DNA of 64,000 nucleotides from a bacterium (GCA_965233585.1 CBDDTI010000747.1:224001-288000), one strand, 5' to 3'. Numbered from the stretch's first letter, positions 1 through 64,000 are shown. Notes: a model not told the origin generated them from the sequence alone. A program made the numbers and translations.

Positions 1-2
1 CG

Positions 3-122
3 CTAGAGATTGCAGACCGTGGCTATGTGTTGTCTGAAGGACAAATCAGCTTATCAGGAACAGCAAAAGAGTTGTCAAAACTCTCAGACTTGAAAGAAAT
101 TTATTTGAGTGTCAAGCCATGA
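3..122 (+). CDS. livF: Branched-chain amino acid-type ABC transporter ATP-binding subunit, 3' fragment (runs off window start)
   Basis: Manual translation LEIADRGYVLSEGQISLSGTAKEL...KEIYL is the typical LivF C-terminus; stop overlaps next start (ATGA). Confidence 0.8.
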   Translation, partial: LEIADRGYVLSEGQISLSGTAKELSKLSDLKEIYLSVKP

Positions 123-1012
123 ACTTTTTCATACAGCAAACAGTCAATGCCTTTGCTTTAGGTGGGACTTATGCCTTGTTAGCATTGGGGTTGGCAGTGA
201 TTTTCTCTGTGATGGGAATGATCAATTTTGCTCATGGTGAGCTGATGACGATTGCAGGTTATGCTCTGATGTATGGGGGCTTGTGGCTCTTGCCTTTTCC
301 TGTGGCTGTCATCTTTGCTATTCTTTCAAGTGTTGCGGCTGCAATGTTGATGGAAAAGGTGGCGTTCCGTCCTGTCAGAAGCTCATCGGGTGCGACGATG
401 CTGGTGACCAGTTTTGCCGTTGCTATGATCTTGCAAGTGTTGTTTCAAAATCTCATTTCCACAAGGTCTCAAGCAGTGAAGTTACCAGAGTTCCTTTCTG
501 AAAGTGTCTCTGTTTGGGGATTAGTGATTGGTGTGAACAAACTGATTGCGATTGCAACGACACTGGTCATGCTCTTGTTTTTAGAATGGTTTATGCGGAA
601 GCACAAGATGGGAATTGCCATGCGTGCTGCTGCAGAAGACTTTGCCATTGCACGGCTGATGGGGATTCGTGCCAATGCCGTCATCTCATGTGCCTTTGCA
701 TTGTCAGGGTTGTTAGCTGGGGTGGCATCAGTCATTTGGGTTTCGCAACGAGCCTCTGTTGACCCGCTGATGGGCTTCGTCCCTGTTCTCAAAGCCTTCA
801 TTGCCTCCATTTTAGGCGGTTTAGGAGTGTTGCGCGGTGCTGTGATTGGGGGGTTTTTGTTGGGTTTTATTGAAATTTACCTTGCCGCTTATCTTCCTGA
901 AGGCTGGCAAGACTTCCGTGAATCGCTCGCATTGTCTCTTGTTGTGCTTGTCTTGTTATTCAGACCACACGGCTTGCTTACAGGGGCATCAGTCAAATCA
1001 CAGAAGGTCTAA
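119..1012 (+). CDS. livH: Branched-chain amino acid-type ABC transporter permease
   Basis: YALLALGLAVIFSVMGMINFAHGE and GIAMRAAAED..ARLMGI motifs, hydrophobic. Confidence 0.9.
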   Translation: MNFFIQQTVNAFALGGTYALLALGLAVIFSVMGMINFAHGELMTIAGYALMYGGLWLLPFPVAVIFAILSSVAAAMLMEKVAFRPVRSSSGATMLVTSFAVAMILQVLFQNLISTRSQAVKLPEFLSESVSVWGLVIGVNKLIAIATTLVMLLFLEWFMRKHKMGIAMRAAAEDFAIARLMGIRANAVISCAFALSGLLAGVASVIWVSQRASVDPLMGFVPVLKAFIASILGGLGVLRGAVIGGFLLGFIEIYLAAYLPEGWQDFRESLALSLVVLVLLFRPHGLLTGASVKSQKV

Positions 1013-1783
1013 ATGTTATCATTACTCACCTCTGATGACCCAAATCCCGTAGAAATTGCCAATGCACAAGGCAAATCAGAAATTGTCTTGACTTGCGAGC
1101 ATGCAGGCAATGCCGTCCCGTACAGGCTGAACAATTTAGGTTTGTCCGCAGAAAACCTCCAAAAACACATCGCATGGGACATTGGAGCAAAAGAGATCGC
1201 TTGCCTTTTATCTGAAAAACTAAATGCCCCTTTGATCTTGCAAAATTACAGCCGTCTGGTCATTGACTGCAACCGTCCGACTCATGCACCCGATTCTATG
1301 GCACCAGTCAGCGACCACATTTCTATCCCTGCCAACTACAATATCTCTCAAGCAGAAAAACAGTGGCGGATTGATGAAATCTTTCAACCCTATCAAAACA
1401 CCATCTCCACCTTTTTAGACCAACATGAAAGAAAAATCGCCATCTCTATTCACAGCTTTACTCCTGTGATGAACGGCTTCAGGCGACCTTGGGACATTGG
1501 CTTTTTGGGAAGAAAGGAACTTCAAACTTCTACTCTTTTGATGGAATCTGTCAAACAACATGTCCCAGATTTGAACGTCACACTCAACCAACCTTACAAA
1601 GTCAGTGATATTGGAGATTGGTTTGTCCCGCAACACGGAGAAAAACGGGGGATTCCACACACTTTGATTGAAGTCAGAAACGACCACTTACGTTCTGCTG
1701 ACCATTGTGCCAAATTTGCAGACATCTTATCTTTCACAATTCACACTAATTTAAAAAAAATTCTCAATGTCTCTTTCTCGTGA
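1013..1783 (+). CDS. N-formylglutamate amidohydrolase family protein
   Basis: CEHAGN, HIAWDIGA, SRLVIDCNR, SIHSFTP, IEVRND motifs. Confidence 0.88.
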   Translation: MLSLLTSDDPNPVEIANAQGKSEIVLTCEHAGNAVPYRLNNLGLSAENLQKHIAWDIGAKEIACLLSEKLNAPLILQNYSRLVIDCNRPTHAPDSMAPVSDHISIPANYNISQAEKQWRIDEIFQPYQNTISTFLDQHERKIAISIHSFTPVMNGFRRPWDIGFLGRKELQTSTLLMESVKQHVPDLNVTLNQPYKVSDIGDWFVPQHGEKRGIPHTLIEVRNDHLRSADHCAKFADILSFTIHTNLKKILNVSFS

Positions 1784-2414
1784 AGTCCCACTAAACCCCG
1801 AACAATCTGCCTTGTTATTGATTGACATGCAAAACTTTAGTTGTCATCGTCAAGGCTCTGAATTTAAAGAACTTTCTCAAAACACATTTGACCAAAAATA
1901 TTCATATTTTTTCAATCAACTCAAAACAGAAGTCATTCCCAACATACAAAAGTTACAAAGGGCATTCCGCCTAAAAAAAATGGAGGTGCTTTACACCACC
2001 ATTGAAAGCCTGACATTAGATGGAAGAGACCGCAGTTTAGATTACAAAATCACAGGCTTTCATGTCCCCAAAGGCTCGTGGGACGCCAAGGTGATTGACG
2101 AACTTGCCATACAAGGAGACGAAATTTGCCTGCCCAAATCCTCTTCTTCTGTTTTTATCTCTACTCATCTTGACTACATTCTACGCAATTTGGGAATGAA
2201 ACAACTGGTCATTTGTGGATGTTTGACAGACCAGTGTGTAGAAAGTGCCATCCGCGACGCCTGCGACTTAGGATATTTGGTCACACAAATCACTGATGCT
2301 TGTGCCACGTATTCCCCACAAAGACACGACCATTCTCTCCAGACCATTCAGGGCTATTGCCGTCAACGCACCACTCAACAACTTCTAACCGAATTGACCA
2401 CTCTTCAAGATTAA
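1767..2414 (+). CDS. Isochorismatase-family cysteine hydrolase
   Basis: ALLLIDMQN, KSSSSVF, GCLTDQCVESAIRDA (D-K-C triad). Confidence 0.9.
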   Translation: MSLSREVPLNPEQSALLLIDMQNFSCHRQGSEFKELSQNTFDQKYSYFFNQLKTEVIPNIQKLQRAFRLKKMEVLYTTIESLTLDGRDRSLDYKITGFHVPKGSWDAKVIDELAIQGDEICLPKSSSSVFISTHLDYILRNLGMKQLVICGCLTDQCVESAIRDACDLGYLVTQITDACATYSPQRHDHSLQTIQGYCRQRTTQQLLTELTTLQD

Positions 2415-2461
2415 GTTTCAGATTTTCTCTTCTGCCAGCTCTCGCTTTTTTCAATTTCTTA

Positions 2462-2926
2462 GTCATTGCGGACTTGTTCCGTAATCTCATCTTGTTTTTT
2501 CCCAACAACTCCATTTTTTGAGATTGCGGGTCAAGTCCCGCAATGACGGAGGACGTTTAAGATTGTGGGTCAAGCACTCAAATGACTACGACTGTCATTC
2601 GGAGCGAAAGCAGGAATCCATGCGATGTTGACGATAGATGACGTGTCAGGCACTCAAGTGACAGAAAAAAGAGAGGAGAATTGAAACACTTTGCCTTTTC
2701 GTCATGTCTCACTTTGAAAACCATCATTGCGGTCTTGTTCCGCAATCTCTCTTTTCTCAATCTTCCCTTTTTCTTTTCTTCGTTGTAGGCTTGTTTTTTT
2801 GCCATTCCTGCGGAAGCAGGAATCTATCCTCCAACTGCTGATGGGTTCTGTGTCAAGTACGGAATGACGGTTGAATAGTGATTGCCACCTTGAGTTTGGT
2901 CATGGCTCACCTTGACCCGCAATCTC
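2462..2926. repeat. Cluster of REP/dRS3-like short palindromic repeats (GTCATT...AATC(T/C) units, about 7 copies in both orientations)
   Basis: GTCATTGCGGACTTGTTCCGTAATCTC (2462-2488) inverted to GAGATTGCGGGTCAAGTCCCGCAATGAC (2520-2547); further copies near 2559, 2594, 2723, 2801-2870, 2899. Confidence 0.85.
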
Positions 2927-3022
2927 ACTTTTTTCAGAATTCTCGCTCTCCTGAACTTTCTTTTTCCATTTTGTCTTTGAATTTGTTATGATTCTGGATT
3001 TGGCATTCTCACGAATAGGCTG

Positions 3023-3923
3023 ATGGAAACCGCATTACTTTTTGACACACTCAAGACTTCCAAACACTTGCCAGCTGCAGGCTTTGAGCAAGAGCAAGCA
3101 GAGGCATTGACAGAAGAATTTAAATTTGTTGTAGAAAGCAACTTTGCAAAACTTTCCACCAAAGACCAAGTCTCTGGTTTAGAGGCAAACCTTAATGAAA
3201 GACTGGAGCAAAAAGCAACTAAAGACCAAGTTTCTAATTTAGAAACCAATCTTAATGAAAGACTGGAGCAAAAAGCTACCAAAGAGCAAGTCTTTTACTT
3301 GCAAGAATAGCTGGAGCAAAAAGCAACTAAAGACCAAGTTTCTAATTTAGAAACCAATCTTAATGGGAAAATCTCTAGTTTAGAGGAAGAACTGAAGCAA
3401 AAAGCGACTAAAGATCAGGTATCTCACTTACAAGAACAGCTGGAGCAAAAGGCTACCAAAGAGCAAGTTTCTGGTTTAGAGGCAAACCTTAATGGGAAAA
3501 TCTCTAGTTTAGAGGAAGAACTGAAGCAAAAAGCGACTAAAGATCAGGTATCTCACTTACAAGAACAGCTGGAGCAAAAGGCTACCAAAGAGCAAGTTTC
3601 TGGTTTAGAGGCAAACCTTAATGGGAAAATCTCTAGTTTAGAGGAAGAACTGAAGCAGAAAGCGACTAAAGAGCAGGTGTCTCACTTACAAGAACAGCTG
3701 GAGCAAAAAGCCACCAAAGAACAGTTTGTTTACTTGCAAGAGCAACTGGAGCAAAAAGCCACCAAAGAGCAAGTTTCTAATTTAGAAACCAATCTTAAAT
3801 GAGAAGATTGACAGCAAATTTAAACTCTTGTCATGGATGTCCGGTTTTGGCATTTCTCTGAATCTGGTAATGCTTGGAGTCATGTTAGCCTTTTTATTTT
3901 CTTTTTTTCTTCCATCCAAATAA
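3023..3923 (+). pseudogene. DUF1640/CCDC90-like repetitive coiled-coil protein with C-terminal membrane anchor, disrupted by one nonsense codon and one frameshift
   Basis: N-term FDTLKTSKHL.AAGFEQEQAEAL; TAG at 3308-3310 where sister repeats read CAG; extra A at 3797-3799 gives TGA 3800-3802; removing it restores NEKIDSKFKLLSWMSGFGISLNLVMLGVMLAFLF..* ending 3923. Confidence 0.85.
3158..3796 (+). repeat. Coding tandem repeats (LEQKATK(D/E)QV core; 60-bp and 129-bp units)
   Basis: 129-bp unit starts at 3359, 3488, 3617; 60-bp units at 3158 and 3218. Confidence 0.95.
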
Positions 3924-3960
3924 AACGCCCTGTTTTGAAAGGGTACACTTGTTTTTTGAG

Positions 3961-4138
3961 GTTCCGTGTCAATCGCTCAAATGACCAAAAGCCAAGCCAA
4001 CGTTTCAACCGTCATAGCGGGCGTGTCTTTGTCATTCTTGCGTAAGCAGGAATCTATCCTCTAACTGCTGATGGATTCCGCATCAAGTTCTGCAATGACG
4101 GAGGGCGTTTGAGACTCTGAATCAAGTTCTGCAATGAC
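3961..4138. repeat. Second cluster of the same REP-like palindromes
   Basis: 4031-4101 is a near copy of 2801-2870 (ATTC.TGCG.AAGCAGGAATCTATCCTC.AACTGCTGATGG.TTC...TCAAGT...AATGACGG); tandem ATCAAGTTCTGCAATGAC. Confidence 0.85.
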
Positions 4139-4161
4139 TTTTGAAAGTGTTCAGAAGGGCG

Positions 4162-5133
4162 TTAAAAAATGCCAGCACGTAGAATGTGGTAAATTTGAAT
4201 GATGCCAATGGGAACGTTCGTGTTTGATGTGACCACAAGGCAGGTAATGGAGTGAGTTTCCATCAGATGCAACGCACGTGCGGCGAGAGAGTCTGCCTCA
4301 ATCGTTTTGGGATTGGGGGAAAGGAATTGAGCAAGCGGCTGGTGATGAAAGATGATGTTTTGGTTGACAAGCCTCATCAGGTCTCCGACGCTGAAGACCC
4401 CGCTTAGTTGATTGTTTTCATTGACTCCAATCAGCAATCCCAGCATTTTCTCTGACAAGAGTTGCACAGCATCTTGCATCAAAGTTTGTTCTGGAATCAA
4501 AGGAAGTTGTTCGCCAGAAATCATGACATCTTTGACACGAAGCGTGAGCTTTTTGCCAAGACTTCCGCCTGGGTGAAAGATTGCAAAGTCTTCTTGGCTG
4601 AAATGCCTTAATTCCAGCAAACACATCGCTAAGGCATCACCCATCGCCAAAGTGGCAATGGAGCTGGTGGTTGGTGCTAGTCCTAGAGGGCAGGCTTCTT
4701 TGGGAATGGAGACATCAAGCACGACATGGCAACTTTTGGCAAGGGTTGTCTGTTGTCCGCTGCAAATGCCAATCAATGGGATTCCCATGTTTTGAACAGG
4801 TGCAAGGAGTTGTAGGACTTCTTCAGTTTCTCCACTGAATGAAAGGGCAATCAAGACATCATTTTGGGAAATGACGCCCAAGTCTCCATGTACTGCCTCC
4901 CCTGCATGCAAGAACAAAGCAGGAGTCCCTGTGCTGGAAAAGGTTGCTGCCATTTTTTGACCAATGATGCCACTTTTACCAACTCCTGTCACAATGACCT
5001 TGCCTGTGCATTTCAGTAAGCATGAGGTGGCTTTTTCAAAAGATTGGTCTAACCTTTGAGCCATCGCACGCAGTCCTTCTATTTCTGTCTCTAACGTTTC
5101 TCTTGCACGTTTTAAAATCTGAGATTCACTCAT
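4162..5133 (-). CDS. kdsD: Arabinose-5-phosphate isomerase (KpsF/GutQ family, SIS + CBS)
   Basis: VTGVGKSG, HGDLG, EACPLGLAPTTS, FHPGGSLG; start placed at ATG 5133 overlapping the fliN stop (ATGA). Confidence 0.92.
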   Translation of the reverse strand: MSESQILKRARETLETEIEGLRAMAQRLDQSFEKATSCLLKCTGKVIVTGVGKSGIIGQKMAATFSSTGTPALFLHAGEAVHGDLGVISQNDVLIALSFSGETEEVLQLLAPVQNMGIPLIGICSGQQTTLAKSCHVVLDVSIPKEACPLGLAPTTSSIATLAMGDALAMCLLELRHFSQEDFAIFHPGGSLGKKLTLRVKDVMISGEQLPLIPEQTLMQDAVQLLSEKMLGLLIGVNENNQLSGVFSVGDLMRLVNQNIIFHHQPLAQFLSPNPKTIEADSLAARALHLMETHSITCLVVTSNTNVPIGIIQIYHILRAGIF

Positions 5134-5777
5134 AAGGAGTCCATTCCAGCCATTTTTTGAATCCTCTGGGTTGGACAAATGATGCTGACAATGCGGATTC
5201 CAAACTTTTCATTGACGACCACCACTTCACCTTTGGCAATTAAATGTCCACTGACAAACAAATCTAAATCTTCCCCAACCAAACGATGTAATTCAATCAC
5301 AGAACCCTGCCCAAGCGAAAGTAAGTCATTGATTTTCATTTTAGAACGTCCCACTTCAAAAGACAGGGTCAGCTCCATGTCTAGCAGAAAGTCTATGCTG
5401 ACTTGGGTAGAGTCTTCAGGTTTTTCTGTGAACGCTGTTGCTCCTTGTAACATGACATTCATTTCTGACTGACTCAACACATTGCCTGCCAGTGCATCAG
5501 CATCATAATCTTCTGTGTCCACTTCCTTCAGCTCATCAGCACTTGATGAAGGTTCTTCTTCTTTGACTTGAGGAATGTCAGCTAAGAGTTCCGACAACTC
5601 TGATGCTTCTTCTTCAGCACTTGCCTCTGGTGTTGGCTCAGCAGGTAAGTCAAACACAGAATCATCTTCTGGTTGGATTTCTGCTTGTCGTTCAGGGTTT
5701 TGAGCAACAGGCTCGCCGGTAATTTCTGCTGCTTCTGCCAAAAGTTTGTCTATGTCTTCTTGGTCCATGTCTGCCAT
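5130..5777 (-). CDS. fliN: Flagellar motor switch protein FliN with acidic N-terminal extension
   Basis: LLDMELTLSFEVGR...GSVIEL...IAKGEVVVVNEKFGIRI; LSQSE motif. Confidence 0.9.
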   Translation of the reverse strand: MADMDQEDIDKLLAEAAEITGEPVAQNPERQAEIQPEDDSVFDLPAEPTPEASAEEEASELSELLADIPQVKEEEPSSSADELKEVDTEDYDADALAGNVLSQSEMNVMLQGATAFTEKPEDSTQVSIDFLLDMELTLSFEVGRSKMKINDLLSLGQGSVIELHRLVGEDLDLFVSGHLIAKGEVVVVNEKFGIRIVSIICPTQRIQKMAGMDSL

Positions 5778-5821
5778 ACTTTTCCTTTGGTCTGTGTTTT
5801 GGTTTTGATTTTTTGGTTTTT

Positions 5822-7057
5822 TCAGTCTCCAAATGAGTTAGAAGAATCCCAGTTGCACAATGCAAGGAGGTCTTGATAAGTTTCTCGTCTTCTGATGAGC
5901 TTGGTCTCTTGCCCGTCAACTAAGACTTCTGCAGGTCTGCCTCTCATGTTGTATGAAGAACTCATGCTGTATCCATAAGCTCCACAATCTTTGATGGCAA
6001 TGAGGTCTCCTTGCTTTAGGAGGGGCAAGAGAATTGGAGCATGTCCTTGGTCGTTTTGATTGAGGACGTCGCCTGTTTCGCAAATATTTCCAGCAATCAC
6101 CACTGCTTGAGCCTCTCGCCCAGAGTCATTGGAGTCAGTAACTGCTTCTATTTGGTGATAAGCACCATACATGGCAGGTCTGATTAAGTGATTCATGCCT
6201 GTATCTACCCCTACAAATTGATAATCGGGTGTGTGTTTGACGCCATTGACTGTGGCTAACAATGTTCCAGAACTGCCAACCAGATAGCGTCCCGGCTCCA
6301 TTTTCAACTCCAAATGCTCAAATCCTTGCATTTCGTGTTGGATTTGTTTGCTCAAAGACTGCACGTCAAATTCTTGTGTTCCTTCTTGGTATGGGATTCC
6401 AAAGCCACCCCCTATGTCCACAAACTTCAAATGAGGACAAGATTGACTTATTTGCAATAATTTTTGCAATGACTGGATAAAAGGCTGGCTTTCTGTAATT
6501 CCTGCCCCGATATGGACATGAAGCCCGATTAACGTTAGATTGTAAGTTTTGACCAGTTTCAAAGCGTCTGTCAGTTGGTCGTGGTAGATTCCAAATTTGG
6601 ATTGAGACCCTGACGTGATGCAATGTGTGTGATGTCCTGCACCAATGTCAAGGTTGAGGCGCAAAGAGATTTTCCCACAAGTCTTGAATTGACCATAAGT
6701 TTTAATGTTATGCAAAGATTCTGCATTAAAAATCCACCCCTGTTCTACCACCTTTTGAATCTCGTCTGTTGTGATATTATTGCCAGAAAAGAGAATTTGG
6801 TGGCTTTGAAAACCGACCTTTTTGGCAAGGAAGGCTTCGTTAAAAGAGACTGCATCAATCCCTGCCCCTTCCTGTAAAAGAATATTGAGAAGATGCGGAT
6901 TGGAGTTCGCTTTCATGGCGTAATGAATTTGATGCCTCAAACCAAAAAAAGCCTTGCTTAATTTTTGATATTGGGAACGGATTTGAGAGGCATCATAAAA
7001 GTAGAGAGGAGAGCCAAAGCGTTCAATTAAATTTTGCAGAAAAATTTTTTTAAACAT
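5822..7057 (-). CDS. lysA: Diaminopimelate decarboxylase
   Basis: YAMKANSN (PLP Lys), SKFGI, HVHIG, DIGGGFG, EPGR, GNICETGD, GAYGYSMSSSYN; probable ATG 7057. Confidence 0.93.
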   Translation of the reverse strand: MFKKIFLQNLIERFGSPLYFYDASQIRSQYQKLSKAFFGLRHQIHYAMKANSNPHLLNILLQEGAGIDAVSFNEAFLAKKVGFQSHQILFSGNNITTDEIQKVVEQGWIFNAESLHNIKTYGQFKTCGKISLRLNLDIGAGHHTHCITSGSQSKFGIYHDQLTDALKLVKTYNLTLIGLHVHIGAGITESQPFIQSLQKLLQISQSCPHLKFVDIGGGFGIPYQEGTQEFDVQSLSKQIQHEMQGFEHLELKMEPGRYLVGSSGTLLATVNGVKHTPDYQFVGVDTGMNHLIRPAMYGAYHQIEAVTDSNDSGREAQAVVIAGNICETGDVLNQNDQGHAPILLPLLKQGDLIAIKDCGAYGYSMSSSYNMRGRPAEVLVDGQETKLIRRRETYQDLLALCNWDSSNSFGD

Positions 7058-7175
7058 TTTCTTTTTCTTTTGGAATGATTTATAATGCTGGGTTTGCTTT
7101 TTAAGCAAGGTTAGGCTAATAGGCTAATCTTTCATGTTCTCTTTATCAATTCAAAAGTGAAGTGGGTCAAAATTT

Positions 7176-8306
7176 ATGGCAAAGAAATCCAAAGGAAAAT
7201 CCGTTACTATTCTCGTTGCAGTCATCTTAATTTTGTCTGCAGTTGGCATCTTTTATTACATCAGTAAGAAACCTTTCGCTCCTGCACCAACCAGTCTGAA
7301 TGTGGAAACACCAATGGGGTTTGAACCTGAGCCGCTGGAGCTTCCTCCTGCGGAACTTCAAGAACAACCTGAAGAAGTCCTGACAGACTCAACACCTTTA
7401 CCTCTGCCGCAAGAGCCTCTCCCCGAACCCCAAGAACAGCCTGCAACTGAACCGCTTGCACAAGTGCAAGCCCAACCTGTTTCTGGCGAGAACAAACCAC
7501 CTTTCCGCTTTGGAAATTTCGCCTCCATTTTTGAATCAGACACAGAATATTGGCAACTCACCCCCGCACAAATGGAAGCATTCCCTACAGGTGTCTCTGA
7601 AGTGGTTTTGGTGCAAAACCAGACTAAATTGGACTACACCATCGTCCCTGAAAAACCAGCTGACTGGGTCTTAGCAAGGCAAGGAGACCGATTGCGTGTT
7701 GTGTTTCATACTGAAAAGGAGGCACAAAATGACATTCTTTCAAGAAAGAAACAAGGTAAATTTGCAGTGCAGATCATTTCTGTTGAGTCTTGGCGTATCC
7801 GTGATGCCATTAGCTTACTAGAAAGACTCGTCAGTGATGGCTACTATGCTTACATCCACAGAACCAGTGAAACCTACAAGGGGCAACATTGGTATCGGGT
7901 GCGTGTAGGAACGTTCGTTACAGAAGAAGATGCTCATATCAAAGGCAAGGAGATTTATTACCGCTATCGTGATTCATTACCTTTTGAGTCAGATTATTGG
8001 GTCGTTTTGCCAACAGACCAGGAGCTGGCTAATGTCATTGTTGACCTCAAAACAGTCAGGCACAATTCTTGGGTCGTCCAAATTCCTGCTTATTCAGATT
8101 GGAAAGAAGTGCTGACAGACTTTGATAAACTAAATCAAGAATTTGAGTTTATCTACATTTCAAGAACTGTTCAGAAGCAAACCCCCTTGTTTCAAATCAA
8201 CTTAGGGCTGTATGAAACCCAAGAGGAGGCAAGGAGTCAAGCACGGGTGCTGAAAAATATTGACCCCAAGTTCACAGAATTACGGTTCAAGAATTTATCC
8301 ATGTGA
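7176..8306 (+). CDS. Membrane-anchored SPOR-domain protein
   Basis: N-terminal TM, Pro/Glu/Gln linker, FAVQI...WYRVRVG.F and a second SPOR-like repeat. Confidence 0.7.
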   Translation: MAKKSKGKSVTILVAVILILSAVGIFYYISKKPFAPAPTSLNVETPMGFEPEPLELPPAELQEQPEEVLTDSTPLPLPQEPLPEPQEQPATEPLAQVQAQPVSGENKPPFRFGNFASIFESDTEYWQLTPAQMEAFPTGVSEVVLVQNQTKLDYTIVPEKPADWVLARQGDRLRVVFHTEKEAQNDILSRKKQGKFAVQIISVESWRIRDAISLLERLVSDGYYAYIHRTSETYKGQHWYRVRVGTFVTEEDAHIKGKEIYYRYRDSLPFESDYWVVLPTDQELANVIVDLKTVRHNSWVVQIPAYSDWKEVLTDFDKLNQEFEFIYISRTVQKQTPLFQINLGLYETQEEARSQARVLKNIDPKFTELRFKNLSM

Positions 8307-8414
8307 TTCTATTCTCAAAGGGGTGTCAAATTTTAGAAAATGCAAAATAAGGGTTGCCTTTTTCTTTTAAAAAATAGAAACTGGTGGGTTTTGTGATTGA
8401 AGTAAAGGAATTTT

Positions 8415-8579
8415 ATGGCTAAGAAAAAAGGGAATCGTGTTTTTGTGAAGATGAAGAGTTCAGAAAGTGGGCATTGTTATTACACAACCAAAAATCGTAA
8501 TATCAACCCCAATCGCTTGGAACTCAGAAAGTATGACCCGCATGTCAGAAGGCATGTGATGTACAAAGAAACAAAATAA
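8415..8579 (+). CDS. rpmG: 50S ribosomal protein L33 (absent from ORF track)
   Basis: [28 protein letters not shown]...[27 protein letters not shown]. Confidence 0.95.
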
Positions 8580-8593
8580 CATCAGGTTGATTT

Positions 8594-8833
8594 ATGTCTA
8601 AAAAGTGTCAGTTGACTGGTAAGAAGCCGTTGGTTGGAAACCATGTCTCTCATGCAAATAATAAGGTGAAGCGCAGGCAGTTACCTAATTTGCAATATAA
8701 GAAAATTTTTGTGGCAGAGCTGAAGCGTTCGGTTCGTTTGAGGCTTTCAACACGTGCCATACGGACGATTGATAAACACGGTTTAATCCCCTATCTCAAA
8801 AAACAAGGGAAGACCTTGAAGGATATTTTATAG
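8594..8833 (+). CDS. rpmB: 50S ribosomal protein L28
   Basis: [10 protein letters not shown]...[20 protein letters not shown]. Confidence 0.95.
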
Positions 8834-8842
8834 AAGATTGTT

Positions 8843-9448
8843 ATGAGTAAAAAAATGCAAATGAGCTGCAAGATTTGCAGACGTTTAGGAGTGTCGTTGT
8901 GTGGTTCAAGGAGTTGTGCATTTATCAAACGACCGCAACCACCCGGACAGCATGGAGGAGGAAGACGAAGCAAAGACACCCCTTATGGTATCCAGCTCAA
9001 AGAAAGCCAAAAGTTGCGGTTCTATTATGGTGTCTCTGCCAAACAGTTCAGACGTTACTATGAGTCTGCCTCTAAATCCAGACGCCAAACTAACGTCTAT
9101 CTTGTCCAAATGCTAGAAACCCGACTAGATAACATGGTGTATCGCTTGGGATTCACAGGGACTCTTGCAGCAGCAAGACAGATGGTGTCTCATCGTCATA
9201 TTCTAGTCAATGGCAAGAATGTCAACAAACCTTCTTACTGCGTGAACGTTGGTGATGTCATTGAATTGAGAGAAAAAAGCAAAAAAATTGAACGTTACCA
9301 AGAGTGGTTCAACTTCTTTAAAAACGAGCTTGCATATATTGAACGCAACGAAAGCAATTTTTCTGGTCAATTAACCAGACTCCCTGACAGACATGAAATT
9401 CCCATTCAAGTAGAAGACCAACTTGTTGTAGAGTTCATGGCTAGGTAA
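8843..9448 (+). CDS. rpsD: 30S ribosomal protein S4
   Basis: PPGQHG, YGIQLKESQK, LETRLDNMVYRLG, ARQMVSHRHILVNG, VVEFMAR. Confidence 0.95.
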   Translation: MSKKMQMSCKICRRLGVSLCGSRSCAFIKRPQPPGQHGGGRRSKDTPYGIQLKESQKLRFYYGVSAKQFRRYYESASKSRRQTNVYLVQMLETRLDNMVYRLGFTGTLAAARQMVSHRHILVNGKNVNKPSYCVNVGDVIELREKSKKIERYQEWFNFFKNELAYIERNESNFSGQLTRLPDRHEIPIQVEDQLVVEFMAR

Positions 9449-9499
9449 TACTTTCCTTCTTTGAAATCTCCAATCTCCAAGCCTCTTTTTTTCAAGGAT

Positions 9500-11032
9500 T
9501 TACTCCAGCATTCTGTATTGAATCGCCTCACTCAAGTGAACAGATTCAATAGTAGGGCTTTGGTCAAGGTCTGCGATGGTGCGTGAAACTTTCAAAATAC
9601 GGTAATACGCCCTGGCGCTCAACCCAAATCTTTTGACTGCTGATTCTAGCAAATCTTGGGTCTTTTGTTCCAAAAGAATAAATTGATCCACCTCCCTTGA
9701 ATCCATATCTCCATTGAAGAGGACACGGCTGTTTTGAAAACGTTGCATCTGAATTTCATGGGCAGATTGCACACGTTTTTGAATGTCTTTTGAGCTTTCC
9801 CCAGTAGAACGTGCAGACAAGGTTTCATAGTCAATCGCCGCAATTTTAAGCTGAAGGTCAAAGCGGTCCATCAAAGGTCCTGAAATTTTGGAGCGATACT
9901 TCAAAACCTGTTCTGCTGAACAAGTGCATGTTTTGGGGCTTGAAGGCAAAGCTCCTGCGTATCCGCAGGGGCAAGGATTCATTGCCGCTATCATTAAAAA
10001 ATCACAAGGCAGGTCAACACTAAAATTGGCACGTGCAATTCGCACATGGCGATCTTCCCAAGGCTGCCTGAGTGCCTCAAGGGCATCTCTTCTAAATTCA
10101 GGGAGTTCATCAAGGAACAAAATGCCACGATGAGCCAGAGAAATCTCTCCGGGTTGTGGAATCGTGCGACCTCCCCCAACTAAACCTACTGTGGAAATGG
10201 TATGATTTGGAGAACGGAAAGGACGTTGAGTGATTAAAGATGACCCTTGTAGCTCCCCAACTGCACTGAAAATCCGTGTTACATCAAGAGCCTCTTGCAA
10301 ACGCATAGGGGGTAAAATGGCAGGCATACGGCGTGCCAGCATCGTTTTGCCTGAACCCGGAACCCCGACCATCAAGACATGATGCCGACCTGCCGCTGAA
10401 ACTTCCAATGCTCTTTTGGCTTGTGATTGCCCCTTCACGTCTTGAAAATCTCCGCATGTTTGGGAATGTTCTGCAAGTTCTAACAAATTTTCAATTTGAG
10501 GTGTGACAGTGAGTCGTGTTTGGTCTTGAAAGTGTGCAATGACTTCCAAAAGCGTGTTTGCTCCAAAGACTTCAATGTTAGGAATGATGGTGGCTTCTTT
10601 GGCATTGGAACTTGGCAGAATCATCTTTTTCAAAGCAACTTGTTGCATCATCATTGCAGAACTCAAAGCTCCACACACGTGACGGATTGAGCCGTCAAGT
10701 GCCAGCTCACCCAACATCAGATAATCTTGCAAAGACTCTGGGGGAATCATTTCAAAGCCTCCCAAGATTGCCATCGCAATAGGCAGGTCAAAGCCTGAAC
10801 CCACTTTTTTTAAATTGGCAGGTGCTAAGTTCACTACAATTTTACGAACAGGCAACTTGATTCCACTTTGTTCAAGTGCGGCAAAAATCCGATTTTCACT
10901 TTCACGAACAGCGCTATCAGGCAAACCAACAAGGCTAAATTTGCTCAATCCCCTAGAGACGTGAGCTTCTACTTCAATACGTTCAGCATCTACTCCTACC
11001 AAAGATGCTGAAAAAACACGAGAAACTGTCAT
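9500..11032 (-). CDS. comM: YifB/ComM Mg-chelatase-like AAA+ ATPase
   Basis: VGLPD.AVRES, NLAPA, GVPGSGKT, GEISLAHRGILFLDELPEF, AMNPCPCG. Confidence 0.92.
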   Translation of the reverse strand: MTVSRVFSASLVGVDAERIEVEAHVSRGLSKFSLVGLPDSAVRESENRIFAALEQSGIKLPVRKIVVNLAPANLKKVGSGFDLPIAMAILGGFEMIPPESLQDYLMLGELALDGSIRHVCGALSSAMMMQQVALKKMILPSSNAKEATIIPNIEVFGANTLLEVIAHFQDQTRLTVTPQIENLLELAEHSQTCGDFQDVKGQSQAKRALEVSAAGRHHVLMVGVPGSGKTMLARRMPAILPPMRLQEALDVTRIFSAVGELQGSSLITQRPFRSPNHTISTVGLVGGGRTIPQPGEISLAHRGILFLDELPEFRRDALEALRQPWEDRHVRIARANFSVDLPCDFLMIAAMNPCPCGYAGALPSSPKTCTCSAEQVLKYRSKISGPLMDRFDLQLKIAAIDYETLSARSTGESSKDIQKRVQSAHEIQMQRFQNSRVLFNGDMDSREVDQFILLEQKTQDLLESAVKRFGLSARAYYRILKVSRTIADLDQSPTIESVHLSEAIQYRMLE

Positions 11033-11136
11033 GGGCTTAACAACATGGACTTAAAATTGAGAACCAGAAAGGAGATGTTACCCTAAAGTAGAGTCAATGA
11101 AAAAAGACGTTGAACATTTTGGTTGAGTTGATTAGC

Positions 11137-11227
11137 TGGCGGAGAGAGAGGGATTCGAACCCTCGGTACCCAGAACAGGTACAACAGATTAGCAATCTGC
11201 CACTTTCGGCCTCTCAGTCATCTCTCC
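11137..11227 (-). tRNA. tRNA-Ser(GCT)
   Basis: Minus strand GGAGAGA acceptor stem, anticodon arm GATT-GCT-AATC, long variable arm, GTTCGAATCC, CCA encoded. Confidence 0.95.
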
Positions 11228-11238
11228 AGCTTTGGAAA

Positions 11239-11324
11239 TGGCGGGGGGAGAGGGATTCGAACCCCCGGAACTCGCGTTCAACGGTTTTCAAGACCGCCGG
11301 TTTCAACCACTCACCCATCCCCCC
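11239..11324 (-). tRNA. tRNA-Ser(TGA)
   Basis: Minus strand GGGGGGA acceptor stem, anticodon arm GGTCT-TGA-AAACC, variable arm, GGTTCGAATCC, CCA encoded. Confidence 0.95.
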
Positions 11325-11341
11325 GAAAAATACAGCCTGCC

Positions 11342-11371
11342 ATTGTATAACAACATTTGGGTCTGTGTCAA
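11342..11371 (-). promoter_or_regulatory. Sigma70-type promoter for the tRNA-Ser pair
   Basis: TTGACA-N18-TACAAT just 5' of tRNA-Ser(TGA). Confidence 0.65.
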
Positions 11372-11409
11372 ATACCTCTGTTGCAAATCAAATGTGTCAA
11401 TCTCATGCT

Positions 11410-12597
11410 TCATTCTTTTTTGGCAACAATTACAAATAACTGTCCCGTGCTTTTTTGATGTCCTGCATGAAGTTCTGCATCTGTGCCTCTGCCCCAGAAC
11501 AGGTCAATGCGTCCATGCCCTCTGATGACTCCCCCTGTGTCTTGCGGGGTTGCAAATCTGCTCATTTTTTTGCTTCCAACCTGCTGTCCTTGTTCAAAGA
11601 TACCTTGTTGGGTCTGTATCCATGCAACACTCCCCATTGGGATTAAGCGATAATCTACGGCGATAGAACGTTTAGCCGTCAAAGGCTCGCCCATGTAGCC
11701 TATTGGACCAGAGCCGACTTCGTTTTCTCTAAAAAAAACATAGCTTGGATTATAGAATAAAATTTCATCTATTTCTTCAGGGTGTTCGTAAAGATATTTT
11801 TTTAAGGACTGCATTGAGACTTCTTCACGTTTCATTTTTCCTTGTTGAATCAAAAGTCTTCCAATGGAGCGGTAAGGTAGCCCGTTCTTTCCTGCATAAT
11901 TGAGTTGCATCAATGACCTATCTGGCAGTTGCATGAGACCAGAACCTTGAATTTGCAAGAAAAATAACTCAATGTGATGTGTGGTGTAGGCAAGGACTTC
12001 TACACGATTTTGCAAAGAAAACTGACCAACAATTTCTTTGCGAGAGTCATAAGGTACTAATTGATGACCTTGCACTTTTCCCAAGATGGTTTGCTTGGGA
12101 AGTTTTGAACCGAATTGCGACAAATTGACACGGATTAAGTCTTGGGGTTTAGCATAAATCGGCACAGGGTATTGCTGACTTGGTTCTTTTGAACCTTGAA
12201 TGATTGGCTCATAGTATCCCGTAAAAAAGGCTTGTTGCTTCTTGTTCCTGCTTTCAAAAACAAAAAATTCTTCTGCAATCAATTCTGCACGTTCTTTCCC
12301 TTGAGTGTTCTTGAGAATCTCTAACAACCTTGCGTTTGATGCAATCAGCTCTTTGGCAGAATAGCTTTTTTCTCCAAAAGAAAAACGTTTCCCATCAGGC
12401 ATACGTTTGTAAAAATTTTCAGAGTGTTGCAACGCTTCTTCAAGCGAGCTTAAAGGCAAGTCGTCTTCCCACCTCATGCTTTTGACCTCATGGCTGGAAA
12501 GCAACTTAAATGGAATTTGTGCAGATTGACAGGCATTTAAAATTGCCAAAAGACACAATAATTTAAAAAGATTTTTGAGCTGTCTTTGTAGATTCAC
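11410..12597 (-). CDS. mltA: Membrane-bound lytic murein transglycosylase A (lipoprotein)
   Basis: Lipobox LNAC, FTGYYEP, FFLQIQGSG, NPSYVFF, RSIAVD, QDTGG.I.G.GRIDLFWG. Confidence 0.92.
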   Translation of the reverse strand: MNLQRQLKNLFKLLCLLAILNACQSAQIPFKLLSSHEVKSMRWEDDLPLSSLEEALQHSENFYKRMPDGKRFSFGEKSYSAKELIASNARLLEILKNTQGKERAELIAEEFFVFESRNKKQQAFFTGYYEPIIQGSKEPSQQYPVPIYAKPQDLIRVNLSQFGSKLPKQTILGKVQGHQLVPYDSRKEIVGQFSLQNRVEVLAYTTHHIELFFLQIQGSGLMQLPDRSLMQLNYAGKNGLPYRSIGRLLIQQGKMKREEVSMQSLKKYLYEHPEEIDEILFYNPSYVFFRENEVGSGPIGYMGEPLTAKRSIAVDYRLIPMGSVAWIQTQQGIFEQGQQVGSKKMSRFATPQDTGGVIRGHGRIDLFWGRGTDAELHAGHQKSTGQLFVIVAKKE

Positions 12598-12612
12598 TTT
12601 TTTAGGGAAAAA

Positions 12613-13797
12613 TTAAGATGAGGTTGAAAATTCTTGTTTCAGTGCATCAAGCCCTTGTTTAAGAAAGGATTGAGAAGTTGCAATATTCAATCTAAAAAAA
12701 CCCCTGCCAATTTGGGGGTTTCTAAAAAATTCTCCACCCCCAAAGTCTGTGCCACTATTGAGAGCTAATTTAGCATTGTCAATCAACCGTTTTTGAATTT
12801 GTGCATGCGACTGCCCTAGCAGATTAAAATCAATCCAAATCAAATAGGTTGCCTCTGGAGTGATGGGTTTTAAAACAGGAATTTGATTTTTAATGTAATT
12901 GATAGCAAAGTCTCTGTTTTTCTGTAAGTGAACCATCAAAGCCTCTAACCAATCTTGGCATTCATTGTATGCAGCAATCGTGGCATAAGTGCCTAAAAGA
13001 TTTGGGAAAATGTGATACTTTTCCAGAATGGGGGCAAGTTTTTGAAGTAAACGATGGTTGCGTGAGACAATGTAGGCGGTTGAAAGACCTGCAATGTTAT
13101 AGGCTTTGCTGGCAGAATCCAATATGATTGCGATGTCGTGAGCTTTGTCAAAGCTCAAAACAGAATGGAATTGATGGGGTTGATACACAATCTCACTGTG
13201 GACTTCATCACTCACTAAAATGACCTGATGTTCAAGGCACAAATCAATGATCTTTGAAAGTTCATCTTGGTTAAACAAACGTCCTGACGGATTGTGAGGG
13301 TGGCAAAGCAGAAGTAGCCCCACTTGTTTTAACTTCTGTTCTAAATCGTCAAAATCAATTTCGTAGCGCTGTCCTTGTAAAATCAATATATTTTCTAAAA
13401 CAAGGCGGCGATTTTCTAAAACAACCCTATAAAAAGGGTGATACACCGGGGGTTGAAACAAAACCAATTCTTGTTCTTTAGAAAATGCTTGCACACATGC
13501 ACTCAAAGCAGGCACAACACCATGAGTCAGCAAGATTTGTTCTTTCTGTAAGGTGATGTTTTGACGTTGATAGCGATTGATGATGCTTGTGAAGAAGTCA
13601 GGTGGTGTGGTCGTGTATCCGTAAATGTGATGACTCATTCTGTCCTGTAATGCCTTGACGATTGGCTCTGCTGCAACAAAGTCCATATCTGCCACCCAAA
13701 ACGGCATCAAGTCCACCGCACCAAATTTTTGGTTTAATGTGTCATATTTGTAACAATCGCTATTTTTTCTTAAAACGCTATTTTCAAAATCCATCAC
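12613..13797 (-). CDS. MalY/PatB-family PLP-dependent C-S lyase
   Basis: PFWVADMDF, CHPHNPSG, SDEVH, SKAYNIAG, EATYLIWIDF, FFRLN. Confidence 0.9.
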   Translation of the reverse strand: MMDFENSVLRKNSDCYKYDTLNQKFGAVDLMPFWVADMDFVAAEPIVKALQDRMSHHIYGYTTTPPDFFTSIINRYQRQNITLQKEQILLTHGVVPALSACVQAFSKEQELVLFQPPVYHPFYRVVLENRRLVLENILILQGQRYEIDFDDLEQKLKQVGLLLLCHPHNPSGRLFNQDELSKIIDLCLEHQVILVSDEVHSEIVYQPHQFHSVLSFDKAHDIAIILDSASKAYNIAGLSTAYIVSRNHRLLQKLAPILEKYHIFPNLLGTYATIAAYNECQDWLEALMVHLQKNRDFAINYIKNQIPVLKPITPEATYLIWIDFNLLGQSHAQIQKRLIDNAKLALNSGTDFGGGEFFRNPQIGRGFFRLNIATSQSFLKQGLDALKQEFSTSS

Positions 13798-14063
13798 GCA
13801 CCTTCATTCCAAAACAAATTCATAGTTATCTCATCAAATGGCTGTTTTTGCAAACATCAGCAGGATTTTTTTTGATTCTCTTTTCAATCAAAAATGATTT
13901 GTTTGATAAGTTAGTGATTTTTGTTATAAAAAATGATTTTAGGGAGGTTGAAAAAGACTAGACTCTTTTATTTGCTTTTGGTAGCATGCTCCACTTTTAA
14001 ACATTGTGTTTAAGGGTATTTTTTGACCAAAAGAGCAAAAAACTCCTCCTTAAATAAATTTTT

Positions 14064-14978
14064 ATGAAAAATTCAGATTGGATATTGGTGGTTTCGTTGG
14101 GAGTGATTTGGGGGGCAAGTTTCTTTTTTAATGAAGTTCTGCTCAAGACATTTAGCCCCTTTATGATTGTCTATTTGCGGGTGGCTATTGCGGCTTTGTT
14201 CTTGTTGGCAGTTGTTTTAACAAAAAAACAACATTTTAAATTAACAATGGAGAATATTTTGAACCTGTCTGTCATGGCGCTGCTGAACAATGTGATTCCT
14301 TTTTCGTTGATTACCTATGGTCAAGAGAGCATCACAGGGGGTTTAGCATCTATTTTAAATGCCAACACAGCTTTTGCGACGATTATTTTGGCATCGTTGA
14401 TGCTGCCAAACGAAAGGCTTGTTGCTCATAGATTAGTGGGGGTGGTTATTGGCATCTTCGGGGTGATTTGTGCGGTTGGGTATGAAAATATCTTACAATT
14501 TGGTCATGATGGCATCGGTAAGTATTTGGTGATTTGTGCAAGTATTTCCTACGCTTTTGCTAGTGTTTGGGGTAAAAAACGTTTGCATCATTTGTCTCCT
14601 ATGATCTCAGCAACAGGTATGTTAACGATGAGTACTCTGATTTTATCGCCTTATGTCTTGACTGTGCATGGTGAGGAATTGTTATTACTTGATTTTGTCA
14701 CATCATACTATGCTGTTGGTTTGGGAGTTCTGTGTTCTGGCATTGCTTATCTTTTGTTCTTTAGAATTTTAGAAAGTTCAGGAGCAGGAAATGTGATGAT
14801 TAGCACTTTGATTATTCCCCCAGCTGCTATTTTCTTAAATTCTATGATGTTAGAACAAACGGTAACTATGGTAGAATTTTACGGTTTGATGATTATTTCT
14901 GTGGGGCTTCTCATCATAGATGGACGTATGGCTATACACCTCAAGAGTCTTTTCAAGCTAACTCGTTGGAAAATTTAA
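14064..14978 (+). CDS. DMT/EamA-family transporter
   Basis: IWGASF, NNVIPFSLI, GLASILNA; about 10 TM segments. Confidence 0.9.
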   Translation: MKNSDWILVVSLGVIWGASFFFNEVLLKTFSPFMIVYLRVAIAALFLLAVVLTKKQHFKLTMENILNLSVMALLNNVIPFSLITYGQESITGGLASILNANTAFATIILASLMLPNERLVAHRLVGVVIGIFGVICAVGYENILQFGHDGIGKYLVICASISYAFASVWGKKRLHHLSPMISATGMLTMSTLILSPYVLTVHGEELLLLDFVTSYYAVGLGVLCSGIAYLLFFRILESSGAGNVMISTLIIPPAAIFLNSMMLEQTVTMVEFYGLMIISVGLLIIDGRMAIHLKSLFKLTRWKI

Positions 14979-16957
14979 AAAACTCACTTCAACACTTTGC
15001 CATCGGTTTATTGTGGTCTGGTACTGCTGTTTTTCATTACTGGAGCATCAACGGCAAGCTGCACCACATCAGCAGTTTTTTCCTTGAAATCCCTCTTTTC
15101 ATTGTCATAGGTGCTTTACTTTATTGGGGAATTGCCTTTGCTTTGGTTTGCAAAAAAACCAAAACTCAAAATTCCCTTTTGTCAGTTCAACTTGCTTTGT
15201 CGGTTTTTTTCCTTTTCATAGGACCCCATAGACAGCTCAATCAGGTCATTCATGGTGCAGTATTTATTGCCTACATCAGTTGTCTTGGTGTGTTCATTTC
15301 ATGGTTATTTTGGAAGTTTCACCGTAAGGCAAAGCCTACCATTTTAGTTTTTCTTGTGGTCTTTGGTGTGTCTCGTGCTTATGAGAGCCTTGTTATTCTC
15401 AATCAACAATTTCAAGAATATCAACACCTTCAACAATCTTTTTCTCAAGACTCTATCCAGAAGTTTCTTGGTCAATTTCAAGATGACAGTTTTAAGCACC
15501 CTTTCAACATCTATCAGCTCTCCATTGACTCTTATCCTAATTTGGTAGGTTACCAACGTTTTGGAATAGACAATTCTGCATTTTATCAATGGCTTGAAGA
15601 CAAAAATTTTAAGACCTATCCTCATGCGGCATCAAATGGCTATGACACCTTCAGAACATTGACAATGATGTGGATTATGAAGTTGATTTATCCCAAACCT
15701 CATCAAAAAGAATTACTTACCTATGATGCGTATTTTGGGAAAAATGAGGTCTTTGCACGTTTGACAAATCAAAATTACATGATCTATTGCCATTACCCTT
15801 GCACAACACATGAAAAATCGCCAAAACCTGCTGTGTTGAGTAATTTGAAGTCAACAGATGACGCCATCATTTATTCTTTTTTCACTCGCTACCTTTTGGC
15901 TTATTATTTTTCAAATGAGGTGGTGGAGTGGTTTGTAGGTCAGAGAGATGCTTTGCCTAAAGGGACAGCAACGCATATACAACATTACTACAATGCCATA
16001 GCAGACCTTGAAATTGCTAAAAAACAAACAGCTTACAAGCAAGGCTACATTTTTTTACATGACAACTGGCAAAGAACCAGAACTCAAGAAGGCTTAGAAG
16101 AGGTGAATTTTGAAGTCAAAACCATCATTGATGATATTTTAAAACGTGACCCGCAGAGCATTATCATAGTCAGTAGCGATCATGGTAGCCGCCCAGAATG
16201 GACAACGCCTTACACTGATTTACCAATTCATAATTTTGGGGTCATGCAAGCGATTCGTTGGCCCAAAGTTTGTGAACGTTTTAAAAGCGTGGAACAAATC
16301 ACAGGAGTCAATTTTTTCCGTTACATTTTTGCTTGTCTCAATGACTGGGAAGTCCCTCGTCATCTTGAACCAGACGATGGCTACATGGAGAGTCTTTCAA
16401 GAAATGACAACAAATATTTTGGTCTTTTTCTCAATGTGAAAGATGGCAAGTTTCTTGACTTGCCACAAGATGTCAGTGGTGCCATGAGTCATCAAGAAAT
16501 CAAGACAATCTTTGCAAATGTCAAGCAACAAAATCAATTTCATCAAAAACTTTACTCTGCCAAAGGAGAGGCGATAATCAATTCCACAACGAAAAGATAC
16601 TTTTGCCGTGCAAATAGGTTATGTATCAATGCACCCTCGCAAATTCTTTATCCATTGACGGGCAAAGAATCTCTTTTGACATTTAAATATGGACTTGAAA
16701 AAGAGCTTGCTGGTCAGCATAAGGGAGTCTGCTTTCAGGTTGATTTGAAAAATCAGCAAAAAACCCTTAATGTCTGGCAAGACTGCATCTTAAATCAAGA
16801 CCAATCTCAAAAAATTGGAAAGAAGGCAGCCATTCAAATTCCAACAGGTCAATACCAATCTATCCTTTTCAAAAGCTATTGCTTAAATGGTGAATGTGTG
16901 GAGGCAAAAGCATCTTGGGGAGGGGATTTATTTTATGAAGATTTTCAAATTCGCTAA
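14966..16957 (+). CDS. Membrane-anchored alkaline-phosphatase/sulfatase-superfamily transferase
   Basis: About 5 N-terminal TMs, NIYQLSIDSY and SIIIVSSDHG motifs; start codon uncertain (TTG). Confidence 0.6.
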   Translation: MENLKNSLQHFAIGLLWSGTAVFHYWSINGKLHHISSFFLEIPLFIVIGALLYWGIAFALVCKKTKTQNSLLSVQLALSVFFLFIGPHRQLNQVIHGAVFIAYISCLGVFISWLFWKFHRKAKPTILVFLVVFGVSRAYESLVILNQQFQEYQHLQQSFSQDSIQKFLGQFQDDSFKHPFNIYQLSIDSYPNLVGYQRFGIDNSAFYQWLEDKNFKTYPHAASNGYDTFRTLTMMWIMKLIYPKPHQKELLTYDAYFGKNEVFARLTNQNYMIYCHYPCTTHEKSPKPAVLSNLKSTDDAIIYSFFTRYLLAYYFSNEVVEWFVGQRDALPKGTATHIQHYYNAIADLEIAKKQTAYKQGYIFLHDNWQRTRTQEGLEEVNFEVKTIIDDILKRDPQSIIIVSSDHGSRPEWTTPYTDLPIHNFGVMQAIRWPKVCERFKSVEQITGVNFFRYIFACLNDWEVPRHLEPDDGYMESLSRNDNKYFGLFLNVKDGKFLDLPQDVSGAMSHQEIKTIFANVKQQNQFHQKLYSAKGEAIINSTTKRYFCRANRLCINAPSQILYPLTGKESLLTFKYGLEKELAGQHKGVCFQVDLKNQQKTLNVWQDCILNQDQSQKIGKKAAIQIPTGQYQSILFKSYCLNGECVEAKASWGGDLFYEDFQIR

Positions 16958-17093
16958 ACTGTTCTCAAATTTAGAATTTGCCTTAAATTTATTAGCAACT
17001 TTTTGAAATAAGACTTAGAATAACCCCTTTCGTATTCATCTGGTTGCAATGTCCACCGTTTCAATGATGTGATGAAGCCAACTTTTCTCAATC

Positions 17094-18410
17094 ATGTCCA
17101 ATTCTTTTAACTTAAAATCATCAATCCAGTCCTTTCTTTATTTGGCATTAAATTTACCAATCGTTTGCCATTATGACAGGCTGTTCCGATTTTTACCTTC
17201 ATTCTTACAAAAATACGTCCTTCGTTTGCTGAGGTATGAAGGTGAGTTGTTTTCTGTCAAAGGTGGGGTCATCAAAGGTTGGGCGTGGTGTGCTTATAAA
17301 CCAAACTTGCCAATCCAAGTTGATGTTTACAATGGCAACATTCGTTTAATGACTATCAATGCCAATTTGTCAGATGTTTCAAAAAATGGTGGAGGCACGC
17401 ATGGCTTTCTGTGTCAACTTCCAACAAATTCAAACTTTCCTATTTCTGTCATCAGAATCAAATATGCAGGCACTTCAATTGAATTGAAACATCACAGTCC
17501 CAAGCTAGTAGGTCAGCACTCTGAAGACATGATTTTAACTGACGTGCCTTGGGTGCATTCTCCCTTCTTTAAAAAATTGCTAGATAGCAAGTGTCAAAAT
17601 GATGAACAAAAACAGCTGGCAACTCAATTCCACCAAGAAGGCTATGCGATTATTGAAGATGTTATCAATGACCAGAACGTTGCAGAACTCATTGATGCCG
17701 TACAACCGCTTTTTAATGCTGAAGTCCAAGAAGGACCACGAAGCTATTACAGAGTTCAAGATGCTTGGCAAGAAGCCCCAATCGTCCGCCACTTAGCAGC
17801 CAATCCCAAAATCTATGAAATCTTGAGGTTTTTGTATGGTAGAGAACCCCTACCCTTCCAAACACTAAACTTTAAGTATGGATCGCAACAAAGAAATCAT
17901 TCTGACATGATCCATTTTAGCTCTTTACCAAGTCAATATATGTGTGGAATATGGGTTGCATTAGAAGATTTGCACAGTCACAACGGACCCTTGTTTTACT
18001 ATGCAGGTTCTCACCATGAAAGAGACTACACTTATTACGACATGATTCTTTCTGCCCAGAGTCAAAAACGAAGTTATGAAGATTTTATAGAACAGCTGAT
18101 GCAAGCCAAAAACTACCAAAAGAAAGAACTCCATGTGAAGAAAGGGAGTGCTTTAATTTGGGCGGCAAACTTGGTTCATGGGGGCATGCCCATTTTAGAA
18201 AAAGGAAGCACTCGTTGGTCTCAAGTGACTCATTATTTTTTTGAGAATTGTTTGTATTACTCTCCACGTGATTCCAACCCAATCACAGGTGATTATTGCT
18301 TGCTTCATTTAAAAGATATTACAACAGGCAAGCCACTCCAACACACATATCATGGACTGCCAGTTCGTTTGAAAAATATTGGCAACCATCGTTATAAAAT
18401 TTCTTTTTAA
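17094..18410 (+). CDS. Phytanoyl-CoA dioxygenase (PhyH)-family Fe(II)/2-oxoglutarate oxygenase with N-terminal extra domain
   Basis: FQTLNF, HSD (HxD), WVALED, NGPL.YY.GSH, W.ANLVHGG, TRWSQVTHY. Confidence 0.85.
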   Translation: MSNSFNLKSSIQSFLYLALNLPIVCHYDRLFRFLPSFLQKYVLRLLRYEGELFSVKGGVIKGWAWCAYKPNLPIQVDVYNGNIRLMTINANLSDVSKNGGGTHGFLCQLPTNSNFPISVIRIKYAGTSIELKHHSPKLVGQHSEDMILTDVPWVHSPFFKKLLDSKCQNDEQKQLATQFHQEGYAIIEDVINDQNVAELIDAVQPLFNAEVQEGPRSYYRVQDAWQEAPIVRHLAANPKIYEILRFLYGREPLPFQTLNFKYGSQQRNHSDMIHFSSLPSQYMCGIWVALEDLHSHNGPLFYYAGSHHERDYTYYDMILSAQSQKRSYEDFIEQLMQAKNYQKKELHVKKGSALIWAANLVHGGMPILEKGSTRWSQVTHYFFENCLYYSPRDSNPITGDYCLLHLKDITTGKPLQHTYHGLPVRLKNIGNHRYKISF

Positions 18411-18544
18411 AGTCCATTTTTGGGGCAAGATGTTGTCAAACTAGCAAAGTCTTTGCAGTGTCTATTTGAAGCTACGATTTGGTAGCACTTGAATATGTCT
18501 TTTCACTAAGGCATTGTTTAACTTAATTTTAATTGGATCAATCT

Positions 18545-20530
18545 ATGAAAAAATTATCTTCCTTCCTTGCTTCCCTTTTGTTTTTGGGAACAACTGTTTG
18601 GGCAGCTGGAACAACAACCAAAACCCAAACATACATCATCACCCCCAATGTTCTGGAGGCGTTAAGAACAGACTTGCAACAGGCGAAGTTCAGCAATATT
18701 GAAGGACTATTGGGCAAACTTGCTAACATTCAAAGTCAAGAGTTTCATAGCCGATTTGCGATGAGCAATGAAGTCCAAAATCTGTTACCTGAGGCAGAAG
18801 AGAATCTTGTCAATCTTGTCATTTATCGTTCGCAAGACAAAGCCTCTTTTCCTAGACCTGTTTCCACCTACATCGGAGAGAAAGAACGTGGAATCGGTGA
18901 GTTGCTTCAAGCAAGAATCGCAGTTGACCCATTCAATTTGATTGCATCGTTGATTTTTTTGTGTGCCATTCTTCACACGTTTTTTGCAGGAAGGATTACT
19001 GCCAAGGCGCATCATTACCACCATGAATACGAACACTCTGTTGAAGAAAAAAAACCAAAGGAATCCAAACGTGTGCTTTCTGTGATTTACCATTTTTTGG
19101 GTGAAGTAGAGGCAGTTTTTGGGATTTGGGCAGTGGTCTTAGCTGTTGTTTTTTCCACCTTTAAAGGAATGGGGGCGATGAAGGAATACTTTGTCAATGT
19201 CAATTACACCGAACCGATGTTTGTTGTGATCATCATGACTTTGGCTTCTACACGACCCGTGATTCAACTTGCAGAATTGTTAATGTCCAAAGTAGCCAAT
19301 ATGCTAGGAGGCACTTTGACTGCATGGTGGTTGACCATTATGACATTAGGACCTATTCTAGGCTCATTCATTACAGAACCTGCTGCCATGACGATTTCTG
19401 CACTGCTGTTGGCAAATAAATTTTATTCTCTCAAACCAAGCCATATTTTATCTTATGCAACGTTAGGGTTGCTTTTTGTCAATATCTCGGTAGGCGGGAC
19501 ACTTTCCCATTTTGCCGCACCTCCTGTTTTGATGGTTGCTGCGCCTTGGGGCTGGGATTTTCTCTTCATGCTCACGCATTTTGGCTGGAAAGCCGTGATT
19601 GGGATTGTCATTGCAACAGGGCTGTATTGGGCATTTTTCAAAAAAGAATTTGCAAAATTAGAGGAACAGTATGCAGATTTATTAGAATTGAAGTCGTTGC
19701 AAGATTCTGAGTTGGATACTGCAAAAATCAAAACAGACACAGAAAATGCTGTGGAGACCTTCCGAGAAGAATTAGGATTCTTGGAACGTGCCATGGCTCA
19801 ATTCAATGAAGTCAGAGCCAAGCTCAAACAACATTTTGCATCAGGCTTTCAAAAGTCTCCTAGATTAGAGGGAGTTTTTGACCAAATTTTTGACCAAACC
19901 TGTCAACGTGAAATTGAAAAAAGCATGCCTGCCTTGATTGAGCCTAAAAAACGTCCTGCATATCTTGACCCCAGATGGGATCAACGTGAAGACCCTACTC
20001 CTGCATGGGTGATGGTCGTCCATGTTTTGTTTATGGTTTGGACAGTGTTTTATGCACATTATCCCCCAATGTTTATTGGAGGATTTTTGTTTTTTCTTGG
20101 CTTTGCAAAAATTACTGAACCTTGCCAAAACAGAGTGGACCTCAAACCTGCATTGTTGGTTGGGTTTTTCCTTGCGGGGCTAGTCATTCATGGTGGTTTA
20201 CAAGCATGGTGGATTCAGCCTGTTCTTGGGTCATTGTCTGAAGTCCCCTTGATGCTTGGTGCAACTGTGTTAACTGCATTCAATGATAATGCGGCAATCA
20301 CTTATTTAAGCACTCTTGTCCCAGGATTTACTGACAGCTTAAAATATGCAGTGGTGGCAGGAGCGGTGACAGGTGGTGGTTTGACTGTGATTGCCAATGC
20401 TCCAAATCCTGCAGGGCAGTCCATACTTTCCAGATTTTTTCAAGGGGGCATTTCACCTGCTAACTTGGCTCTTTCGGCATTAATTCCAACAATCATTATG
20501 GGACTCGCTTTTATGCTTCTGCCTCATTAA
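18545..20530 (+). CDS. Putative Na+/H+ antiporter (DUF1504 family)
   Basis: HFLGEVEAVFGIW, GSFITEPAAMT, FVNISVGGTLSHFAAPPVLMVA, LTAFNDNAAITYL, GGGLTVIANAPNPAG. Confidence 0.82.
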   Translation: MKKLSSFLASLLFLGTTVWAAGTTTKTQTYIITPNVLEALRTDLQQAKFSNIEGLLGKLANIQSQEFHSRFAMSNEVQNLLPEAEENLVNLVIYRSQDKASFPRPVSTYIGEKERGIGELLQARIAVDPFNLIASLIFLCAILHTFFAGRITAKAHHYHHEYEHSVEEKKPKESKRVLSVIYHFLGEVEAVFGIWAVVLAVVFSTFKGMGAMKEYFVNVNYTEPMFVVIIMTLASTRPVIQLAELLMSKVANMLGGTLTAWWLTIMTLGPILGSFITEPAAMTISALLLANKFYSLKPSHILSYATLGLLFVNISVGGTLSHFAAPPVLMVAAPWGWDFLFMLTHFGWKAVIGIVIATGLYWAFFKKEFAKLEEQYADLLELKSLQDSELDTAKIKTDTENAVETFREELGFLERAMAQFNEVRAKLKQHFASGFQKSPRLEGVFDQIFDQTCQREIEKSMPALIEPKKRPAYLDPRWDQREDPTPAWVMVVHVLFMVWTVFYAHYPPMFIGGFLFFLGFAKITEPCQNRVDLKPALLVGFFLAGLVIHGGLQAWWIQPVLGSLSEVPLMLGATVLTAFNDNAAITYLSTLVPGFTDSLKYAVVAGAVTGGGLTVIANAPNPAGQSILSRFFQGGISPANLALSALIPTIIMGLAFMLLPH

Positions 20531-20557
20531 TTTTTTACCCACTCTATAAATCAAGAA

Positions 20558-20851
20558 ATGATAAAAAAATGTATTGGTTTCATGCTTTTGGTGTTGTTCA
20601 TTTCTTCTTGTACAGAAGAGACACGCAATCAATGGTTCCGCCAAGCAGATAACATTTTGGGAAAGGACTTGCGTGTGTCTTATGTGGACAATGGTGTCAT
20701 TGTCAAAACATGGATTGTACGAGACAGCAAAATCACAACGGGCAAAGATGAACAAGGTCAGGTGCTTGGATACTACTATTTTTGGGACGAAAAAATAGGC
20801 TATGTCCAAACTCCCATTGTCAGAACGATTATTGAGGAATTAAGAGACTAA
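20558..20851 (+). CDS. Small hypothetical lipoprotein
   Basis: Basic N-terminus, hydrophobic stretch, lipobox ISSC. Confidence 0.7.
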   Translation: MIKKCIGFMLLVLFISSCTEETRNQWFRQADNILGKDLRVSYVDNGVIVKTWIVRDSKITTGKDEQGQVLGYYYFWDEKIGYVQTPIVRTIIEELRD

Positions 20852-20951
20852 GTCTCATCAGTCTTGTCATGCGCTGTAAGTGAGTGATTGAAAAACTGAT
20901 AAAGACTATGATAGAATAGGCGGTTTACTTTCATTCGGAGACAAGATTTCA

Positions 20952-22634
20952 ATGTCATTGCTGCACACCACTGCCTATCATTTACTAATTTTCTTCTATA
21001 GATACAGATCTTTTGGTATTTTTTCACTCATCACGCTGGGAGTCATTGCATTAGACATTCTTTTTGAAAAATTAGTTTACCAGAGCTACACCCGTTTTCT
21101 TACAAATACTTTTGACAAGATTGAGGTGTTATCAGAGCTGGATTTGTCCTTTGCTCCTGAAGTGTGGCTCAGTTTGCTCGGCATGGTGTTGGGGACGCTC
21201 ATCATTGTCATCTCTATCGCATCTCAGAGCATTCCCAAGCTGATTGATTTGTATATGGAAGACATATACAGCTTATGCTACGTCTGGCTTTTGATTGTCT
21301 CCAGCGCCCATGTCGTGATTATCAAGTTGTATGGTGAAATTGACGTCGTCAGGGAGTCAAGCCGTGTCTTTAATATCCATATTCTGTTGCCCATCTGCAT
21401 TGCACTTGCGTTTCCTTACATTTACTACATTCTCAAATATACCAAACCAGACAACGTCATTAGCAAAATCTTTCACAGTTGCCGAAAAAATATTGACAAT
21501 TTAACTCATGCAACTGTCCAACAACGTCTCAGCTCTCCTACTTACCTAGAAAATTTTCAATACTATCTATTTGACGCACTCAATCAACTGGACGACCTCC
21601 TTGAGTATGTCTCTTTCAAAGAACCCAAAGCAGATATTGTCTATCGCATTAGCGAATTGACACGTGAATATATCAAGACCAAGCCAGACATTCCTAAAGT
21701 TTTTTTCAAAATCTCTCCCCGTGTCCAGCTTGATATTTCTTTCCGCACTATGACAGGACAGTTTTTGGAAATGGAGAAGCAAAATAATTTTTATGAACAA
21801 AAATGTTTGAGTGTTTTGGGCAACATTTACATCAATTTTCTTGAAGAAAAATACTTTGACCTTGCCTCTTTGTGTGCCTCTGAACATGTAGAAATTGCTA
21901 AAGTGGCGATTGAAATGGAAGACCATCATGTCATTGACACATTGATCGTTCGTTTCAATACACTTCTGCGGTTTGGAATCAAACATGGCTTAAAAAACAG
22001 CGAACCAAGAAACTTGTATAACGCTATTTTTTACTATGGAAGTTTTGTAGAGTGGCTTGCAAGGGCAGGAATGGTGGACTCTGTCAAAAAAGCGTTTACA
22101 TACTTTAGGATTTATGGCAATGAAGTCTATAAACATGGGTCCATTGTGCCAACAATGTACTTCATCGTTGATGTCTTTGCAGTAGAGATGAAGAAGACTC
22201 TCATTTTTGCCCATGAAAATTCGTGGTCTCCTGAAGTTCAAAGTCAATTATTGAAAGAATTTTTGATGATTGACATGCCCCCAGACTTAGGAAAAAAAGA
22301 CATCAACATCAAAGTTCTTGCCAACAGTGGAACAAGAATTTTGCAGATTGCTCTGTCTCTTCATTTTCTGAAGCATGGACAAAACGAATTTGCAGGTAAA
22401 ATTTTTGATGATTTACTTGATGACCTTGAGATTATGGGCGAGGCTCTCTTTCGCCAAACCATCACTAATTCGTGCAATCGCTTGCAATTTTCTGGTCCCA
22501 CATTTTGGGAATATACCGACCGTGGTAACATGAACATGTATTACACACCAGACCAAGACCAAATTGAAAAATTTCGTGCCTTGATGAACGCCAAAGCAGA
22601 TTTTAAGTTGAAAAAGAAAGCCCAATCTGCATGA
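20952..22634 (+). CDS. DUF2254-like membrane protein
   Basis: N-terminal TMs with IVISIASQSIPKLIDLY followed by a long helical soluble region. Confidence 0.55.
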   Translation: MSLLHTTAYHLLIFFYRYRSFGIFSLITLGVIALDILFEKLVYQSYTRFLTNTFDKIEVLSELDLSFAPEVWLSLLGMVLGTLIIVISIASQSIPKLIDLYMEDIYSLCYVWLLIVSSAHVVIIKLYGEIDVVRESSRVFNIHILLPICIALAFPYIYYILKYTKPDNVISKIFHSCRKNIDNLTHATVQQRLSSPTYLENFQYYLFDALNQLDDLLEYVSFKEPKADIVYRISELTREYIKTKPDIPKVFFKISPRVQLDISFRTMTGQFLEMEKQNNFYEQKCLSVLGNIYINFLEEKYFDLASLCASEHVEIAKVAIEMEDHHVIDTLIVRFNTLLRFGIKHGLKNSEPRNLYNAIFYYGSFVEWLARAGMVDSVKKAFTYFRIYGNEVYKHGSIVPTMYFIVDVFAVEMKKTLIFAHENSWSPEVQSQLLKEFLMIDMPPDLGKKDINIKVLANSGTRILQIALSLHFLKHGQNEFAGKIFDDLLDDLEIMGEALFRQTITNSCNRLQFSGPTFWEYTDRGNMNMYYTPDQDQIEKFRALMNAKADFKLKKKAQSA

Positions 22635-22868
22635 AATGAAACTCTACTTTCAACTCTCTAAATCCAAATCTCATCTTCATCTGACAATTCCCTCCTCTTT
22701 TCAAACACCTCTCTTTTTTTCCTCACTCTTGAGTCCCAAGCCATGAGTCATCTCCCCATGGTTCATCAAAAAATCCTCTTCAACTCAAAAACTCAAAATC
22801 AAACATTCTCACCTCGTGAGAATGCGACTTCAGCATCATGTCCTTGCATGTTTCAGTTTGGCATACAC

Positions 22869-22885
22869 TTGGCATAATGGTTGCT
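22869..22885 (+). promoter_or_regulatory. Sigma54 (-24/-12) promoter
   Basis: TTGGCATAATGGTTGCT = GG-N10-GC with TGGCA/TTGC consensus, about 26 nt before ATG 22912. Confidence 0.7.
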
Positions 22886-22911
22886 TATTTACAATTCAAT
22901 CAAACCAAACT

Positions 22912-23130
22912 ATGAAACTTTCTTTAAGCAAACTAGTTATCATTTTCATTTTAGTCATCGTTGCCATTCTTGCCCTGCACCCAGAATTGACAGAAGAAAG
23001 CCAGATGCTGCAACTCGGTTTAAGTCAGTTATGGGTCAGCCTTCAAGAAGTGGGTCAAGTACTTTGGGAAATGGGAGAATCTGTTGCAGAAATTTTTAAG
23101 TTTTTGTGGAATAAATATATTTCTAATTAA
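22912..23130 (+). CDS. Small hypothetical membrane protein
   Basis: MKLSLSKLVIIFILVIVAILAL plus amphipathic helix; follows the sigma54 site. Confidence 0.65.
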   Translation: MKLSLSKLVIIFILVIVAILALHPELTEESQMLQLGLSQLWVSLQEVGQVLWEMGESVAEIFKFLWNKYISN

Positions 23131-23150
23131 TTATAAGTAATGAGGTCAAT

Positions 23151-23558
23151 ATGAATCCAGTTAAACGCTCATATCAGTTTCGGATACTGGTGAATTTTCG
23201 GGTGAGCCCTAATATCAATCTTCCAATTTTAGTTGATAGAATCCGTTGGGAAGAGATGATGAGTGTTGCAGATTCTGCATGTATGGAGGCACAGTGCCGA
23301 TTTTTAGATTTAGCACACCATGAGAATCAGCTGACATTGTTGATTGCCTTAAAAAAATCAGACTTACACTCTACTTTAGATCAGCTGGAGGTAGAGTTTA
23401 ACAGGAAAATGAAATCGGTGATCCAGCCCCTAGAAGAACATTTCATGGGTGGAAGCTTTTTTGAGGAAATTGCTTGTTCTAGTGCTGATGCAGACGGTGC
23501 CACATCTTTGCCCAAAAAAGCATCATACCAAAAACAAAAAGAAGCAGTCCCTAGCTGA
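23151..23558 (+). CDS. Hypothetical protein resembling an inactivated IS200/IS605 TnpA (Y1) fold; ends at an in-frame UGA
   Basis: GAGG SD; ACMEAQCRFLDLAHHENQLTLLI and LEVEFNRKMKSVIQPLEEHFMGGSFF match TnpA motif spacing by eye, HUH replaced by QLT. Confidence 0.55.
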   Translation: MNPVKRSYQFRILVNFRVSPNINLPILVDRIRWEEMMSVADSACMEAQCRFLDLAHHENQLTLLIALKKSDLHSTLDQLEVEFNRKMKSVIQPLEEHFMGGSFFEEIACSSADADGATSLPKKASYQKQKEAVPS

Positions 23559-23981
23559 AGAGAAACCAATCCCCAACAGCAGTGGTATGCTCTCATTGGT
23601 TTGATTTCGTCATACGCATTCCATCACGACCAAGCAGACACTGTTGCAGGAATCAACCAAGACTGGTGTCATCAAACTCTCCAAACACTGCTGAACATCT
23701 GTTCTGAAAACCACAAGTCTTTGTTAGATACCATTTCAGAACTACTAGAATTTAATACTCTTGTCAAAACAGGAATGATCTCTCCAGAAGGAAACCCCCC
23801 TCCTGATTTAGAAGATATTGCAAAACACATCTGGCGTGAATGCCAAGACAAATCTTTTGTTGAAACTCTCCAATTTCTCATCAATCAAAGAAAAATGATG
23901 CTGCAAGAGTTATCGGACTCTGTCAACGTTCTAAGCCAGAAAACACAAGCCATTTCCATTGAAAATCTTTGTCAAATTTAA
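23559..23981 (+). CDS. In-frame continuation of 23151-23558 (helical hypothetical domain); ORF track starts it at TTG 23601
   Basis: Same frame, open from the codon after TGA 23556-23558 to TAA 23981; no SD before TTG 23601. Confidence 0.55.
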   Translation, partial: RETNPQQQWYALIGLISSYAFHHDQADTVAGINQDWCHQTLQTLLNICSENHKSLLDTISELLEFNTLVKTGMISPEGNPPPDLEDIAKHIWRECQDKSFVETLQFLINQRKMMLQELSDSVNVLSQKTQAISIENLCQI

Positions 23982-23990
23982 TTGATTTAT

Positions 23991-24004
23991 TTGATAAATT
24001 TCAA
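23991..24004. promoter_or_regulatory. Possible FNR/CRP-family box upstream of act operon
   Basis: TTGAT-AAAT-TTCAA, one mismatch to TTGAT-N4-ATCAA, but in very AT-rich DNA. Confidence 0.3.
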
Positions 24005-24100
24005 AATAAATTTGAATTTATGTGTTGCACTTTTTTTCAATATTCTTTTTAATATCCGTTTTCGTTTTAAAAATCCTATCCTTTTAAAGCAGTTAGATTT

Positions 24101-24868
24101 ATGAAGAGAAAAGCGTATTGGCTCTTTTTTATTTCATTCTCACTTTTGCTGGGAGCATTATCCAGTGTTCATGCACAAGAGATGTCTGCTCAACCACAAG
24201 CTGTACCAGCACATGCCGTTGAACAGCCCATCGCATTTAGTCATCAGTTGCATGCCACAGAAAATCAGACTCCCTGTCAATATTGCCATATTTACGCAAG
24301 ACGTTCTTCGTCTTCTGGTGTTCCATCGGTGAACATTTGTATTGGTTGTCATGGAACGAAGCAAATGCCCATCATCGCACCCGATTCTGCTGAAGTTGCT
24401 AAACTTCGTGATTATTGGGACAAGCAAGAGCCAATTCCTTGGCAAAAAGTGCATGACGTGCCTGACTTCGTGAGGTTTCCTCATAAATCCCATATCAACG
24501 CCAGTCCAACACGTTTTGTTGAAGGAGCAGAAAGTGCTTGCGACCCCAATCAAGATTCACGTTCCACAGCGTGTATGATTAAACTGTTCAAGCAAGGTGG
24601 AGACACGAGATGTCAAGCCTGCCACGGAAACATTGCAAGTATGCCTGTTGTCTATCAAGTAGATGAGAATTTTGCTGACATGGGGTGGTGTCTGAATTGT
24701 CATTTACAAGTCAAAGGAGCTAAAGCCCGCAAATCATTGACAAGCACTATGGGGGCTTGGTTTAACTTCCAAGAAGAAGAAAAACAAAGGCTCAAGAACA
24801 TGGCTTTGCTCAACCCCAAAGGGTATCACAACCCCAACATTTCTGACTGTGCTGCTTGTCATTACTAG
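24101..24868 (+). CDS. actA: Alternative complex III pentaheme cytochrome c
   Basis: Five CxxCH motifs (CQYCH, CIGCH, CQACH, CLNCH, CAACH), QPIAFSH, PDFVRFPH, MGWC. Confidence 0.88.
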   Translation: MKRKAYWLFFISFSLLLGALSSVHAQEMSAQPQAVPAHAVEQPIAFSHQLHATENQTPCQYCHIYARRSSSSGVPSVNICIGCHGTKQMPIIAPDSAEVAKLRDYWDKQEPIPWQKVHDVPDFVRFPHKSHINASPTRFVEGAESACDPNQDSRSTACMIKLFKQGGDTRCQACHGNIASMPVVYQVDENFADMGWCLNCHLQVKGAKARKSLTSTMGAWFNFQEEEKQRLKNMALLNPKGYHNPNISDCAACHY

Positions 24869-24879
24869 GAGTTAAATTG

Positions 24880-27819
24880 ATGAAAAGAGGATTAAGCAGA
24901 AGAAATTTATTAAAGTATGCAGGTTTAAGCGGGGCGTCTGCTGTTGCGGCAGGTTGTCAAAATGAACCTGAAAAGATTATTCCTTTACTTATTCCACCCA
25001 ACGAGTTTGAGTATGTTCCCCAACAAGCATACCAATACATGACCACTTGTCATGAATGTTCTGCAGGTTGTGGAATGATGGTCACCGTGCGTGAAGGTCG
25101 TGCGCAGAAAGCAGAGGGTAACCCTCTTCACCCCATTAACAAAGGTGCATTGTGTTCTCACGGGCAAGCATCTATGCAGGCTCTCTACAACCCTGAACGG
25201 CTACCTTTGCCTTTGAAAAAAGGAGGTGAGCAAACAGATTGGGACACTGCACTCAAGTTGTTCCAAGAGAAAGTCAAAGCATCTCAAGGGAAAATTGCTT
25301 ATGTCAGCTCCAATTTGACTGCCACCAAAAAGAAGTTTGTGAGCCAGTGGCTTACAGAAGTTGGAGGTCGGCATGTCGTTTTTGAACTCTTTCAGCCTGA
25401 TAGTCTGAAGCAGGCTAATGAAATTGCCTTCGGTCAAGCTCAAGTGCCTGTTTTTGCCTTTGAAGAGGCAGAGTATCTTTTGAACTTTGGTGCAGACTTC
25501 GTTGAAAGTTGGGGGTCCTCAAGCGAGCATTCCAGACGCTTTGCACAAATGAGACTTCACACCAAAGAACATCATAAAGTCAAATATGTTCATGCCAGCC
25601 CCCATGTCTCTTTGACTGGTGCGCAGTCTGACGAGTGGGTGCCGATTAAGCCCGGAACTGAAGGCTTGATGGCATTAGCTCTTGCCTATGAAGTGCGTCA
25701 AGCCAAAGGAGGTTATGAATTTTTGCAGGAATATCTTGAACGATACACACCAGACAAAGTTGCCTCAAAGATAGGAATTGACGCCAAACGCATTCGTGAA
25801 ATTGCCCAAGAAATTATCAAAGCATCTCCCAGTTTGATTCTTGGCGGGGGTAATTTAGTGGCATCAGAACATGGTGTCTCAACATTAGTAGCAGTGAATA
25901 TCTTGAACGCAGTCGCTGGCAATCTAGGTAGAACCGTCAGATTCACTGACAACGTTTCAGAAGACGATAATTCATACAAAATTCAAAACTTAATTCAAGA
26001 TTTAGAACAATCTCAAATAGATTTGGTCATCTTTGATGAGGTCAATCCCGTTTATGCCTTGCCCAAATCTGCTAACTTTGAAGCGCTGCTCAAAAAAACT
26101 TTCACTGTCAGCCTCTGTTCTGCAAAATCAGAGACTGCACATGTTTCGGATTTAGTACTTGCGACGTTGACACCTTATGAGACGTGGGGCGATGCAGAAG
26201 TCCGTGATGGAGTACGCAGCATCTCTCAGCCTGTCATGGCGCCAGTTGATGTTTTCAATGCAAAAGCAACAGAAGAAATTTTACTTTCAACAGCCAAGAC
26301 GATAGGACTGGAATCGTTTGTCAATATTCCAACTTACTTGGCATACCTACAAAGCGAATGGAAAGCACTCAGCCCTGACCAAACTGATGCAGGATTCAGA
26401 AGTTTTTGGATTTCTGTTTTAGAAAATGGAGGAATCTTCAGAGAAACCAGAGAGAGTGATGTAGAACTGCTTGAAAATGTTCTCTCATTTCAGCCTCAAG
26501 AAGTGTCTTTAGAAGGCGACGGCTTTGCATTTTTACCTCTGCCTTCACCCATGTTAGGAGACGGAAGCGGTGCAAACAAACCTTGGCTTCAAGAGGTGCC
26601 AGACCCAATGAGTCAGATTGTTTGGGACTCTTGGCTAGAAATCAACCCTGACACTGCAAAAAGCCTCAAGATAGGTGATCGTGATGTTGTGGAAGTTTCA
26701 ACACCTTATGGCGCTTTGACTTTAACTGCATATTACCATTTTGGCATTCATCGGGAGGCTGTTGGTATTCAAATTGGTCAAGGTCATACTAACTCCGGTG
26801 TAGTTGCAGACGGGTTTGGTGTCAATGCCCTAGATTTACTGCCTTATCAGCATGACAAAGTTTCTGGTGGCTTTTCATTTTTGTCGGTGAAAGCTCAAGT
26901 CAAGAAAATCCCCAAAAAATCATACACTGTGAACATGGACGGCAATGCCCGTCAATTAGGGAGAGAGATTGCTGTCTCCATCACTTTAGAAGAACTGAAA
27001 AAAGGAAAGACTTATAAGAAGGGACACAAACGACCTGTTGAATTTTACCCCGAACGTGCTAAGACTGCGGGGTATTACAAGCCGTATCGCTGGGGAATGG
27101 TCATTGATTTAGACCGTTGTGATGGTTGTTCTGCCTGTGTTGTTGCCTGTTATGCAGAAAATAATATTCCCGTCGTCGGTAAGGAAAGAATGGCACTAGG
27201 ACGAGAAATGTCTTGGTTGAGAATGGAACGTTACATTGAAGGCTTTGGAGACAATTTTGAAGTCCGCTTCATTCCAATGGGTTGCCAGCATTGCGAAAAT
27301 GCAGGTTGTGAAACCGTCTGTCCTGTCTATGCCACATATCACAACCCAGAAGGATTGAATATCCAAGTTTACAATCGCTGTGTTGGGACACGTTATTGTT
27401 CTAACAACTGTGCATACAAAGTCAGACGATTTAATTGGTTTCAATATGATTTTCCTGCTCCCTTAGACCAACAACTCAATAGTTCCATCACCACACGTGA
27501 CATGGGAGTCATGGAAAAATGCACATGGTGTGTGCAAAGAATCAAAGAGGCTCAATATCAAGCGAAAAAACTCAATAGAGATGTGCTAGATGGAGAAGTT
27601 GTTACAGCATGCCAACAAACCTGTGCCACCAATGCTATTACTTTTGGAAACTTGGCAGACCCTGAAAGCCGTGTCTCACAACTAGCCAAACGTAGAAAAC
27701 ATGAGGTAGATTCAAGAGACCGTCAATATGAAGTGTTGTCTGAACTCAACTTCAAGCCTGCTGTGACTTATTTGAAAAAAATTAGATTTCGTGAAACAGA
27801 ACCGTTTGGAACACACTAG
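24880..27819 (+). CDS. actB: Alternative complex III molybdopterin-oxidoreductase-like/Fe-S fusion subunit
   Basis: AGGAG SD + ATG 24880, Tat motif SRRNLLK, PWLQEVPDP, CDGCSACVVAC, CQHCENAGCETVCP, RCVGTRYCSNNC, MEKCTWC. Confidence 0.9.
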   Translation: MKRGLSRRNLLKYAGLSGASAVAAGCQNEPEKIIPLLIPPNEFEYVPQQAYQYMTTCHECSAGCGMMVTVREGRAQKAEGNPLHPINKGALCSHGQASMQALYNPERLPLPLKKGGEQTDWDTALKLFQEKVKASQGKIAYVSSNLTATKKKFVSQWLTEVGGRHVVFELFQPDSLKQANEIAFGQAQVPVFAFEEAEYLLNFGADFVESWGSSSEHSRRFAQMRLHTKEHHKVKYVHASPHVSLTGAQSDEWVPIKPGTEGLMALALAYEVRQAKGGYEFLQEYLERYTPDKVASKIGIDAKRIREIAQEIIKASPSLILGGGNLVASEHGVSTLVAVNILNAVAGNLGRTVRFTDNVSEDDNSYKIQNLIQDLEQSQIDLVIFDEVNPVYALPKSANFEALLKKTFTVSLCSAKSETAHVSDLVLATLTPYETWGDAEVRDGVRSISQPVMAPVDVFNAKATEEILLSTAKTIGLESFVNIPTYLAYLQSEWKALSPDQTDAGFRSFWISVLENGGIFRETRESDVELLENVLSFQPQEVSLEGDGFAFLPLPSPMLGDGSGANKPWLQEVPDPMSQIVWDSWLEINPDTAKSLKIGDRDVVEVSTPYGALTLTAYYHFGIHREAVGIQIGQGHTNSGVVADGFGVNALDLLPYQHDKVSGGFSFLSVKAQVKKIPKKSYTVNMDGNARQLGREIAVSITLEELKKGKTYKKGHKRPVEFYPERAKTAGYYKPYRWGMVIDLDRCDGCSACVVACYAENNIPVVGKERMALGREMSWLRMERYIEGFGDNFEVRFIPMGCQHCENAGCETVCPVYATYHNPEGLNIQVYNRCVGTRYCSNNCAYKVRRFNWFQYDFPAPLDQQLNSSITTRDMGVMEKCTWCVQRIKEAQYQAKKLNRDVLDGEVVTACQQTCATNAITFGNLADPESRVSQLAKRRKHEVDSRDRQYEVLSELNFKPAVTYLKKIRFRETEPFGTH

Positions 27820-27837
27820 CCCGAGAGGAAACGCCTT

Positions 27838-29223
27838 ATGAGCATGGTACATTTTTCATATGCCAAAATTAATGATGATTTGCTGGACATGCTGGAACGT
27901 CCAAAGCCTTCCTATTTTTTGCTGGTTCTTGGATTCTTAGCAGCGTTGATGCTTGGCGTTTTAAGTTTAGCAATTCAAGTGGATGTTGGAATTGGCTACA
28001 GTGGGATTAGTCACCCAATCAACTGGGGTGTTTACATCACAAATTTTGTGTTCTGGATTGGGATTGGTCATGCTGGTACATTGATTTCTGCAGTGTTTTA
28101 TTTAACACGCGCCCCGTGGAGAACTGCGATTTATAGAGGAGCAGAAGCCATGACTGTTTTTGCTGTGATGACTGCTGGTATGTTTCCACTTCTACACACA
28201 GGACGCCCTTGGTTGACATATTGGCTTATTCCATACCCTAATCAACGCATGTTGTGGGTGAACTTTAAGTCTCCTCTTGCATGGGACGTGTTTGCAGTTT
28301 CTACATACATGACAGTGTCCATGCTTTTTTTCTTGCTGGGATTGATTCCAGACCTTGCTATCTTGAGAGATGAAGCCATTTTAAGAGGTAAAAAACTGAA
28401 GGCAGCGCTTTATGCACCTTTGGCTCTTGCATGGCGTGGAACAAATCATCAATGGATTCACTACATGCGTGGCTATCTCATTTTTGCTGCGATTGCGACC
28501 CCTCTGGTGTTTTCTGTTCACTCCATTGTGTCTTGGGACTTTGCCATGTCTTCTGTTCCCGGTTGGCACACTACCATTTTTGCACCCTACTTTGTAGCAG
28601 GAGCTATTTTTTCAGGTATGGCAATGGTGATGACTGTTTTGATTCCTGTCCGTGTTGTTTTTGGGTTGGAACATTACATCACAGACCATGTAGTCCAAAG
28701 TGTCTGCCGCGTGATTGTCTTCACCTCTGTCATTGTAGGATACGCTTACGCAACAGAGTTTTTTATTGCATTTTACAGTGGTTCTACCTTTGAAAGAGCC
28801 ATCTTTTACTTCAGACCTTTTGGCGTGATGGCAGGCTGGACTTTGCTGGGAGAACAAGGCATCGGTTTCCCACAGGTTGCATTTTATTTGATGGTTTTTT
28901 GCAATGTCATTGCCCCAATTCCTTTGTGGCGTTGGAAGGTTCGCAACAATCTGATTGCCGTTTGGATTATCTGCGGTTTGATCAATGTTGGCATGTGGTT
29001 TGAGCGATTTAACATTGTCGGCAGTTCGCTACAACGTGAGTTTCTACCTCATTCTTGGGGTTCTTACTGGCCTACCATCGTAGAATTTGGAATCACTGTT
29101 GGCAGTTTTGGACTCTTTTTTACACTCTTTAGTTTATTTGTCAAGGCATTGCCACCTATGGCGATTATGGAATTGAAAGAGGCGGCACACCCACCAATGA
29201 AAAATAAGGAAGCTCATGAATAA
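27838..29223 (+). CDS. actC: Alternative complex III NrfD/PsrC-like quinol-binding subunit
   Basis: NFVFWIGIGHAGTLISA, HTGRPW, SPLAWDVFAV, SVHSIVSWDFA, GMWFERF. Confidence 0.92.
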   Translation: MSMVHFSYAKINDDLLDMLERPKPSYFLLVLGFLAALMLGVLSLAIQVDVGIGYSGISHPINWGVYITNFVFWIGIGHAGTLISAVFYLTRAPWRTAIYRGAEAMTVFAVMTAGMFPLLHTGRPWLTYWLIPYPNQRMLWVNFKSPLAWDVFAVSTYMTVSMLFFLLGLIPDLAILRDEAILRGKKLKAALYAPLALAWRGTNHQWIHYMRGYLIFAAIATPLVFSVHSIVSWDFAMSSVPGWHTTIFAPYFVAGAIFSGMAMVMTVLIPVRVVFGLEHYITDHVVQSVCRVIVFTSVIVGYAYATEFFIAFYSGSTFERAIFYFRPFGVMAGWTLLGEQGIGFPQVAFYLMVFCNVIAPIPLWRWKVRNNLIAVWIICGLINVGMWFERFNIVGSSLQREFLPHSWGSYWPTIVEFGITVGSFGLFFTLFSLFVKALPPMAIMELKEAAHPPMKNKEAHE

Positions 29224-29731
29224 ATTTATTTGGGCAGTTTTTGAAAATTTAGATGAAACTTGCCAAGCCGTCAAAGAAATTCGTAAAGAAGGGAATACAC
29301 CGACTGTCATTTCTCCATGCCCCAGACATGAGATAGATCACGCTTTGGGTGACCCCCAAAGCAGACTGCCTTTCATCTCTTTGTTTTTCGGAGCGTTGGG
29401 CTGTTTTACGGGTTACAGCTTTGTAGCATGGACAGCAGCTGATTGGGTACTGCCCGTCAGTGGCAAGCCGATTATTACCATTCCTCCTTTTACCATTGTC
29501 GGTTTTGAGTTGACCATCTTATTCACAGCATTGTTCACACTTGCAGGTATGGTGATTTTAGGCATCATTGATTCTGTCAAACACCCATTACCAAAAGGGG
29601 CTAAGTTTTATCCTCGTTTTCAAAGAGACCGCTTTGGTGTCGTCATTTCTTGTGAAGAAAGTAGCGTTCCCAAATTTCAACAGACGCTTGAAAAAAATGG
29701 AGCAGAGGAGGTACATGTTGAAAGTCAATAG
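29216..29731 (+). CDS. actD: Alternative complex III subunit D (DUF3341)
   Basis: Two TMs, VSGKP, FELTILF, DRFGV, GAEEV; position in operon. Confidence 0.88.
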   Translation: MNKFIWAVFENLDETCQAVKEIRKEGNTPTVISPCPRHEIDHALGDPQSRLPFISLFFGALGCFTGYSFVAWTAADWVLPVSGKPIITIPPFTIVGFELTILFTALFTLAGMVILGIIDSVKHPLPKGAKFYPRFQRDRFGVVISCEESSVPKFQQTLEKNGAEEVHVESQ

Positions 29732-30395
29732 TTTGAAATTAGTTTTAATTTTCTGCTCATTTGTAATCTTTTCTGTCAGTTGGGCAGACCCTAAAAATAA
29801 TCCTTACAATGACCCCAACAAAGGGTCAAAAGATGGCAAAGGATATGGATTTAAAGATGATGCTCGCCCTTGGTTTGATGGCAAAGACTACCCCTTTTAC
29901 AGAGACATGTACGATGGTAAAAGCATCAAAGCTCAGGAAGAAGGGACTTATCAGAATTTTCCTACTCAATCTGTCCCTGTCAGTTTTCAGCTTGGAAAGA
30001 TTAAAAAAATCTATGAGCCTCTCGTGCCCATAGCAGAACGTTCAGTCAGTCCTGTCAACCCTCACCCTGCAACCCCAGAGTCTATTGCTAGAGGTCAAGT
30101 TCTATATGAGACCTATTGTGCTGTTTGTCATGGCAAGACAGGGAATGCGGAGTCACCTGTTGCAGAAAAAGCAAAAAAATATAGCTGGATCATTACACCC
30201 ATTTCAGCCTTGCTACCTGTGCTTTCTGAATCTCATCTTTATAATAAAATTCGTTATGGAAGTGCATATAATTTGGGGGATACCTATCAGCTTATACCTA
30301 GAACCATGCCCGCTTATGGAATGCAAACTTCTTCCAAAGATCGTTGGGACATAGTTAATTACATGAAAAGTCAAAGATTTGGAAAAAAGGATTGA
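29715..30395 (+). CDS. actE: Alternative complex III monoheme cytochrome c
   Basis: GGAGG SD + ATG 29715, signal peptide, CAVCH, MPAY, DRWDIVNYM. Confidence 0.85.
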   Translation: MLKVNSLKLVLIFCSFVIFSVSWADPKNNPYNDPNKGSKDGKGYGFKDDARPWFDGKDYPFYRDMYDGKSIKAQEEGTYQNFPTQSVPVSFQLGKIKKIYEPLVPIAERSVSPVNPHPATPESIARGQVLYETYCAVCHGKTGNAESPVAEKAKKYSWIITPISALLPVLSESHLYNKIRYGSAYNLGDTYQLIPRTMPAYGMQTSSKDRWDIVNYMKSQRFGKKD

Positions 30396-30398
30396 TTG

Positions 30399-31676
30399 AT
30401 GAAGTCTATCGTAGAAAAGTCGGGATTTGAAATTAACCCAACATCTAAAACGGTGTTGGTTTCGTTTATGGTTCTTGCAGGAGTTGCCTTCACGGGTAGC
30501 TTAATTTTTGGAGGACAAGAGCTTGTTCGTAGGTCATGGCAGATTTTGTTGATTAACACTGTCTTTTGGGGGGGACTTTCTCAAGCTGGGGTGATTTGGG
30601 CAGTCGCATGGCAAATCACAGATGCCAAATGGGCAAGACCGTTCAAGAGAATAGGAGAGGCATTTGGTGCATTCTTGCCAGTCTCTTTTGTGATGTTTAT
30701 TTTGATCTTTTTTGGCATGAGCATTCTCTATGAGTGGACGCATACGCCTTTCTTCCATCACGGAGTCGCAGTCAAAGTTGGTTGGTTAAACATGCCTTTT
30801 TTTGTGAGTCGTAACATTTTTTGGCTTCTTCTAATGTATGGTGTCTCCTTTTTCTTTTTGTATGCTTCATGGCGTCCTGACTTTGGGTTAGCAAACAAAT
30901 TGACTCCAAATTGGGGGGGCAGTTTTGCCAAAAAATTCCTTAAAAATTACCCCCAAAATCATGAAAATGAAGTCATTAGACTGGAAGCATTGTCTAGGAA
31001 AATTGCCCCAACGCTAGCAATCATCTATGGAATTGGTGGGTCTTTTCTGGCATGGGATTACATTATGACACTGGATCAAGAATGGTTTAGCACCCTTTTT
31101 GGGGTCTTTATCTTAATTGGTAGCATGCAAGCGGCATTGGGAATTATGATTGCGGTGGCTGTGACTATCAGAGACAAATTTCAGTTGCAAGATTACATCA
31201 CCATCAATCGCCTGCATGATTTAGCCAAGTTGATCTTTGCCTTCTCTTTGCTTTGGACTTACATGGCATTTTCACAATATTTAGTCATCTGGTATGCGGA
31301 TTTGGCAGAAGAAACTCCTTTTGTCATCATTCGTTCCACAGAACAACCTTGGCAAACGATGTTTGTGATGCTTTTTGTCTGGTTGTTTGTTTCCGTCTTC
31401 TTGCTGTTACTTCCAAAAACTTTTTGTAGGAATCCAAATTTTATCCGCATCATGGGAGTTTATGTTGCAGTTGGGCAATGGCTTTCAATCTATCTTTTAG
31501 TTGTGCCATCAATTCAGGAATACGGTCATTATCAAATTGATTTTGGTTTGACTGAAATCATTGTGACATTAGGGTTTGTTGGGGCATTTTTCCTTTGCTT
31601 CCTAAATTGTCTCCGAAAACTTCCTCTCCTCCCCATCTCAGACAAGCATCTTTGCAAAACATGGCACGGTCATTGA
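30399..31676 (+). CDS. actF: Alternative complex III membrane subunit F
   Basis: GWLNMPFF, DYIMTLDQEWFSTLFG, HDLAKLIFAF, FSQYLVIWY..AEE. Confidence 0.88.
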   Translation: MKSIVEKSGFEINPTSKTVLVSFMVLAGVAFTGSLIFGGQELVRRSWQILLINTVFWGGLSQAGVIWAVAWQITDAKWARPFKRIGEAFGAFLPVSFVMFILIFFGMSILYEWTHTPFFHHGVAVKVGWLNMPFFVSRNIFWLLLMYGVSFFFLYASWRPDFGLANKLTPNWGGSFAKKFLKNYPQNHENEVIRLEALSRKIAPTLAIIYGIGGSFLAWDYIMTLDQEWFSTLFGVFILIGSMQAALGIMIAVAVTIRDKFQLQDYITINRLHDLAKLIFAFSLLWTYMAFSQYLVIWYADLAEETPFVIIRSTEQPWQTMFVMLFVWLFVSVFLLLLPKTFCRNPNFIRIMGVYVAVGQWLSIYLLVVPSIQEYGHYQIDFGLTEIIVTLGFVGAFFLCFLNCLRKLPLLPISDKHLCKTWHGH

Positions 31677-31802
31677 TGCTTTATCGGTCTTCAATCTCTT
31701 GATTTCTGCCTTCCATTTAATCCCACTGTTATTGTTGGTTTAGAATTTGTCGTGTCTCAGTTAGAATGTGACAGACAAATTTACGGCACTTAATGTAAAA
31801 AT

Positions 31803-31819
31803 CTGGAACTTATTTTGCA
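31803..31819 (+). promoter_or_regulatory. Sigma54 promoter upstream of fliF
   Basis: CTGGAACTTATTTTGCA = GG-N10-GC, about 40 nt before the fliF ATG. Confidence 0.65.
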
Positions 31820-31860
31820 TTGATTTTTGCAATTTCTTTGACCTCAACCAGTTTTAAAAA

Positions 31861-33471
31861 ATGGCAGAAAAAGTAAGCGCGATTCAGGACGTTCGTTCTC
31901 AATTCACCCAGTTTTTCAACTCTTTAAGTTTAGGCAAACGCATTGGTCTGGTTGCTTCATTAGGCACCATCTTTGTTGGAATGCTGATCTTCGTGGTCTT
32001 TGCACGACAAGACACGTGGGCTCCTTTGTACAGCAACCTTGACCCAACAGATGCTGCAAGACTGGTAGAAAAACTCCAAGAGAACCAAATCAACTATATG
32101 CTGGCACCCGGTGGACGTACTGTCATGGTACAGCCAAACAACGTGGATAGAGCTAGATTGATGCTTGCACGTGAGAAAGTTTTGCCCGGTAGTGGGGTTG
32201 GTTTTTTAGATTTGTTCTCAAAGCCAGAGCTAGGCGCCACAGAATTTGACCAACAAGTGAAGTTCCGTGTTGCACAAGAAGGAGAGCTTGCACGGCTCAT
32301 TACACGAATCAACACCATTAAAAGTGCGAGGGTTTCGCTTGCCTTACCAAAGAAAACGATTTTTAAAGACTCACAAGAACAAGCAACGGCATCAGTTTCT
32401 CTTGAAACACATGGTGATTTAGATCGTTCTCAAATTGAAACAGTGATTCATCTGGTTGCCAGTGCCGTAGAGGGATTAAGACCCAATTCTGTCAGAGTCA
32501 CAGACCAGTATGGAAAGTTGCTAAGCAATCAATTTTCAGAAGATGGCGGTTCAGGCAAGATTTCTGAAAATTATGCCTATAAAAGACGTTACGAAAAGGA
32601 GCTTGAGCAAAAATTATTGAATCAGCTTGAACCGATTATTGGAGTAGATCGTGTCAGAGTTTTGGTTTCTGCAGAAATTGATTTTGACAGGCAAAAAATT
32701 CAAGACAATCTTATTGACCCCGACCAATTAGTCACCATCAGTGAGCAGTTAGTCAATGAAAATTCTGTTGGTTCTCGCTCATTGCCAGTTGGTCCTGCAG
32801 GGGTTACTTCTAATTTACCTGAAGCGACAGGAAGGGAAGCCGCTACTGTTTCTGAACATGATAAGAAAAATTCTACACGCAATTTTGAAGTCAGCCGTTC
32901 GCAAGTCATCAAAGAACGTGCAATCGGACAACTCAAAAGGCTCACCGTTTCTGTCTTAGTTGACCATAAACACCCCCCATTACTTGATGATTCAGGCAAC
33001 ATCATCGGTCGTCAAAACGTCCCCTGGACTACATCAGAAAAAGACCAAATTGGAAACCTTGTTAAAGCCGCCATCGGTTTTTCAACAGAGAGAAAAGATG
33101 AGGTGGTTGTAGAAAATATCCCCTTTGGAAAACCTGTTGAAGAAGATGTGCAAGCACAAATTGAAGAGGCAGAAAGGACTCGTGCATTTATTATGAACAT
33201 TGTCCGTTATGTCTTGTTGGGCATTGCCATCTTGCTACTCATCTTGCTTGTCATTAGACCAATGGTTCAAAGATTGAGTGCCAAACCTGCTGACCTTGAT
33301 TTGCTTATGGGACTCCCTGCAACCATTGGAGAACTGGAAGGTGAAGAGTTAGAAATTCCCACAGAACGCGAGGCTGGCATTCCATCACGGGATAAAATTA
33401 TTGAGATTGCAAGGCAGGATGTTCTCAAAACCGCCACCATGGTTCGTGCGTGGCTTCGTGAAAGGAAGTAG
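31861..33471 (+). CDS. fliF: Flagellar MS-ring protein
   Basis: PLYSNL..DAA, GATEFDQQV, EGELAR.I, HLVASAVEGL, GPAGVTSNLP, RLTVSVLVD. Confidence 0.95.
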   Translation: MAEKVSAIQDVRSQFTQFFNSLSLGKRIGLVASLGTIFVGMLIFVVFARQDTWAPLYSNLDPTDAARLVEKLQENQINYMLAPGGRTVMVQPNNVDRARLMLAREKVLPGSGVGFLDLFSKPELGATEFDQQVKFRVAQEGELARLITRINTIKSARVSLALPKKTIFKDSQEQATASVSLETHGDLDRSQIETVIHLVASAVEGLRPNSVRVTDQYGKLLSNQFSEDGGSGKISENYAYKRRYEKELEQKLLNQLEPIIGVDRVRVLVSAEIDFDRQKIQDNLIDPDQLVTISEQLVNENSVGSRSLPVGPAGVTSNLPEATGREAATVSEHDKKNSTRNFEVSRSQVIKERAIGQLKRLTVSVLVDHKHPPLLDDSGNIIGRQNVPWTTSEKDQIGNLVKAAIGFSTERKDEVVVENIPFGKPVEEDVQAQIEEAERTRAFIMNIVRYVLLGIAILLLILLVIRPMVQRLSAKPADLDLLMGLPATIGELEGEELEIPTEREAGIPSRDKIIEIARQDVLKTATMVRAWLRERK

Positions 33472-33477
33472 GATTTT

Positions 33478-34488
33478 ATGCTAGATTCGCTCAATGTTAA
33501 ATCGTTTACCCCTTTAGATTTTTCTGAAGAACAGGTCGTAGAAGAAGAGAAGCCTGACATTTCTCATTTTACATTAGACCAGTTTGACCCCCACCAAGAG
33601 GTCACAGAACATGAAAAAGTGGAGCAACTCATCAAAACGTCGCAAGAGTTTACAAACGAAAAATTTATTCAGCAAGCAGACCTTTTAAGTGATGCAGCGC
33701 TTTATGCTGAAAACATTCGCAAAGGTGGTCAGCTGGAGGTAGAGAAGCTCAAAAAACAAGTGTCCATAGAACTTGAAAATGCTAAAAAAGACAGAGAACA
33801 AGCAGAAAGTATTCTTGAAAAAACCAAGCTGCAATGCGAAGCCATGCTTGAAGACGCAAGGAAAGAAGCAGAAGAAATCAGAAGCATTGCCAAAGAAGAA
33901 GGCTTTATTGAAGGAGAAGAAGCAGGTCGCCTGCAAAGCCACGAAACACTTGAAAAAGAGATTAAAAACTTTGAGAATCTTCTATTGCAATTTTCTCAAC
34001 TCAGGTCAGAAGTTTTGTTTCAAGCAGAAGAAGAATTACTACAACTTGCTATGCTTGTTGTTCGTAAAATCATGTATCAAGAAGTTTCCACTGACCCTGA
34101 AGTCGTTTTAAACATTGTCAAATCTTCTCTCCAAGAAATTGAATCTAAAGGAAGGATTGTTGTCTCCTTGCATCAAGATGATTACCAGTTTATGACACAA
34201 TACCATGACACTCTTGATAAATATCTTAAAGAAGAACAAATGATCGTCTTGCGGGAAGATGTAGATTCACAACCCGGTCAGGTGACCATTGAAACCAATG
34301 AAACTGTGGTTCATTTTGACTTCAAAGACCAGATCAATAGGATAGAAAGTAGCTTGTTCCAAAAACTCTCTCAACGAAAGCAAATGCTTCAAGACACCCT
34401 CGCTAAACAACACCATTCAGAGCAGACTCCTCAAGACACCCCTCAGACAGAAGAATCTTTAGAAACAAATGACAAACCTACTGAGTGA
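33478..34488 (+). CDS. fliH: Flagellar assembly protein FliH
   Basis: Coiled coil with AKEEGFIEG..AG repeats, FliH-like C-terminus, directly before fliI. Confidence 0.85.
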   Translation: MLDSLNVKSFTPLDFSEEQVVEEEKPDISHFTLDQFDPHQEVTEHEKVEQLIKTSQEFTNEKFIQQADLLSDAALYAENIRKGGQLEVEKLKKQVSIELENAKKDREQAESILEKTKLQCEAMLEDARKEAEEIRSIAKEEGFIEGEEAGRLQSHETLEKEIKNFENLLLQFSQLRSEVLFQAEEELLQLAMLVVRKIMYQEVSTDPEVVLNIVKSSLQEIESKGRIVVSLHQDDYQFMTQYHDTLDKYLKEEQMIVLREDVDSQPGQVTIETNETVVHFDFKDQINRIESSLFQKLSQRKQMLQDTLAKQHHSEQTPQDTPQTEESLETNDKPTE

Positions 34489-35782
34489 ATACCACACGGA
34501 AGCCAAGCGGTTCCGTGAAATTCAGGTGCAAGGTAAAATTACCCAGATGGTCGGTCAAATGATTGAAGCATACAATCCCGGTTGTGCCATTGGCAATTTG
34601 TGTAGTATTGTTGACCCCGTTGACAGCACCTCTTTTTTGGCAGAAGTCGTTGGCTTCAAAGAGGATAAGATGCTCCTCACTGCATTAGAAAATGTGCAGG
34701 GCATCAACCCCAAATGCCGTGTCATTCCGCAACACCTGCCCCCTCAAATCTGTGTTGGAGAAGAGCTTTTAGGACGTGTTTTTGACCCTCTCTATCGTCC
34801 CTTGGATCGCGCAGGAGATGTGATTGCTAACTCCAGTGTCCCCATTTACCGAGACCCTCCTAATCCTATGGAACGAGAACGCATTACATCAGCTTTGGAC
34901 GTTGGAATCCGTGCAATCAATTCCTGTTTAACATGTGGCAAAGGACAACGTGTTGGGATTTTGGCAGGGTCTGGGGTCGGTAAATCTGTCTTGATTGGCA
35001 TGATGGCACGTTATACCAGTGCTGATGTCAACGTCATTGCACTCATTGGTGAACGTGGTCGTGAGGTCAGGGATTTTATTGAACGTGACTTGGGCAAAGA
35101 AGGAATGAAAAAGACGATTGTTGTCGTCGCTACTTCTGACCAACCCCCTTTGTTGAGAATGCGAGGAGCATACGTCGCTACTGCCATCTCTGAATATTTT
35201 AGGGAACAAGGCAAAGATGTGCTGTTGGTCATGGACTCATTGACACGATTTGCGATGGCACAACGAGAAATTGGTCTGGCAGCAGGAGAACCTCCAACCA
35301 CCAAAGGCTATCCGCCTTCTGTTTTTGCATCACTACCGGGATTGCTTGAACGGGCAGGAACAGACAATCACGGTGGCTCTATTACAGGATTCTACACAGT
35401 GCTTGCAGAAGGTGATGACTCCAATGACCCGATTGTAGATTCTGTCCGTGCCATTGTAGATGGGCATATTGTGCTCAGTCGGGACATTGCCGCAAAAGGA
35501 CATTATCCTGCCATTGACATTTCTACCTCTGCCAGCCGTGTCATGTCTGATGTCGTCTCTTCTACACACCAAAAATTAGCATTAGCACTGCGAGGGTCTC
35601 TTGCCTCTTACCGAGAAGCAGAAGATTTAATCAACATCGGTGCTTATGTCAGTGGAAGCAATCCTGAAATTGACGACGCTGTTGCCAAACGTCCACAAAT
35701 CCAAAAATTCTTGCAACAAGGAATTGACGAAAAGACAAGCTATGCTGAATCCGTCGCAGGATTACAGCATATTTTTAATTGA
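34469..35782 (+). CDS. fliI: Flagellar export ATPase
   Basis: AGSGVGKS, LIGERGREV, MDSLTRFAMAQREIG, GHYPAID. Confidence 0.95.
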   Translation: MTNLLSEYHTEAKRFREIQVQGKITQMVGQMIEAYNPGCAIGNLCSIVDPVDSTSFLAEVVGFKEDKMLLTALENVQGINPKCRVIPQHLPPQICVGEELLGRVFDPLYRPLDRAGDVIANSSVPIYRDPPNPMERERITSALDVGIRAINSCLTCGKGQRVGILAGSGVGKSVLIGMMARYTSADVNVIALIGERGREVRDFIERDLGKEGMKKTIVVVATSDQPPLLRMRGAYVATAISEYFREQGKDVLLVMDSLTRFAMAQREIGLAAGEPPTTKGYPPSVFASLPGLLERAGTDNHGGSITGFYTVLAEGDDSNDPIVDSVRAIVDGHIVLSRDIAAKGHYPAIDISTSASRVMSDVVSSTHQKLALALRGSLASYREAEDLINIGAYVSGSNPEIDDAVAKRPQIQKFLQQGIDEKTSYAESVAGLQHIFN

Positions 35783-35841
35783 GAATAGGAAGGGTTTGTT
35801 TTGAGGATTTAACACAACTTTTATTGCTTTTTTTGAGAGAG

Positions 35842-36091
35842 TTAGTTTTTTGCTGGGGTGCTATTGTGCCATAATTCATGTTCGCTGATGTCTATTTCCT
35901 CTCCCCACGATACTGCATAACCTCCCCTCAACTTTCACAGACTTGAATAAAACAGGGTTTTTTAATGGTTGAAACATTTCCAGTTTCAGCAAGGGCGTCA
36001 CGTCATATTTTTTAGTCTGCTGATTATCAAATTCAATTTTCAAAGTTCGCTTTCCGATTGCTTCAACCTTCTTGATTTTTGGACAATTCAT
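35842..36091 (-). pseudogene. DUF2442-family protein, frameshifted
   Basis: ..LKIEFDN..KKYDVTPLL..FQPLKNP.LFKSVKVE, then a shift near 35925 continues GGYAVSWGEEIDISEHELW..* (stop 35842-35844). Confidence 0.75.
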
Positions 36092-37806
36092 AACCTAATT
36101 AAATTTTGTAAACGCAAAAATTTAAAAAACTCATCCAAAATTCGTTTGTTACGGTCAATGATTTCACTCTCTCCAAATTGAGGATAAGTTATGGAATTGG
36201 AGAGATTGGATATTTCATGGATTTGGCTTGCCCCCTTACTGTAAATTTCCTGCTTATCTTCAAATCTGTAATCCGATGCTTGAATATTTATACGGCGTTC
36301 AAGCAAAATTTTATTTCCCAATAACTCAAGATTGCTTTCTGCTTTTAGTCCTTTCTCTGACTTTTGACGTTTTTTAGAGTAGATATGCTCTAAATGAAAA
36401 TCTTCATTTAACTTAGGAAGTCCCTGATGTGGAAAGGTAAAAGCATACCAAGTTATTATCGAACGAGTCACAGGTTTTTGATTAGTGAAATCATAACTAT
36501 CAAAAGAAGGGCGGGCTTTGTTGACATCAAATTTGTACTTAGAAAATGTTACTTCAACACCGTTTACAATATTAACCATTTCGTCATATATGGGCGTTCG
36601 TAGTGCGTTAACTCCAGGATTGGTAATAGCATAAGCAAAAGTGAAGGCTGTTATTTTATTCAAAAATTGACAGAATTTTGAATTATCTAATGAGCCATCA
36701 GTATCTCTATTTTCTAAAAAATAGACGGATGTTATATTCTGCCACATACTGTTCGGTGAATAGTGCAGCACAAAAAGTTTCTTGAGAATACTATCACAAA
36801 ATCGGTTTTTATCTTGTACAGCTACACTCTCCCAAAATAAAGCGAGAGCCTTCAATTCATCAATTGTATGAGGCTGATTTAGATACCTATATTTATCTCG
36901 TTCGTAGAATTTTCTCAGGGCTTCTGTTGTTGATCTTTTATTACCTTCTTTTGCACGCAAATAGTACATGTAACGAGCAAATAACTCGTCCATCGGTGTA
37001 TTGTTCTGTTTGAATACTGACTTTGTTACTGCTTCTAACTCTTTCCAATCATTGATAAAATCATCTTTCTTATTTAAAGAATCATAGTACTTGTAGAATT
37101 GGGCTTTGAATATGTCCGCATCTGACAAAGGTAAACCACGATCATTGAGAGTTGAGAAAATACGAAGAGCCGTATCTTGTGATTCGGCTTCAATAGGAAG
37201 AAGAATACAGTTGCCTAGAATACGAGCAGGCAGATGGGCGGAGTAAGATGAAAAACATTGTAAAAAGTCATCAATCTTTTTCTGAAAAAATTGATAGTTT
37301 AGAACATATTGACTTTTACTTCCCTTTTTCACTTTCCCAGTACGAAGTAACTCAAGAAATTCTATTTTGTCATGGTCTGTCGCCACTGCAGAATCTATCT
37401 TGAGTATATCTTTATCGGCATTCTCAAATTCATCTACTTTCCAAATACACTTTTCAATACGAGTACGAATCTTTTGCGAGTTATCGTCCTGCATATTTGC
37501 AAACTTATCATAAAAAGCCCGTAAAATAAGCATGATTGTTGTGAGTCGCTGTTGACCATCAATCACCTCCGACTGACTATCTTCGTTTTTATAGGTGACG
37601 ATAGAGCCAAGGAAATACTCTTCATTTTTATCAAACGCTTCACAATTATCATTAGGAAATGAAAATGCAAAGATGTCATCCCACAGAGTTTGACATTGCT
37701 CTTCATCCCAAGCATAGGGTCGCTGATAGTCAGGTATAAGAAAGTCTGCTTTTTTATCTGATAAGAGATTTTCAATTGTTTTTTGATCTACATTTAGTTT
37801 TGACAT
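36088..37806 (-). CDS. DUF262 + DUF1524 (GmrSD/SspE-like) defence nuclease
   Basis: IPDYQRPYAW, VIDGQQRLTT, FSTLNDRGLPL, C-terminal LEHIYS...LGNKILL...N; AAGGA SD + ATG 37806. Confidence 0.85.
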   Translation of the reverse strand: MSKLNVDQKTIENLLSDKKADFLIPDYQRPYAWDEEQCQTLWDDIFAFSFPNDNCEAFDKNEEYFLGSIVTYKNEDSQSEVIDGQQRLTTIMLILRAFYDKFANMQDDNSQKIRTRIEKCIWKVDEFENADKDILKIDSAVATDHDKIEFLELLRTGKVKKGSKSQYVLNYQFFQKKIDDFLQCFSSYSAHLPARILGNCILLPIEAESQDTALRIFSTLNDRGLPLSDADIFKAQFYKYYDSLNKKDDFINDWKELEAVTKSVFKQNNTPMDELFARYMYYLRAKEGNKRSTTEALRKFYERDKYRYLNQPHTIDELKALALFWESVAVQDKNRFCDSILKKLFVLHYSPNSMWQNITSVYFLENRDTDGSLDNSKFCQFLNKITAFTFAYAITNPGVNALRTPIYDEMVNIVNGVEVTFSKYKFDVNKARPSFDSYDFTNQKPVTRSIITWYAFTFPHQGLPKLNEDFHLEHIYSKKRQKSEKGLKAESNLELLGNKILLERRINIQASDYRFEDKQEIYSKGASQIHEISNLSNSITYPQFGESEIIDRNKRILDEFFKFLRLQNLIRL

Positions 37807-37884
37807 TGTTTTTCCTTGTTTTTGAGAAGTTAACAATCAAAATGAATATCGGACTAAAACCAGTCCGTTGGATTTGTTAGGTTT

Positions 37885-38301
37885 TTATGATTCACTTTTA
37901 TCAATACTTCCATTCTTATTGTCTTTCATTCTGGACTCTTGGTAGTCTCCCCATGAAACTTCTTTAACTATGTTTTTGTAGGTTTTCTTAAAAACCTCAA
38001 ACACCTCAAGAACTTCATCATAGTCTTCTCTAATCATTTGTTCCAATTTGTTTTTATCCAATTCTGGACTTTGACAAAGAAAGTGTAAGTCCCTAATCTT
38101 TTTGTCTCTTGAAGACACGTCTGATGGGTATTTGATGTTATACAAGAACAATATAGCCAAGTATTCTGGGTCTACTAAATTCACTTCAACGCCTTCAACT
38201 TCCATCCTCCTAAAAGAATACCTCACAGCGTTCAATGCTTCATAAGAAGATGCGAACAAAAAGTCAATAGAATTTCCGCTTTTTTCATCCTCTATACTCA
38301 C
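37885..38301 (-). pseudogene. C-terminal remnant of a nucleotidyltransferase-like protein
   Basis: IDFLFA, VEGVEVNLVDPEYLAIL, RDKKIRDL; N-terminal GG/DxD part absent, in-frame stop just upstream. Confidence 0.5.
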
Positions 38302-38569
38302 AATATATTTTTTTATTTTGATACTCCTTTACGACTAAAACCTGACGCTACATTCAAATTGTGAGCAAAGCTTTATCACTAAAGCAAGATACACACAACA
38401 CTCAATCTTGAAAAAGATGCTTTATTATGCTGCTTGATTCACAAAACATTGAAGTTTAGCAATCAACTCTTGAGCCTTTTGATTGTCTAATTGAAGGTTT
38501 TGTTTCTGATGGTTACTTTTCAATTTCCTCTTTCGTCCATTTTTGATTGTGTTTCATATTTTGGTTTAA

Positions 38570-38761
38570 TTAGATTTTATTTTGTTGAGTTGTTAAGTTT
38601 TTAAGAATTTTCTTTGCTAAATTCTCGTTAATTTCACGATGACGAGGCACAGGTTCAGAACTACCGGTATTTGGATTGTGATAAATGTCGTGCTTTGATC
38701 CATGCCGTAGCAAGACACAACCCGCTTGAGATAGCTTTTTTAAAAGCTCATGATGTTTCAT
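38570..38761 (-). CDS. hicA: HicA-family toxin
   Basis: ELLKKL..AGC.LLRHGSKHDIY.NP...VPRHREINENLAKKILK. Confidence 0.88.
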   Translation of the reverse strand: MKHHELLKKLSQAGCVLLRHGSKHDIYHNPNTGSSEPVPRHREINENLAKKILKNLTTQQNKI

Positions 38762-38952
38762 GCTATCTCAAGCTCTGCAACCCGCTTTATCCCCGGAATG
38801 TCTTCTTGAAATAAATCGTGTAGATCTGATAAATGTTCTTTCAAATCATTTAAGTCCTCACCCTGAGTCCAATGATCGGGAAATTCATTTAAATAGCCTA
38901 AATAAGTGCCATCAGGTTCTTTCCAATATGTAAACTGCTTTTTCGTCATCAT
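38758..38952 (-). CDS. hicB: Short HicB-family antitoxin
   Basis: YWKEPDGTYLGYLNEFPDHWTQGEDLNDLKEHL; GAGGAG SD; ATGA overlap with hicA. Confidence 0.82.
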   Translation of the reverse strand: MMTKKQFTYWKEPDGTYLGYLNEFPDHWTQGEDLNDLKEHLSDLHDLFQEDIPGIKRVAELEIA

Positions 38953-39032
38953 TCTCCTCTGGATTTAAAAATAAAATACCCCAACCCCAACATCTGACTA
39001 ACGTGAGTCTGTTGAGCTTCCTCAAAAAATTT

Positions 39033-39278
39033 TTACAATTCACTTTCATCAATAGTTGCAATTTTCATAAGATGCTTTTGCAAACCTAGTTTAAACGATT
39101 GATTTTTATGCACAGGAACAGAAATGCAGGCATTGATTCCAGATTTGATACAAATATGGTGACTGCCATTGACCCGTTTTAACTCCCAACCTTTGTGTTC
39201 AGTAACCTTGCAAAAATCCTTACCACTTACAACTTCTGGTAAAAGCCAATCTGTTGGGTACTTTGCTAGGCGAATCAC
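39033..39278 (-). CDS. hicA: Second HicA-family toxin, native start probably lost
   Basis: VSGKDFCK...GWELKRVNGSHHI...ISVPVH...LGLQKHLMK; first ~15 aa atypical. Confidence 0.7.
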   Translation of the reverse strand: MIRLAKYPTDWLLPEVVSGKDFCKVTEHKGWELKRVNGSHHICIKSGINACISVPVHKNQSFKLGLQKHLMKIATIDESEL

Positions 39279-39501
39279 CCTTTAGGAGGGAATGGATCAT
39301 TGCCATGACTGTCTTTTTCGCTAATTTTTCCATTTTTATTATGGATGACCAACTCACTTTGTTGATTCTTGCTTATTTCACGGGCATGATTAATAGCCTC
39401 CTGTTTAGTGTCAAAATGACCTGATGATCGTTTTGAACCACTTTGCTTGATGTCCCAACCACTTTTTGGGAATTAGGTACCACATGTATTTGTTTTGCCA
39501 T
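39275..39501 (-). pseudogene. DUF2188-family protein, 1-nt frameshift (absent from ORF track)
   Basis: MAKQIHVVPNSQK / GWDIKQSGSKRSSGHFDTKQEAI..AR......ELVIHNKNGKI..KDSHGNDPFPPKG*. Confidence 0.8.
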
Positions 39502-39655
39502 ATTTAAAACCCTCTATTTGAATTAATAAAACTAACCATGGACAATGATTGTTGCCCAAAAATACTTTGGAATTTCTTTGTTTGAATTGTATGTTCCATA
39601 TGTCATTAACTATACCTTCCTAATTTAAGCGACAGGCAGGTTTGTTATACTCTCT

Positions 39656-40981
39656 TTAATTGCCTAGTATAAGTTTAAACATTACCTTCATACTATCATA
39701 TGGTCCCTTACTTTTGCCTACTTGATTAGGATTATAATTGTTATCCTTGATGTTATTGACAAGTAATTCAACACCTTTACTCAAGTTCTTTTCTATAAAA
39801 TCTAATGGATCAGACATTTTCCATTTTAATTTATCTCCTTCTACTTCCATCAGTTCAGACAAAGCCGCAAAAATAGGAATGATAAATCCTTCTGGATATT
39901 TAGCTCCACATTTTTTTTGATAATATTTTGTTAAAGGTGGTCTGCTTAGATAACTGGAACCTTTTTTGTTTTCGTCGTAAATTTTCACGCAATCCATTCG
40001 CCCGAACTTACCAAAATTATTGTTGTAAGCTTTAGGAAAATTTTCATAGATTATATCGTATAGTCTAGGTATCTCTCTAAGCAAAGACATTGCGGATAAA
40101 AATAATTTGTCATTTATTTTGCCTTCATTATCAGAGTACTTCTCAAAGAATAGAGAAAAAATCTCAACACACTTTGCTTTGGAACTATAAATTAAAACAG
40201 GATTAATATGAGGCAAGTTTTGGTCAAGTTTCTCTAAATTTTGTAATGCTAAGAGTGGTATTAAACTCATAGCAACAATATCCTCTCTTTTAATACGTTT
40301 TCCCGTACCATCTTTCCATTCTACATCTTCTACAATTTCTTCATCAAGTGCATTTTTTAGTATCTCATAATATCCTTTATGATCCGCTTTTGTTCCAGAG
40401 CTAAGAGGAGAATTGTTATTTCTAGCATCTGATATTTCAAATATTGCATCAGGGAATTGTACATTATATTCAGTTGTGGGATAAATGATCTCAATTGGCA
40501 TCTCAAATTCAAAAACATCTAAAACTTCTGATAAATTTTCTTTATTTTTATGCCATAGTTCTATGAAGGTATCCCAATTCTTGACTTTACTTAGCTGTTT
40601 GTTTGAATCTTCTCCAAAATATTCTTCTAAGATAAAAAGACCGACAGCAAGCATATTATGACCACCATCCAATACACCTTCATAACTTTCATCTTCAAAA
40701 GACAAGGTAAATCTCCCCCGTTCTCTTTGAATACAACTTGAAGAAGAAATTAACATGCCTTTGCTCTTAAACCTAAAGTCTTCTGGTGAAGTTTTTAGAG
40801 TCTCACAAATAGCAGTTGTGACCTTATTCTTTTTGGATTTTCTTGGGTTTGCAGTTAAACCTACAACATCTATGAGTTTTGCAAGGTTTTTGGCATTGAT
40901 TGTGGCTAAGACTTTGTTGATTCTAGCATGTTCTTGTATACAAAAACACTCAGTCTTAATTGTAACAGTTTGGTCTTTCAT
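39656..40981 (-). CDS. AIPR-like (ParB-superfamily) phage-defence-associated protein
   Basis: ANPR, FRFKSKGM, GVLDGGHN, EISDARNNN; AGGAG SD; lower GC than flanks. Confidence 0.65.
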   Translation of the reverse strand: MKDQTVTIKTECFCIQEHARINKVLATINAKNLAKLIDVVGLTANPRKSKKNKVTTAICETLKTSPEDFRFKSKGMLISSSSCIQRERGRFTLSFEDESYEGVLDGGHNMLAVGLFILEEYFGEDSNKQLSKVKNWDTFIELWHKNKENLSEVLDVFEFEMPIEIIYPTTEYNVQFPDAIFEISDARNNNSPLSSGTKADHKGYYEILKNALDEEIVEDVEWKDGTGKRIKREDIVAMSLIPLLALQNLEKLDQNLPHINPVLIYSSKAKCVEIFSLFFEKYSDNEGKINDKLFLSAMSLLREIPRLYDIIYENFPKAYNNNFGKFGRMDCVKIYDENKKGSSYLSRPPLTKYYQKKCGAKYPEGFIIPIFAALSELMEVEGDKLKWKMSDPLDFIEKNLSKGVELLVNNIKDNNYNPNQVGKSKGPYDSMKVMFKLILGN

Positions 40982-41167
40982 AAAGAGTTCTCCTAATTAA
41001 ATTTAAATAAAACAACTATGGTGTGACCACAGCAAGCAATTTAAGAGAATCTGGCGAGGTACAAGCGGAACTTTTCAGCCTTATTTGGGATTTTGAAGTT
41101 TTTCAACTTCAAATTAGCTCTTTGGTCTTACCAGACCTCTCAGCCTTCTTTTCAGAAGACGTTGAGG

Positions 41168-41196
41168 ATTATCCTACAACTCACTACTGTTGTCAA
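41168..41196 (-). promoter_or_regulatory. Sigma70-type promoter heading the defence island
   Basis: TTGACA-N17-GATAAT on the minus strand. Confidence 0.65.
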
Positions 41197-41300
41197 GAGA
41201 AATTTTTTCTCATACCTAACACCCCCAACATCTGGCAAGTGCCAGCTTGCTGGGTTGGTTTGTTGGAGAACTGAGGACGCTAACGAATTAAAGTTTGGAT

Positions 41301-41921
41301 TTAGCGGTTGGATTTTTTGATGGAGATGAGTCCGCCATTTTTACCGGGGACCGCACCTTTGACAAGAATTAAATGTTCTTGAGGTAGGATTTTGACAATT
41401 TTTAAGCCGAGCGTTGTTTGTTTGGAGTTTCCATAGCGTCCGGGCATCTTTTTACCTTTGAAGACACGTGAAGGCTGGGCGCATTGTCCAATACTTCCTG
41501 TCCCTCTGTGTCCTCTGTGTCCATGACTTGCAGGTTGTCCACCAAAGCCATGCCGTTTCATCACGCCTGAAAACCCACGACCTTTGGTTGTTCCTGTGAC
41601 CGCCACTTTGTCTCCTTCTGCAAAAAGACTGGTATCAAATACTTGTCCGACTTCAATAGCATGAGCATCTTCCACACGGAACTCTTTAAGAAAGCGGCAT
41701 AACTTTTGATCTTTGAAATGCCCTTTGAGTGCCTTGTTGACCTTGCGTTCTGCAATGTCTTCAAACCCCACTTGGACGCTTTCATAGCCTTCTTTTTCTG
41801 TGGTTTTACGTTGCACAACAGTCACAGGACCTGCTTGCAAAACAGTCACAGGAATCACTGTGCCATTTTCTTCAAAAATTTGTGTCATACCAATTTTACG
41901 ACCTAAAAGACCTTGTAACAT
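41301..41921 (-). CDS. rplC: 50S ribosomal protein L3
   Basis: GLLGRKIGMTQIF, VIPVTVL, GYESVQVG, TKGRGFSG.MKRHGF, VFKGKKMPG, VKGAVPG. Confidence 0.96.
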   Translation of the reverse strand: MLQGLLGRKIGMTQIFEENGTVIPVTVLQAGPVTVVQRKTTEKEGYESVQVGFEDIAERKVNKALKGHFKDQKLCRFLKEFRVEDAHAIEVGQVFDTSLFAEGDKVAVTGTTKGRGFSGVMKRHGFGGQPASHGHRGHRGTGSIGQCAQPSRVFKGKKMPGRYGNSKQTTLGLKIVKILPQEHLILVKGAVPGKNGGLISIKKSNR

Positions 41922-41970
41922 AACTGATTTCCTCTAAAAAGTGATGAGAATTTTCAAACCAAAACCCGTC

Positions 41971-42000
41971 AGTCTATCACTAAATTGCTTGTATGTTCAA
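41971..42000 (-). promoter_or_regulatory. Probable rplC promoter
   Basis: TTGAAC-N18-TAGACT with extended -10 TG. Confidence 0.5.
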
Positions 42001-42009
42001 CACTATTTT

Positions 42010-43014
42010 TTACTGACTCATGGTGCGAGTCCAGTCTTTGACCCATTTTTTATTATGTTGAGCGATGTTTTGGTAATTGAGCATCAAACTTTTTTGGGGC
42101 ATGGGAGCAATGCGAAAAGATTCGGGCAGTTCAATTTGTTTTACAGCAGGGTACATCCAGTTGGTGGTAGGAATGACACTTTGAAATGGTTTAGTCAGCA
42201 TAAAGTCAATGAATTGCTGGGCTAATTTCTCGTTTTTTGTGCCTTTGATAATTCCTGCAAATTCAATTTGACGATACAAGCCTTGCTGAAATGACATCGC
42301 CTTGTAACGTTCTGTTTGTTCGTTTTCCAAGTGATACGCAGGGCTTGTCACATAGCTTAACACAATGGGTGCCTCACCTTTCTGAAACATTCCATAAGCA
42401 GAAGACCAGCCATCTGTGACCGTCAGTAAATTGGGAGCAAGCCGACTCCAGTAGTCAAGAAATCCATCTTGACCATACACTTGAATTGTCCAATGGAGCA
42501 AAGACAATCCCGGTGAAGAAGTCTTGGCACTTGGAATCACGATTTTTCCCTTGAATTTAGGGTCTGTTAACTCTTCCAAACTTTTGGGTGGTTCAGGTAA
42601 AGTTTGAGAATCATAGACAAAAGCAATGTATCCAAAGTCATAAGGGGTGATGCGATGTTGTTTGTCTAAAAGTAAATCTTGCCTTAATTTGCCTAAATGT
42701 TTGGACTGGTACGGCTGCCAAATTTGATGCTGAAACGACAATGCCAGCTGACTGTCACTAATTCCAAGCAAAATATCTGCTTTGGGCTTGTTCTTTTCTA
42801 AAATGACACGACTTAACACAGTGCCTGCATCACCGGGAGCAACCACTTTGACTTGACAATCGCATTCCTTTTCAAAATTTTTAAAGACCACAGGACCTGG
42901 TCCCCACTTTGAATTGAATGAATCATAAGTATAAACTACCAAACTTTGTGCAAAGATGGGGGTTGTGCTGATGAAAACAGAAATGCAGGATTTTAAGAAT
43001 TTTTTGAAAGACAT
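42010..43014 (-). CDS. thiB: Thiamine ABC transporter substrate-binding protein
   Basis: VYTYDSF.S.WGPGP, PYDFGYIAFVYD, TSSPG, VLSYVTSPAYH, IPTTNWMYP; AGGAG SD + ATG 43014. Confidence 0.92.
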   Translation of the reverse strand: MSFKKFLKSCISVFISTTPIFAQSLVVYTYDSFNSKWGPGPVVFKNFEKECDCQVKVVAPGDAGTVLSRVILEKNKPKADILLGISDSQLALSFQHQIWQPYQSKHLGKLRQDLLLDKQHRITPYDFGYIAFVYDSQTLPEPPKSLEELTDPKFKGKIVIPSAKTSSPGLSLLHWTIQVYGQDGFLDYWSRLAPNLLTVTDGWSSAYGMFQKGEAPIVLSYVTSPAYHLENEQTERYKAMSFQQGLYRQIEFAGIIKGTKNEKLAQQFIDFMLTKPFQSVIPTTNWMYPAVKQIELPESFRIAPMPQKSLMLNYQNIAQHNKKWVKDWTRTMSQ

Positions 43015-43070
43015 AATTTCTCCTTTTGAAATAAAAAATGACTTCAAAAAATGAGGGGAGGAGAGGCGTC

Positions 43071-43150
43071 AACATTTCCCTTCGCTGGTATGATCCAGAT
43101 CAGGTTCTAAGGGTATCATCTCAGGTGCCATCAGCACCACCCCCAACGTT
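43071..43150 (-). promoter_or_regulatory. TPP riboswitch
   Basis: Minus strand GGGGTG...CTGAGA...ACCCTTAGAACCTGATCTGGATCATACCAGCGAAGGGA with P1 AACGTT/AATGTT, directly 5' of thiB. Confidence 0.95.
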
Positions 43151-43172
43151 TTTTGAAGAAGTGAAGGAAGTC

Positions 43173-43201
43173 AGTCTATCAGTTGCTATGAAAGATAGCA
43201 A
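43173..43201 (-). promoter_or_regulatory. Promoter for TPP riboswitch/thiB
   Basis: TTGCTA-N17-TAGACT with extended -10 TG. Confidence 0.6.
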
Positions 43202-43209
43202 GTCATTTT

Positions 43210-45090
43210 TCATTGAAGCTCAGGTTTTAACACATCAGGAATGCACTGCTTGGAGCCAATCAAAAGGACAGATTTTTTAGCACGAGTCAATGCAGTGTAT
43301 AATGCGTTTCTTGTAAAAATAGGACTCATTTGGTCAGGTAGAATGATGGCAACATGCTCATACTCTGAACCTTGACTTTTATGGACGGTGATGGCATAAG
43401 CAAGCTCCCAACCTGACAATTCTTGCTCTTTGACCAAACGTCCCCCTTCAAATTCAAAATGCAACTCCTCATTTTTTTTGACACAAATCCCTTGGTCGCC
43501 ATTAAAAATACTATGCACATAATCATTTTTTGTGACCATGATTTTAGCACCAACAAGCGACCCCCTCGGTAAATAATGCTTTGCAAATTGCCCATTTAAA
43601 CCTTCTACACCCCATGTGCCTTCGCGATGCAACGTCAAAACTTGTGATGCAAATTGTTCTTTAGGAGATTGCTCAGACCAGAATTTTGCAAACTTCAACA
43701 ATTCATCATGGTTCAAGTCACATTCGTACAATGCCACTCCTTGCCATTGATGTTCAGTCAGTTGTTGAATCTCGTTGATTCCTTCAAACAATTCTTTTGC
43801 ATCTGATGTTTTTTTAGTCTTTGTTTCATTCCACCGACAAGCCAGTTCGTAAACAAACTTACCCTCATCTTCTTGACGATGGCTTTTGACAAGATTTTGT
43901 TGAACAAGCCCTTGAATTGCAGCACTTCCAGAATATGTCACATCTTGAAAAAGGCTTGGGTCAATTTGGCAAAACTGCTTCATCTCTTCTTGACTCAAAC
44001 TACCAGCACGCTGTAAAAGTTGCTCTAACGGTCTACCTGCACCAACGGGGGGAAGTTGGTCTGCATCACCCAGTAAAATGACTCTCGTCCCTTTTTGGCA
44101 AGCGTCTAAAAGCCTTGCCATCATTTCCAAATCAATCATAGAGACTTCGTCAATAATCAAGGTGTCAAATTTTAACGGATTCCATTGATTCTTTAAAAAA
44201 CTTGATTTTTTGACAGAATAACCTAACAAGCGATGCAAAGTGCTGGCAGGTTGCAATTCTGATTGAAGATTTTTATCATCTGCTGTGGGATTTTCAATAG
44301 AATCCAGTGACTGCCTCACTGATTCAAATAGCCTCTGCCCTGCTTTGCCAGTTGGAGTAGCAAGAGCGAACTTTCCAAGTTGTTTCAAACGTTTGAGCAA
44401 CCGCAAAAGATTCACGGCAACGGACGTTTTGCCTGTGCCTGGTCCACCTGTGATGATAGAAACAGGCATCAATAATGTTTGTGCAAGGGCTTGTTTCTGA
44501 TCTTTTGAAAAATCAATTTCTTTTTTGGAACTATGACGTACAGCATGACGTTCCAAAATATCAGACCAGACTTTTTGCACATCTTGCCAGTTTTGCCGAA
44601 TGGTCTGAGAAGCTAGCTTTTGGATAGATTCTTCAATGATTTGCTGATTTCTAAAATCTCGTTGCAAATAAATTTTGTCTGCTTTTAATACCAAAGGTTT
44701 GCCTCGTTCTCCAATCATTTCTTGGAACAAACCTTTTTTCCAATCTCTAAAAAGCAGATTGATTTCTTTTTCTGCATAAGATTTTGCAAATGCTTGAAGC
44801 TGGTCTTGACTTCGTTGAGTTTCCTGATGAATCTCCTGCTGATTTTGAAGAAGATGAGAGTCACAATAAGACTGCAATTCTTTCAAAAGAAGAGTTTGTT
44901 CAAACTCTAAATGAATTTGACCTTGCGAACGTTTGGCATAGAGTAGCAAAAGCAAAGTGCAAAAACTTCTCTCTGCATCTTTTACTTGCATCAACTTTGA
45001 AAGATGATGAGCCTGTTGATAATAAACCTTCTCTACCCCTGCACCATTCCACAGCTTGTCAAACTCTATTTGAGTGCCTAGTTTCTTCAT
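43210..45090 (-). CDS. recD: Exodeoxyribonuclease V alpha subunit (RecD helicase)
   Basis: ITGGPGTGKT, ATPTGKAG, STLHRLLG, IIDEVSM, LGDADQL, FNGDQG, AYAITVHKSQGSEY, LYTALTRAK. Confidence 0.9.
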   Translation of the reverse strand: MKKLGTQIEFDKLWNGAGVEKVYYQQAHHLSKLMQVKDAERSFCTLLLLLYAKRSQGQIHLEFEQTLLLKELQSYCDSHLLQNQQEIHQETQRSQDQLQAFAKSYAEKEINLLFRDWKKGLFQEMIGERGKPLVLKADKIYLQRDFRNQQIIEESIQKLASQTIRQNWQDVQKVWSDILERHAVRHSSKKEIDFSKDQKQALAQTLLMPVSIITGGPGTGKTSVAVNLLRLLKRLKQLGKFALATPTGKAGQRLFESVRQSLDSIENPTADDKNLQSELQPASTLHRLLGYSVKKSSFLKNQWNPLKFDTLIIDEVSMIDLEMMARLLDACQKGTRVILLGDADQLPPVGAGRPLEQLLQRAGSLSQEEMKQFCQIDPSLFQDVTYSGSAAIQGLVQQNLVKSHRQEDEGKFVYELACRWNETKTKKTSDAKELFEGINEIQQLTEHQWQGVALYECDLNHDELLKFAKFWSEQSPKEQFASQVLTLHREGTWGVEGLNGQFAKHYLPRGSLVGAKIMVTKNDYVHSIFNGDQGICVKKNEELHFEFEGGRLVKEQELSGWELAYAITVHKSQGSEYEHVAIILPDQMSPIFTRNALYTALTRAKKSVLLIGSKQCIPDVLKPELQ

Positions 45091-45162
45091 TAAATATTGA
45101 TTTTAAAGATAAAATTAAGGACACCTGCGACTTTTTTCAGAGCATCATCAAACGTCCAAAAT

Positions 45163-46035
45163 TTATTTTGTTTTGGGGTCAAAAGCATCACGAAGCCCAT
45201 CTCCGAGATGGTTGAAAGCAAAGATAGTGACCACTAGAAAAACAGAAGGAAAAACGAGCATCCACGGGGCAATCTCCATCATGGCAGTCCCCTCGGCAAT
45301 CAGAATCCCCCAGCTGGTTTCAGGTTCTTGCACTCCTAATCCCAAAAAGCTCAAGAATGATTCAATTAAAATGACTTTAGGAATCGTCAAGGTCATATAA
45401 ACAATGATAGGACCAATCATATTTGGAATGATGTGTCTTCTCAAAATACTCAAATGCCCAACTCCCATCGCTTGAGCAGACATGACAAACTCACGTTTTC
45501 TCAAGACCAATGCTTGCCCCCTGACAATTCTTGCCATGTCAAGCCATTCTACTAGACCCAACGCAAGATAAATCAACACAATAGAGCGTCCAAAAGCAAC
45601 AACCAACAAGATGATGACAAACATAAATGGCATGGCATAAATAATGTCCACAAGTCGCATCATCATTGCATCAGTTTTGCCCCCAACATATCCTGAAATC
45701 GCTCCATAAAGCACACCAACAATGAATGCCACCACTGTTGCAGCAAAAGCAACAGATAAACTGACTCTGCCACCAAAAAGAGTCCTCACAAATAAATCTC
45801 TACCATTTGGATCTGTACCAAAGAAAAGGGATTGTTCCAGAGTTGGAGGGGCTTGCAGATAGTCCCAGAACACAGAGTCTAAGTCATTTGGAGAAAGCCA
45901 AGGACCTAGAATTGAAATGAGGATTAAAAAGATGAGAATGACCCCACTGATGACAGCAGGGCGATTTTTAAGTAAACGTCTGATGGAGGCTTGAGTTAGA
46001 CTTTCACCTGCACGGATTGATAAGTCTTGTCTCAT
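45163..46035 (-). CDS. oppC: Oligopeptide ABC transporter permease
   Basis: FGTDPNGRDL, WLDMARIVRGQ, ESFLSFLGLG, GDGLRDAFDPK. Confidence 0.92.
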   Translation of the reverse strand: MRQDLSIRAGESLTQASIRRLLKNRPAVISGVILIFLILISILGPWLSPNDLDSVFWDYLQAPPTLEQSLFFGTDPNGRDLFVRTLFGGRVSLSVAFAATVVAFIVGVLYGAISGYVGGKTDAMMMRLVDIIYAMPFMFVIILLVVAFGRSIVLIYLALGLVEWLDMARIVRGQALVLRKREFVMSAQAMGVGHLSILRRHIIPNMIGPIIVYMTLTIPKVILIESFLSFLGLGVQEPETSWGILIAEGTAMMEIAPWMLVFPSVFLVVTIFAFNHLGDGLRDAFDPKTK

Positions 46036-46970
46036 GTCTGGGACACTCTAATTTTAGGGTCAAGCCAACCATAAGCAATGTCAACAATTAAATTGGCAAA
46101 GATGATCAAGGCGCCATAAAAAACAACTGTTCCCATGACCAATGTGTAATCTCTTGCTAATGCCGCTTGAATGAAATAGCGCCCGATGCCCGGCAGAGAA
46201 AAAATTTGTTCAATCACCAGTGAACCTGTGATAATCCCAACGGACGCAGGACCAAGATATGAAACAATCGGTAGCAAAGCAGACCGCATGGCATGCCCCC
46301 AAATGATCATAGATTCTTTCAAACCCTTTGCCCTTGCAGTGATGATGAATTGTGAGCCTAATGTTTCAATCATAGAGGCACGAAACAACCTTGCAAAATT
46401 CCCCATGTATGCCGTTCCCAAAGTCAGGACAGGCAAAAATAGGTCTTGAAAGCCTCCTTCTCCCCAGCCTCCTGCAGGAAACCAGTCATTCCAAACTGCC
46501 AAAACTAAGACAAGGATTGGTGCAAGCACAAAGTTAGGAATGGCGACGCCACTGACAGCAAAGGTCATGGCAAAGTAATCCCAAATGCTATTGCGTCTCA
46601 ATGCTGCAAGAGAACCTGCAAGGATTCCACCAACTAAAGCCACTAAGAGCGACCACAGACCCAGTTTCAAACTGTAGCCAAAACCTTGTGCAATTAATTC
46701 GTTGACTGTGAAGTCTCGGTAATGATAGGAGGGACCAAGGTCTCCTTGTATGACACCAAGCAAATAATCTAGGTATTGCTCAAACAAGGATTTATCAAGG
46801 TTGTAATAGGCTTTTAGATTTTTTTCAATTTCTGGTGGAAGAGACCTTTCTAAATCAAAAGGTCCTCCCGGCGCTTGGCGAATGAGGAAAAATGCCAACG
46901 TGATGATGAGCAACATGGTAGGTACAGCTTGCCCAACGCGGCGAAGGATAAATGACAAATAAGCGTTCAT
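46032..46970 (-). CDS. oppB: Oligopeptide ABC transporter permease
   Basis: APGGPF, GDLGPS, TARAKGL, IEQIF.LPGIGR, LDPKI. Confidence 0.92.
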   Translation of the reverse strand: MNAYLSFILRRVGQAVPTMLLIITLAFFLIRQAPGGPFDLERSLPPEIEKNLKAYYNLDKSLFEQYLDYLLGVIQGDLGPSYHYRDFTVNELIAQGFGYSLKLGLWSLLVALVGGILAGSLAALRRNSIWDYFAMTFAVSGVAIPNFVLAPILVLVLAVWNDWFPAGGWGEGGFQDLFLPVLTLGTAYMGNFARLFRASMIETLGSQFIITARAKGLKESMIIWGHAMRSALLPIVSYLGPASVGIITGSLVIEQIFSLPGIGRYFIQAALARDYTLVMGTVVFYGALIIFANLIVDIAYGWLDPKIRVSQT

Positions 46971-47018
46971 AACAAGCTATCCCGTTTCATTCACCAAATT
47001 CTGATGATGGCTTAATAG

Positions 47019-48581
47019 TTACTTCAAACTAATCCACCTTGAACGATGAATGTCCATAATGTTATCTTCATAACCTGTAACATTCGGTTTCACCAATGAT
47101 GCAGAAACATAGTAGTAGATTGGAATCGTGGCAAAGTTGCCCAAAACCATTTTTTCTGCTTCTGCCAGTTTGACTGCACGTTGATCCAGATTTGTCATCT
47201 TTTTCGCTTCAGTCATTAAGCCATTAAATTTTGCATTTTTCCAACGTCCGTAGTTGTATTGATTGTCTCCAAACAAATCCAAAAAGGTTGTTGGGTCATT
47301 GTAGTCTCCAATCCACCCTGCACGTGCGACTTCAAACTCTCCATTGGTCAAATCGGCATAATGGACTTTTGCCTCCTGATTAAAGAAAGAAACTTTGACG
47401 TGGATTTGCTTCCACATGCTAGAAATTGCCACAGCCACTTTTTTATGTGCTTCACTGGTGTTGTATTTTAACTCCATTTCAAGCGGTTTAGATTTGGAAT
47501 ACCCGGCTTGTTCCATCAACATCTTCGCACGTTTGAGACGTTCAGATTGAGACATCTTCTTAAATTCAAATTCAGGCACAGAAGAAACATAGTTGTTGAT
47601 TCCAAGAGGAACGTAACTATAAGCGGGGACTTGTCCTTCTCCCAGAATTTTATTTGAAATCACCTCACGGTTGATGGCAAGGTTCAACGCCTCCCTGACA
47701 CGGACATCTTTGATTTTTTGGGTATTGAGTGGGTAATAGTAAGTGCCTAAGTAAGGTGCCACACGGAATTGAGAGCCAAACTCTTGGCGGATTTTCTTTG
47801 CCTGCCCAGAAGGAACTTCTTTGGTAATATGAAGCTCACCTGCACGGTAACGTTTAAACTCAGCATGACGGTCTTCTGTCGGATAATAGTACACCACATC
47901 TAATTTGACATTCTTAGCATCAAAAAATTGAGGGTTACGCATCAGCTTGATATGAGATTGAGGCTCCCATTCTGCAACATTGAATGCACCACTGACCACC
48001 ATTGTCCCAGGCTTTGCCCAAGAGCTTCCATGTTTTTTGACAACATGTTCAGGCACCGCCCAAGACGTGTAATGTGTCAACTGTTCCAAAAAGAACGGAG
48101 TTACTTCTCCCAAGGTGATTCGCAGAGTTTTTGAATCAATCGCCTTGACTCCCAACGTCTCTATATCTTTCGTTCCCTTGTTAATATCCTCTGCATTTTG
48201 AATGGGGTACAAAATGAAGGCATACTTTGCTGCAGTTTCAGGCTTCAAGATACGTTTGAGTGAGAACTCAAAATCATTTGCCGTAATCTTCTTGCCATCA
48301 GACCACTTGGCATCACGAATTTTGAAGGTGTAAGTGCGACCTTCTTTTGAGATTGTCCAGCTTTTTGCAAGACCGGGAATAACTTTCCCTTTGGCATTGT
48401 AAGTCGTTAGTCCCATCATCATGTCACCAATGATGTTGTTCTCCCAAACACCACTGGCAAAGTGGGGGTCAAGGGTTGCGGGTTCTGCACCGTTACCACG
48501 ATGAAGAATCTTTTCTGCCATTGCTGCCGAGAATCCCATCGTCAAGGCAGCACCAACTGCAATCGTTTTTCTCATTTTCAT
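47019..48581 (-). CDS. oppA: Oligopeptide ABC transporter substrate-binding protein
   Basis: GAEPATLDPH, YTFKIRDAKWSDG, RAGWIGDYNDP. Confidence 0.92.
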   Translation of the reverse strand: MKMRKTIAVGAALTMGFSAAMAEKILHRGNGAEPATLDPHFASGVWENNIIGDMMMGLTTYNAKGKVIPGLAKSWTISKEGRTYTFKIRDAKWSDGKKITANDFEFSLKRILKPETAAKYAFILYPIQNAEDINKGTKDIETLGVKAIDSKTLRITLGEVTPFFLEQLTHYTSWAVPEHVVKKHGSSWAKPGTMVVSGAFNVAEWEPQSHIKLMRNPQFFDAKNVKLDVVYYYPTEDRHAEFKRYRAGELHITKEVPSGQAKKIRQEFGSQFRVAPYLGTYYYPLNTQKIKDVRVREALNLAINREVISNKILGEGQVPAYSYVPLGINNYVSSVPEFEFKKMSQSERLKRAKMLMEQAGYSKSKPLEMELKYNTSEAHKKVAVAISSMWKQIHVKVSFFNQEAKVHYADLTNGEFEVARAGWIGDYNDPTTFLDLFGDNQYNYGRWKNAKFNGLMTEAKKMTNLDQRAVKLAEAEKMVLGNFATIPIYYYVSASLVKPNVTGYEDNIMDIHRSRWISLK

Positions 48582-48971
48582 AAAAATGAATCTCCTAAAT
48601 TAAGGTGGTTAATTAAAAAGTCAAAAATATAAAACCTCTAACCTGAAATGACAAGAGTTTTTTAACAAATTTTTCACAGAATCTCAAAAAAAGAAGCCTC
48701 ACAAAGTAATCGTGGGGAATCTTTCATACTCTTTTTGACGATGGATTCAGAATTTACGCAGGAACGTCAAAGAAGTATGATGTGGATTTTTGTTTTTAGA
48801 ATAAAAATAAATATAAATTTAAAAAACTATGCTTCACTCACAATGCCAAAGAGGCGAAACATTGACCCTGCCACATGAGCAATTTGGCATCAGTTTAGAG
48901 AAACCTCAAAATCCATGATATGATGGAACTATTCGCTAAGGGTGAACATCTTGATTTTTGTGTCCTACACC

Positions 48972-49913
48972 ATGCCTCAAAGAATTTGTTATCCGTTCTT
49001 TTCTTTTTTGATTCTTTGTTTGTCTCTTTCAGCCAGTTTATTTGCACAAGAAATTGTCTCTTTTGATGTAACACCCGAAGAGACGACTTTGGGTGCGGTT
49101 GTGAAATATGAGGCAACGATAGAGTTTACTGAAGAAGTCAGTTTGTCTGAACCAGAATGGGGGCAGATGACGTGGGCAGAGTTTGAAAGTGTTGAGAATG
49201 GAAAGCCTGTTGACCCTGACCTCTTTCAAAAAATTTGGCACATCAGCAAGATTTTCTATGTTCTTGAAGAAGGTCAGCATCAAATTCCATCATTTGAGTT
49301 GTTGGCAAAATCCCGCACAGGCAAAGAGTTTAGTGCCAAACTGCCTCAAAAACAGCTCACAGTCAAAACTCTCTGGAGTCAGCAAGAACCTCCCCAACTG
49401 AAGCCTTTTAAAGTCATTCCCATTATTGAAGATTCGTCACAAAAACTTTGGTTGACAGGGGGGGCTATTGGCTTGGTAATTTTGCTAATTGCAGTGTTTG
49501 TGTTTTGGAAAAATCGCCAAAAAAGCTCAAACACAGAACCAGTCCGTTCTGCCAGAGACATCTTGCTCCAAAGTCTCAACGCACTACAAGTTGAAGATAC
49601 CCAACAACCCTTAGAACACTCCCAGTATGCCGCAAGACTCTATGGCGTGGTCAAACAAGCACTGGCTGTCAAAACTGCATCGCAAGTGGAATCTATGACC
49701 CAACAGGAAATCAAGGAATTGCTTCCCCGTTTTTTTGATCAAGAACAGATTCAACGGGTTTCAAAAATTCTCAATTTTCTTGAATCCATTCAGTATGCTA
49801 GAATAGACCTCAGCCTTTCAGAAAAAGACCAAATGACTCAACAAACTGCGGAGTGGATTCGTTTATGCACCCAGCCATCAGATGACAACATCAATGCCCC
49901 TCAAACATTATGA
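48972..49913 (+). CDS. Bat-locus membrane protein (BatD-like)
   Basis: Signal peptide, Ig-like region, single TM, ESMT.QE motif; immediately before batA. Confidence 0.55.
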   Translation: MPQRICYPFFSFLILCLSLSASLFAQEIVSFDVTPEETTLGAVVKYEATIEFTEEVSLSEPEWGQMTWAEFESVENGKPVDPDLFQKIWHISKIFYVLEEGQHQIPSFELLAKSRTGKEFSAKLPQKQLTVKTLWSQQEPPQLKPFKVIPIIEDSSQKLWLTGGAIGLVILLIAVFVFWKNRQKSSNTEPVRSARDILLQSLNALQVEDTQQPLEHSQYAARLYGVVKQALAVKTASQVESMTQQEIKELLPRFFDQEQIQRVSKILNFLESIQYARIDLSLSEKDQMTQQTAEWIRLCTQPSDDNINAPQTL

Positions 49914-50887
49914 GATTTGAAAGCCCTTGGTTCTTAGTGTTGATTGCTTTGATTCCCTTGCTCAAGTTTCTCCAAATCCAATATTCCAAAACTTCCTATA
50001 TTTTATATTCTAGTACAAAACTCATAGAAGCCCATCAAGTCAGGCAATGGTATCGTTGGCTTCCTTTACGCGAATTGGCTTTGCTTTTTCTCATCTTGGC
50101 ACTGGCTCGCCCACAAAGTGGACGTTCATTGATAGAGGTTGTTTCAGAAGGAGTTGACATCATGCTGGCAGTAGATACTTCAGGCAGTATGCAGGCACTA
50201 GATTTAAAGGTTGATGGGGAACGAGTTACACGTCTTGATGCAGTCAAAGTGGCAGTAGAAGTCTTTATCAACAACCGTACTCATGACAGACTGGGACTAG
50301 CAGTTTTTGGGGAAGAAGCATTCACTCATGCCCCTCTAACCAGAGACCATAACGTTTTAAAAGAGTTGCTCAAACAAGCCTTTATTGGCATGGCAGGTCA
50401 AAAGACAGCGATTGGTTCTGCCATTGTTATTTCTGCTAAAAGGTTAAAAGACCTTGATGCGAAGGAACGCGTCATGATTTTGCTCACAGATGGAGAAAAC
50501 ACAGCAGGTCAGGTGACTCCGTTACAAGCGGCAAAAGCGGCAAAAGAATTGGGAATACGGATTTACACGATTGGAATTGGTTCAGAAGGCAGGGCGCCTA
50601 TCAAAGTCCCGGGCTTATTTGGTGAAGAAATACGTTACGTCAACGTCCGTCTTGATGAAAAATTATTGTATGACATCGCCCAAGAAACAGGGGGGCAGTA
50701 CTTCCGTGTCAACAGCACAGAGGAGCTTAACAAGGTGTATCTTGCCATTGATGAGCTTGAAAAAACAGAAGCTAAAACCCGAGAATATCACGAATATCAA
50801 GAGCAATTTCATGTCTTTTTATGGGTTGCACTAGCTTTTTTTGTCTTGGAAGTCTTACTTGTTCTGTATCGCAGAAAAATTTATTGA
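49910..50887 (+). CDS. batA: BatA-like VWA-domain protein
   Basis: MRFESPW, ALARPQ, MIDAS DTSGSM, TAIG, LLTDGEN, IYTIGIG, TGGQYF. Confidence 0.88.
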   Translation: MRFESPWFLVLIALIPLLKFLQIQYSKTSYILYSSTKLIEAHQVRQWYRWLPLRELALLFLILALARPQSGRSLIEVVSEGVDIMLAVDTSGSMQALDLKVDGERVTRLDAVKVAVEVFINNRTHDRLGLAVFGEEAFTHAPLTRDHNVLKELLKQAFIGMAGQKTAIGSAIVISAKRLKDLDAKERVMILLTDGENTAGQVTPLQAAKAAKELGIRIYTIGIGSEGRAPIKVPGLFGEEIRYVNVRLDEKLLYDIAQETGGQYFRVNSTEELNKVYLAIDELEKTEAKTREYHEYQEQFHVFLWVALAFFVLEVLLVLYRRKIY

Positions 50888-50891
50888 TCCT

Positions 50892-53438
50892 ATGACCTCA
50901 TTGAAAAACTTGACCCTTGTTTTGTTGCTGATACTGCTTTTACCAAGTATCAGCTATTCAGAATCCAGCGGGCAAAGGCTCAAACGCATTCTCAAATCTT
51001 TTGAAATCTACCCAACACACTGGCTGCCTCATATCCAACTTGCTCGCTTTTATCTTGAGCAAGGCTCATTGTCTCTGGCAATCAAAACTTTGCAAGACTC
51101 CGCTGCCAAATTTCCTGACCACATTCCAATCAAGCAAGAGATGGCAAGACTTTATCAGCAAATTGGCTCAAGTCAAGAAGCACTGAAAATTTACCAAGAT
51201 TTGCAACAACGTTTCCCAAAGGATCAAGACATTTTCTTGCAATACATTAAATTACTTATCAGCATGAACAGAGTCAGGCAAGCAGAAAGTCAATTAGTGC
51301 AATTTCTTGATGAGAAGCCAAACTCTTTCCAAGCCTTACTGTTGATGGGGACGTTGAAGTATCGGCAAAAGAGGAATCAAGAAGCATTAGCTTACCTCTT
51401 GCGTTCAGCAACACTTCGCAGTAGTAGTGAAACGTGGCGTTGGTTAAGTCTGGTTTGGTATCAACTTCGGCAAGTAGATTCTGCCATTAAAGCTGCTGAG
51501 GAGTCTCTGCGTTTGAATCCGACAGAAGCTGTTACAGTTGAGCTTTACACCGAATATCTGTACGTTGCCAAAAAGTTTGACAAACTTGGAAAAATCCTTG
51601 TTCAATCCCAAGAACGTTTCGGTCAGGAAACTTGGTTTCTCATCGCAAAAGGCTCTTATGCTTTTGAAGTTGGTCAATTTGCAGAAGCTGAAGAAGCCTT
51701 TGCCAAGGCTTATCGTCTTGAGCCAACAGAGTTAAAAGTCGTCTTAGCATTAAGCACTTTTTATATTAAACAAAAGCAACTTGATGAAAACATTACCATC
51801 TTACAAAAAAGTTTAACGCATCACCGAAATAGCGAAATTTACCGCAGAATTGCAACAAGCTACAAATTGCTTGGGCAATTCAAAAATGCTAATCGCTATT
51901 ATGAGCTGTTGGTCAACACCGAAAGAAGCCATGCACAAGATTTTTTAAATGCCGCACAACTGGCATGGGTGACAAAAGATTTTTTAAATGCAGAATTTTA
52001 CTTGATGCAGGGAACTCTCAAGTTTCCTCAATCCCTTCCTCTAGGACTTGAACTGGCAAGGTTTTACATCTTAGAACAAAGACCTGATGACGCACGCCCT
52101 GTCTTTGAACAACTTAAAACCAAGCATTCGCAAAATCCACTGGTCTTGGCACTTTTTGGACTATTTGAAAAATCGCAAAAACAACTTGAATCCAGTGCAA
52201 CTTTATTTCAAAGTGCATCTCTTTGGGACCCTAAACTGCTTTGGGTGAGGGGTGAGTATATCTCAGTTTTGTTGGACTTAAAAAAGACCAAAGAAGCCAT
52301 CAAAGAGCTGAAAAGTTTGATTCGTGATGTGCCAAAAAATGTTTGGGCATATCACCGATTGCACCAGTTGTATTTAGAACAGAATCAAGACTTTCAAGCC
52401 AAGTCATTACAAGAACAAGCCAGTCTTTTTTTGGGAGATGGTCATGTTGTGACGCTAGAACTTCAAGCAAACTTTGCCTTCTCACAAAAAAAATATGCTG
52501 AGGCTCTTGAACTCTATCAGTTGATTTTGTGGCAAGAACCGACGAATCAAGGTGTGATGAGGCACATTGGATTTTCACAATTTCACCTTGGCGAACTGGA
52601 AAAAGCCCAAGAATTTTTGAAGGCAGGGCTTGAGTTTAGAAGCATTAATACAGAATACTGGCTTTATTGGGGGGCAATCCAAGAAGACCAAAATTGGCTC
52701 AACGCTCAACAACAAAAACGACTCAGAAATCTGTTACAAACGACATCTTTTCAAGAAAGGCTAGCTATTTTTGAAAAGATGCCATTCCCTGACACAGACT
52801 CTCAAACGGCGTGGAGCGAGGTGTTTCATGGTCTCATGGCTCAACAAGAAGACGACTTACAAACAGCTAGAAAACACTATCAAAATGCTAACAAACTCTT
52901 GCCAAACCAAGCTATTGTTCTTGCACTTCTTGGAATTGTTGCAGACCAATCTGAAAAGCCACTTGAGGCGATTCAATACTACAAAGATGCAAGCATTGCC
53001 GATGATTTGTGGTTGAAGACAAGGCTTGCTATGTTACTGGGAGAAGTTGGTGAATTTGAAGAAGGGATTGAGATTTTTCAAAGTTTGTTGCAGGGTCATC
53101 CGCAGGAAGCCTCTTTGCTCAACAACATTGCATGGCTTCAGATTACCCGACCAGATGTTTCTGACCAAACACGTAAAGAAGCCCTGAAGTTGGCGACGCA
53201 AGCTGTCAAACTTGTGCCTTCTCCTGAATATTTAGACACATTGGCAGAAGCCTACTTTCAGCTAGGAGACATAGAAAAAGCGCTTGAACTGATTGAGCAA
53301 GCTCAAAAGCAAAGTTTCCGTGAAACTGAACAATATTTTTACATGTTAAGACAGTCTTACAGATTTTTAAAATCCACTCCCGCTCAACCGCCTTCTAACC
53401 CAACCTACCAAAATTTTAAAAAAGAAACTGATGATTGA
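50892..53438 (+). CDS. Exported tetratricopeptide-repeat protein
   Basis: Signal peptide, many TPR-like helices, LNNIAW...YLDTLAEAYF. Confidence 0.85.
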   Translation: MTSLKNLTLVLLLILLLPSISYSESSGQRLKRILKSFEIYPTHWLPHIQLARFYLEQGSLSLAIKTLQDSAAKFPDHIPIKQEMARLYQQIGSSQEALKIYQDLQQRFPKDQDIFLQYIKLLISMNRVRQAESQLVQFLDEKPNSFQALLLMGTLKYRQKRNQEALAYLLRSATLRSSSETWRWLSLVWYQLRQVDSAIKAAEESLRLNPTEAVTVELYTEYLYVAKKFDKLGKILVQSQERFGQETWFLIAKGSYAFEVGQFAEAEEAFAKAYRLEPTELKVVLALSTFYIKQKQLDENITILQKSLTHHRNSEIYRRIATSYKLLGQFKNANRYYELLVNTERSHAQDFLNAAQLAWVTKDFLNAEFYLMQGTLKFPQSLPLGLELARFYILEQRPDDARPVFEQLKTKHSQNPLVLALFGLFEKSQKQLESSATLFQSASLWDPKLLWVRGEYISVLLDLKKTKEAIKELKSLIRDVPKNVWAYHRLHQLYLEQNQDFQAKSLQEQASLFLGDGHVVTLELQANFAFSQKKYAEALELYQLILWQEPTNQGVMRHIGFSQFHLGELEKAQEFLKAGLEFRSINTEYWLYWGAIQEDQNWLNAQQQKRLRNLLQTTSFQERLAIFEKMPFPDTDSQTAWSEVFHGLMAQQEDDLQTARKHYQNANKLLPNQAIVLALLGIVADQSEKPLEAIQYYKDASIADDLWLKTRLAMLLGEVGEFEEGIEIFQSLLQGHPQEASLLNNIAWLQITRPDVSDQTRKEALKLATQAVKLVPSPEYLDTLAEAYFQLGDIEKALELIEQAQKQSFRETEQYFYMLRQSYRFLKSTPAQPPSNPTYQNFKKETDD

Positions 53439-54282
53439 CCCAGCTCTTTTACAACAAGCCAGACAGATTCAATGGACTGCAAGGCACATTGCAACTGCAC
53501 AGTTGCAAGGGAATTATCATAGTTTTTTTAAGGGAACAGGAATGGAATTTTCTCAATCCCGTGAATACATTGAAGGAGACGATGCTCGTCATTTGGATTG
53601 GAACGTGACAGCTAGAATGGGCAAACCGTTTGTCAAACAATACCAAGAAGAGCGGGAGATTGTCCTCATGCTTGCCATTGACGTGAGCAGAAGCAATCAG
53701 TTTGGGACAAAATCACGTTTCAAAAATGAACTCATCGCAGAATTTGCCGCTGTGATTGCTTATGCTGCGATGGATAATGGAGATAAAGTGGGTTTGATTG
53801 CATTTTCTGACCAAATTGAGGCTTATCTGAAACCTTGTCGCGGAAGTGTTGCTGTTTGGCAAGTCATTCGCACCATTTTACAAATTCAACCTCAACAACA
53901 TGCCGCAGATTTAAATGTAGGTCTTAACTTTTTACATACCTCTTTAAAATCTCATACAAATTTATTTCTCATTTCAGATTTTTTAGCAACAGATTTTGAG
54001 AAAAACCTATCTGCTTTGAGACAAAGGCATCATATCACAGCTATTATGGCATCAGATTCGGCAGAACAATCTTTGCCTAACATTGGAGAATTGACCTTTA
54101 AAGACCAAGAAACAGGGCATCTGGTTTCTGTTGCAACAGGAGCTTTTTTGAAAAGCCGTCACAATTCTATCCAACAGTTGCAACAGTTTTTTAAATCGTA
54201 CAAAATTGATTTTTTGCAGATCTACCCAGACCAACCCTACATGAATGACTTGCTCAAACTTTTTCATTCAAAGGCTAGCTAG
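53431..54282 (+). CDS. DUF58-family protein (MoxR-associated)
   Basis: GTGMEF...REY..GDD.R..DWNVTAR, IDVSRS, LISDF. Confidence 0.9.
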   Translation: MIDPALLQQARQIQWTARHIATAQLQGNYHSFFKGTGMEFSQSREYIEGDDARHLDWNVTARMGKPFVKQYQEEREIVLMLAIDVSRSNQFGTKSRFKNELIAEFAAVIAYAAMDNGDKVGLIAFSDQIEAYLKPCRGSVAVWQVIRTILQIQPQQHAADLNVGLNFLHTSLKSHTNLFLISDFLATDFEKNLSALRQRHHITAIMASDSAEQSLPNIGELTFKDQETGHLVSVATGAFLKSRHNSIQQLQQFFKSYKIDFLQIYPDQPYMNDLLKLFHSKAS

Positions 54283-54335
54283 GTCAAAAAACACAATCAA
54301 GCACAATAAACTTGAAAAATCTAAGTTGCTAGGCA

Positions 54336-55184
54336 ATGAACCAATTAAATCAGAATCAATATCATAATAAAATTATTCATGGAGATACTTTAGAGATAAT
54401 ACAAAATATTGCTGATGATTCTATAAATTTAATTCTAACCAGTCCTCCTTATTTTGGCGCAAGAGTCTATGGTAATGAAACATTGGGCAGAGAAGAAAAC
54501 CCAAGAGACTACATTGAAAATTTATTAAAATTCACTTTAGAGTTTAAAAGAGTTCTACACAGAGAAGGTTCTTTTTATCTCAATATAGGAGATATGTATT
54601 TTGGTACAAAAGGTTTTGTCAGAAACAAGGGAAAATACGCAAGAAAAACAGATAAGCATTATAAAGAACATAAAATCATAAAGCCTGATGGAAAATATTT
54701 GCAAAATAAACAGTTATTGATGTTGCCTGAAAGGGTAGCAATAGGTATGCAAGAACAAGGCTGGATTTTAAGAAATAAAATTATATGGGAAAAACCTAAT
54801 CCTGTTCCAAGTTATTCTCCAGATAGACGCTACCCTGTGTATGAGCATTTTTTTCATTTTGTTAAATCAAGGAAATATTACTTTGATTTGAATAAAGCAA
54901 AAGAATTAAACCATCATAGAGATGTGATCAGAAATGGGATAGAACCTTTTAAAAAACATCAAGCAACTTTCCCTTTGTCTTTAATAAAACCTTTCATCTT
55001 AATCACTTCCAAAAAAAGTGATTTGGTGTTGGATCCTTTCATGGGGAGTGGCACTACAGCATTGGCTTGTGTAGAATTAGAAAGAAATTACTTAGGTTTT
55101 GAGATAAATAAAGAATATTGTCAGTATTCCATAGAACAAATCAAAAATGCTGTGGAAAGTAAAGAAAATCAACTCTTTAAATAG
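54336..55184 (+). CDS. Beta-class DNA amino-methyltransferase (SPPY, probably N4-cytosine)
   Basis: Motif IV TSPPY precedes motif I VLDPFMGSGTT; H.ATFP; AT-rich. Confidence 0.88.
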   Translation: MNQLNQNQYHNKIIHGDTLEIIQNIADDSINLILTSPPYFGARVYGNETLGREENPRDYIENLLKFTLEFKRVLHREGSFYLNIGDMYFGTKGFVRNKGKYARKTDKHYKEHKIIKPDGKYLQNKQLLMLPERVAIGMQEQGWILRNKIIWEKPNPVPSYSPDRRYPVYEHFFHFVKSRKYYFDLNKAKELNHHRDVIRNGIEPFKKHQATFPLSLIKPFILITSKKSDLVLDPFMGSGTTALACVELERNYLGFEINKEYCQYSIEQIKNAVESKENQLFK

Positions 55185-55185
55185 T

Positions 55186-56319
55186 ATGATTATCCATTCT
55201 TTTAGTGAGACACAAGTCAATTTGTATGTTAAATATATTCAATGTATTGCTTCATTGTCAGGCTTATTTAGTGAAAGTAAAACTCCATTTTTGCATTATA
55301 GAACAGCAGAGAATATTTTTTGTAAATCGTTTAATGCAGAGAATTTATCAAGAATGGATACTGCGTATGATGCAAAATTAGATTCAATAGGAATCGGATT
55401 AAAAACATTTCATTTTTCCAGCAATAAAAGTAGAGAAAAAATAGCTGAATTTAATACACATAGCCACGATTTGAGAAAACTTAATAACGATGATTTAGTT
55501 AAAAATCTGGCATATTTAAGAAACGAAAGAATTTCTTTTGCGAATAGAACATACGGAATTAAAGAATCTATTTATCATTGTTTAGGAAGACAAGAAAACT
55601 CTATCAAGATATTTGAAACTGAATACAAAAAAATAGATATAAATACTATAAAAAACATAAAAAGAGAAAAATCAAGTTTATTTTTTGAAGATAGTGAAAA
55701 TGAATACTCTTATAATTTTTCCAAAAGTACACTTTATCGCAAATTTTACTCTCAACCTGACTCAATAGATGTTCCTATACACATTATCAAAGACCCCTAT
55801 GATTTGATATTAAAACTACTTGACAATTATACAGAAAAGCAAGCGAGGTTAGAAAATGTCATTCTACCGCTATACGCCACTAGAAATACAAGAGAAAAAA
55901 AAGTACAAGAGAAAAGTGCCTTAAACCATTGGAATGCTGGAGGAAGAAAACGAAATTTTGGAGAAGTCTATATTCCTATCCCCAGAAAAATATATCAATT
56001 TTATCCTAATTTTTTCCCAACCCTAGATAGCACATTTAATCTTATTTTACCTGATAAAAATGAACTAAGTTGCAAAGTCTGTCAAGAAGGAGGCAAGGCT
56101 TTAATGTCCAATCCCAATCATGCACTATCCGAATGGCTTTTGAGAAAAGTATTGCTGCTTAAAGAAGGGGAGTTATTGACTTATGAACACCTTAGAAAAA
56201 TAGGAATAGACAGCGTTAAAATCACAAAAATAAATGAAAAAAACTTTAAAATTGACTTTGCTAAAATAGGTAGTTATGAAAATTTTATTTTAAACCCAAG
56301 TGGCTGGGCATTGTTTTGA
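55186..56319 (+). CDS. Probable type II restriction endonuclease (NgoFVII-like family by eye)
   Basis: Adjacent to MTase; YDAK...GIGLKTF, KIAEFN, NFSKSTL, SALNHWNAGGR...EVYIPIP, KALMSNPN. Confidence 0.65.
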   Translation: MIIHSFSETQVNLYVKYIQCIASLSGLFSESKTPFLHYRTAENIFCKSFNAENLSRMDTAYDAKLDSIGIGLKTFHFSSNKSREKIAEFNTHSHDLRKLNNDDLVKNLAYLRNERISFANRTYGIKESIYHCLGRQENSIKIFETEYKKIDINTIKNIKREKSSLFFEDSENEYSYNFSKSTLYRKFYSQPDSIDVPIHIIKDPYDLILKLLDNYTEKQARLENVILPLYATRNTREKKVQEKSALNHWNAGGRKRNFGEVYIPIPRKIYQFYPNFFPTLDSTFNLILPDKNELSCKVCQEGGKALMSNPNHALSEWLLRKVLLLKEGELLTYEHLRKIGIDSVKITKINEKNFKIDFAKIGSYENFILNPSGWALF

Positions 56320-56411
56320 GAATGTTGACTTAAAGAGTGATACCAGAACATGACAACAACAAGAACCAAATCAATTATCAATAATCAAATCACTTACTTA
56401 AAAGGAGTTTT

Positions 56412-57440
56412 ATGGACAATCTGATGCAATCCTTAGTGAATGGGCACAACCTAGCACCCAAAGAGGTGCGTCAAATACTCAATCTGATGATGGAAGGGAA
56501 ACTCAACCCAATCAAAGCTGGGGCGTATCTTGCGCTGTTAGAAGCCAAAGGAGTTACAACTGAAGAGCTACAACATGCCATCTCTGCAATCTTGGAAAAA
56601 GCAGTCGCATTCAAAAAATTGCGTCCTGAAGCCATTGACACAGCAGGGACAGGGGGCAGTGGAATCAGTACCTTTAATATTTCAACATGTGCGGCGATTG
56701 CAGCAGCAGCCGCAGGGTTGCCAATCATCAAACATGGTAATCATAGTAACACTCGTGTCAGTGGCAGTGCCGATGTTCTCAAAACATTAGGAGTGAACAT
56801 TGATTTGACAGTGGAACAGGTAGAACAATGCTTTGACAAATTGAGCCTCTGTTTTTGCTATGCCATGAAACATCATCTTGCTATGGCAAATTGTGCAACA
56901 GTCCGCAAAGAGTTAGAAATCAACACCATTTTTAATTTGATTGGACCTTTGGCAAATCCTGCAGGGTCTAAAAATCAATTAATTGGTGTCTGCCACGCCT
57001 CAACAGCAAGTAAAATCATTCATGCGTTAACCAATCTTGGACACGAAAGAGTCATGGTCGTCAGCAATGATGACGGCTTGTGTGAGCTGACAACCACTTC
57101 ACTCAATGAACTTTTAATCTTGGAAGAAGGCACTATCTCTTCACGTAGGATTGATGCCAACGTTTTGGGACTTGGAGGGGGGAGTTTGCAAGAATGCTGT
57201 GTTTCTTCCCCCGCAGAGAGTGCCAAGATGATTTTGCGTATTTTTGAAGGTCAAGACACAGGCACTCCTTTTAAAATCGCATTGCTTAATATTGCCGCAA
57301 CTCTTGTTTTAGGAAAAAAAGTAGAGGATTTTGCAGACGGGATAGACCTTGCTAGAGACCTCATTAAAAATGGTCATGCTATGCAAAAACTACAAGATTT
57401 GATTCGCTACACAACCGAGATTGGGGACTCAAACTGTTGA
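56412..57440 (+). CDS. trpD: Anthranilate phosphoribosyltransferase
   Basis: DTAGTGG, TFNIST, KHGN, SGSADVL, TIFNLIGPLANP. Confidence 0.93.
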   Translation: MDNLMQSLVNGHNLAPKEVRQILNLMMEGKLNPIKAGAYLALLEAKGVTTEELQHAISAILEKAVAFKKLRPEAIDTAGTGGSGISTFNISTCAAIAAAAAGLPIIKHGNHSNTRVSGSADVLKTLGVNIDLTVEQVEQCFDKLSLCFCYAMKHHLAMANCATVRKELEINTIFNLIGPLANPAGSKNQLIGVCHASTASKIIHALTNLGHERVMVVSNDDGLCELTTTSLNELLILEEGTISSRRIDANVLGLGGGSLQECCVSSPAESAKMILRIFEGQDTGTPFKIALLNIAATLVLGKKVEDFADGIDLARDLIKNGHAMQKLQDLIRYTTEIGDSNC

Positions 57441-57818
57441 TGGTGAGTAAATCATTGCATAAGCAATGAAAACCCATGAGACAATGAAGCACAACCCGCC
57501 AATCGGAGTGATTGCCCCCAATATCTTGACTCCACTGATGGCTAGAATATACAAACTGCCTGAAAAGACCATGATACCTGAAAACATGAGCCAACCTGAC
57601 ACACGCAACAGGCTCAATTCAGGGCGAAGCATCAACAATACCCCAACCAATGCTAAGCCGAAGGTGTAATAGAATTGATATTGATTTGCAATTTGAAAAA
57701 CAGACATGGCATAGTCTGAAAGCCTACCTTTCAAAGCATGTGAACCAAAAGCCCCCAAACCTGTTGCCAATAGACCATTCAGCGATGCTAAGACTAAAAA
57801 AAGACGATAACTCTCCAT
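57429..57818 (-). CDS. DUF423 (YgdD/TMEM256) membrane protein
   Basis: GAFGSHAL, YQFY, GIMVFSGSLY, GAITPIGG; probable ATG 57818. Confidence 0.9.
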   Translation of the reverse strand: MESYRLFLVLASLNGLLATGLGAFGSHALKGRLSDYAMSVFQIANQYQFYYTFGLALVGVLLMLRPELSLLRVSGWLMFSGIMVFSGSLYILAISGVKILGAITPIGGLCFIVSWVFIAYAMIYSPSTV

Positions 57819-57822
57819 GACT

Positions 57823-58392
57823 TTACGCTCTAATGGCGACACCTTTAGGTTGTGGTTGACTGACAATGTTGACCGTATCAAGCATGCCAAACATCAGCTT
57901 CTCTTCTCCGTGACGCTTCATCATGTCTGCAAAAGAAAGATGCACTGCTTCTGTGGATTCCATCAGTTCTGCAAATTTGTTGTTTTTTAACAAATCCAAG
58001 ACAGCATCACTGGTTTCAGGTTCTGCAAGCATGTCAGGCAACTCTTCGCCAAGTTCTCCAATACTTGAAAGCCCTAGCTTCTCAAATTCAGGAAGTTGCT
58101 CAAGCTGTTGAATGGCACTATGATTCAGCTCACTCAAACGTGTTTCAATGGCTTTGGAAAGTTGATTGGCAGCCGCATCTGGTAGCTCATCATTTTTAAT
58201 CACGTTTTCATAGCTTGAAATGATGAGTGCATACGTGCGTGGCATAATCACCGATGGCACTTTTGCAGGCAGAGTGACAGCTTGTTTGGTTGGGGTTGTT
58301 TGAGATTTGGTTGGCAAATTTTGCCGTTTTGCCGTAAGATTGGAAACCTGCGGTTGTTCAGGTTTGGGTTGTCCATATTGGGGAAGTTTCAT
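57823..58392 (-). CDS. Hypothetical protein
   Basis: 189-aa ORF with GGAG SD, low-complexity N-terminus, upstream sigma54-like site. Confidence 0.7.
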   Translation of the reverse strand: MKLPQYGQPKPEQPQVSNLTAKRQNLPTKSQTTPTKQAVTLPAKVPSVIMPRTYALIISSYENVIKNDELPDAAANQLSKAIETRLSELNHSAIQQLEQLPEFEKLGLSSIGELGEELPDMLAEPETSDAVLDLLKNNKFAELMESTEAVHLSFADMMKRHGEEKLMFGMLDTVNIVSQPQPKGVAIRA

Positions 58393-58429
58393 AATTGACT
58401 CCGATTAAGATTAACCTGAATCTCTTAAA

Positions 58430-58446
58430 TGCAAAGCATTGACCAA
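58430..58446 (-). promoter_or_regulatory. Sigma54-like promoter
   Basis: Minus strand TTGGTCAATGCTTTGCA = GG-N10-GC, about 37 nt before ATG 58392. Confidence 0.5.
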
Positions 58447-58502
58447 AAGCTCAAGTTTTTGCTTCAAATTCCGAAAACTCACTTACAACACAATCAGCAT
58501 TC

Positions 58503-58964
58503 ATGGATTTTTCAAAACTATTTATCTTTCAGCAAAAAACGACACTCACTTCAGGACGATTTTATTGGATTCAAATCAAGCTGTACAGCTATCAGATTAA
58601 TGAAGTAGAGCGATTTAGGAAAAACAGGACACTCCATATTTTAGGCTATCTTGATGACCATGCTACTGTGCATTATTTTCATGGTCTTCAAAATGAGTTT
58701 TCAGCTCATTCTTCTTTGGCTGAATTGGCAACGATTGCAGGATTTTATGATTGGGAGTTTCAAGAATTAGATCATCACTTCGCCTTGCAAATCGCAGGAG
58801 AACGAATGACTAAACCAAACGAAAAACTCTTCCAAAAGTTGATAGTGGAGTTTTTACCCTCTTCACAGTCAGCTACTGGAAAAGAATACTGTCTTGAAGA
58901 GTTGTTGATTGATTATCACAAAATGGTCAATTATGCAGAGCTTCAAGCCCATCATTCTTCTTGA
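58503..58964 (+). CDS. Hypothetical protein
   Basis: 153-aa ORF filling the gap; no recognised motif. Confidence 0.6.
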   Translation: MDFSKLFIFQQKTTLTSGRFYWIQIKLYSYQINEVERFRKNRTLHILGYLDDHATVHYFHGLQNEFSAHSSLAELATIAGFYDWEFQELDHHFALQIAGERMTKPNEKLFQKLIVEFLPSSQSATGKEYCLEELLIDYHKMVNYAELQAHHSS

Positions 58965-59338
58965 GGTTCAAGCACTCTGCCAAAGGTGATGCGATAACGC
59001 ATGCCTTTGTTGGAGACGTTTCTTGCACGGGAACGTTCTATGGCTTGTTGGTCTCGTTCTTTTTGACGTTGCCTGACTTGAGAATAGATTGCTTCTTTTT
59101 TTTCTCGTTCCCTCCGTGCAGGATTGTTCCATTTCGTCTTAGGTTTTACTTCATTGACACGTTGTGAATCGTATTCATATTTACGCATGAAGCAAACATA
59201 GTTTTTTTTGGGAATCAATCCAAATTGCCTGTCGCATGGTTCAGGTTTTGGCAGGTTTGGGTCAGCCGCTTCCTGTGCGAAGGCACGAAAAAATGAAATA
59301 TCAAGAAAAATCAAAACAATGCTAAAATATCTCAACAT
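58952..59338 (-). CDS. Hypothetical exported protein
   Basis: Signal-like N-terminus ending AFA-QE, Cys pair, charged helix. Confidence 0.6.
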   Translation of the reverse strand: MLRYFSIVLIFLDISFFRAFAQEAADPNLPKPEPCDRQFGLIPKKNYVCFMRKYEYDSQRVNEVKPKTKWNNPARREREKKEAIYSQVRQRQKERDQQAIERSRARNVSNKGMRYRITFGRVLEPQEE

Positions 59339-59747
59339 CTTTTTGAAACTGTGGATTTTGGTGATTTTTAATTTAGGCTCGTCTGTTTTGGCTCAACAAG
59401 AGGCTATGCAAGAACCCCGCCCTTTAACCTATGCAGAACTCAAAGCCTTGTCTCTTCAACAAGAAGCTGTCCGTTCAAGAGATGTGAAAAACTTCATTGA
59501 AACCATGCTGCAACAAGACGGAGACGCCATTCAAGCCGCACGTCAAAGACAACTCAAAAAATTTGCTGAAACCATTGAACAAATTGACGCAGAAAAGCAA
59601 AACGCCAAGCAACAAGAAAATCAACAAATTCAAGAACGTTACCTAAATTTTTTTAAAAGAGTCACCCAAAATCTGCCCCAGAAAGGAAAGCATCAAGATT
59701 ATTCATCATACAATCAACAATTCCGCAAACCAATCCAAAGACGTTAA
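59319..59747 (+). CDS. Hypothetical exported coiled-coil protein
   Basis: ATG 59319, signal-like N-terminus ending VLA-QQE, Gln-rich helix; ends 10 nt before mnmA. Confidence 0.6.
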   Translation: MLKYLNIFLKLWILVIFNLGSSVLAQQEAMQEPRPLTYAELKALSLQQEAVRSRDVKNFIETMLQQDGDAIQAARQRQLKKFAETIEQIDAEKQNAKQQENQQIQERYLNFFKRVTQNLPQKGKHQDYSSYNQQFRKPIQRR

Positions 59748-59757
59748 TCCTAACATT

Positions 59758-60816
59758 ATGACACGTGTTGCTGTTGCTATGAGTGGCGGAGTAGATTCTG
59801 CTGTCTGTGCGGCATTGCTCAAAGAACAGGGCTATGACCTCATCGGACTGCATATGAAACTTTACGACATGCCCAACCAGACCAAGCAAGTCAAAAGTTG
59901 CTGTTCTCTTGATGAAGCCCTTGATGCACGAGCCATTTGCGACCAGCTAGAAATCCCGTTCTATGTCCTCAATTTTCAAGAATCCTTTCAAACACAAGTG
60001 ATTGATTATTTCATCAGCGGTTATGAGTCAGGCTTGACCCCAAACCCTTGTGTCATGTGCAATCGTCAAATCAAAAGCCAGTTATTGTTAGAAAGGGTCA
60101 ATGAGCTGGATTGCGATTATCTGGCAACGGGGCATTATGCTAAAATTACCCGCAGTGAAAAGCACCACATTCAACTTTGTCGTCCCAAAGACCGCCAAAA
60201 AGACCAAACCTATTTTCTGCATGGCATCACCTCCAAAGAACTTGCTCAATTCATGTTCCCTCTGGAAAACTTAGAAAAATCACAAGTACGAGACATCGCA
60301 TCAAAATATGGATTTGTTTCTGCACAAAAACCTGAAAGTCAAGAAATTTGCTTCGTGCCAAAAGATTATCGTGATTTTCTGAAAAAAAGACTGCCAAAGA
60401 TTAAAGAAGGCTCTTTTGTAGATACATCAGGACAGGTTTTAGGCACACATCGTGGATTGCCTTTTTACACGATTGGGCAACGCAAAGGGTTGGGGATTAG
60501 CGCCTCTGCTCCTTACTATGTTGTCAAACTTGATGCCAAACGCAATGAAGTTGTGCTTGGAAGACGTGAAGACACGGCATCGCAAAAGCTCAAAGTGGCA
60601 GGCGTCAACTGGCTTTCTATTGATGCCATCACTGAACCCATTCATGCCACTGTCAAACTTCGTTATGCACATCAAGGAGAACAAGCAACGATTACACCAA
60701 TCGGACGACATCGTGTTGCGATTGAGTTAGACAATCCTGTGCATGCCATCTCACCCGGGCAAGCCGCTGTTTTTTATCAAGATGAAATCGTTCTTGGAGG
60801 AGGTTGGATTTGTTGA
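59758..60816 (+). CDS. mnmA: tRNA 2-thiouridylase
   Basis: AMSGGVDS, TPNPCVMCN, ATGHYA, KDQTYFL, ESQEICF, YTIGQRKGLG, PGQAAVFY. Confidence 0.96.
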   Translation: MTRVAVAMSGGVDSAVCAALLKEQGYDLIGLHMKLYDMPNQTKQVKSCCSLDEALDARAICDQLEIPFYVLNFQESFQTQVIDYFISGYESGLTPNPCVMCNRQIKSQLLLERVNELDCDYLATGHYAKITRSEKHHIQLCRPKDRQKDQTYFLHGITSKELAQFMFPLENLEKSQVRDIASKYGFVSAQKPESQEICFVPKDYRDFLKKRLPKIKEGSFVDTSGQVLGTHRGLPFYTIGQRKGLGISASAPYYVVKLDAKRNEVVLGRREDTASQKLKVAGVNWLSIDAITEPIHATVKLRYAHQGEQATITPIGRHRVAIELDNPVHAISPGQAAVFYQDEIVLGGGWIC

Positions 60817-60947
60817 ATTTTGAAAGACAGTTTTTTTAAAATGAAAGTTTGCCTTTGGGCTTTAATCGCTAGAATCACTCATCAACAATGCTCCCTTAGG
60901 GGAGGAGTCAATTCAAGGCTATCAAATATACAATCTAGTCAAGCATT

Positions 60948-61445
60948 ATGAATATCATCATTATTGGTCCTATGGGCTGTGGAAAGACAAAAGTTGGGCG
61001 GGCTCTTGCCAAAAGTTTGGGATATGGATTTGTAGATTTAGACAAATACATTGAATCAACAGAGGGTCAGACCATCTCTGAAATTTTTAAGGAACATGGT
61101 GAAAACCACTTCCGACAATGTGAGACCCAAGCACTCTACGACTGTCAGCAGCTGCAAAACACTGTCATCGCAACAGGGGGAGGAATTGTAACACGAAAAG
61201 AGAACATGAAGCTGATGCAAAAAATTGGAACAACTCTTTATCTCAATGTGAAGTGGGAGATTCTGGCTGAACGAATCTTGAAAAAGGACAACCGTCCTTT
61301 GCTTAATGTGGAAAATCCAGAACAACGTGCCTTAGAAATCTTTCAAAACAGAAAAGAAAAATATGAATCTGCAGACACCACGATAACCATTGAACAGGAG
61401 CAACCTGTTGCTGAAACTGTCTCAATGGTCATAGCGAGTCTTTAG
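60948..61445 (+). CDS. aroK: Shikimate kinase
   Basis: GPMGCGKT, DLD, GE.HFR, ATGGG, RPLL. Confidence 0.93.
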   Translation: MNIIIIGPMGCGKTKVGRALAKSLGYGFVDLDKYIESTEGQTISEIFKEHGENHFRQCETQALYDCQQLQNTVIATGGGIVTRKENMKLMQKIGTTLYLNVKWEILAERILKKDNRPLLNVENPEQRALEIFQNRKEKYESADTTITIEQEQPVAETVSMVIASL

Positions 61446-61484
61446 TTGATATTTGACCCCAATCCGTCAAAGTGAGGGAGGAGT

Positions 61485-62714
61485 TTAAGACATCTTAGCC
61501 TCAAGATTTTTAGCAAGAGTGTCAAGAAAGTCTTGCGTATTGACGTAAGAGTCAGGGGCAACGTTTAAAGTTTCTTGCACAGCAACAGCAAGGTCTTTGG
61601 TCATCACCCCTCCTTCTACTGTCTCAATACAAACTTGCTCCAAGTTTTCAGCAAATTGGATTAAATCATCATTGCCGTCTAGTTTTCCACGATGTTTTAA
61701 CCCAGTTGTCCAAGCAAAAATACTTGCAATGGGGTTCGTGCTAGTTTGACGACCTTGTTGATGCTGACGATAATGCCTTGTCACCGTACCATGAGCGGCT
61801 TCTGCTTCAATCGTTTTGCCATCAGAACAAACCAGCGTGGACGTCATCAATCCCAATGAACCAAATCCTTGGGCAACAATATCTGACTGCACATCACCAT
61901 CGTAATTTTTACACGCCCAAATGAAGCCCCCCTCCCACTTCAACGCTTGAGCCACAAGGTCATCAATCAAACGATGCTCATAAGTGAGTCCAAGTTCTTC
62001 AAACTTTTGACGATAATCTGCCTCAAAAATCTCTGCAAAAAGGTCACGAAAGCGTCCGTCATAGGTTTTTAGAATCGTGTTTTTGGTACTTAAATAAAGT
62101 GGATACTTCAGTTGCAAGGCATAGTTCATACAGGAGTGAGCAAAATTTTTAATAGATTCATCAGTATTAAACATGCTCAACGCCACACCTTCACTTTCAA
62201 ATTGATTCACTTCCCACTCTTGCGACACACTGCCATCTGCAGGCGTAAAAGTCATTTTCAACGTCCCTTTCCCTGAAATTCGGACATCGGTTGCTTTGTA
62301 TTGGTCTGCATGGGCATGACGACCAATCACGATAGGCTTAGACCATGCTTTCACAAGACGAGGAATGTTTTGACAGACTATCGGAGAGCGAAACACCGTG
62401 CCTCCAAGATAGTTGCGAATTGTGCCATTTGGACTTTTCCACATCTTTTTTAAATTGAACTCCTTCACACGGTCTTCATCAGGTGTGATGGTCGCACACT
62501 TAATCCCAACATGATGTTCCCGAATGGCTTGAGCCGCATCAAGTGTCACTTGGTCATCTGTGGCATCACGATTCTGGATGGAAAGGTCGTAATATTTAAT
62601 GTCAATGTCAAGGTAGGGCAGAATGAGGCTTGTTTTGATTTTGTCCCAAATGATTCGGGTCATCTCATCACCATCTAACTCAACAACAGGATTAGAAACT
62701 TGGATTTTACTCAT
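61485..62714 (-). CDS. icd: NADP-dependent isocitrate dehydrogenase (eukaryote-like type II)
   Basis: [50 protein letters not shown]. Confidence 0.96.
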
Positions 62715-62749
62715 GGTTTTTCACTTGAAAGAATGTTGAAAAAGACCCA

Positions 62750-62778
62750 AGTCTATCAATAAATTTTGATTTTAGCAA
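62750..62778 (-). promoter_or_regulatory. Probable icd promoter
   Basis: TTGCTA-N17-TAGACT with extended -10 TG, same hexamers as the thiB promoter. Confidence 0.6.
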
Positions 62779-62906
62779 ACCCGCGAAACTTCAAAATTCA
62801 TTCAAAATGGATTCTTTGCATTGACAATCATTGTCAGCCAAAAACATGAACACCATAAAAAATCAACATCTTTCATGTTAGAATACGAGTTTTTAATCTT
62901 GGAGGC

Positions 62907-64000
62907 ATGATGAAAATAGGCACATCAAAACTAGGCGAAAAAATCATCATTATCACTGGAAAAGATGGACAGCCGACAGAGTGTGAAATTGAAGACAGTC
63001 AAAGGTTTGGAATCTTGCAAAGGTTCTTTGTCTATCAACAACACCAACATGACTTGATTGAAAACCAAGACCAAATTGATGCAAGGCTGTCACAAGACAA
63101 TTTTTCAAGGTGTCTTTTTTTAATCAATGCAGATTTTAGTTCTGTTGCTTTTCCAAGCAATTCAAGTTTTAAAAATGCTACGTTCACGAAAAGTGCATCT
63201 TTTATAAGAAAAAGTTTTTCAGGGTCTGATTTTAGTGATGCTACTTTTTTAGGACGTGCGGATTTTAGAGAGGTAAATTTTCAGCATGGGGCGGATTTTA
63301 GAAATGCTGAGTTCACGAAAATTGCATTTTTTATAAAAGCAAATTTTTCAGGAGGTGCAGATTTTAGTGATGCTACTTTTTTAGGACGTGCATGTTTTAG
63401 TGATGCTCTTTTTGAACAAACAATTCACTTTAGTCGCGTTACTTTTGAAAAAGAAGTTCGGTTTTGTCAAAAAAAAGAAAAAGAAACTTCAGAAAATTCA
63501 TTTGATTATCCAGCAAAATTTAAGGGCAATGTTTGGTTTGATAAATCGCAATTTAAAGGAGATGCCCATTTCAATATGGTTTCTTTTGGAGCAGATGCAG
63601 GATTTAGAGATTGTCAATGGCATAAAAAAATAGATTTTCAAATGGCGAATGTCAAAGATAAATTTATTTTTGCTAATGTTAAAAACAAAGGCGAAATGAA
63701 ACTTGATTTAAAGAGCTTTAACTTTTCCTACATAGACTATACAGATTCCGAAATCAATATTAACCAATCTGAAAATAGAGAAACATTTCAAATTTTGAAA
63801 CACTCTGCAATCCAACAAAATGACCAAGTCAAGGCTTTAGAGTTTCATGTCAAAGAGATGGAGAAGCACAGGAACAGTGTGGGAAGGAAAAAGTTTGATT
63901 GGTGGCTTTTATTTTTTGAGAAGTTTGCTAGTTATTATGGAACAAAGCCTTGGCTCCCTTTATTTTGGATTTTTGTTTTGCAAGGTTTCATGGTATTTCT
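62907..64000 (+). CDS. Pentapeptide-repeat protein with C-terminal TM region, partial (runs off window end, so absent from ORF track)
   Basis: GGAGG SD + ATG 62907; open to the end; ADFS.ATF...ADFR..F repeats, RETFQILK, EFH.KEME, SYYGTKPWLPL. Confidence 0.85.
   Translation, partial: MMKIGTSKLGEKIIIITGKDGQPTECEIEDSQRFGILQRFFVYQQHQHDLIENQDQIDARLSQDNFSRCLFLINADFSSVAFPSNSSFKNATFTKSASFIRKSFSGSDFSDATFLGRADFREVNFQHGADFRNAEFTKIAFFIKANFSGGADFSDATFLGRACFSDALFEQTIHFSRVTFEKEVRFCQKKEKETSENSFDYPAKFKGNVWFDKSQFKGDAHFNMVSFGADAGFRDCQWHKKIDFQMANVKDKFIFANVKNKGEMKLDLKSFNFSYIDYTDSEININQSENRETFQILKHSAIQQNDQVKALEFHVKEMEKHRNSVGRKKFDWWLLFFEKFASYYGTKPWLPLFWIFVLQGFMVF

Follow-up and report, generated by a model that had tools for sequence, protein, structure and literature searches.

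An acidic protein with a predicted IS200/IS605 TnpA-like fold but without the catalytic residues, encoded in a conserved three-gene cassette

Results

The locus and its surroundings

The window, by which we mean the whole 64-kb stretch of bacterial DNA analysed here, carries at 23151..23558 on the plus strand a single copy of a gene that encodes a protein of 135 amino acids, as identified by translation and by conservation. It is the second gene of a three-gene cassette and is referred to below as the TnpA-like gene. A Shine-Dalgarno sequence, GAGG, lies at 23142..23145 (+), 5 nt 5' of the ATG, in agreement with the normal Shine-Dalgarno sequence reported by the first-pass annotation of this DNA. 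An ORF of 72 aa (22912-23130) ends 20 nt 5' of the gene and an ORF of 126 aa (23601-23981) begins 42 nt 3' of it, both on the same strand. Promoter- and terminator-like sites near the gene were not meaningfully above shuffled expectation.

An Alternative Complex III operon (24101-31676) starts 119 nt past the 126-aa ORF and encodes a multihaem cytochrome, a molybdopterin/FeS subunit, an NrfD-like subunit, ActD and a cytochrome c. ActA-, ActB-, ActC-, ActD- and ActE-like genes are present and the operon looks complete (stretch 24101-35782); one ORF of 426 aa in it belongs to no family. Directly after the operon, within the same stretch, come the flagellar genes fliF, fliH and fliI. On the 5' side of the cassette are a membrane protein of 560 aa that fits no clear family, and a Na_H_antiport_3 protein.

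Elsewhere in the window, defence-type genes occupy two stretches of low GC content (0.31-0.35), one at 36088-40981 with a GmrSD-like endonuclease and an AIPR-like protein, and the other at 54336-56319 with an N6/N4 DNA methylase and an NgoFVII-like restriction enzyme. A TPP riboswitch at 43060-43154 (-) lies upstream of a solute-binding protein gene (42010-43047). The Rfam model 'Plastid-psbl-rps4' matched 11140-11192 (+) above its gathering threshold, opposite a tRNA at 11140-11227 (-), and was taken as a side-effect of the model because the tRNA covers the same bases.

Relatives and selection

A search space of about 15 billion proteins yielded three relatives of the 135-aa protein, with identities of 78, 74-76 and 40 %. 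Two of them, each of 138 aa, came from a word-indexed search of 5.8 billion clusters (78 % and 74 % identity), and the distant one, P0004 (161 aa, 40 % identity, E 7e-22), came from an exhaustive phmmer search of 1.84 billion representatives. A further phmmer match was a repeat protein and was regarded as noise. The family as used below thus consists of four sequences, namely the window protein, P0002, P0003 and P0004, whose alignment has 45 invariant positions.

The gene for P0004 was placed at 8001-8486 of L018, a contig of a SAR324 metagenome-assembled genome (MAG), where GGAGG precedes the ATG. Between the window gene and this ortholog, synonymous sites are saturated (pS 0.91) and pN is 0.38, a pattern which, judged from the two coding sequences, is that of long divergence under purifying selection. 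The first-pass annotation had recognized the ORF and suggested looking for orthologs under purifying selection; such conserved orthologs exist, and the ORF is a genuine, conserved gene.

A conserved three-gene cassette

New here is a conserved cassette that combines a small membrane protein, a dead TnpA and an acidic helical protein. Gene 1 (22912..23130, +; 72 aa) is 31 % identical (E 1e-11) to L018:7664-7894. Its product has a hydrophobic anchor at the N-terminus (KLVIIFILVIVAILAL) and a Trp-rich helix at the C-terminus, and its HPEL-x-EE motif is conserved. Gene 3 (23601..23981, +; 126 aa) encodes an acidic (pI 4.8), helical protein that is 30 % identical (E 3e-13) to L018:8529-8954 and whose C-terminus is an invariant AISIENLC. 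AlphaFold predicted three helices for it at pLDDT 63, Foldseek with this model gave zero matches at E <= 0.001 and only generic coiled coils, and the Atlas search gave no named family (recognition 1832). Neither gene 1 nor gene 3 was assigned to a family in Pfam, NCBIfam, PADLOC or PHROGs.

The order in L018 is a 76-aa gene (7664-7894), the ortholog of the TnpA-like gene (8001-8486) and a 141-aa gene (8529-8954). When all L018 ORFs of at least 50 aa were compared with the 64-kb window by tblastn, only the three cassette genes matched, in the same order and on the same strand. The L018 flanks hold an FG-GAP repeat protein, a small membrane protein and a cytochrome c/Cu-monooxygenase-like protein and are unrelated to those in the window, so the cassette is the conserved unit and Alternative Complex III lies outside it. 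A profile search with gene 3 among proteins of 69-247 aa returned only the proteins of the window and of the SAR324 MAG. The cassette was read at two loci, the window and the SAR324 MAG, and gene 3 in two of the four family genomes. The gap between genes 1 and 2 is 106 nt in L018 (7895-8000) against 20 nt in the window, and the L018 gap holds an AT-rich palindrome, AAAACATTT-TAA-AAATGTTTT.

Genes 2 and 3 share a reading frame. The TGA of the TnpA-like gene is followed by 42 nt, or 14 sense codons, after which gene 3 begins in the same frame (23556..23600, +). The arrangement at L018 8484-8528 is the same, with one TGA and an equal, stop-free spacer of 42 nt in the same frame, and 11 of 12 nt around the stop are identical between the two (TGAAGAG[A/C]AACC). 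A shared frame in both genomes has a chance of 1 in 9. No shared hairpin of a read-through or SECIS-like kind was found at the TGA (z 0.02 in the window, z -2.8 in L018), and Rfam gave nothing there, at the gathering threshold in the window and at E <= 1 in L018. Given the common frame, the single TGA, the equal spacer and the conserved stop, some read-through of the TGA could give a fusion protein; read-through, or a former fusion of genes 2 and 3, is possible.

Sequence resemblance to TnpA

The resemblance of the 135-aa protein to IS200/IS605 TnpA is weak but consistent at the sequence level, where each signal taken singly falls short of customary significance. Pfam Y1_Tnp (PF01797) matched at 12.2 bits (E 0.2), below its gathering cut-off of 23 bits, with a colinear alignment of residues 34-106 to positions 26-99 of the 121 in the profile. 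Two of the four family members matched Y1_Tnp at E <= 10, the best at E 0.12. No TnpA was found among PDB sequences at E <= 10, either by phmmer with the protein or by hmmsearch with the family profile; the sole match among PDB sequences was a collagen adhesin (E 0.37). Searches of NCBIfam, PADLOC and PHROGs with the cassette proteins brought up nothing meaningful.

Profile comparisons used a reference set of 15 TnpAs, made up of the intact TnpA of IS609 from an E. coli chromosome (P0007) and 14 diverse, annotated plasmid tnpA genes with 24-72 % identity to it. The plasmid genes were taken because the relatives of IS609 TnpA among the 120 matches listed were all at least 79 % identical to it and were thus unfit for a diverse profile. 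The alignment by hhalign of the four-member family with the 15 TnpAs spanned 80 columns (90 without realignment) at E 0.0035 and a probability of 9 %. Its score of 23.7 was above all 300 column shuffles (mean 12.2, sd 2.5, maximum 21.7), and the reversed family alignment scored 18.6; the match exceeds chance. With a profile of the 15 TnpAs, the four members scored 6.6-8.3 bits and their reversed sequences -0.0 to 2.0 bits. A single-sequence hhalign comparison with IS609 TnpA was not significant (E 0.57). The nearest clusters in the language-model search of the ESM-Atlas were Y1_Tnp (score 0.85), and the ten best family-bearing matches all agreed; at scores below 0.9 a third of shuffled proteins also give ten agreeing matches, so this served as a lead only.

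The first-pass annotation had aligned the protein by eye with IS200 TnpA. The spacings that it gave are exact in the translation (C44-x14-N59-Q60-L61-T62-L-L-I and L79-x14-L94-x8-F103-F104, where the string in IS609 TnpA equivalent to the former is C-x14-D-HVHLL), and hhalign pairs the residues column for column. The colinear motifs shared with TnpA are C-x14-[DN]-[HQ]-x-[HT]-LL, L-x14-L-x8-F[FW] and SS-x-GG, the last of which reads SS-x-DADG in the family.

Predicted fold

Structure prediction with AlphaFold2 from the 4-sequence alignment gave a model with pLDDT 72.9 and pTM 0.65, and four of the five models lay at pLDDT 69-73. The predicted elements are beta11-17, alpha24-30, alpha33-46, beta49-57, beta60-67, alpha72-97 and beta108-113, followed by a disordered tail; residues 1-6 and 118-135 are disordered in the model.

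Foldseek against the PDB returned IS200/IS605 TnpA structures for every one of the 21 top-listed chains, which extend to rank 22. The top match had E 5.3e-5, TMq 0.57 and TMt 0.60 over 109 columns, and the aligned length was 109-120 columns. The entries are 2xm3, 2xma, 2ec2, 2vjv, 2xo6, 2a6o, 2vic, 2vju, 2xqc, 2fyx, 2a6m, 2vhg and 2f4f, from ISDra2, Sulfolobus tokodaii, IS608/ISHp608, DR_0177 and IS200. At E <= 0.001, 14 matches were counted; all ten listed chains were TnpA, and the four unlisted ones were more chains from the same entries. The first unrelated fold stood at rank 27, other ferredoxin-like proteins had TM 0.34-0.46, and a clear TM gap separated the TnpA chains from the remaining matches. 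The check set beforehand was whether Foldseek would return a specific HUH/Y1 match or only a generic ferredoxin-like one, and the specific match was returned, which bears out the Y1 or IS200/IS605 TnpA fold that the first-pass annotation had proposed. The model thus suggests that the 135-aa protein keeps the beta-alpha-beta-beta-alpha-beta core of TnpA, with the structure clearer than the sequence here; a TM of about 0.57 is moderate, and the model was built on four sequences.

Loss of the active site

The residues invariant in all 15 reference TnpAs are H69 and H71 of the HUH motif, K90 of the LKG motif, a Trp, a Gly and the catalytic Y135. In the hhalign alignment C44 of the window protein pairs with a helix-1 Cys common in TnpAs, N59 with the Asp that precedes HUH, Q60 and T62 with H69 and H71, E80 with the invariant LKG lysine K90, and F104 with the invariant Trp; SS-x-DADG pairs with the SS-x-GG hinge. 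The HUH site thus corresponds to the codons for Q60-L61-T62 (23328..23336, +), which read QLT, QLT, QLS and GLS in the hhalign and family alignments of the four members. The tail that replaces the catalytic-Tyr helix (residues 118-135; 23502..23555, +) is predicted to be disordered, with pLDDT below 50. The Viterbi hhalign alignment ends at K123 against TnpA Q134, one residue short of Y135. The only tail Tyr near the catalytic position, Y126, is Phe in P0003, and the SAR324 ortholog P0004 has a long, acidic tail without Tyr. C44, C49, D113 and D115 are invariant in all four members.

These results uphold the description in the first-pass annotation of an HUH motif changed to QLT, a lost LKG and a Tyr helix that is at best vestigial: no HUH histidine is present in any of the four members, E80 stands at the place of the invariant lysine, and the disordered tail has no conserved Tyr. 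According to the available text of PMC3333891, the metal required for cleavage is coordinated by the HUH histidines, and the Tyr serves as nucleophile. With both histidines and the Tyr lost, the established mechanism implies that the protein would not carry out the Y1 reaction and would neither cut nor join DNA.

Absence of an insertion sequence, distribution of hairpins and charge

No Y1_Tnp or TnpB family was found among 48 ORF translations of the window at E <= 1e-5, and among the five ORFs around the gene at E <= 10, Y1_Tnp appeared only as the gene's own sub-threshold match. No IS ends or flanking hairpins were found within 22500-24200. The gene therefore stands, as the first-pass annotation had observed, without tnpB and without IS-end hairpins.

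The same annotation had spoken of a genome rich in REP-like hairpins. Such repeats are present in the window as a single cluster at about 2460-4140, about 19 kb from the gene, with no convincing copies elsewhere in the window, which bears out the phrase only in part. Examples are ATTGCGGG-N6-CCCGCAAT at 2522-2543 and, in the same cluster, TTCCTGC-GGAA-GCAGGAA. With a hairpin-repeat model derived from the REP-like repeats, no match within 22500-24200 surpassed E 2.4 and none surpassed E 0.16 in L018, which covers 16 kb on and around the SAR324 ortholog. The hairpins at 2460-4140 flank tandem repeats with spacings of 129, 48 and 81 nt; the tandem repeats encode a coiled-coil-like LEQKATK(D/E)QVS that is interrupted by stops (ORF pieces 3023-3310 and 3677-3802), and 2414-4162 holds no ORF of at least 110 aa.

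The core of the protein (residues 8-117) has a net charge of -7 to -11 and a pI of 4.3-4.9 in all four members, an overall figure with which a local basic DNA-binding patch is still compatible. The pI of the whole protein is 4.2-6.1 across the four members, and all 15 reference TnpAs are basic (pI 8.85-10.0). The SAR324 ortholog has a pI of 4.2 and bears an acidic tail of 40 residues, and both cassette partners of the TnpA-like protein are acidic. The acidic surface suggests that DNA hairpin binding has probably been lost as well. The first-pass annotation had offered a hairpin-binding or scaffold protein; the acidic core of all four members, set against 15 of 15 basic TnpAs, speaks against the hairpin-binding part, and scaffold is the better-fitting word. 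A link to the REP-like hairpins, also part of that proposal, is not supported either, as the repeats lie about 19 kb away and none occurs in the 16 kb surrounding the SAR324 ortholog.

Discussion

The closest known systems are the IS200/IS605 TnpAs (ISDra2, 2XM3; IS608, 2VJV/2A6O; S. tokodaii, 2EC2; IS200, 2F4F), which are of similar size (about 135 aa), have a matching order of secondary-structure elements, give the best structural matches and share a colinear motif spacing that includes the helix-1 Cys and the HUH-bearing strand. Unlike them, the window protein has no HUH, no LKG lysine and no Tyr helix and is acidic rather than basic, and its gene has neither tnpB nor subterminal hairpins and occurs as a single window copy within a cassette. 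TnpAs of this family are obligate dimers whose active sites form in trans. The RAYT/TnpA-REP proteins (E. coli RayT, 4ER8) are likewise encoded by a host-resident Y1-fold gene outside an IS, and the window holds a single copy of the gene described here. RAYTs retain both motifs, HUH and Tyr, and are active nucleases. The window protein differs from them in having neither motif, and its gene in having no flanking REPs. RAYT 4ER8 was also a much poorer Foldseek match (rank 42, TMq 0.45), and hhalign against E. coli RayT was at chance level (E 0.077, 25 columns) and not colinear with the motifs. As to the fixity of a RAYT locus, the flanks in the window and in the SAR324 MAG, the two loci read, are entirely different. 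The available text of PMC3333891, and likewise that of PMC8266576, places RAYTs among the Y1 transposases of the HUH endonuclease family and associates them with REP/BIME.

With HUH, Tyr and IS ends or REP flanks all wanting, the protein appears to share its mode of action with neither an IS200/IS605 TnpA nor a RAYT, and we would class it as a divergent relative of the Y1_Tnp fold rather than as a member. A broader category, that of inactive transposase derivatives with roles as host proteins or inhibitors, embodies the same concept, in that the fold is kept for binding after catalysis is lost. Within the text available from the literature found, no catalytically dead Y1/HUH TnpA-fold family is described in bacteria.

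A transposase fold whose catalytic residues are lost, an acidic character and co-travelling genes together look like recruitment to a job other than DNA cutting. We consider it probable that this dead, acidic Y1-fold protein is an exapted TnpA relative that has no enzymatic role and serves, through protein binding, as a subunit of a small membrane-associated complex. The ancestor would have been an IS200/IS605 Y1 transposase, with the likeness due to descent rather than convergence. The beta-alpha-beta-beta-alpha-beta core would have been kept while the HUH histidines and the Tyr-bearing C-terminal helix were lost, leaving a protein that neither cuts nor joins, and the acidic surface would probably have ended DNA hairpin binding. 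The gene is inherited as the middle one of the cassette, between those for a single-pass membrane protein and an acidic helical protein, and these two proteins may form with the TnpA-like protein a small complex, held together by protein binding and anchored by the membrane protein of gene 1. A candidate contact site is the invariant S-x-D-A-D-G-x-x-S-[LI]-P after the last strand, where predicted order is low. More tentatively, and with appreciable doubt, a Y1 transposase in SAR324-like bacteria may have been recruited as the core of a three-protein membrane-associated module that works purely through protein contacts.

A rather unlikely alternative is that the protein is not transposase-derived at all, being an unrelated alpha/beta sandwich whose likeness to TnpA is convergent or an AlphaFold artefact of a shallow alignment. 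The beta-alpha-beta-beta-alpha-beta sandwich is a common fold, which leaves convergence some probability; the Pfam match is sub-threshold, the hhalign probability is 9 %, the sequence searches of the PDB were blank for TnpA, the model comes from four sequences, and other ferredoxin-like proteins enter the Foldseek list from rank 27. Yet the same family emerges from four different methods. The alignment runs colinearly through 80-90 columns, with spacing that agrees motif by motif, its score lies above every one of the 300 shuffles, and TnpA accounts for each of the 21 best listed Foldseek chains, with a clear TM gap behind them. We also regard as unlikely a nuclease-dead TnpA that still binds hairpins of ssDNA or RNA, such as the REP-like ones of the same genome. 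In IS608 and ISDra2 TnpA the core domain binds subterminal hairpins independently of catalysis; the TnpA fold is retained here, and REP-like hairpins exist in the window, as at 2522-2543. Against this stand the acidic core of all four members (net -7 to -11) beside 15 basic TnpAs, the 40-residue acidic tail of the SAR324 ortholog (pI 4.2), the confinement of the repeats to about 2460-4140 with none better than E 0.16 in L018, and a gene without flanking hairpins. The acidic core, together with the absence of REP-like hairpins near the gene and in L018, favours a protein-binding role.

That the protein is still an enzyme, using the C44/C49 pair or the acidic DADG cluster for new chemistry or metal binding, seems very unlikely. 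C44, C49, D113 and D115 are indeed unchanged in all four members, and C44 matches the common helix-1 Cys of TnpA, but the active site has no conserved histidine or tyrosine; we know of no precedent. The loss of the catalytic motifs would also suit a decaying IS200/IS605 remnant, a pseudogene whose frame is open by chance, and published phylogenomics removed Y1 sequences that lacked HuH and Y, treating them as pseudogenes, a classification given in the available part of PMC6006769. This reading is close to refuted and of the least probability: the ORFs are intact and of similar length in four genomes, down to 40 % identity and with synonymous change saturated, the start, the Shine-Dalgarno sequence and the neighbours are conserved, 45 residues are invariant, and neither IS ends nor tnpB were found.

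Conclusions

It is well established that transposases can be domesticated, as DDE enzymes have been and, in bacteria, the RAYTs. If the recruitment of a Y1 transposase into a three-protein module based purely on protein contacts is true, it would be the first bacterial exaptation of the Y1 fold that is both catalytically dead and non-DNA-binding. The impact of the finding is limited by the size of the family, which has four sequences. Phylogenomic surveys of the superfamily were restricted to sequences that have HuH and Y, as the available part of PMC6006769 sets out, and since sequences without them were set aside, families of this kind would be missed. If the exaptation proposed here is true, the small fold of a ssDNA transposase would be reusable as a plain structural or binding module.
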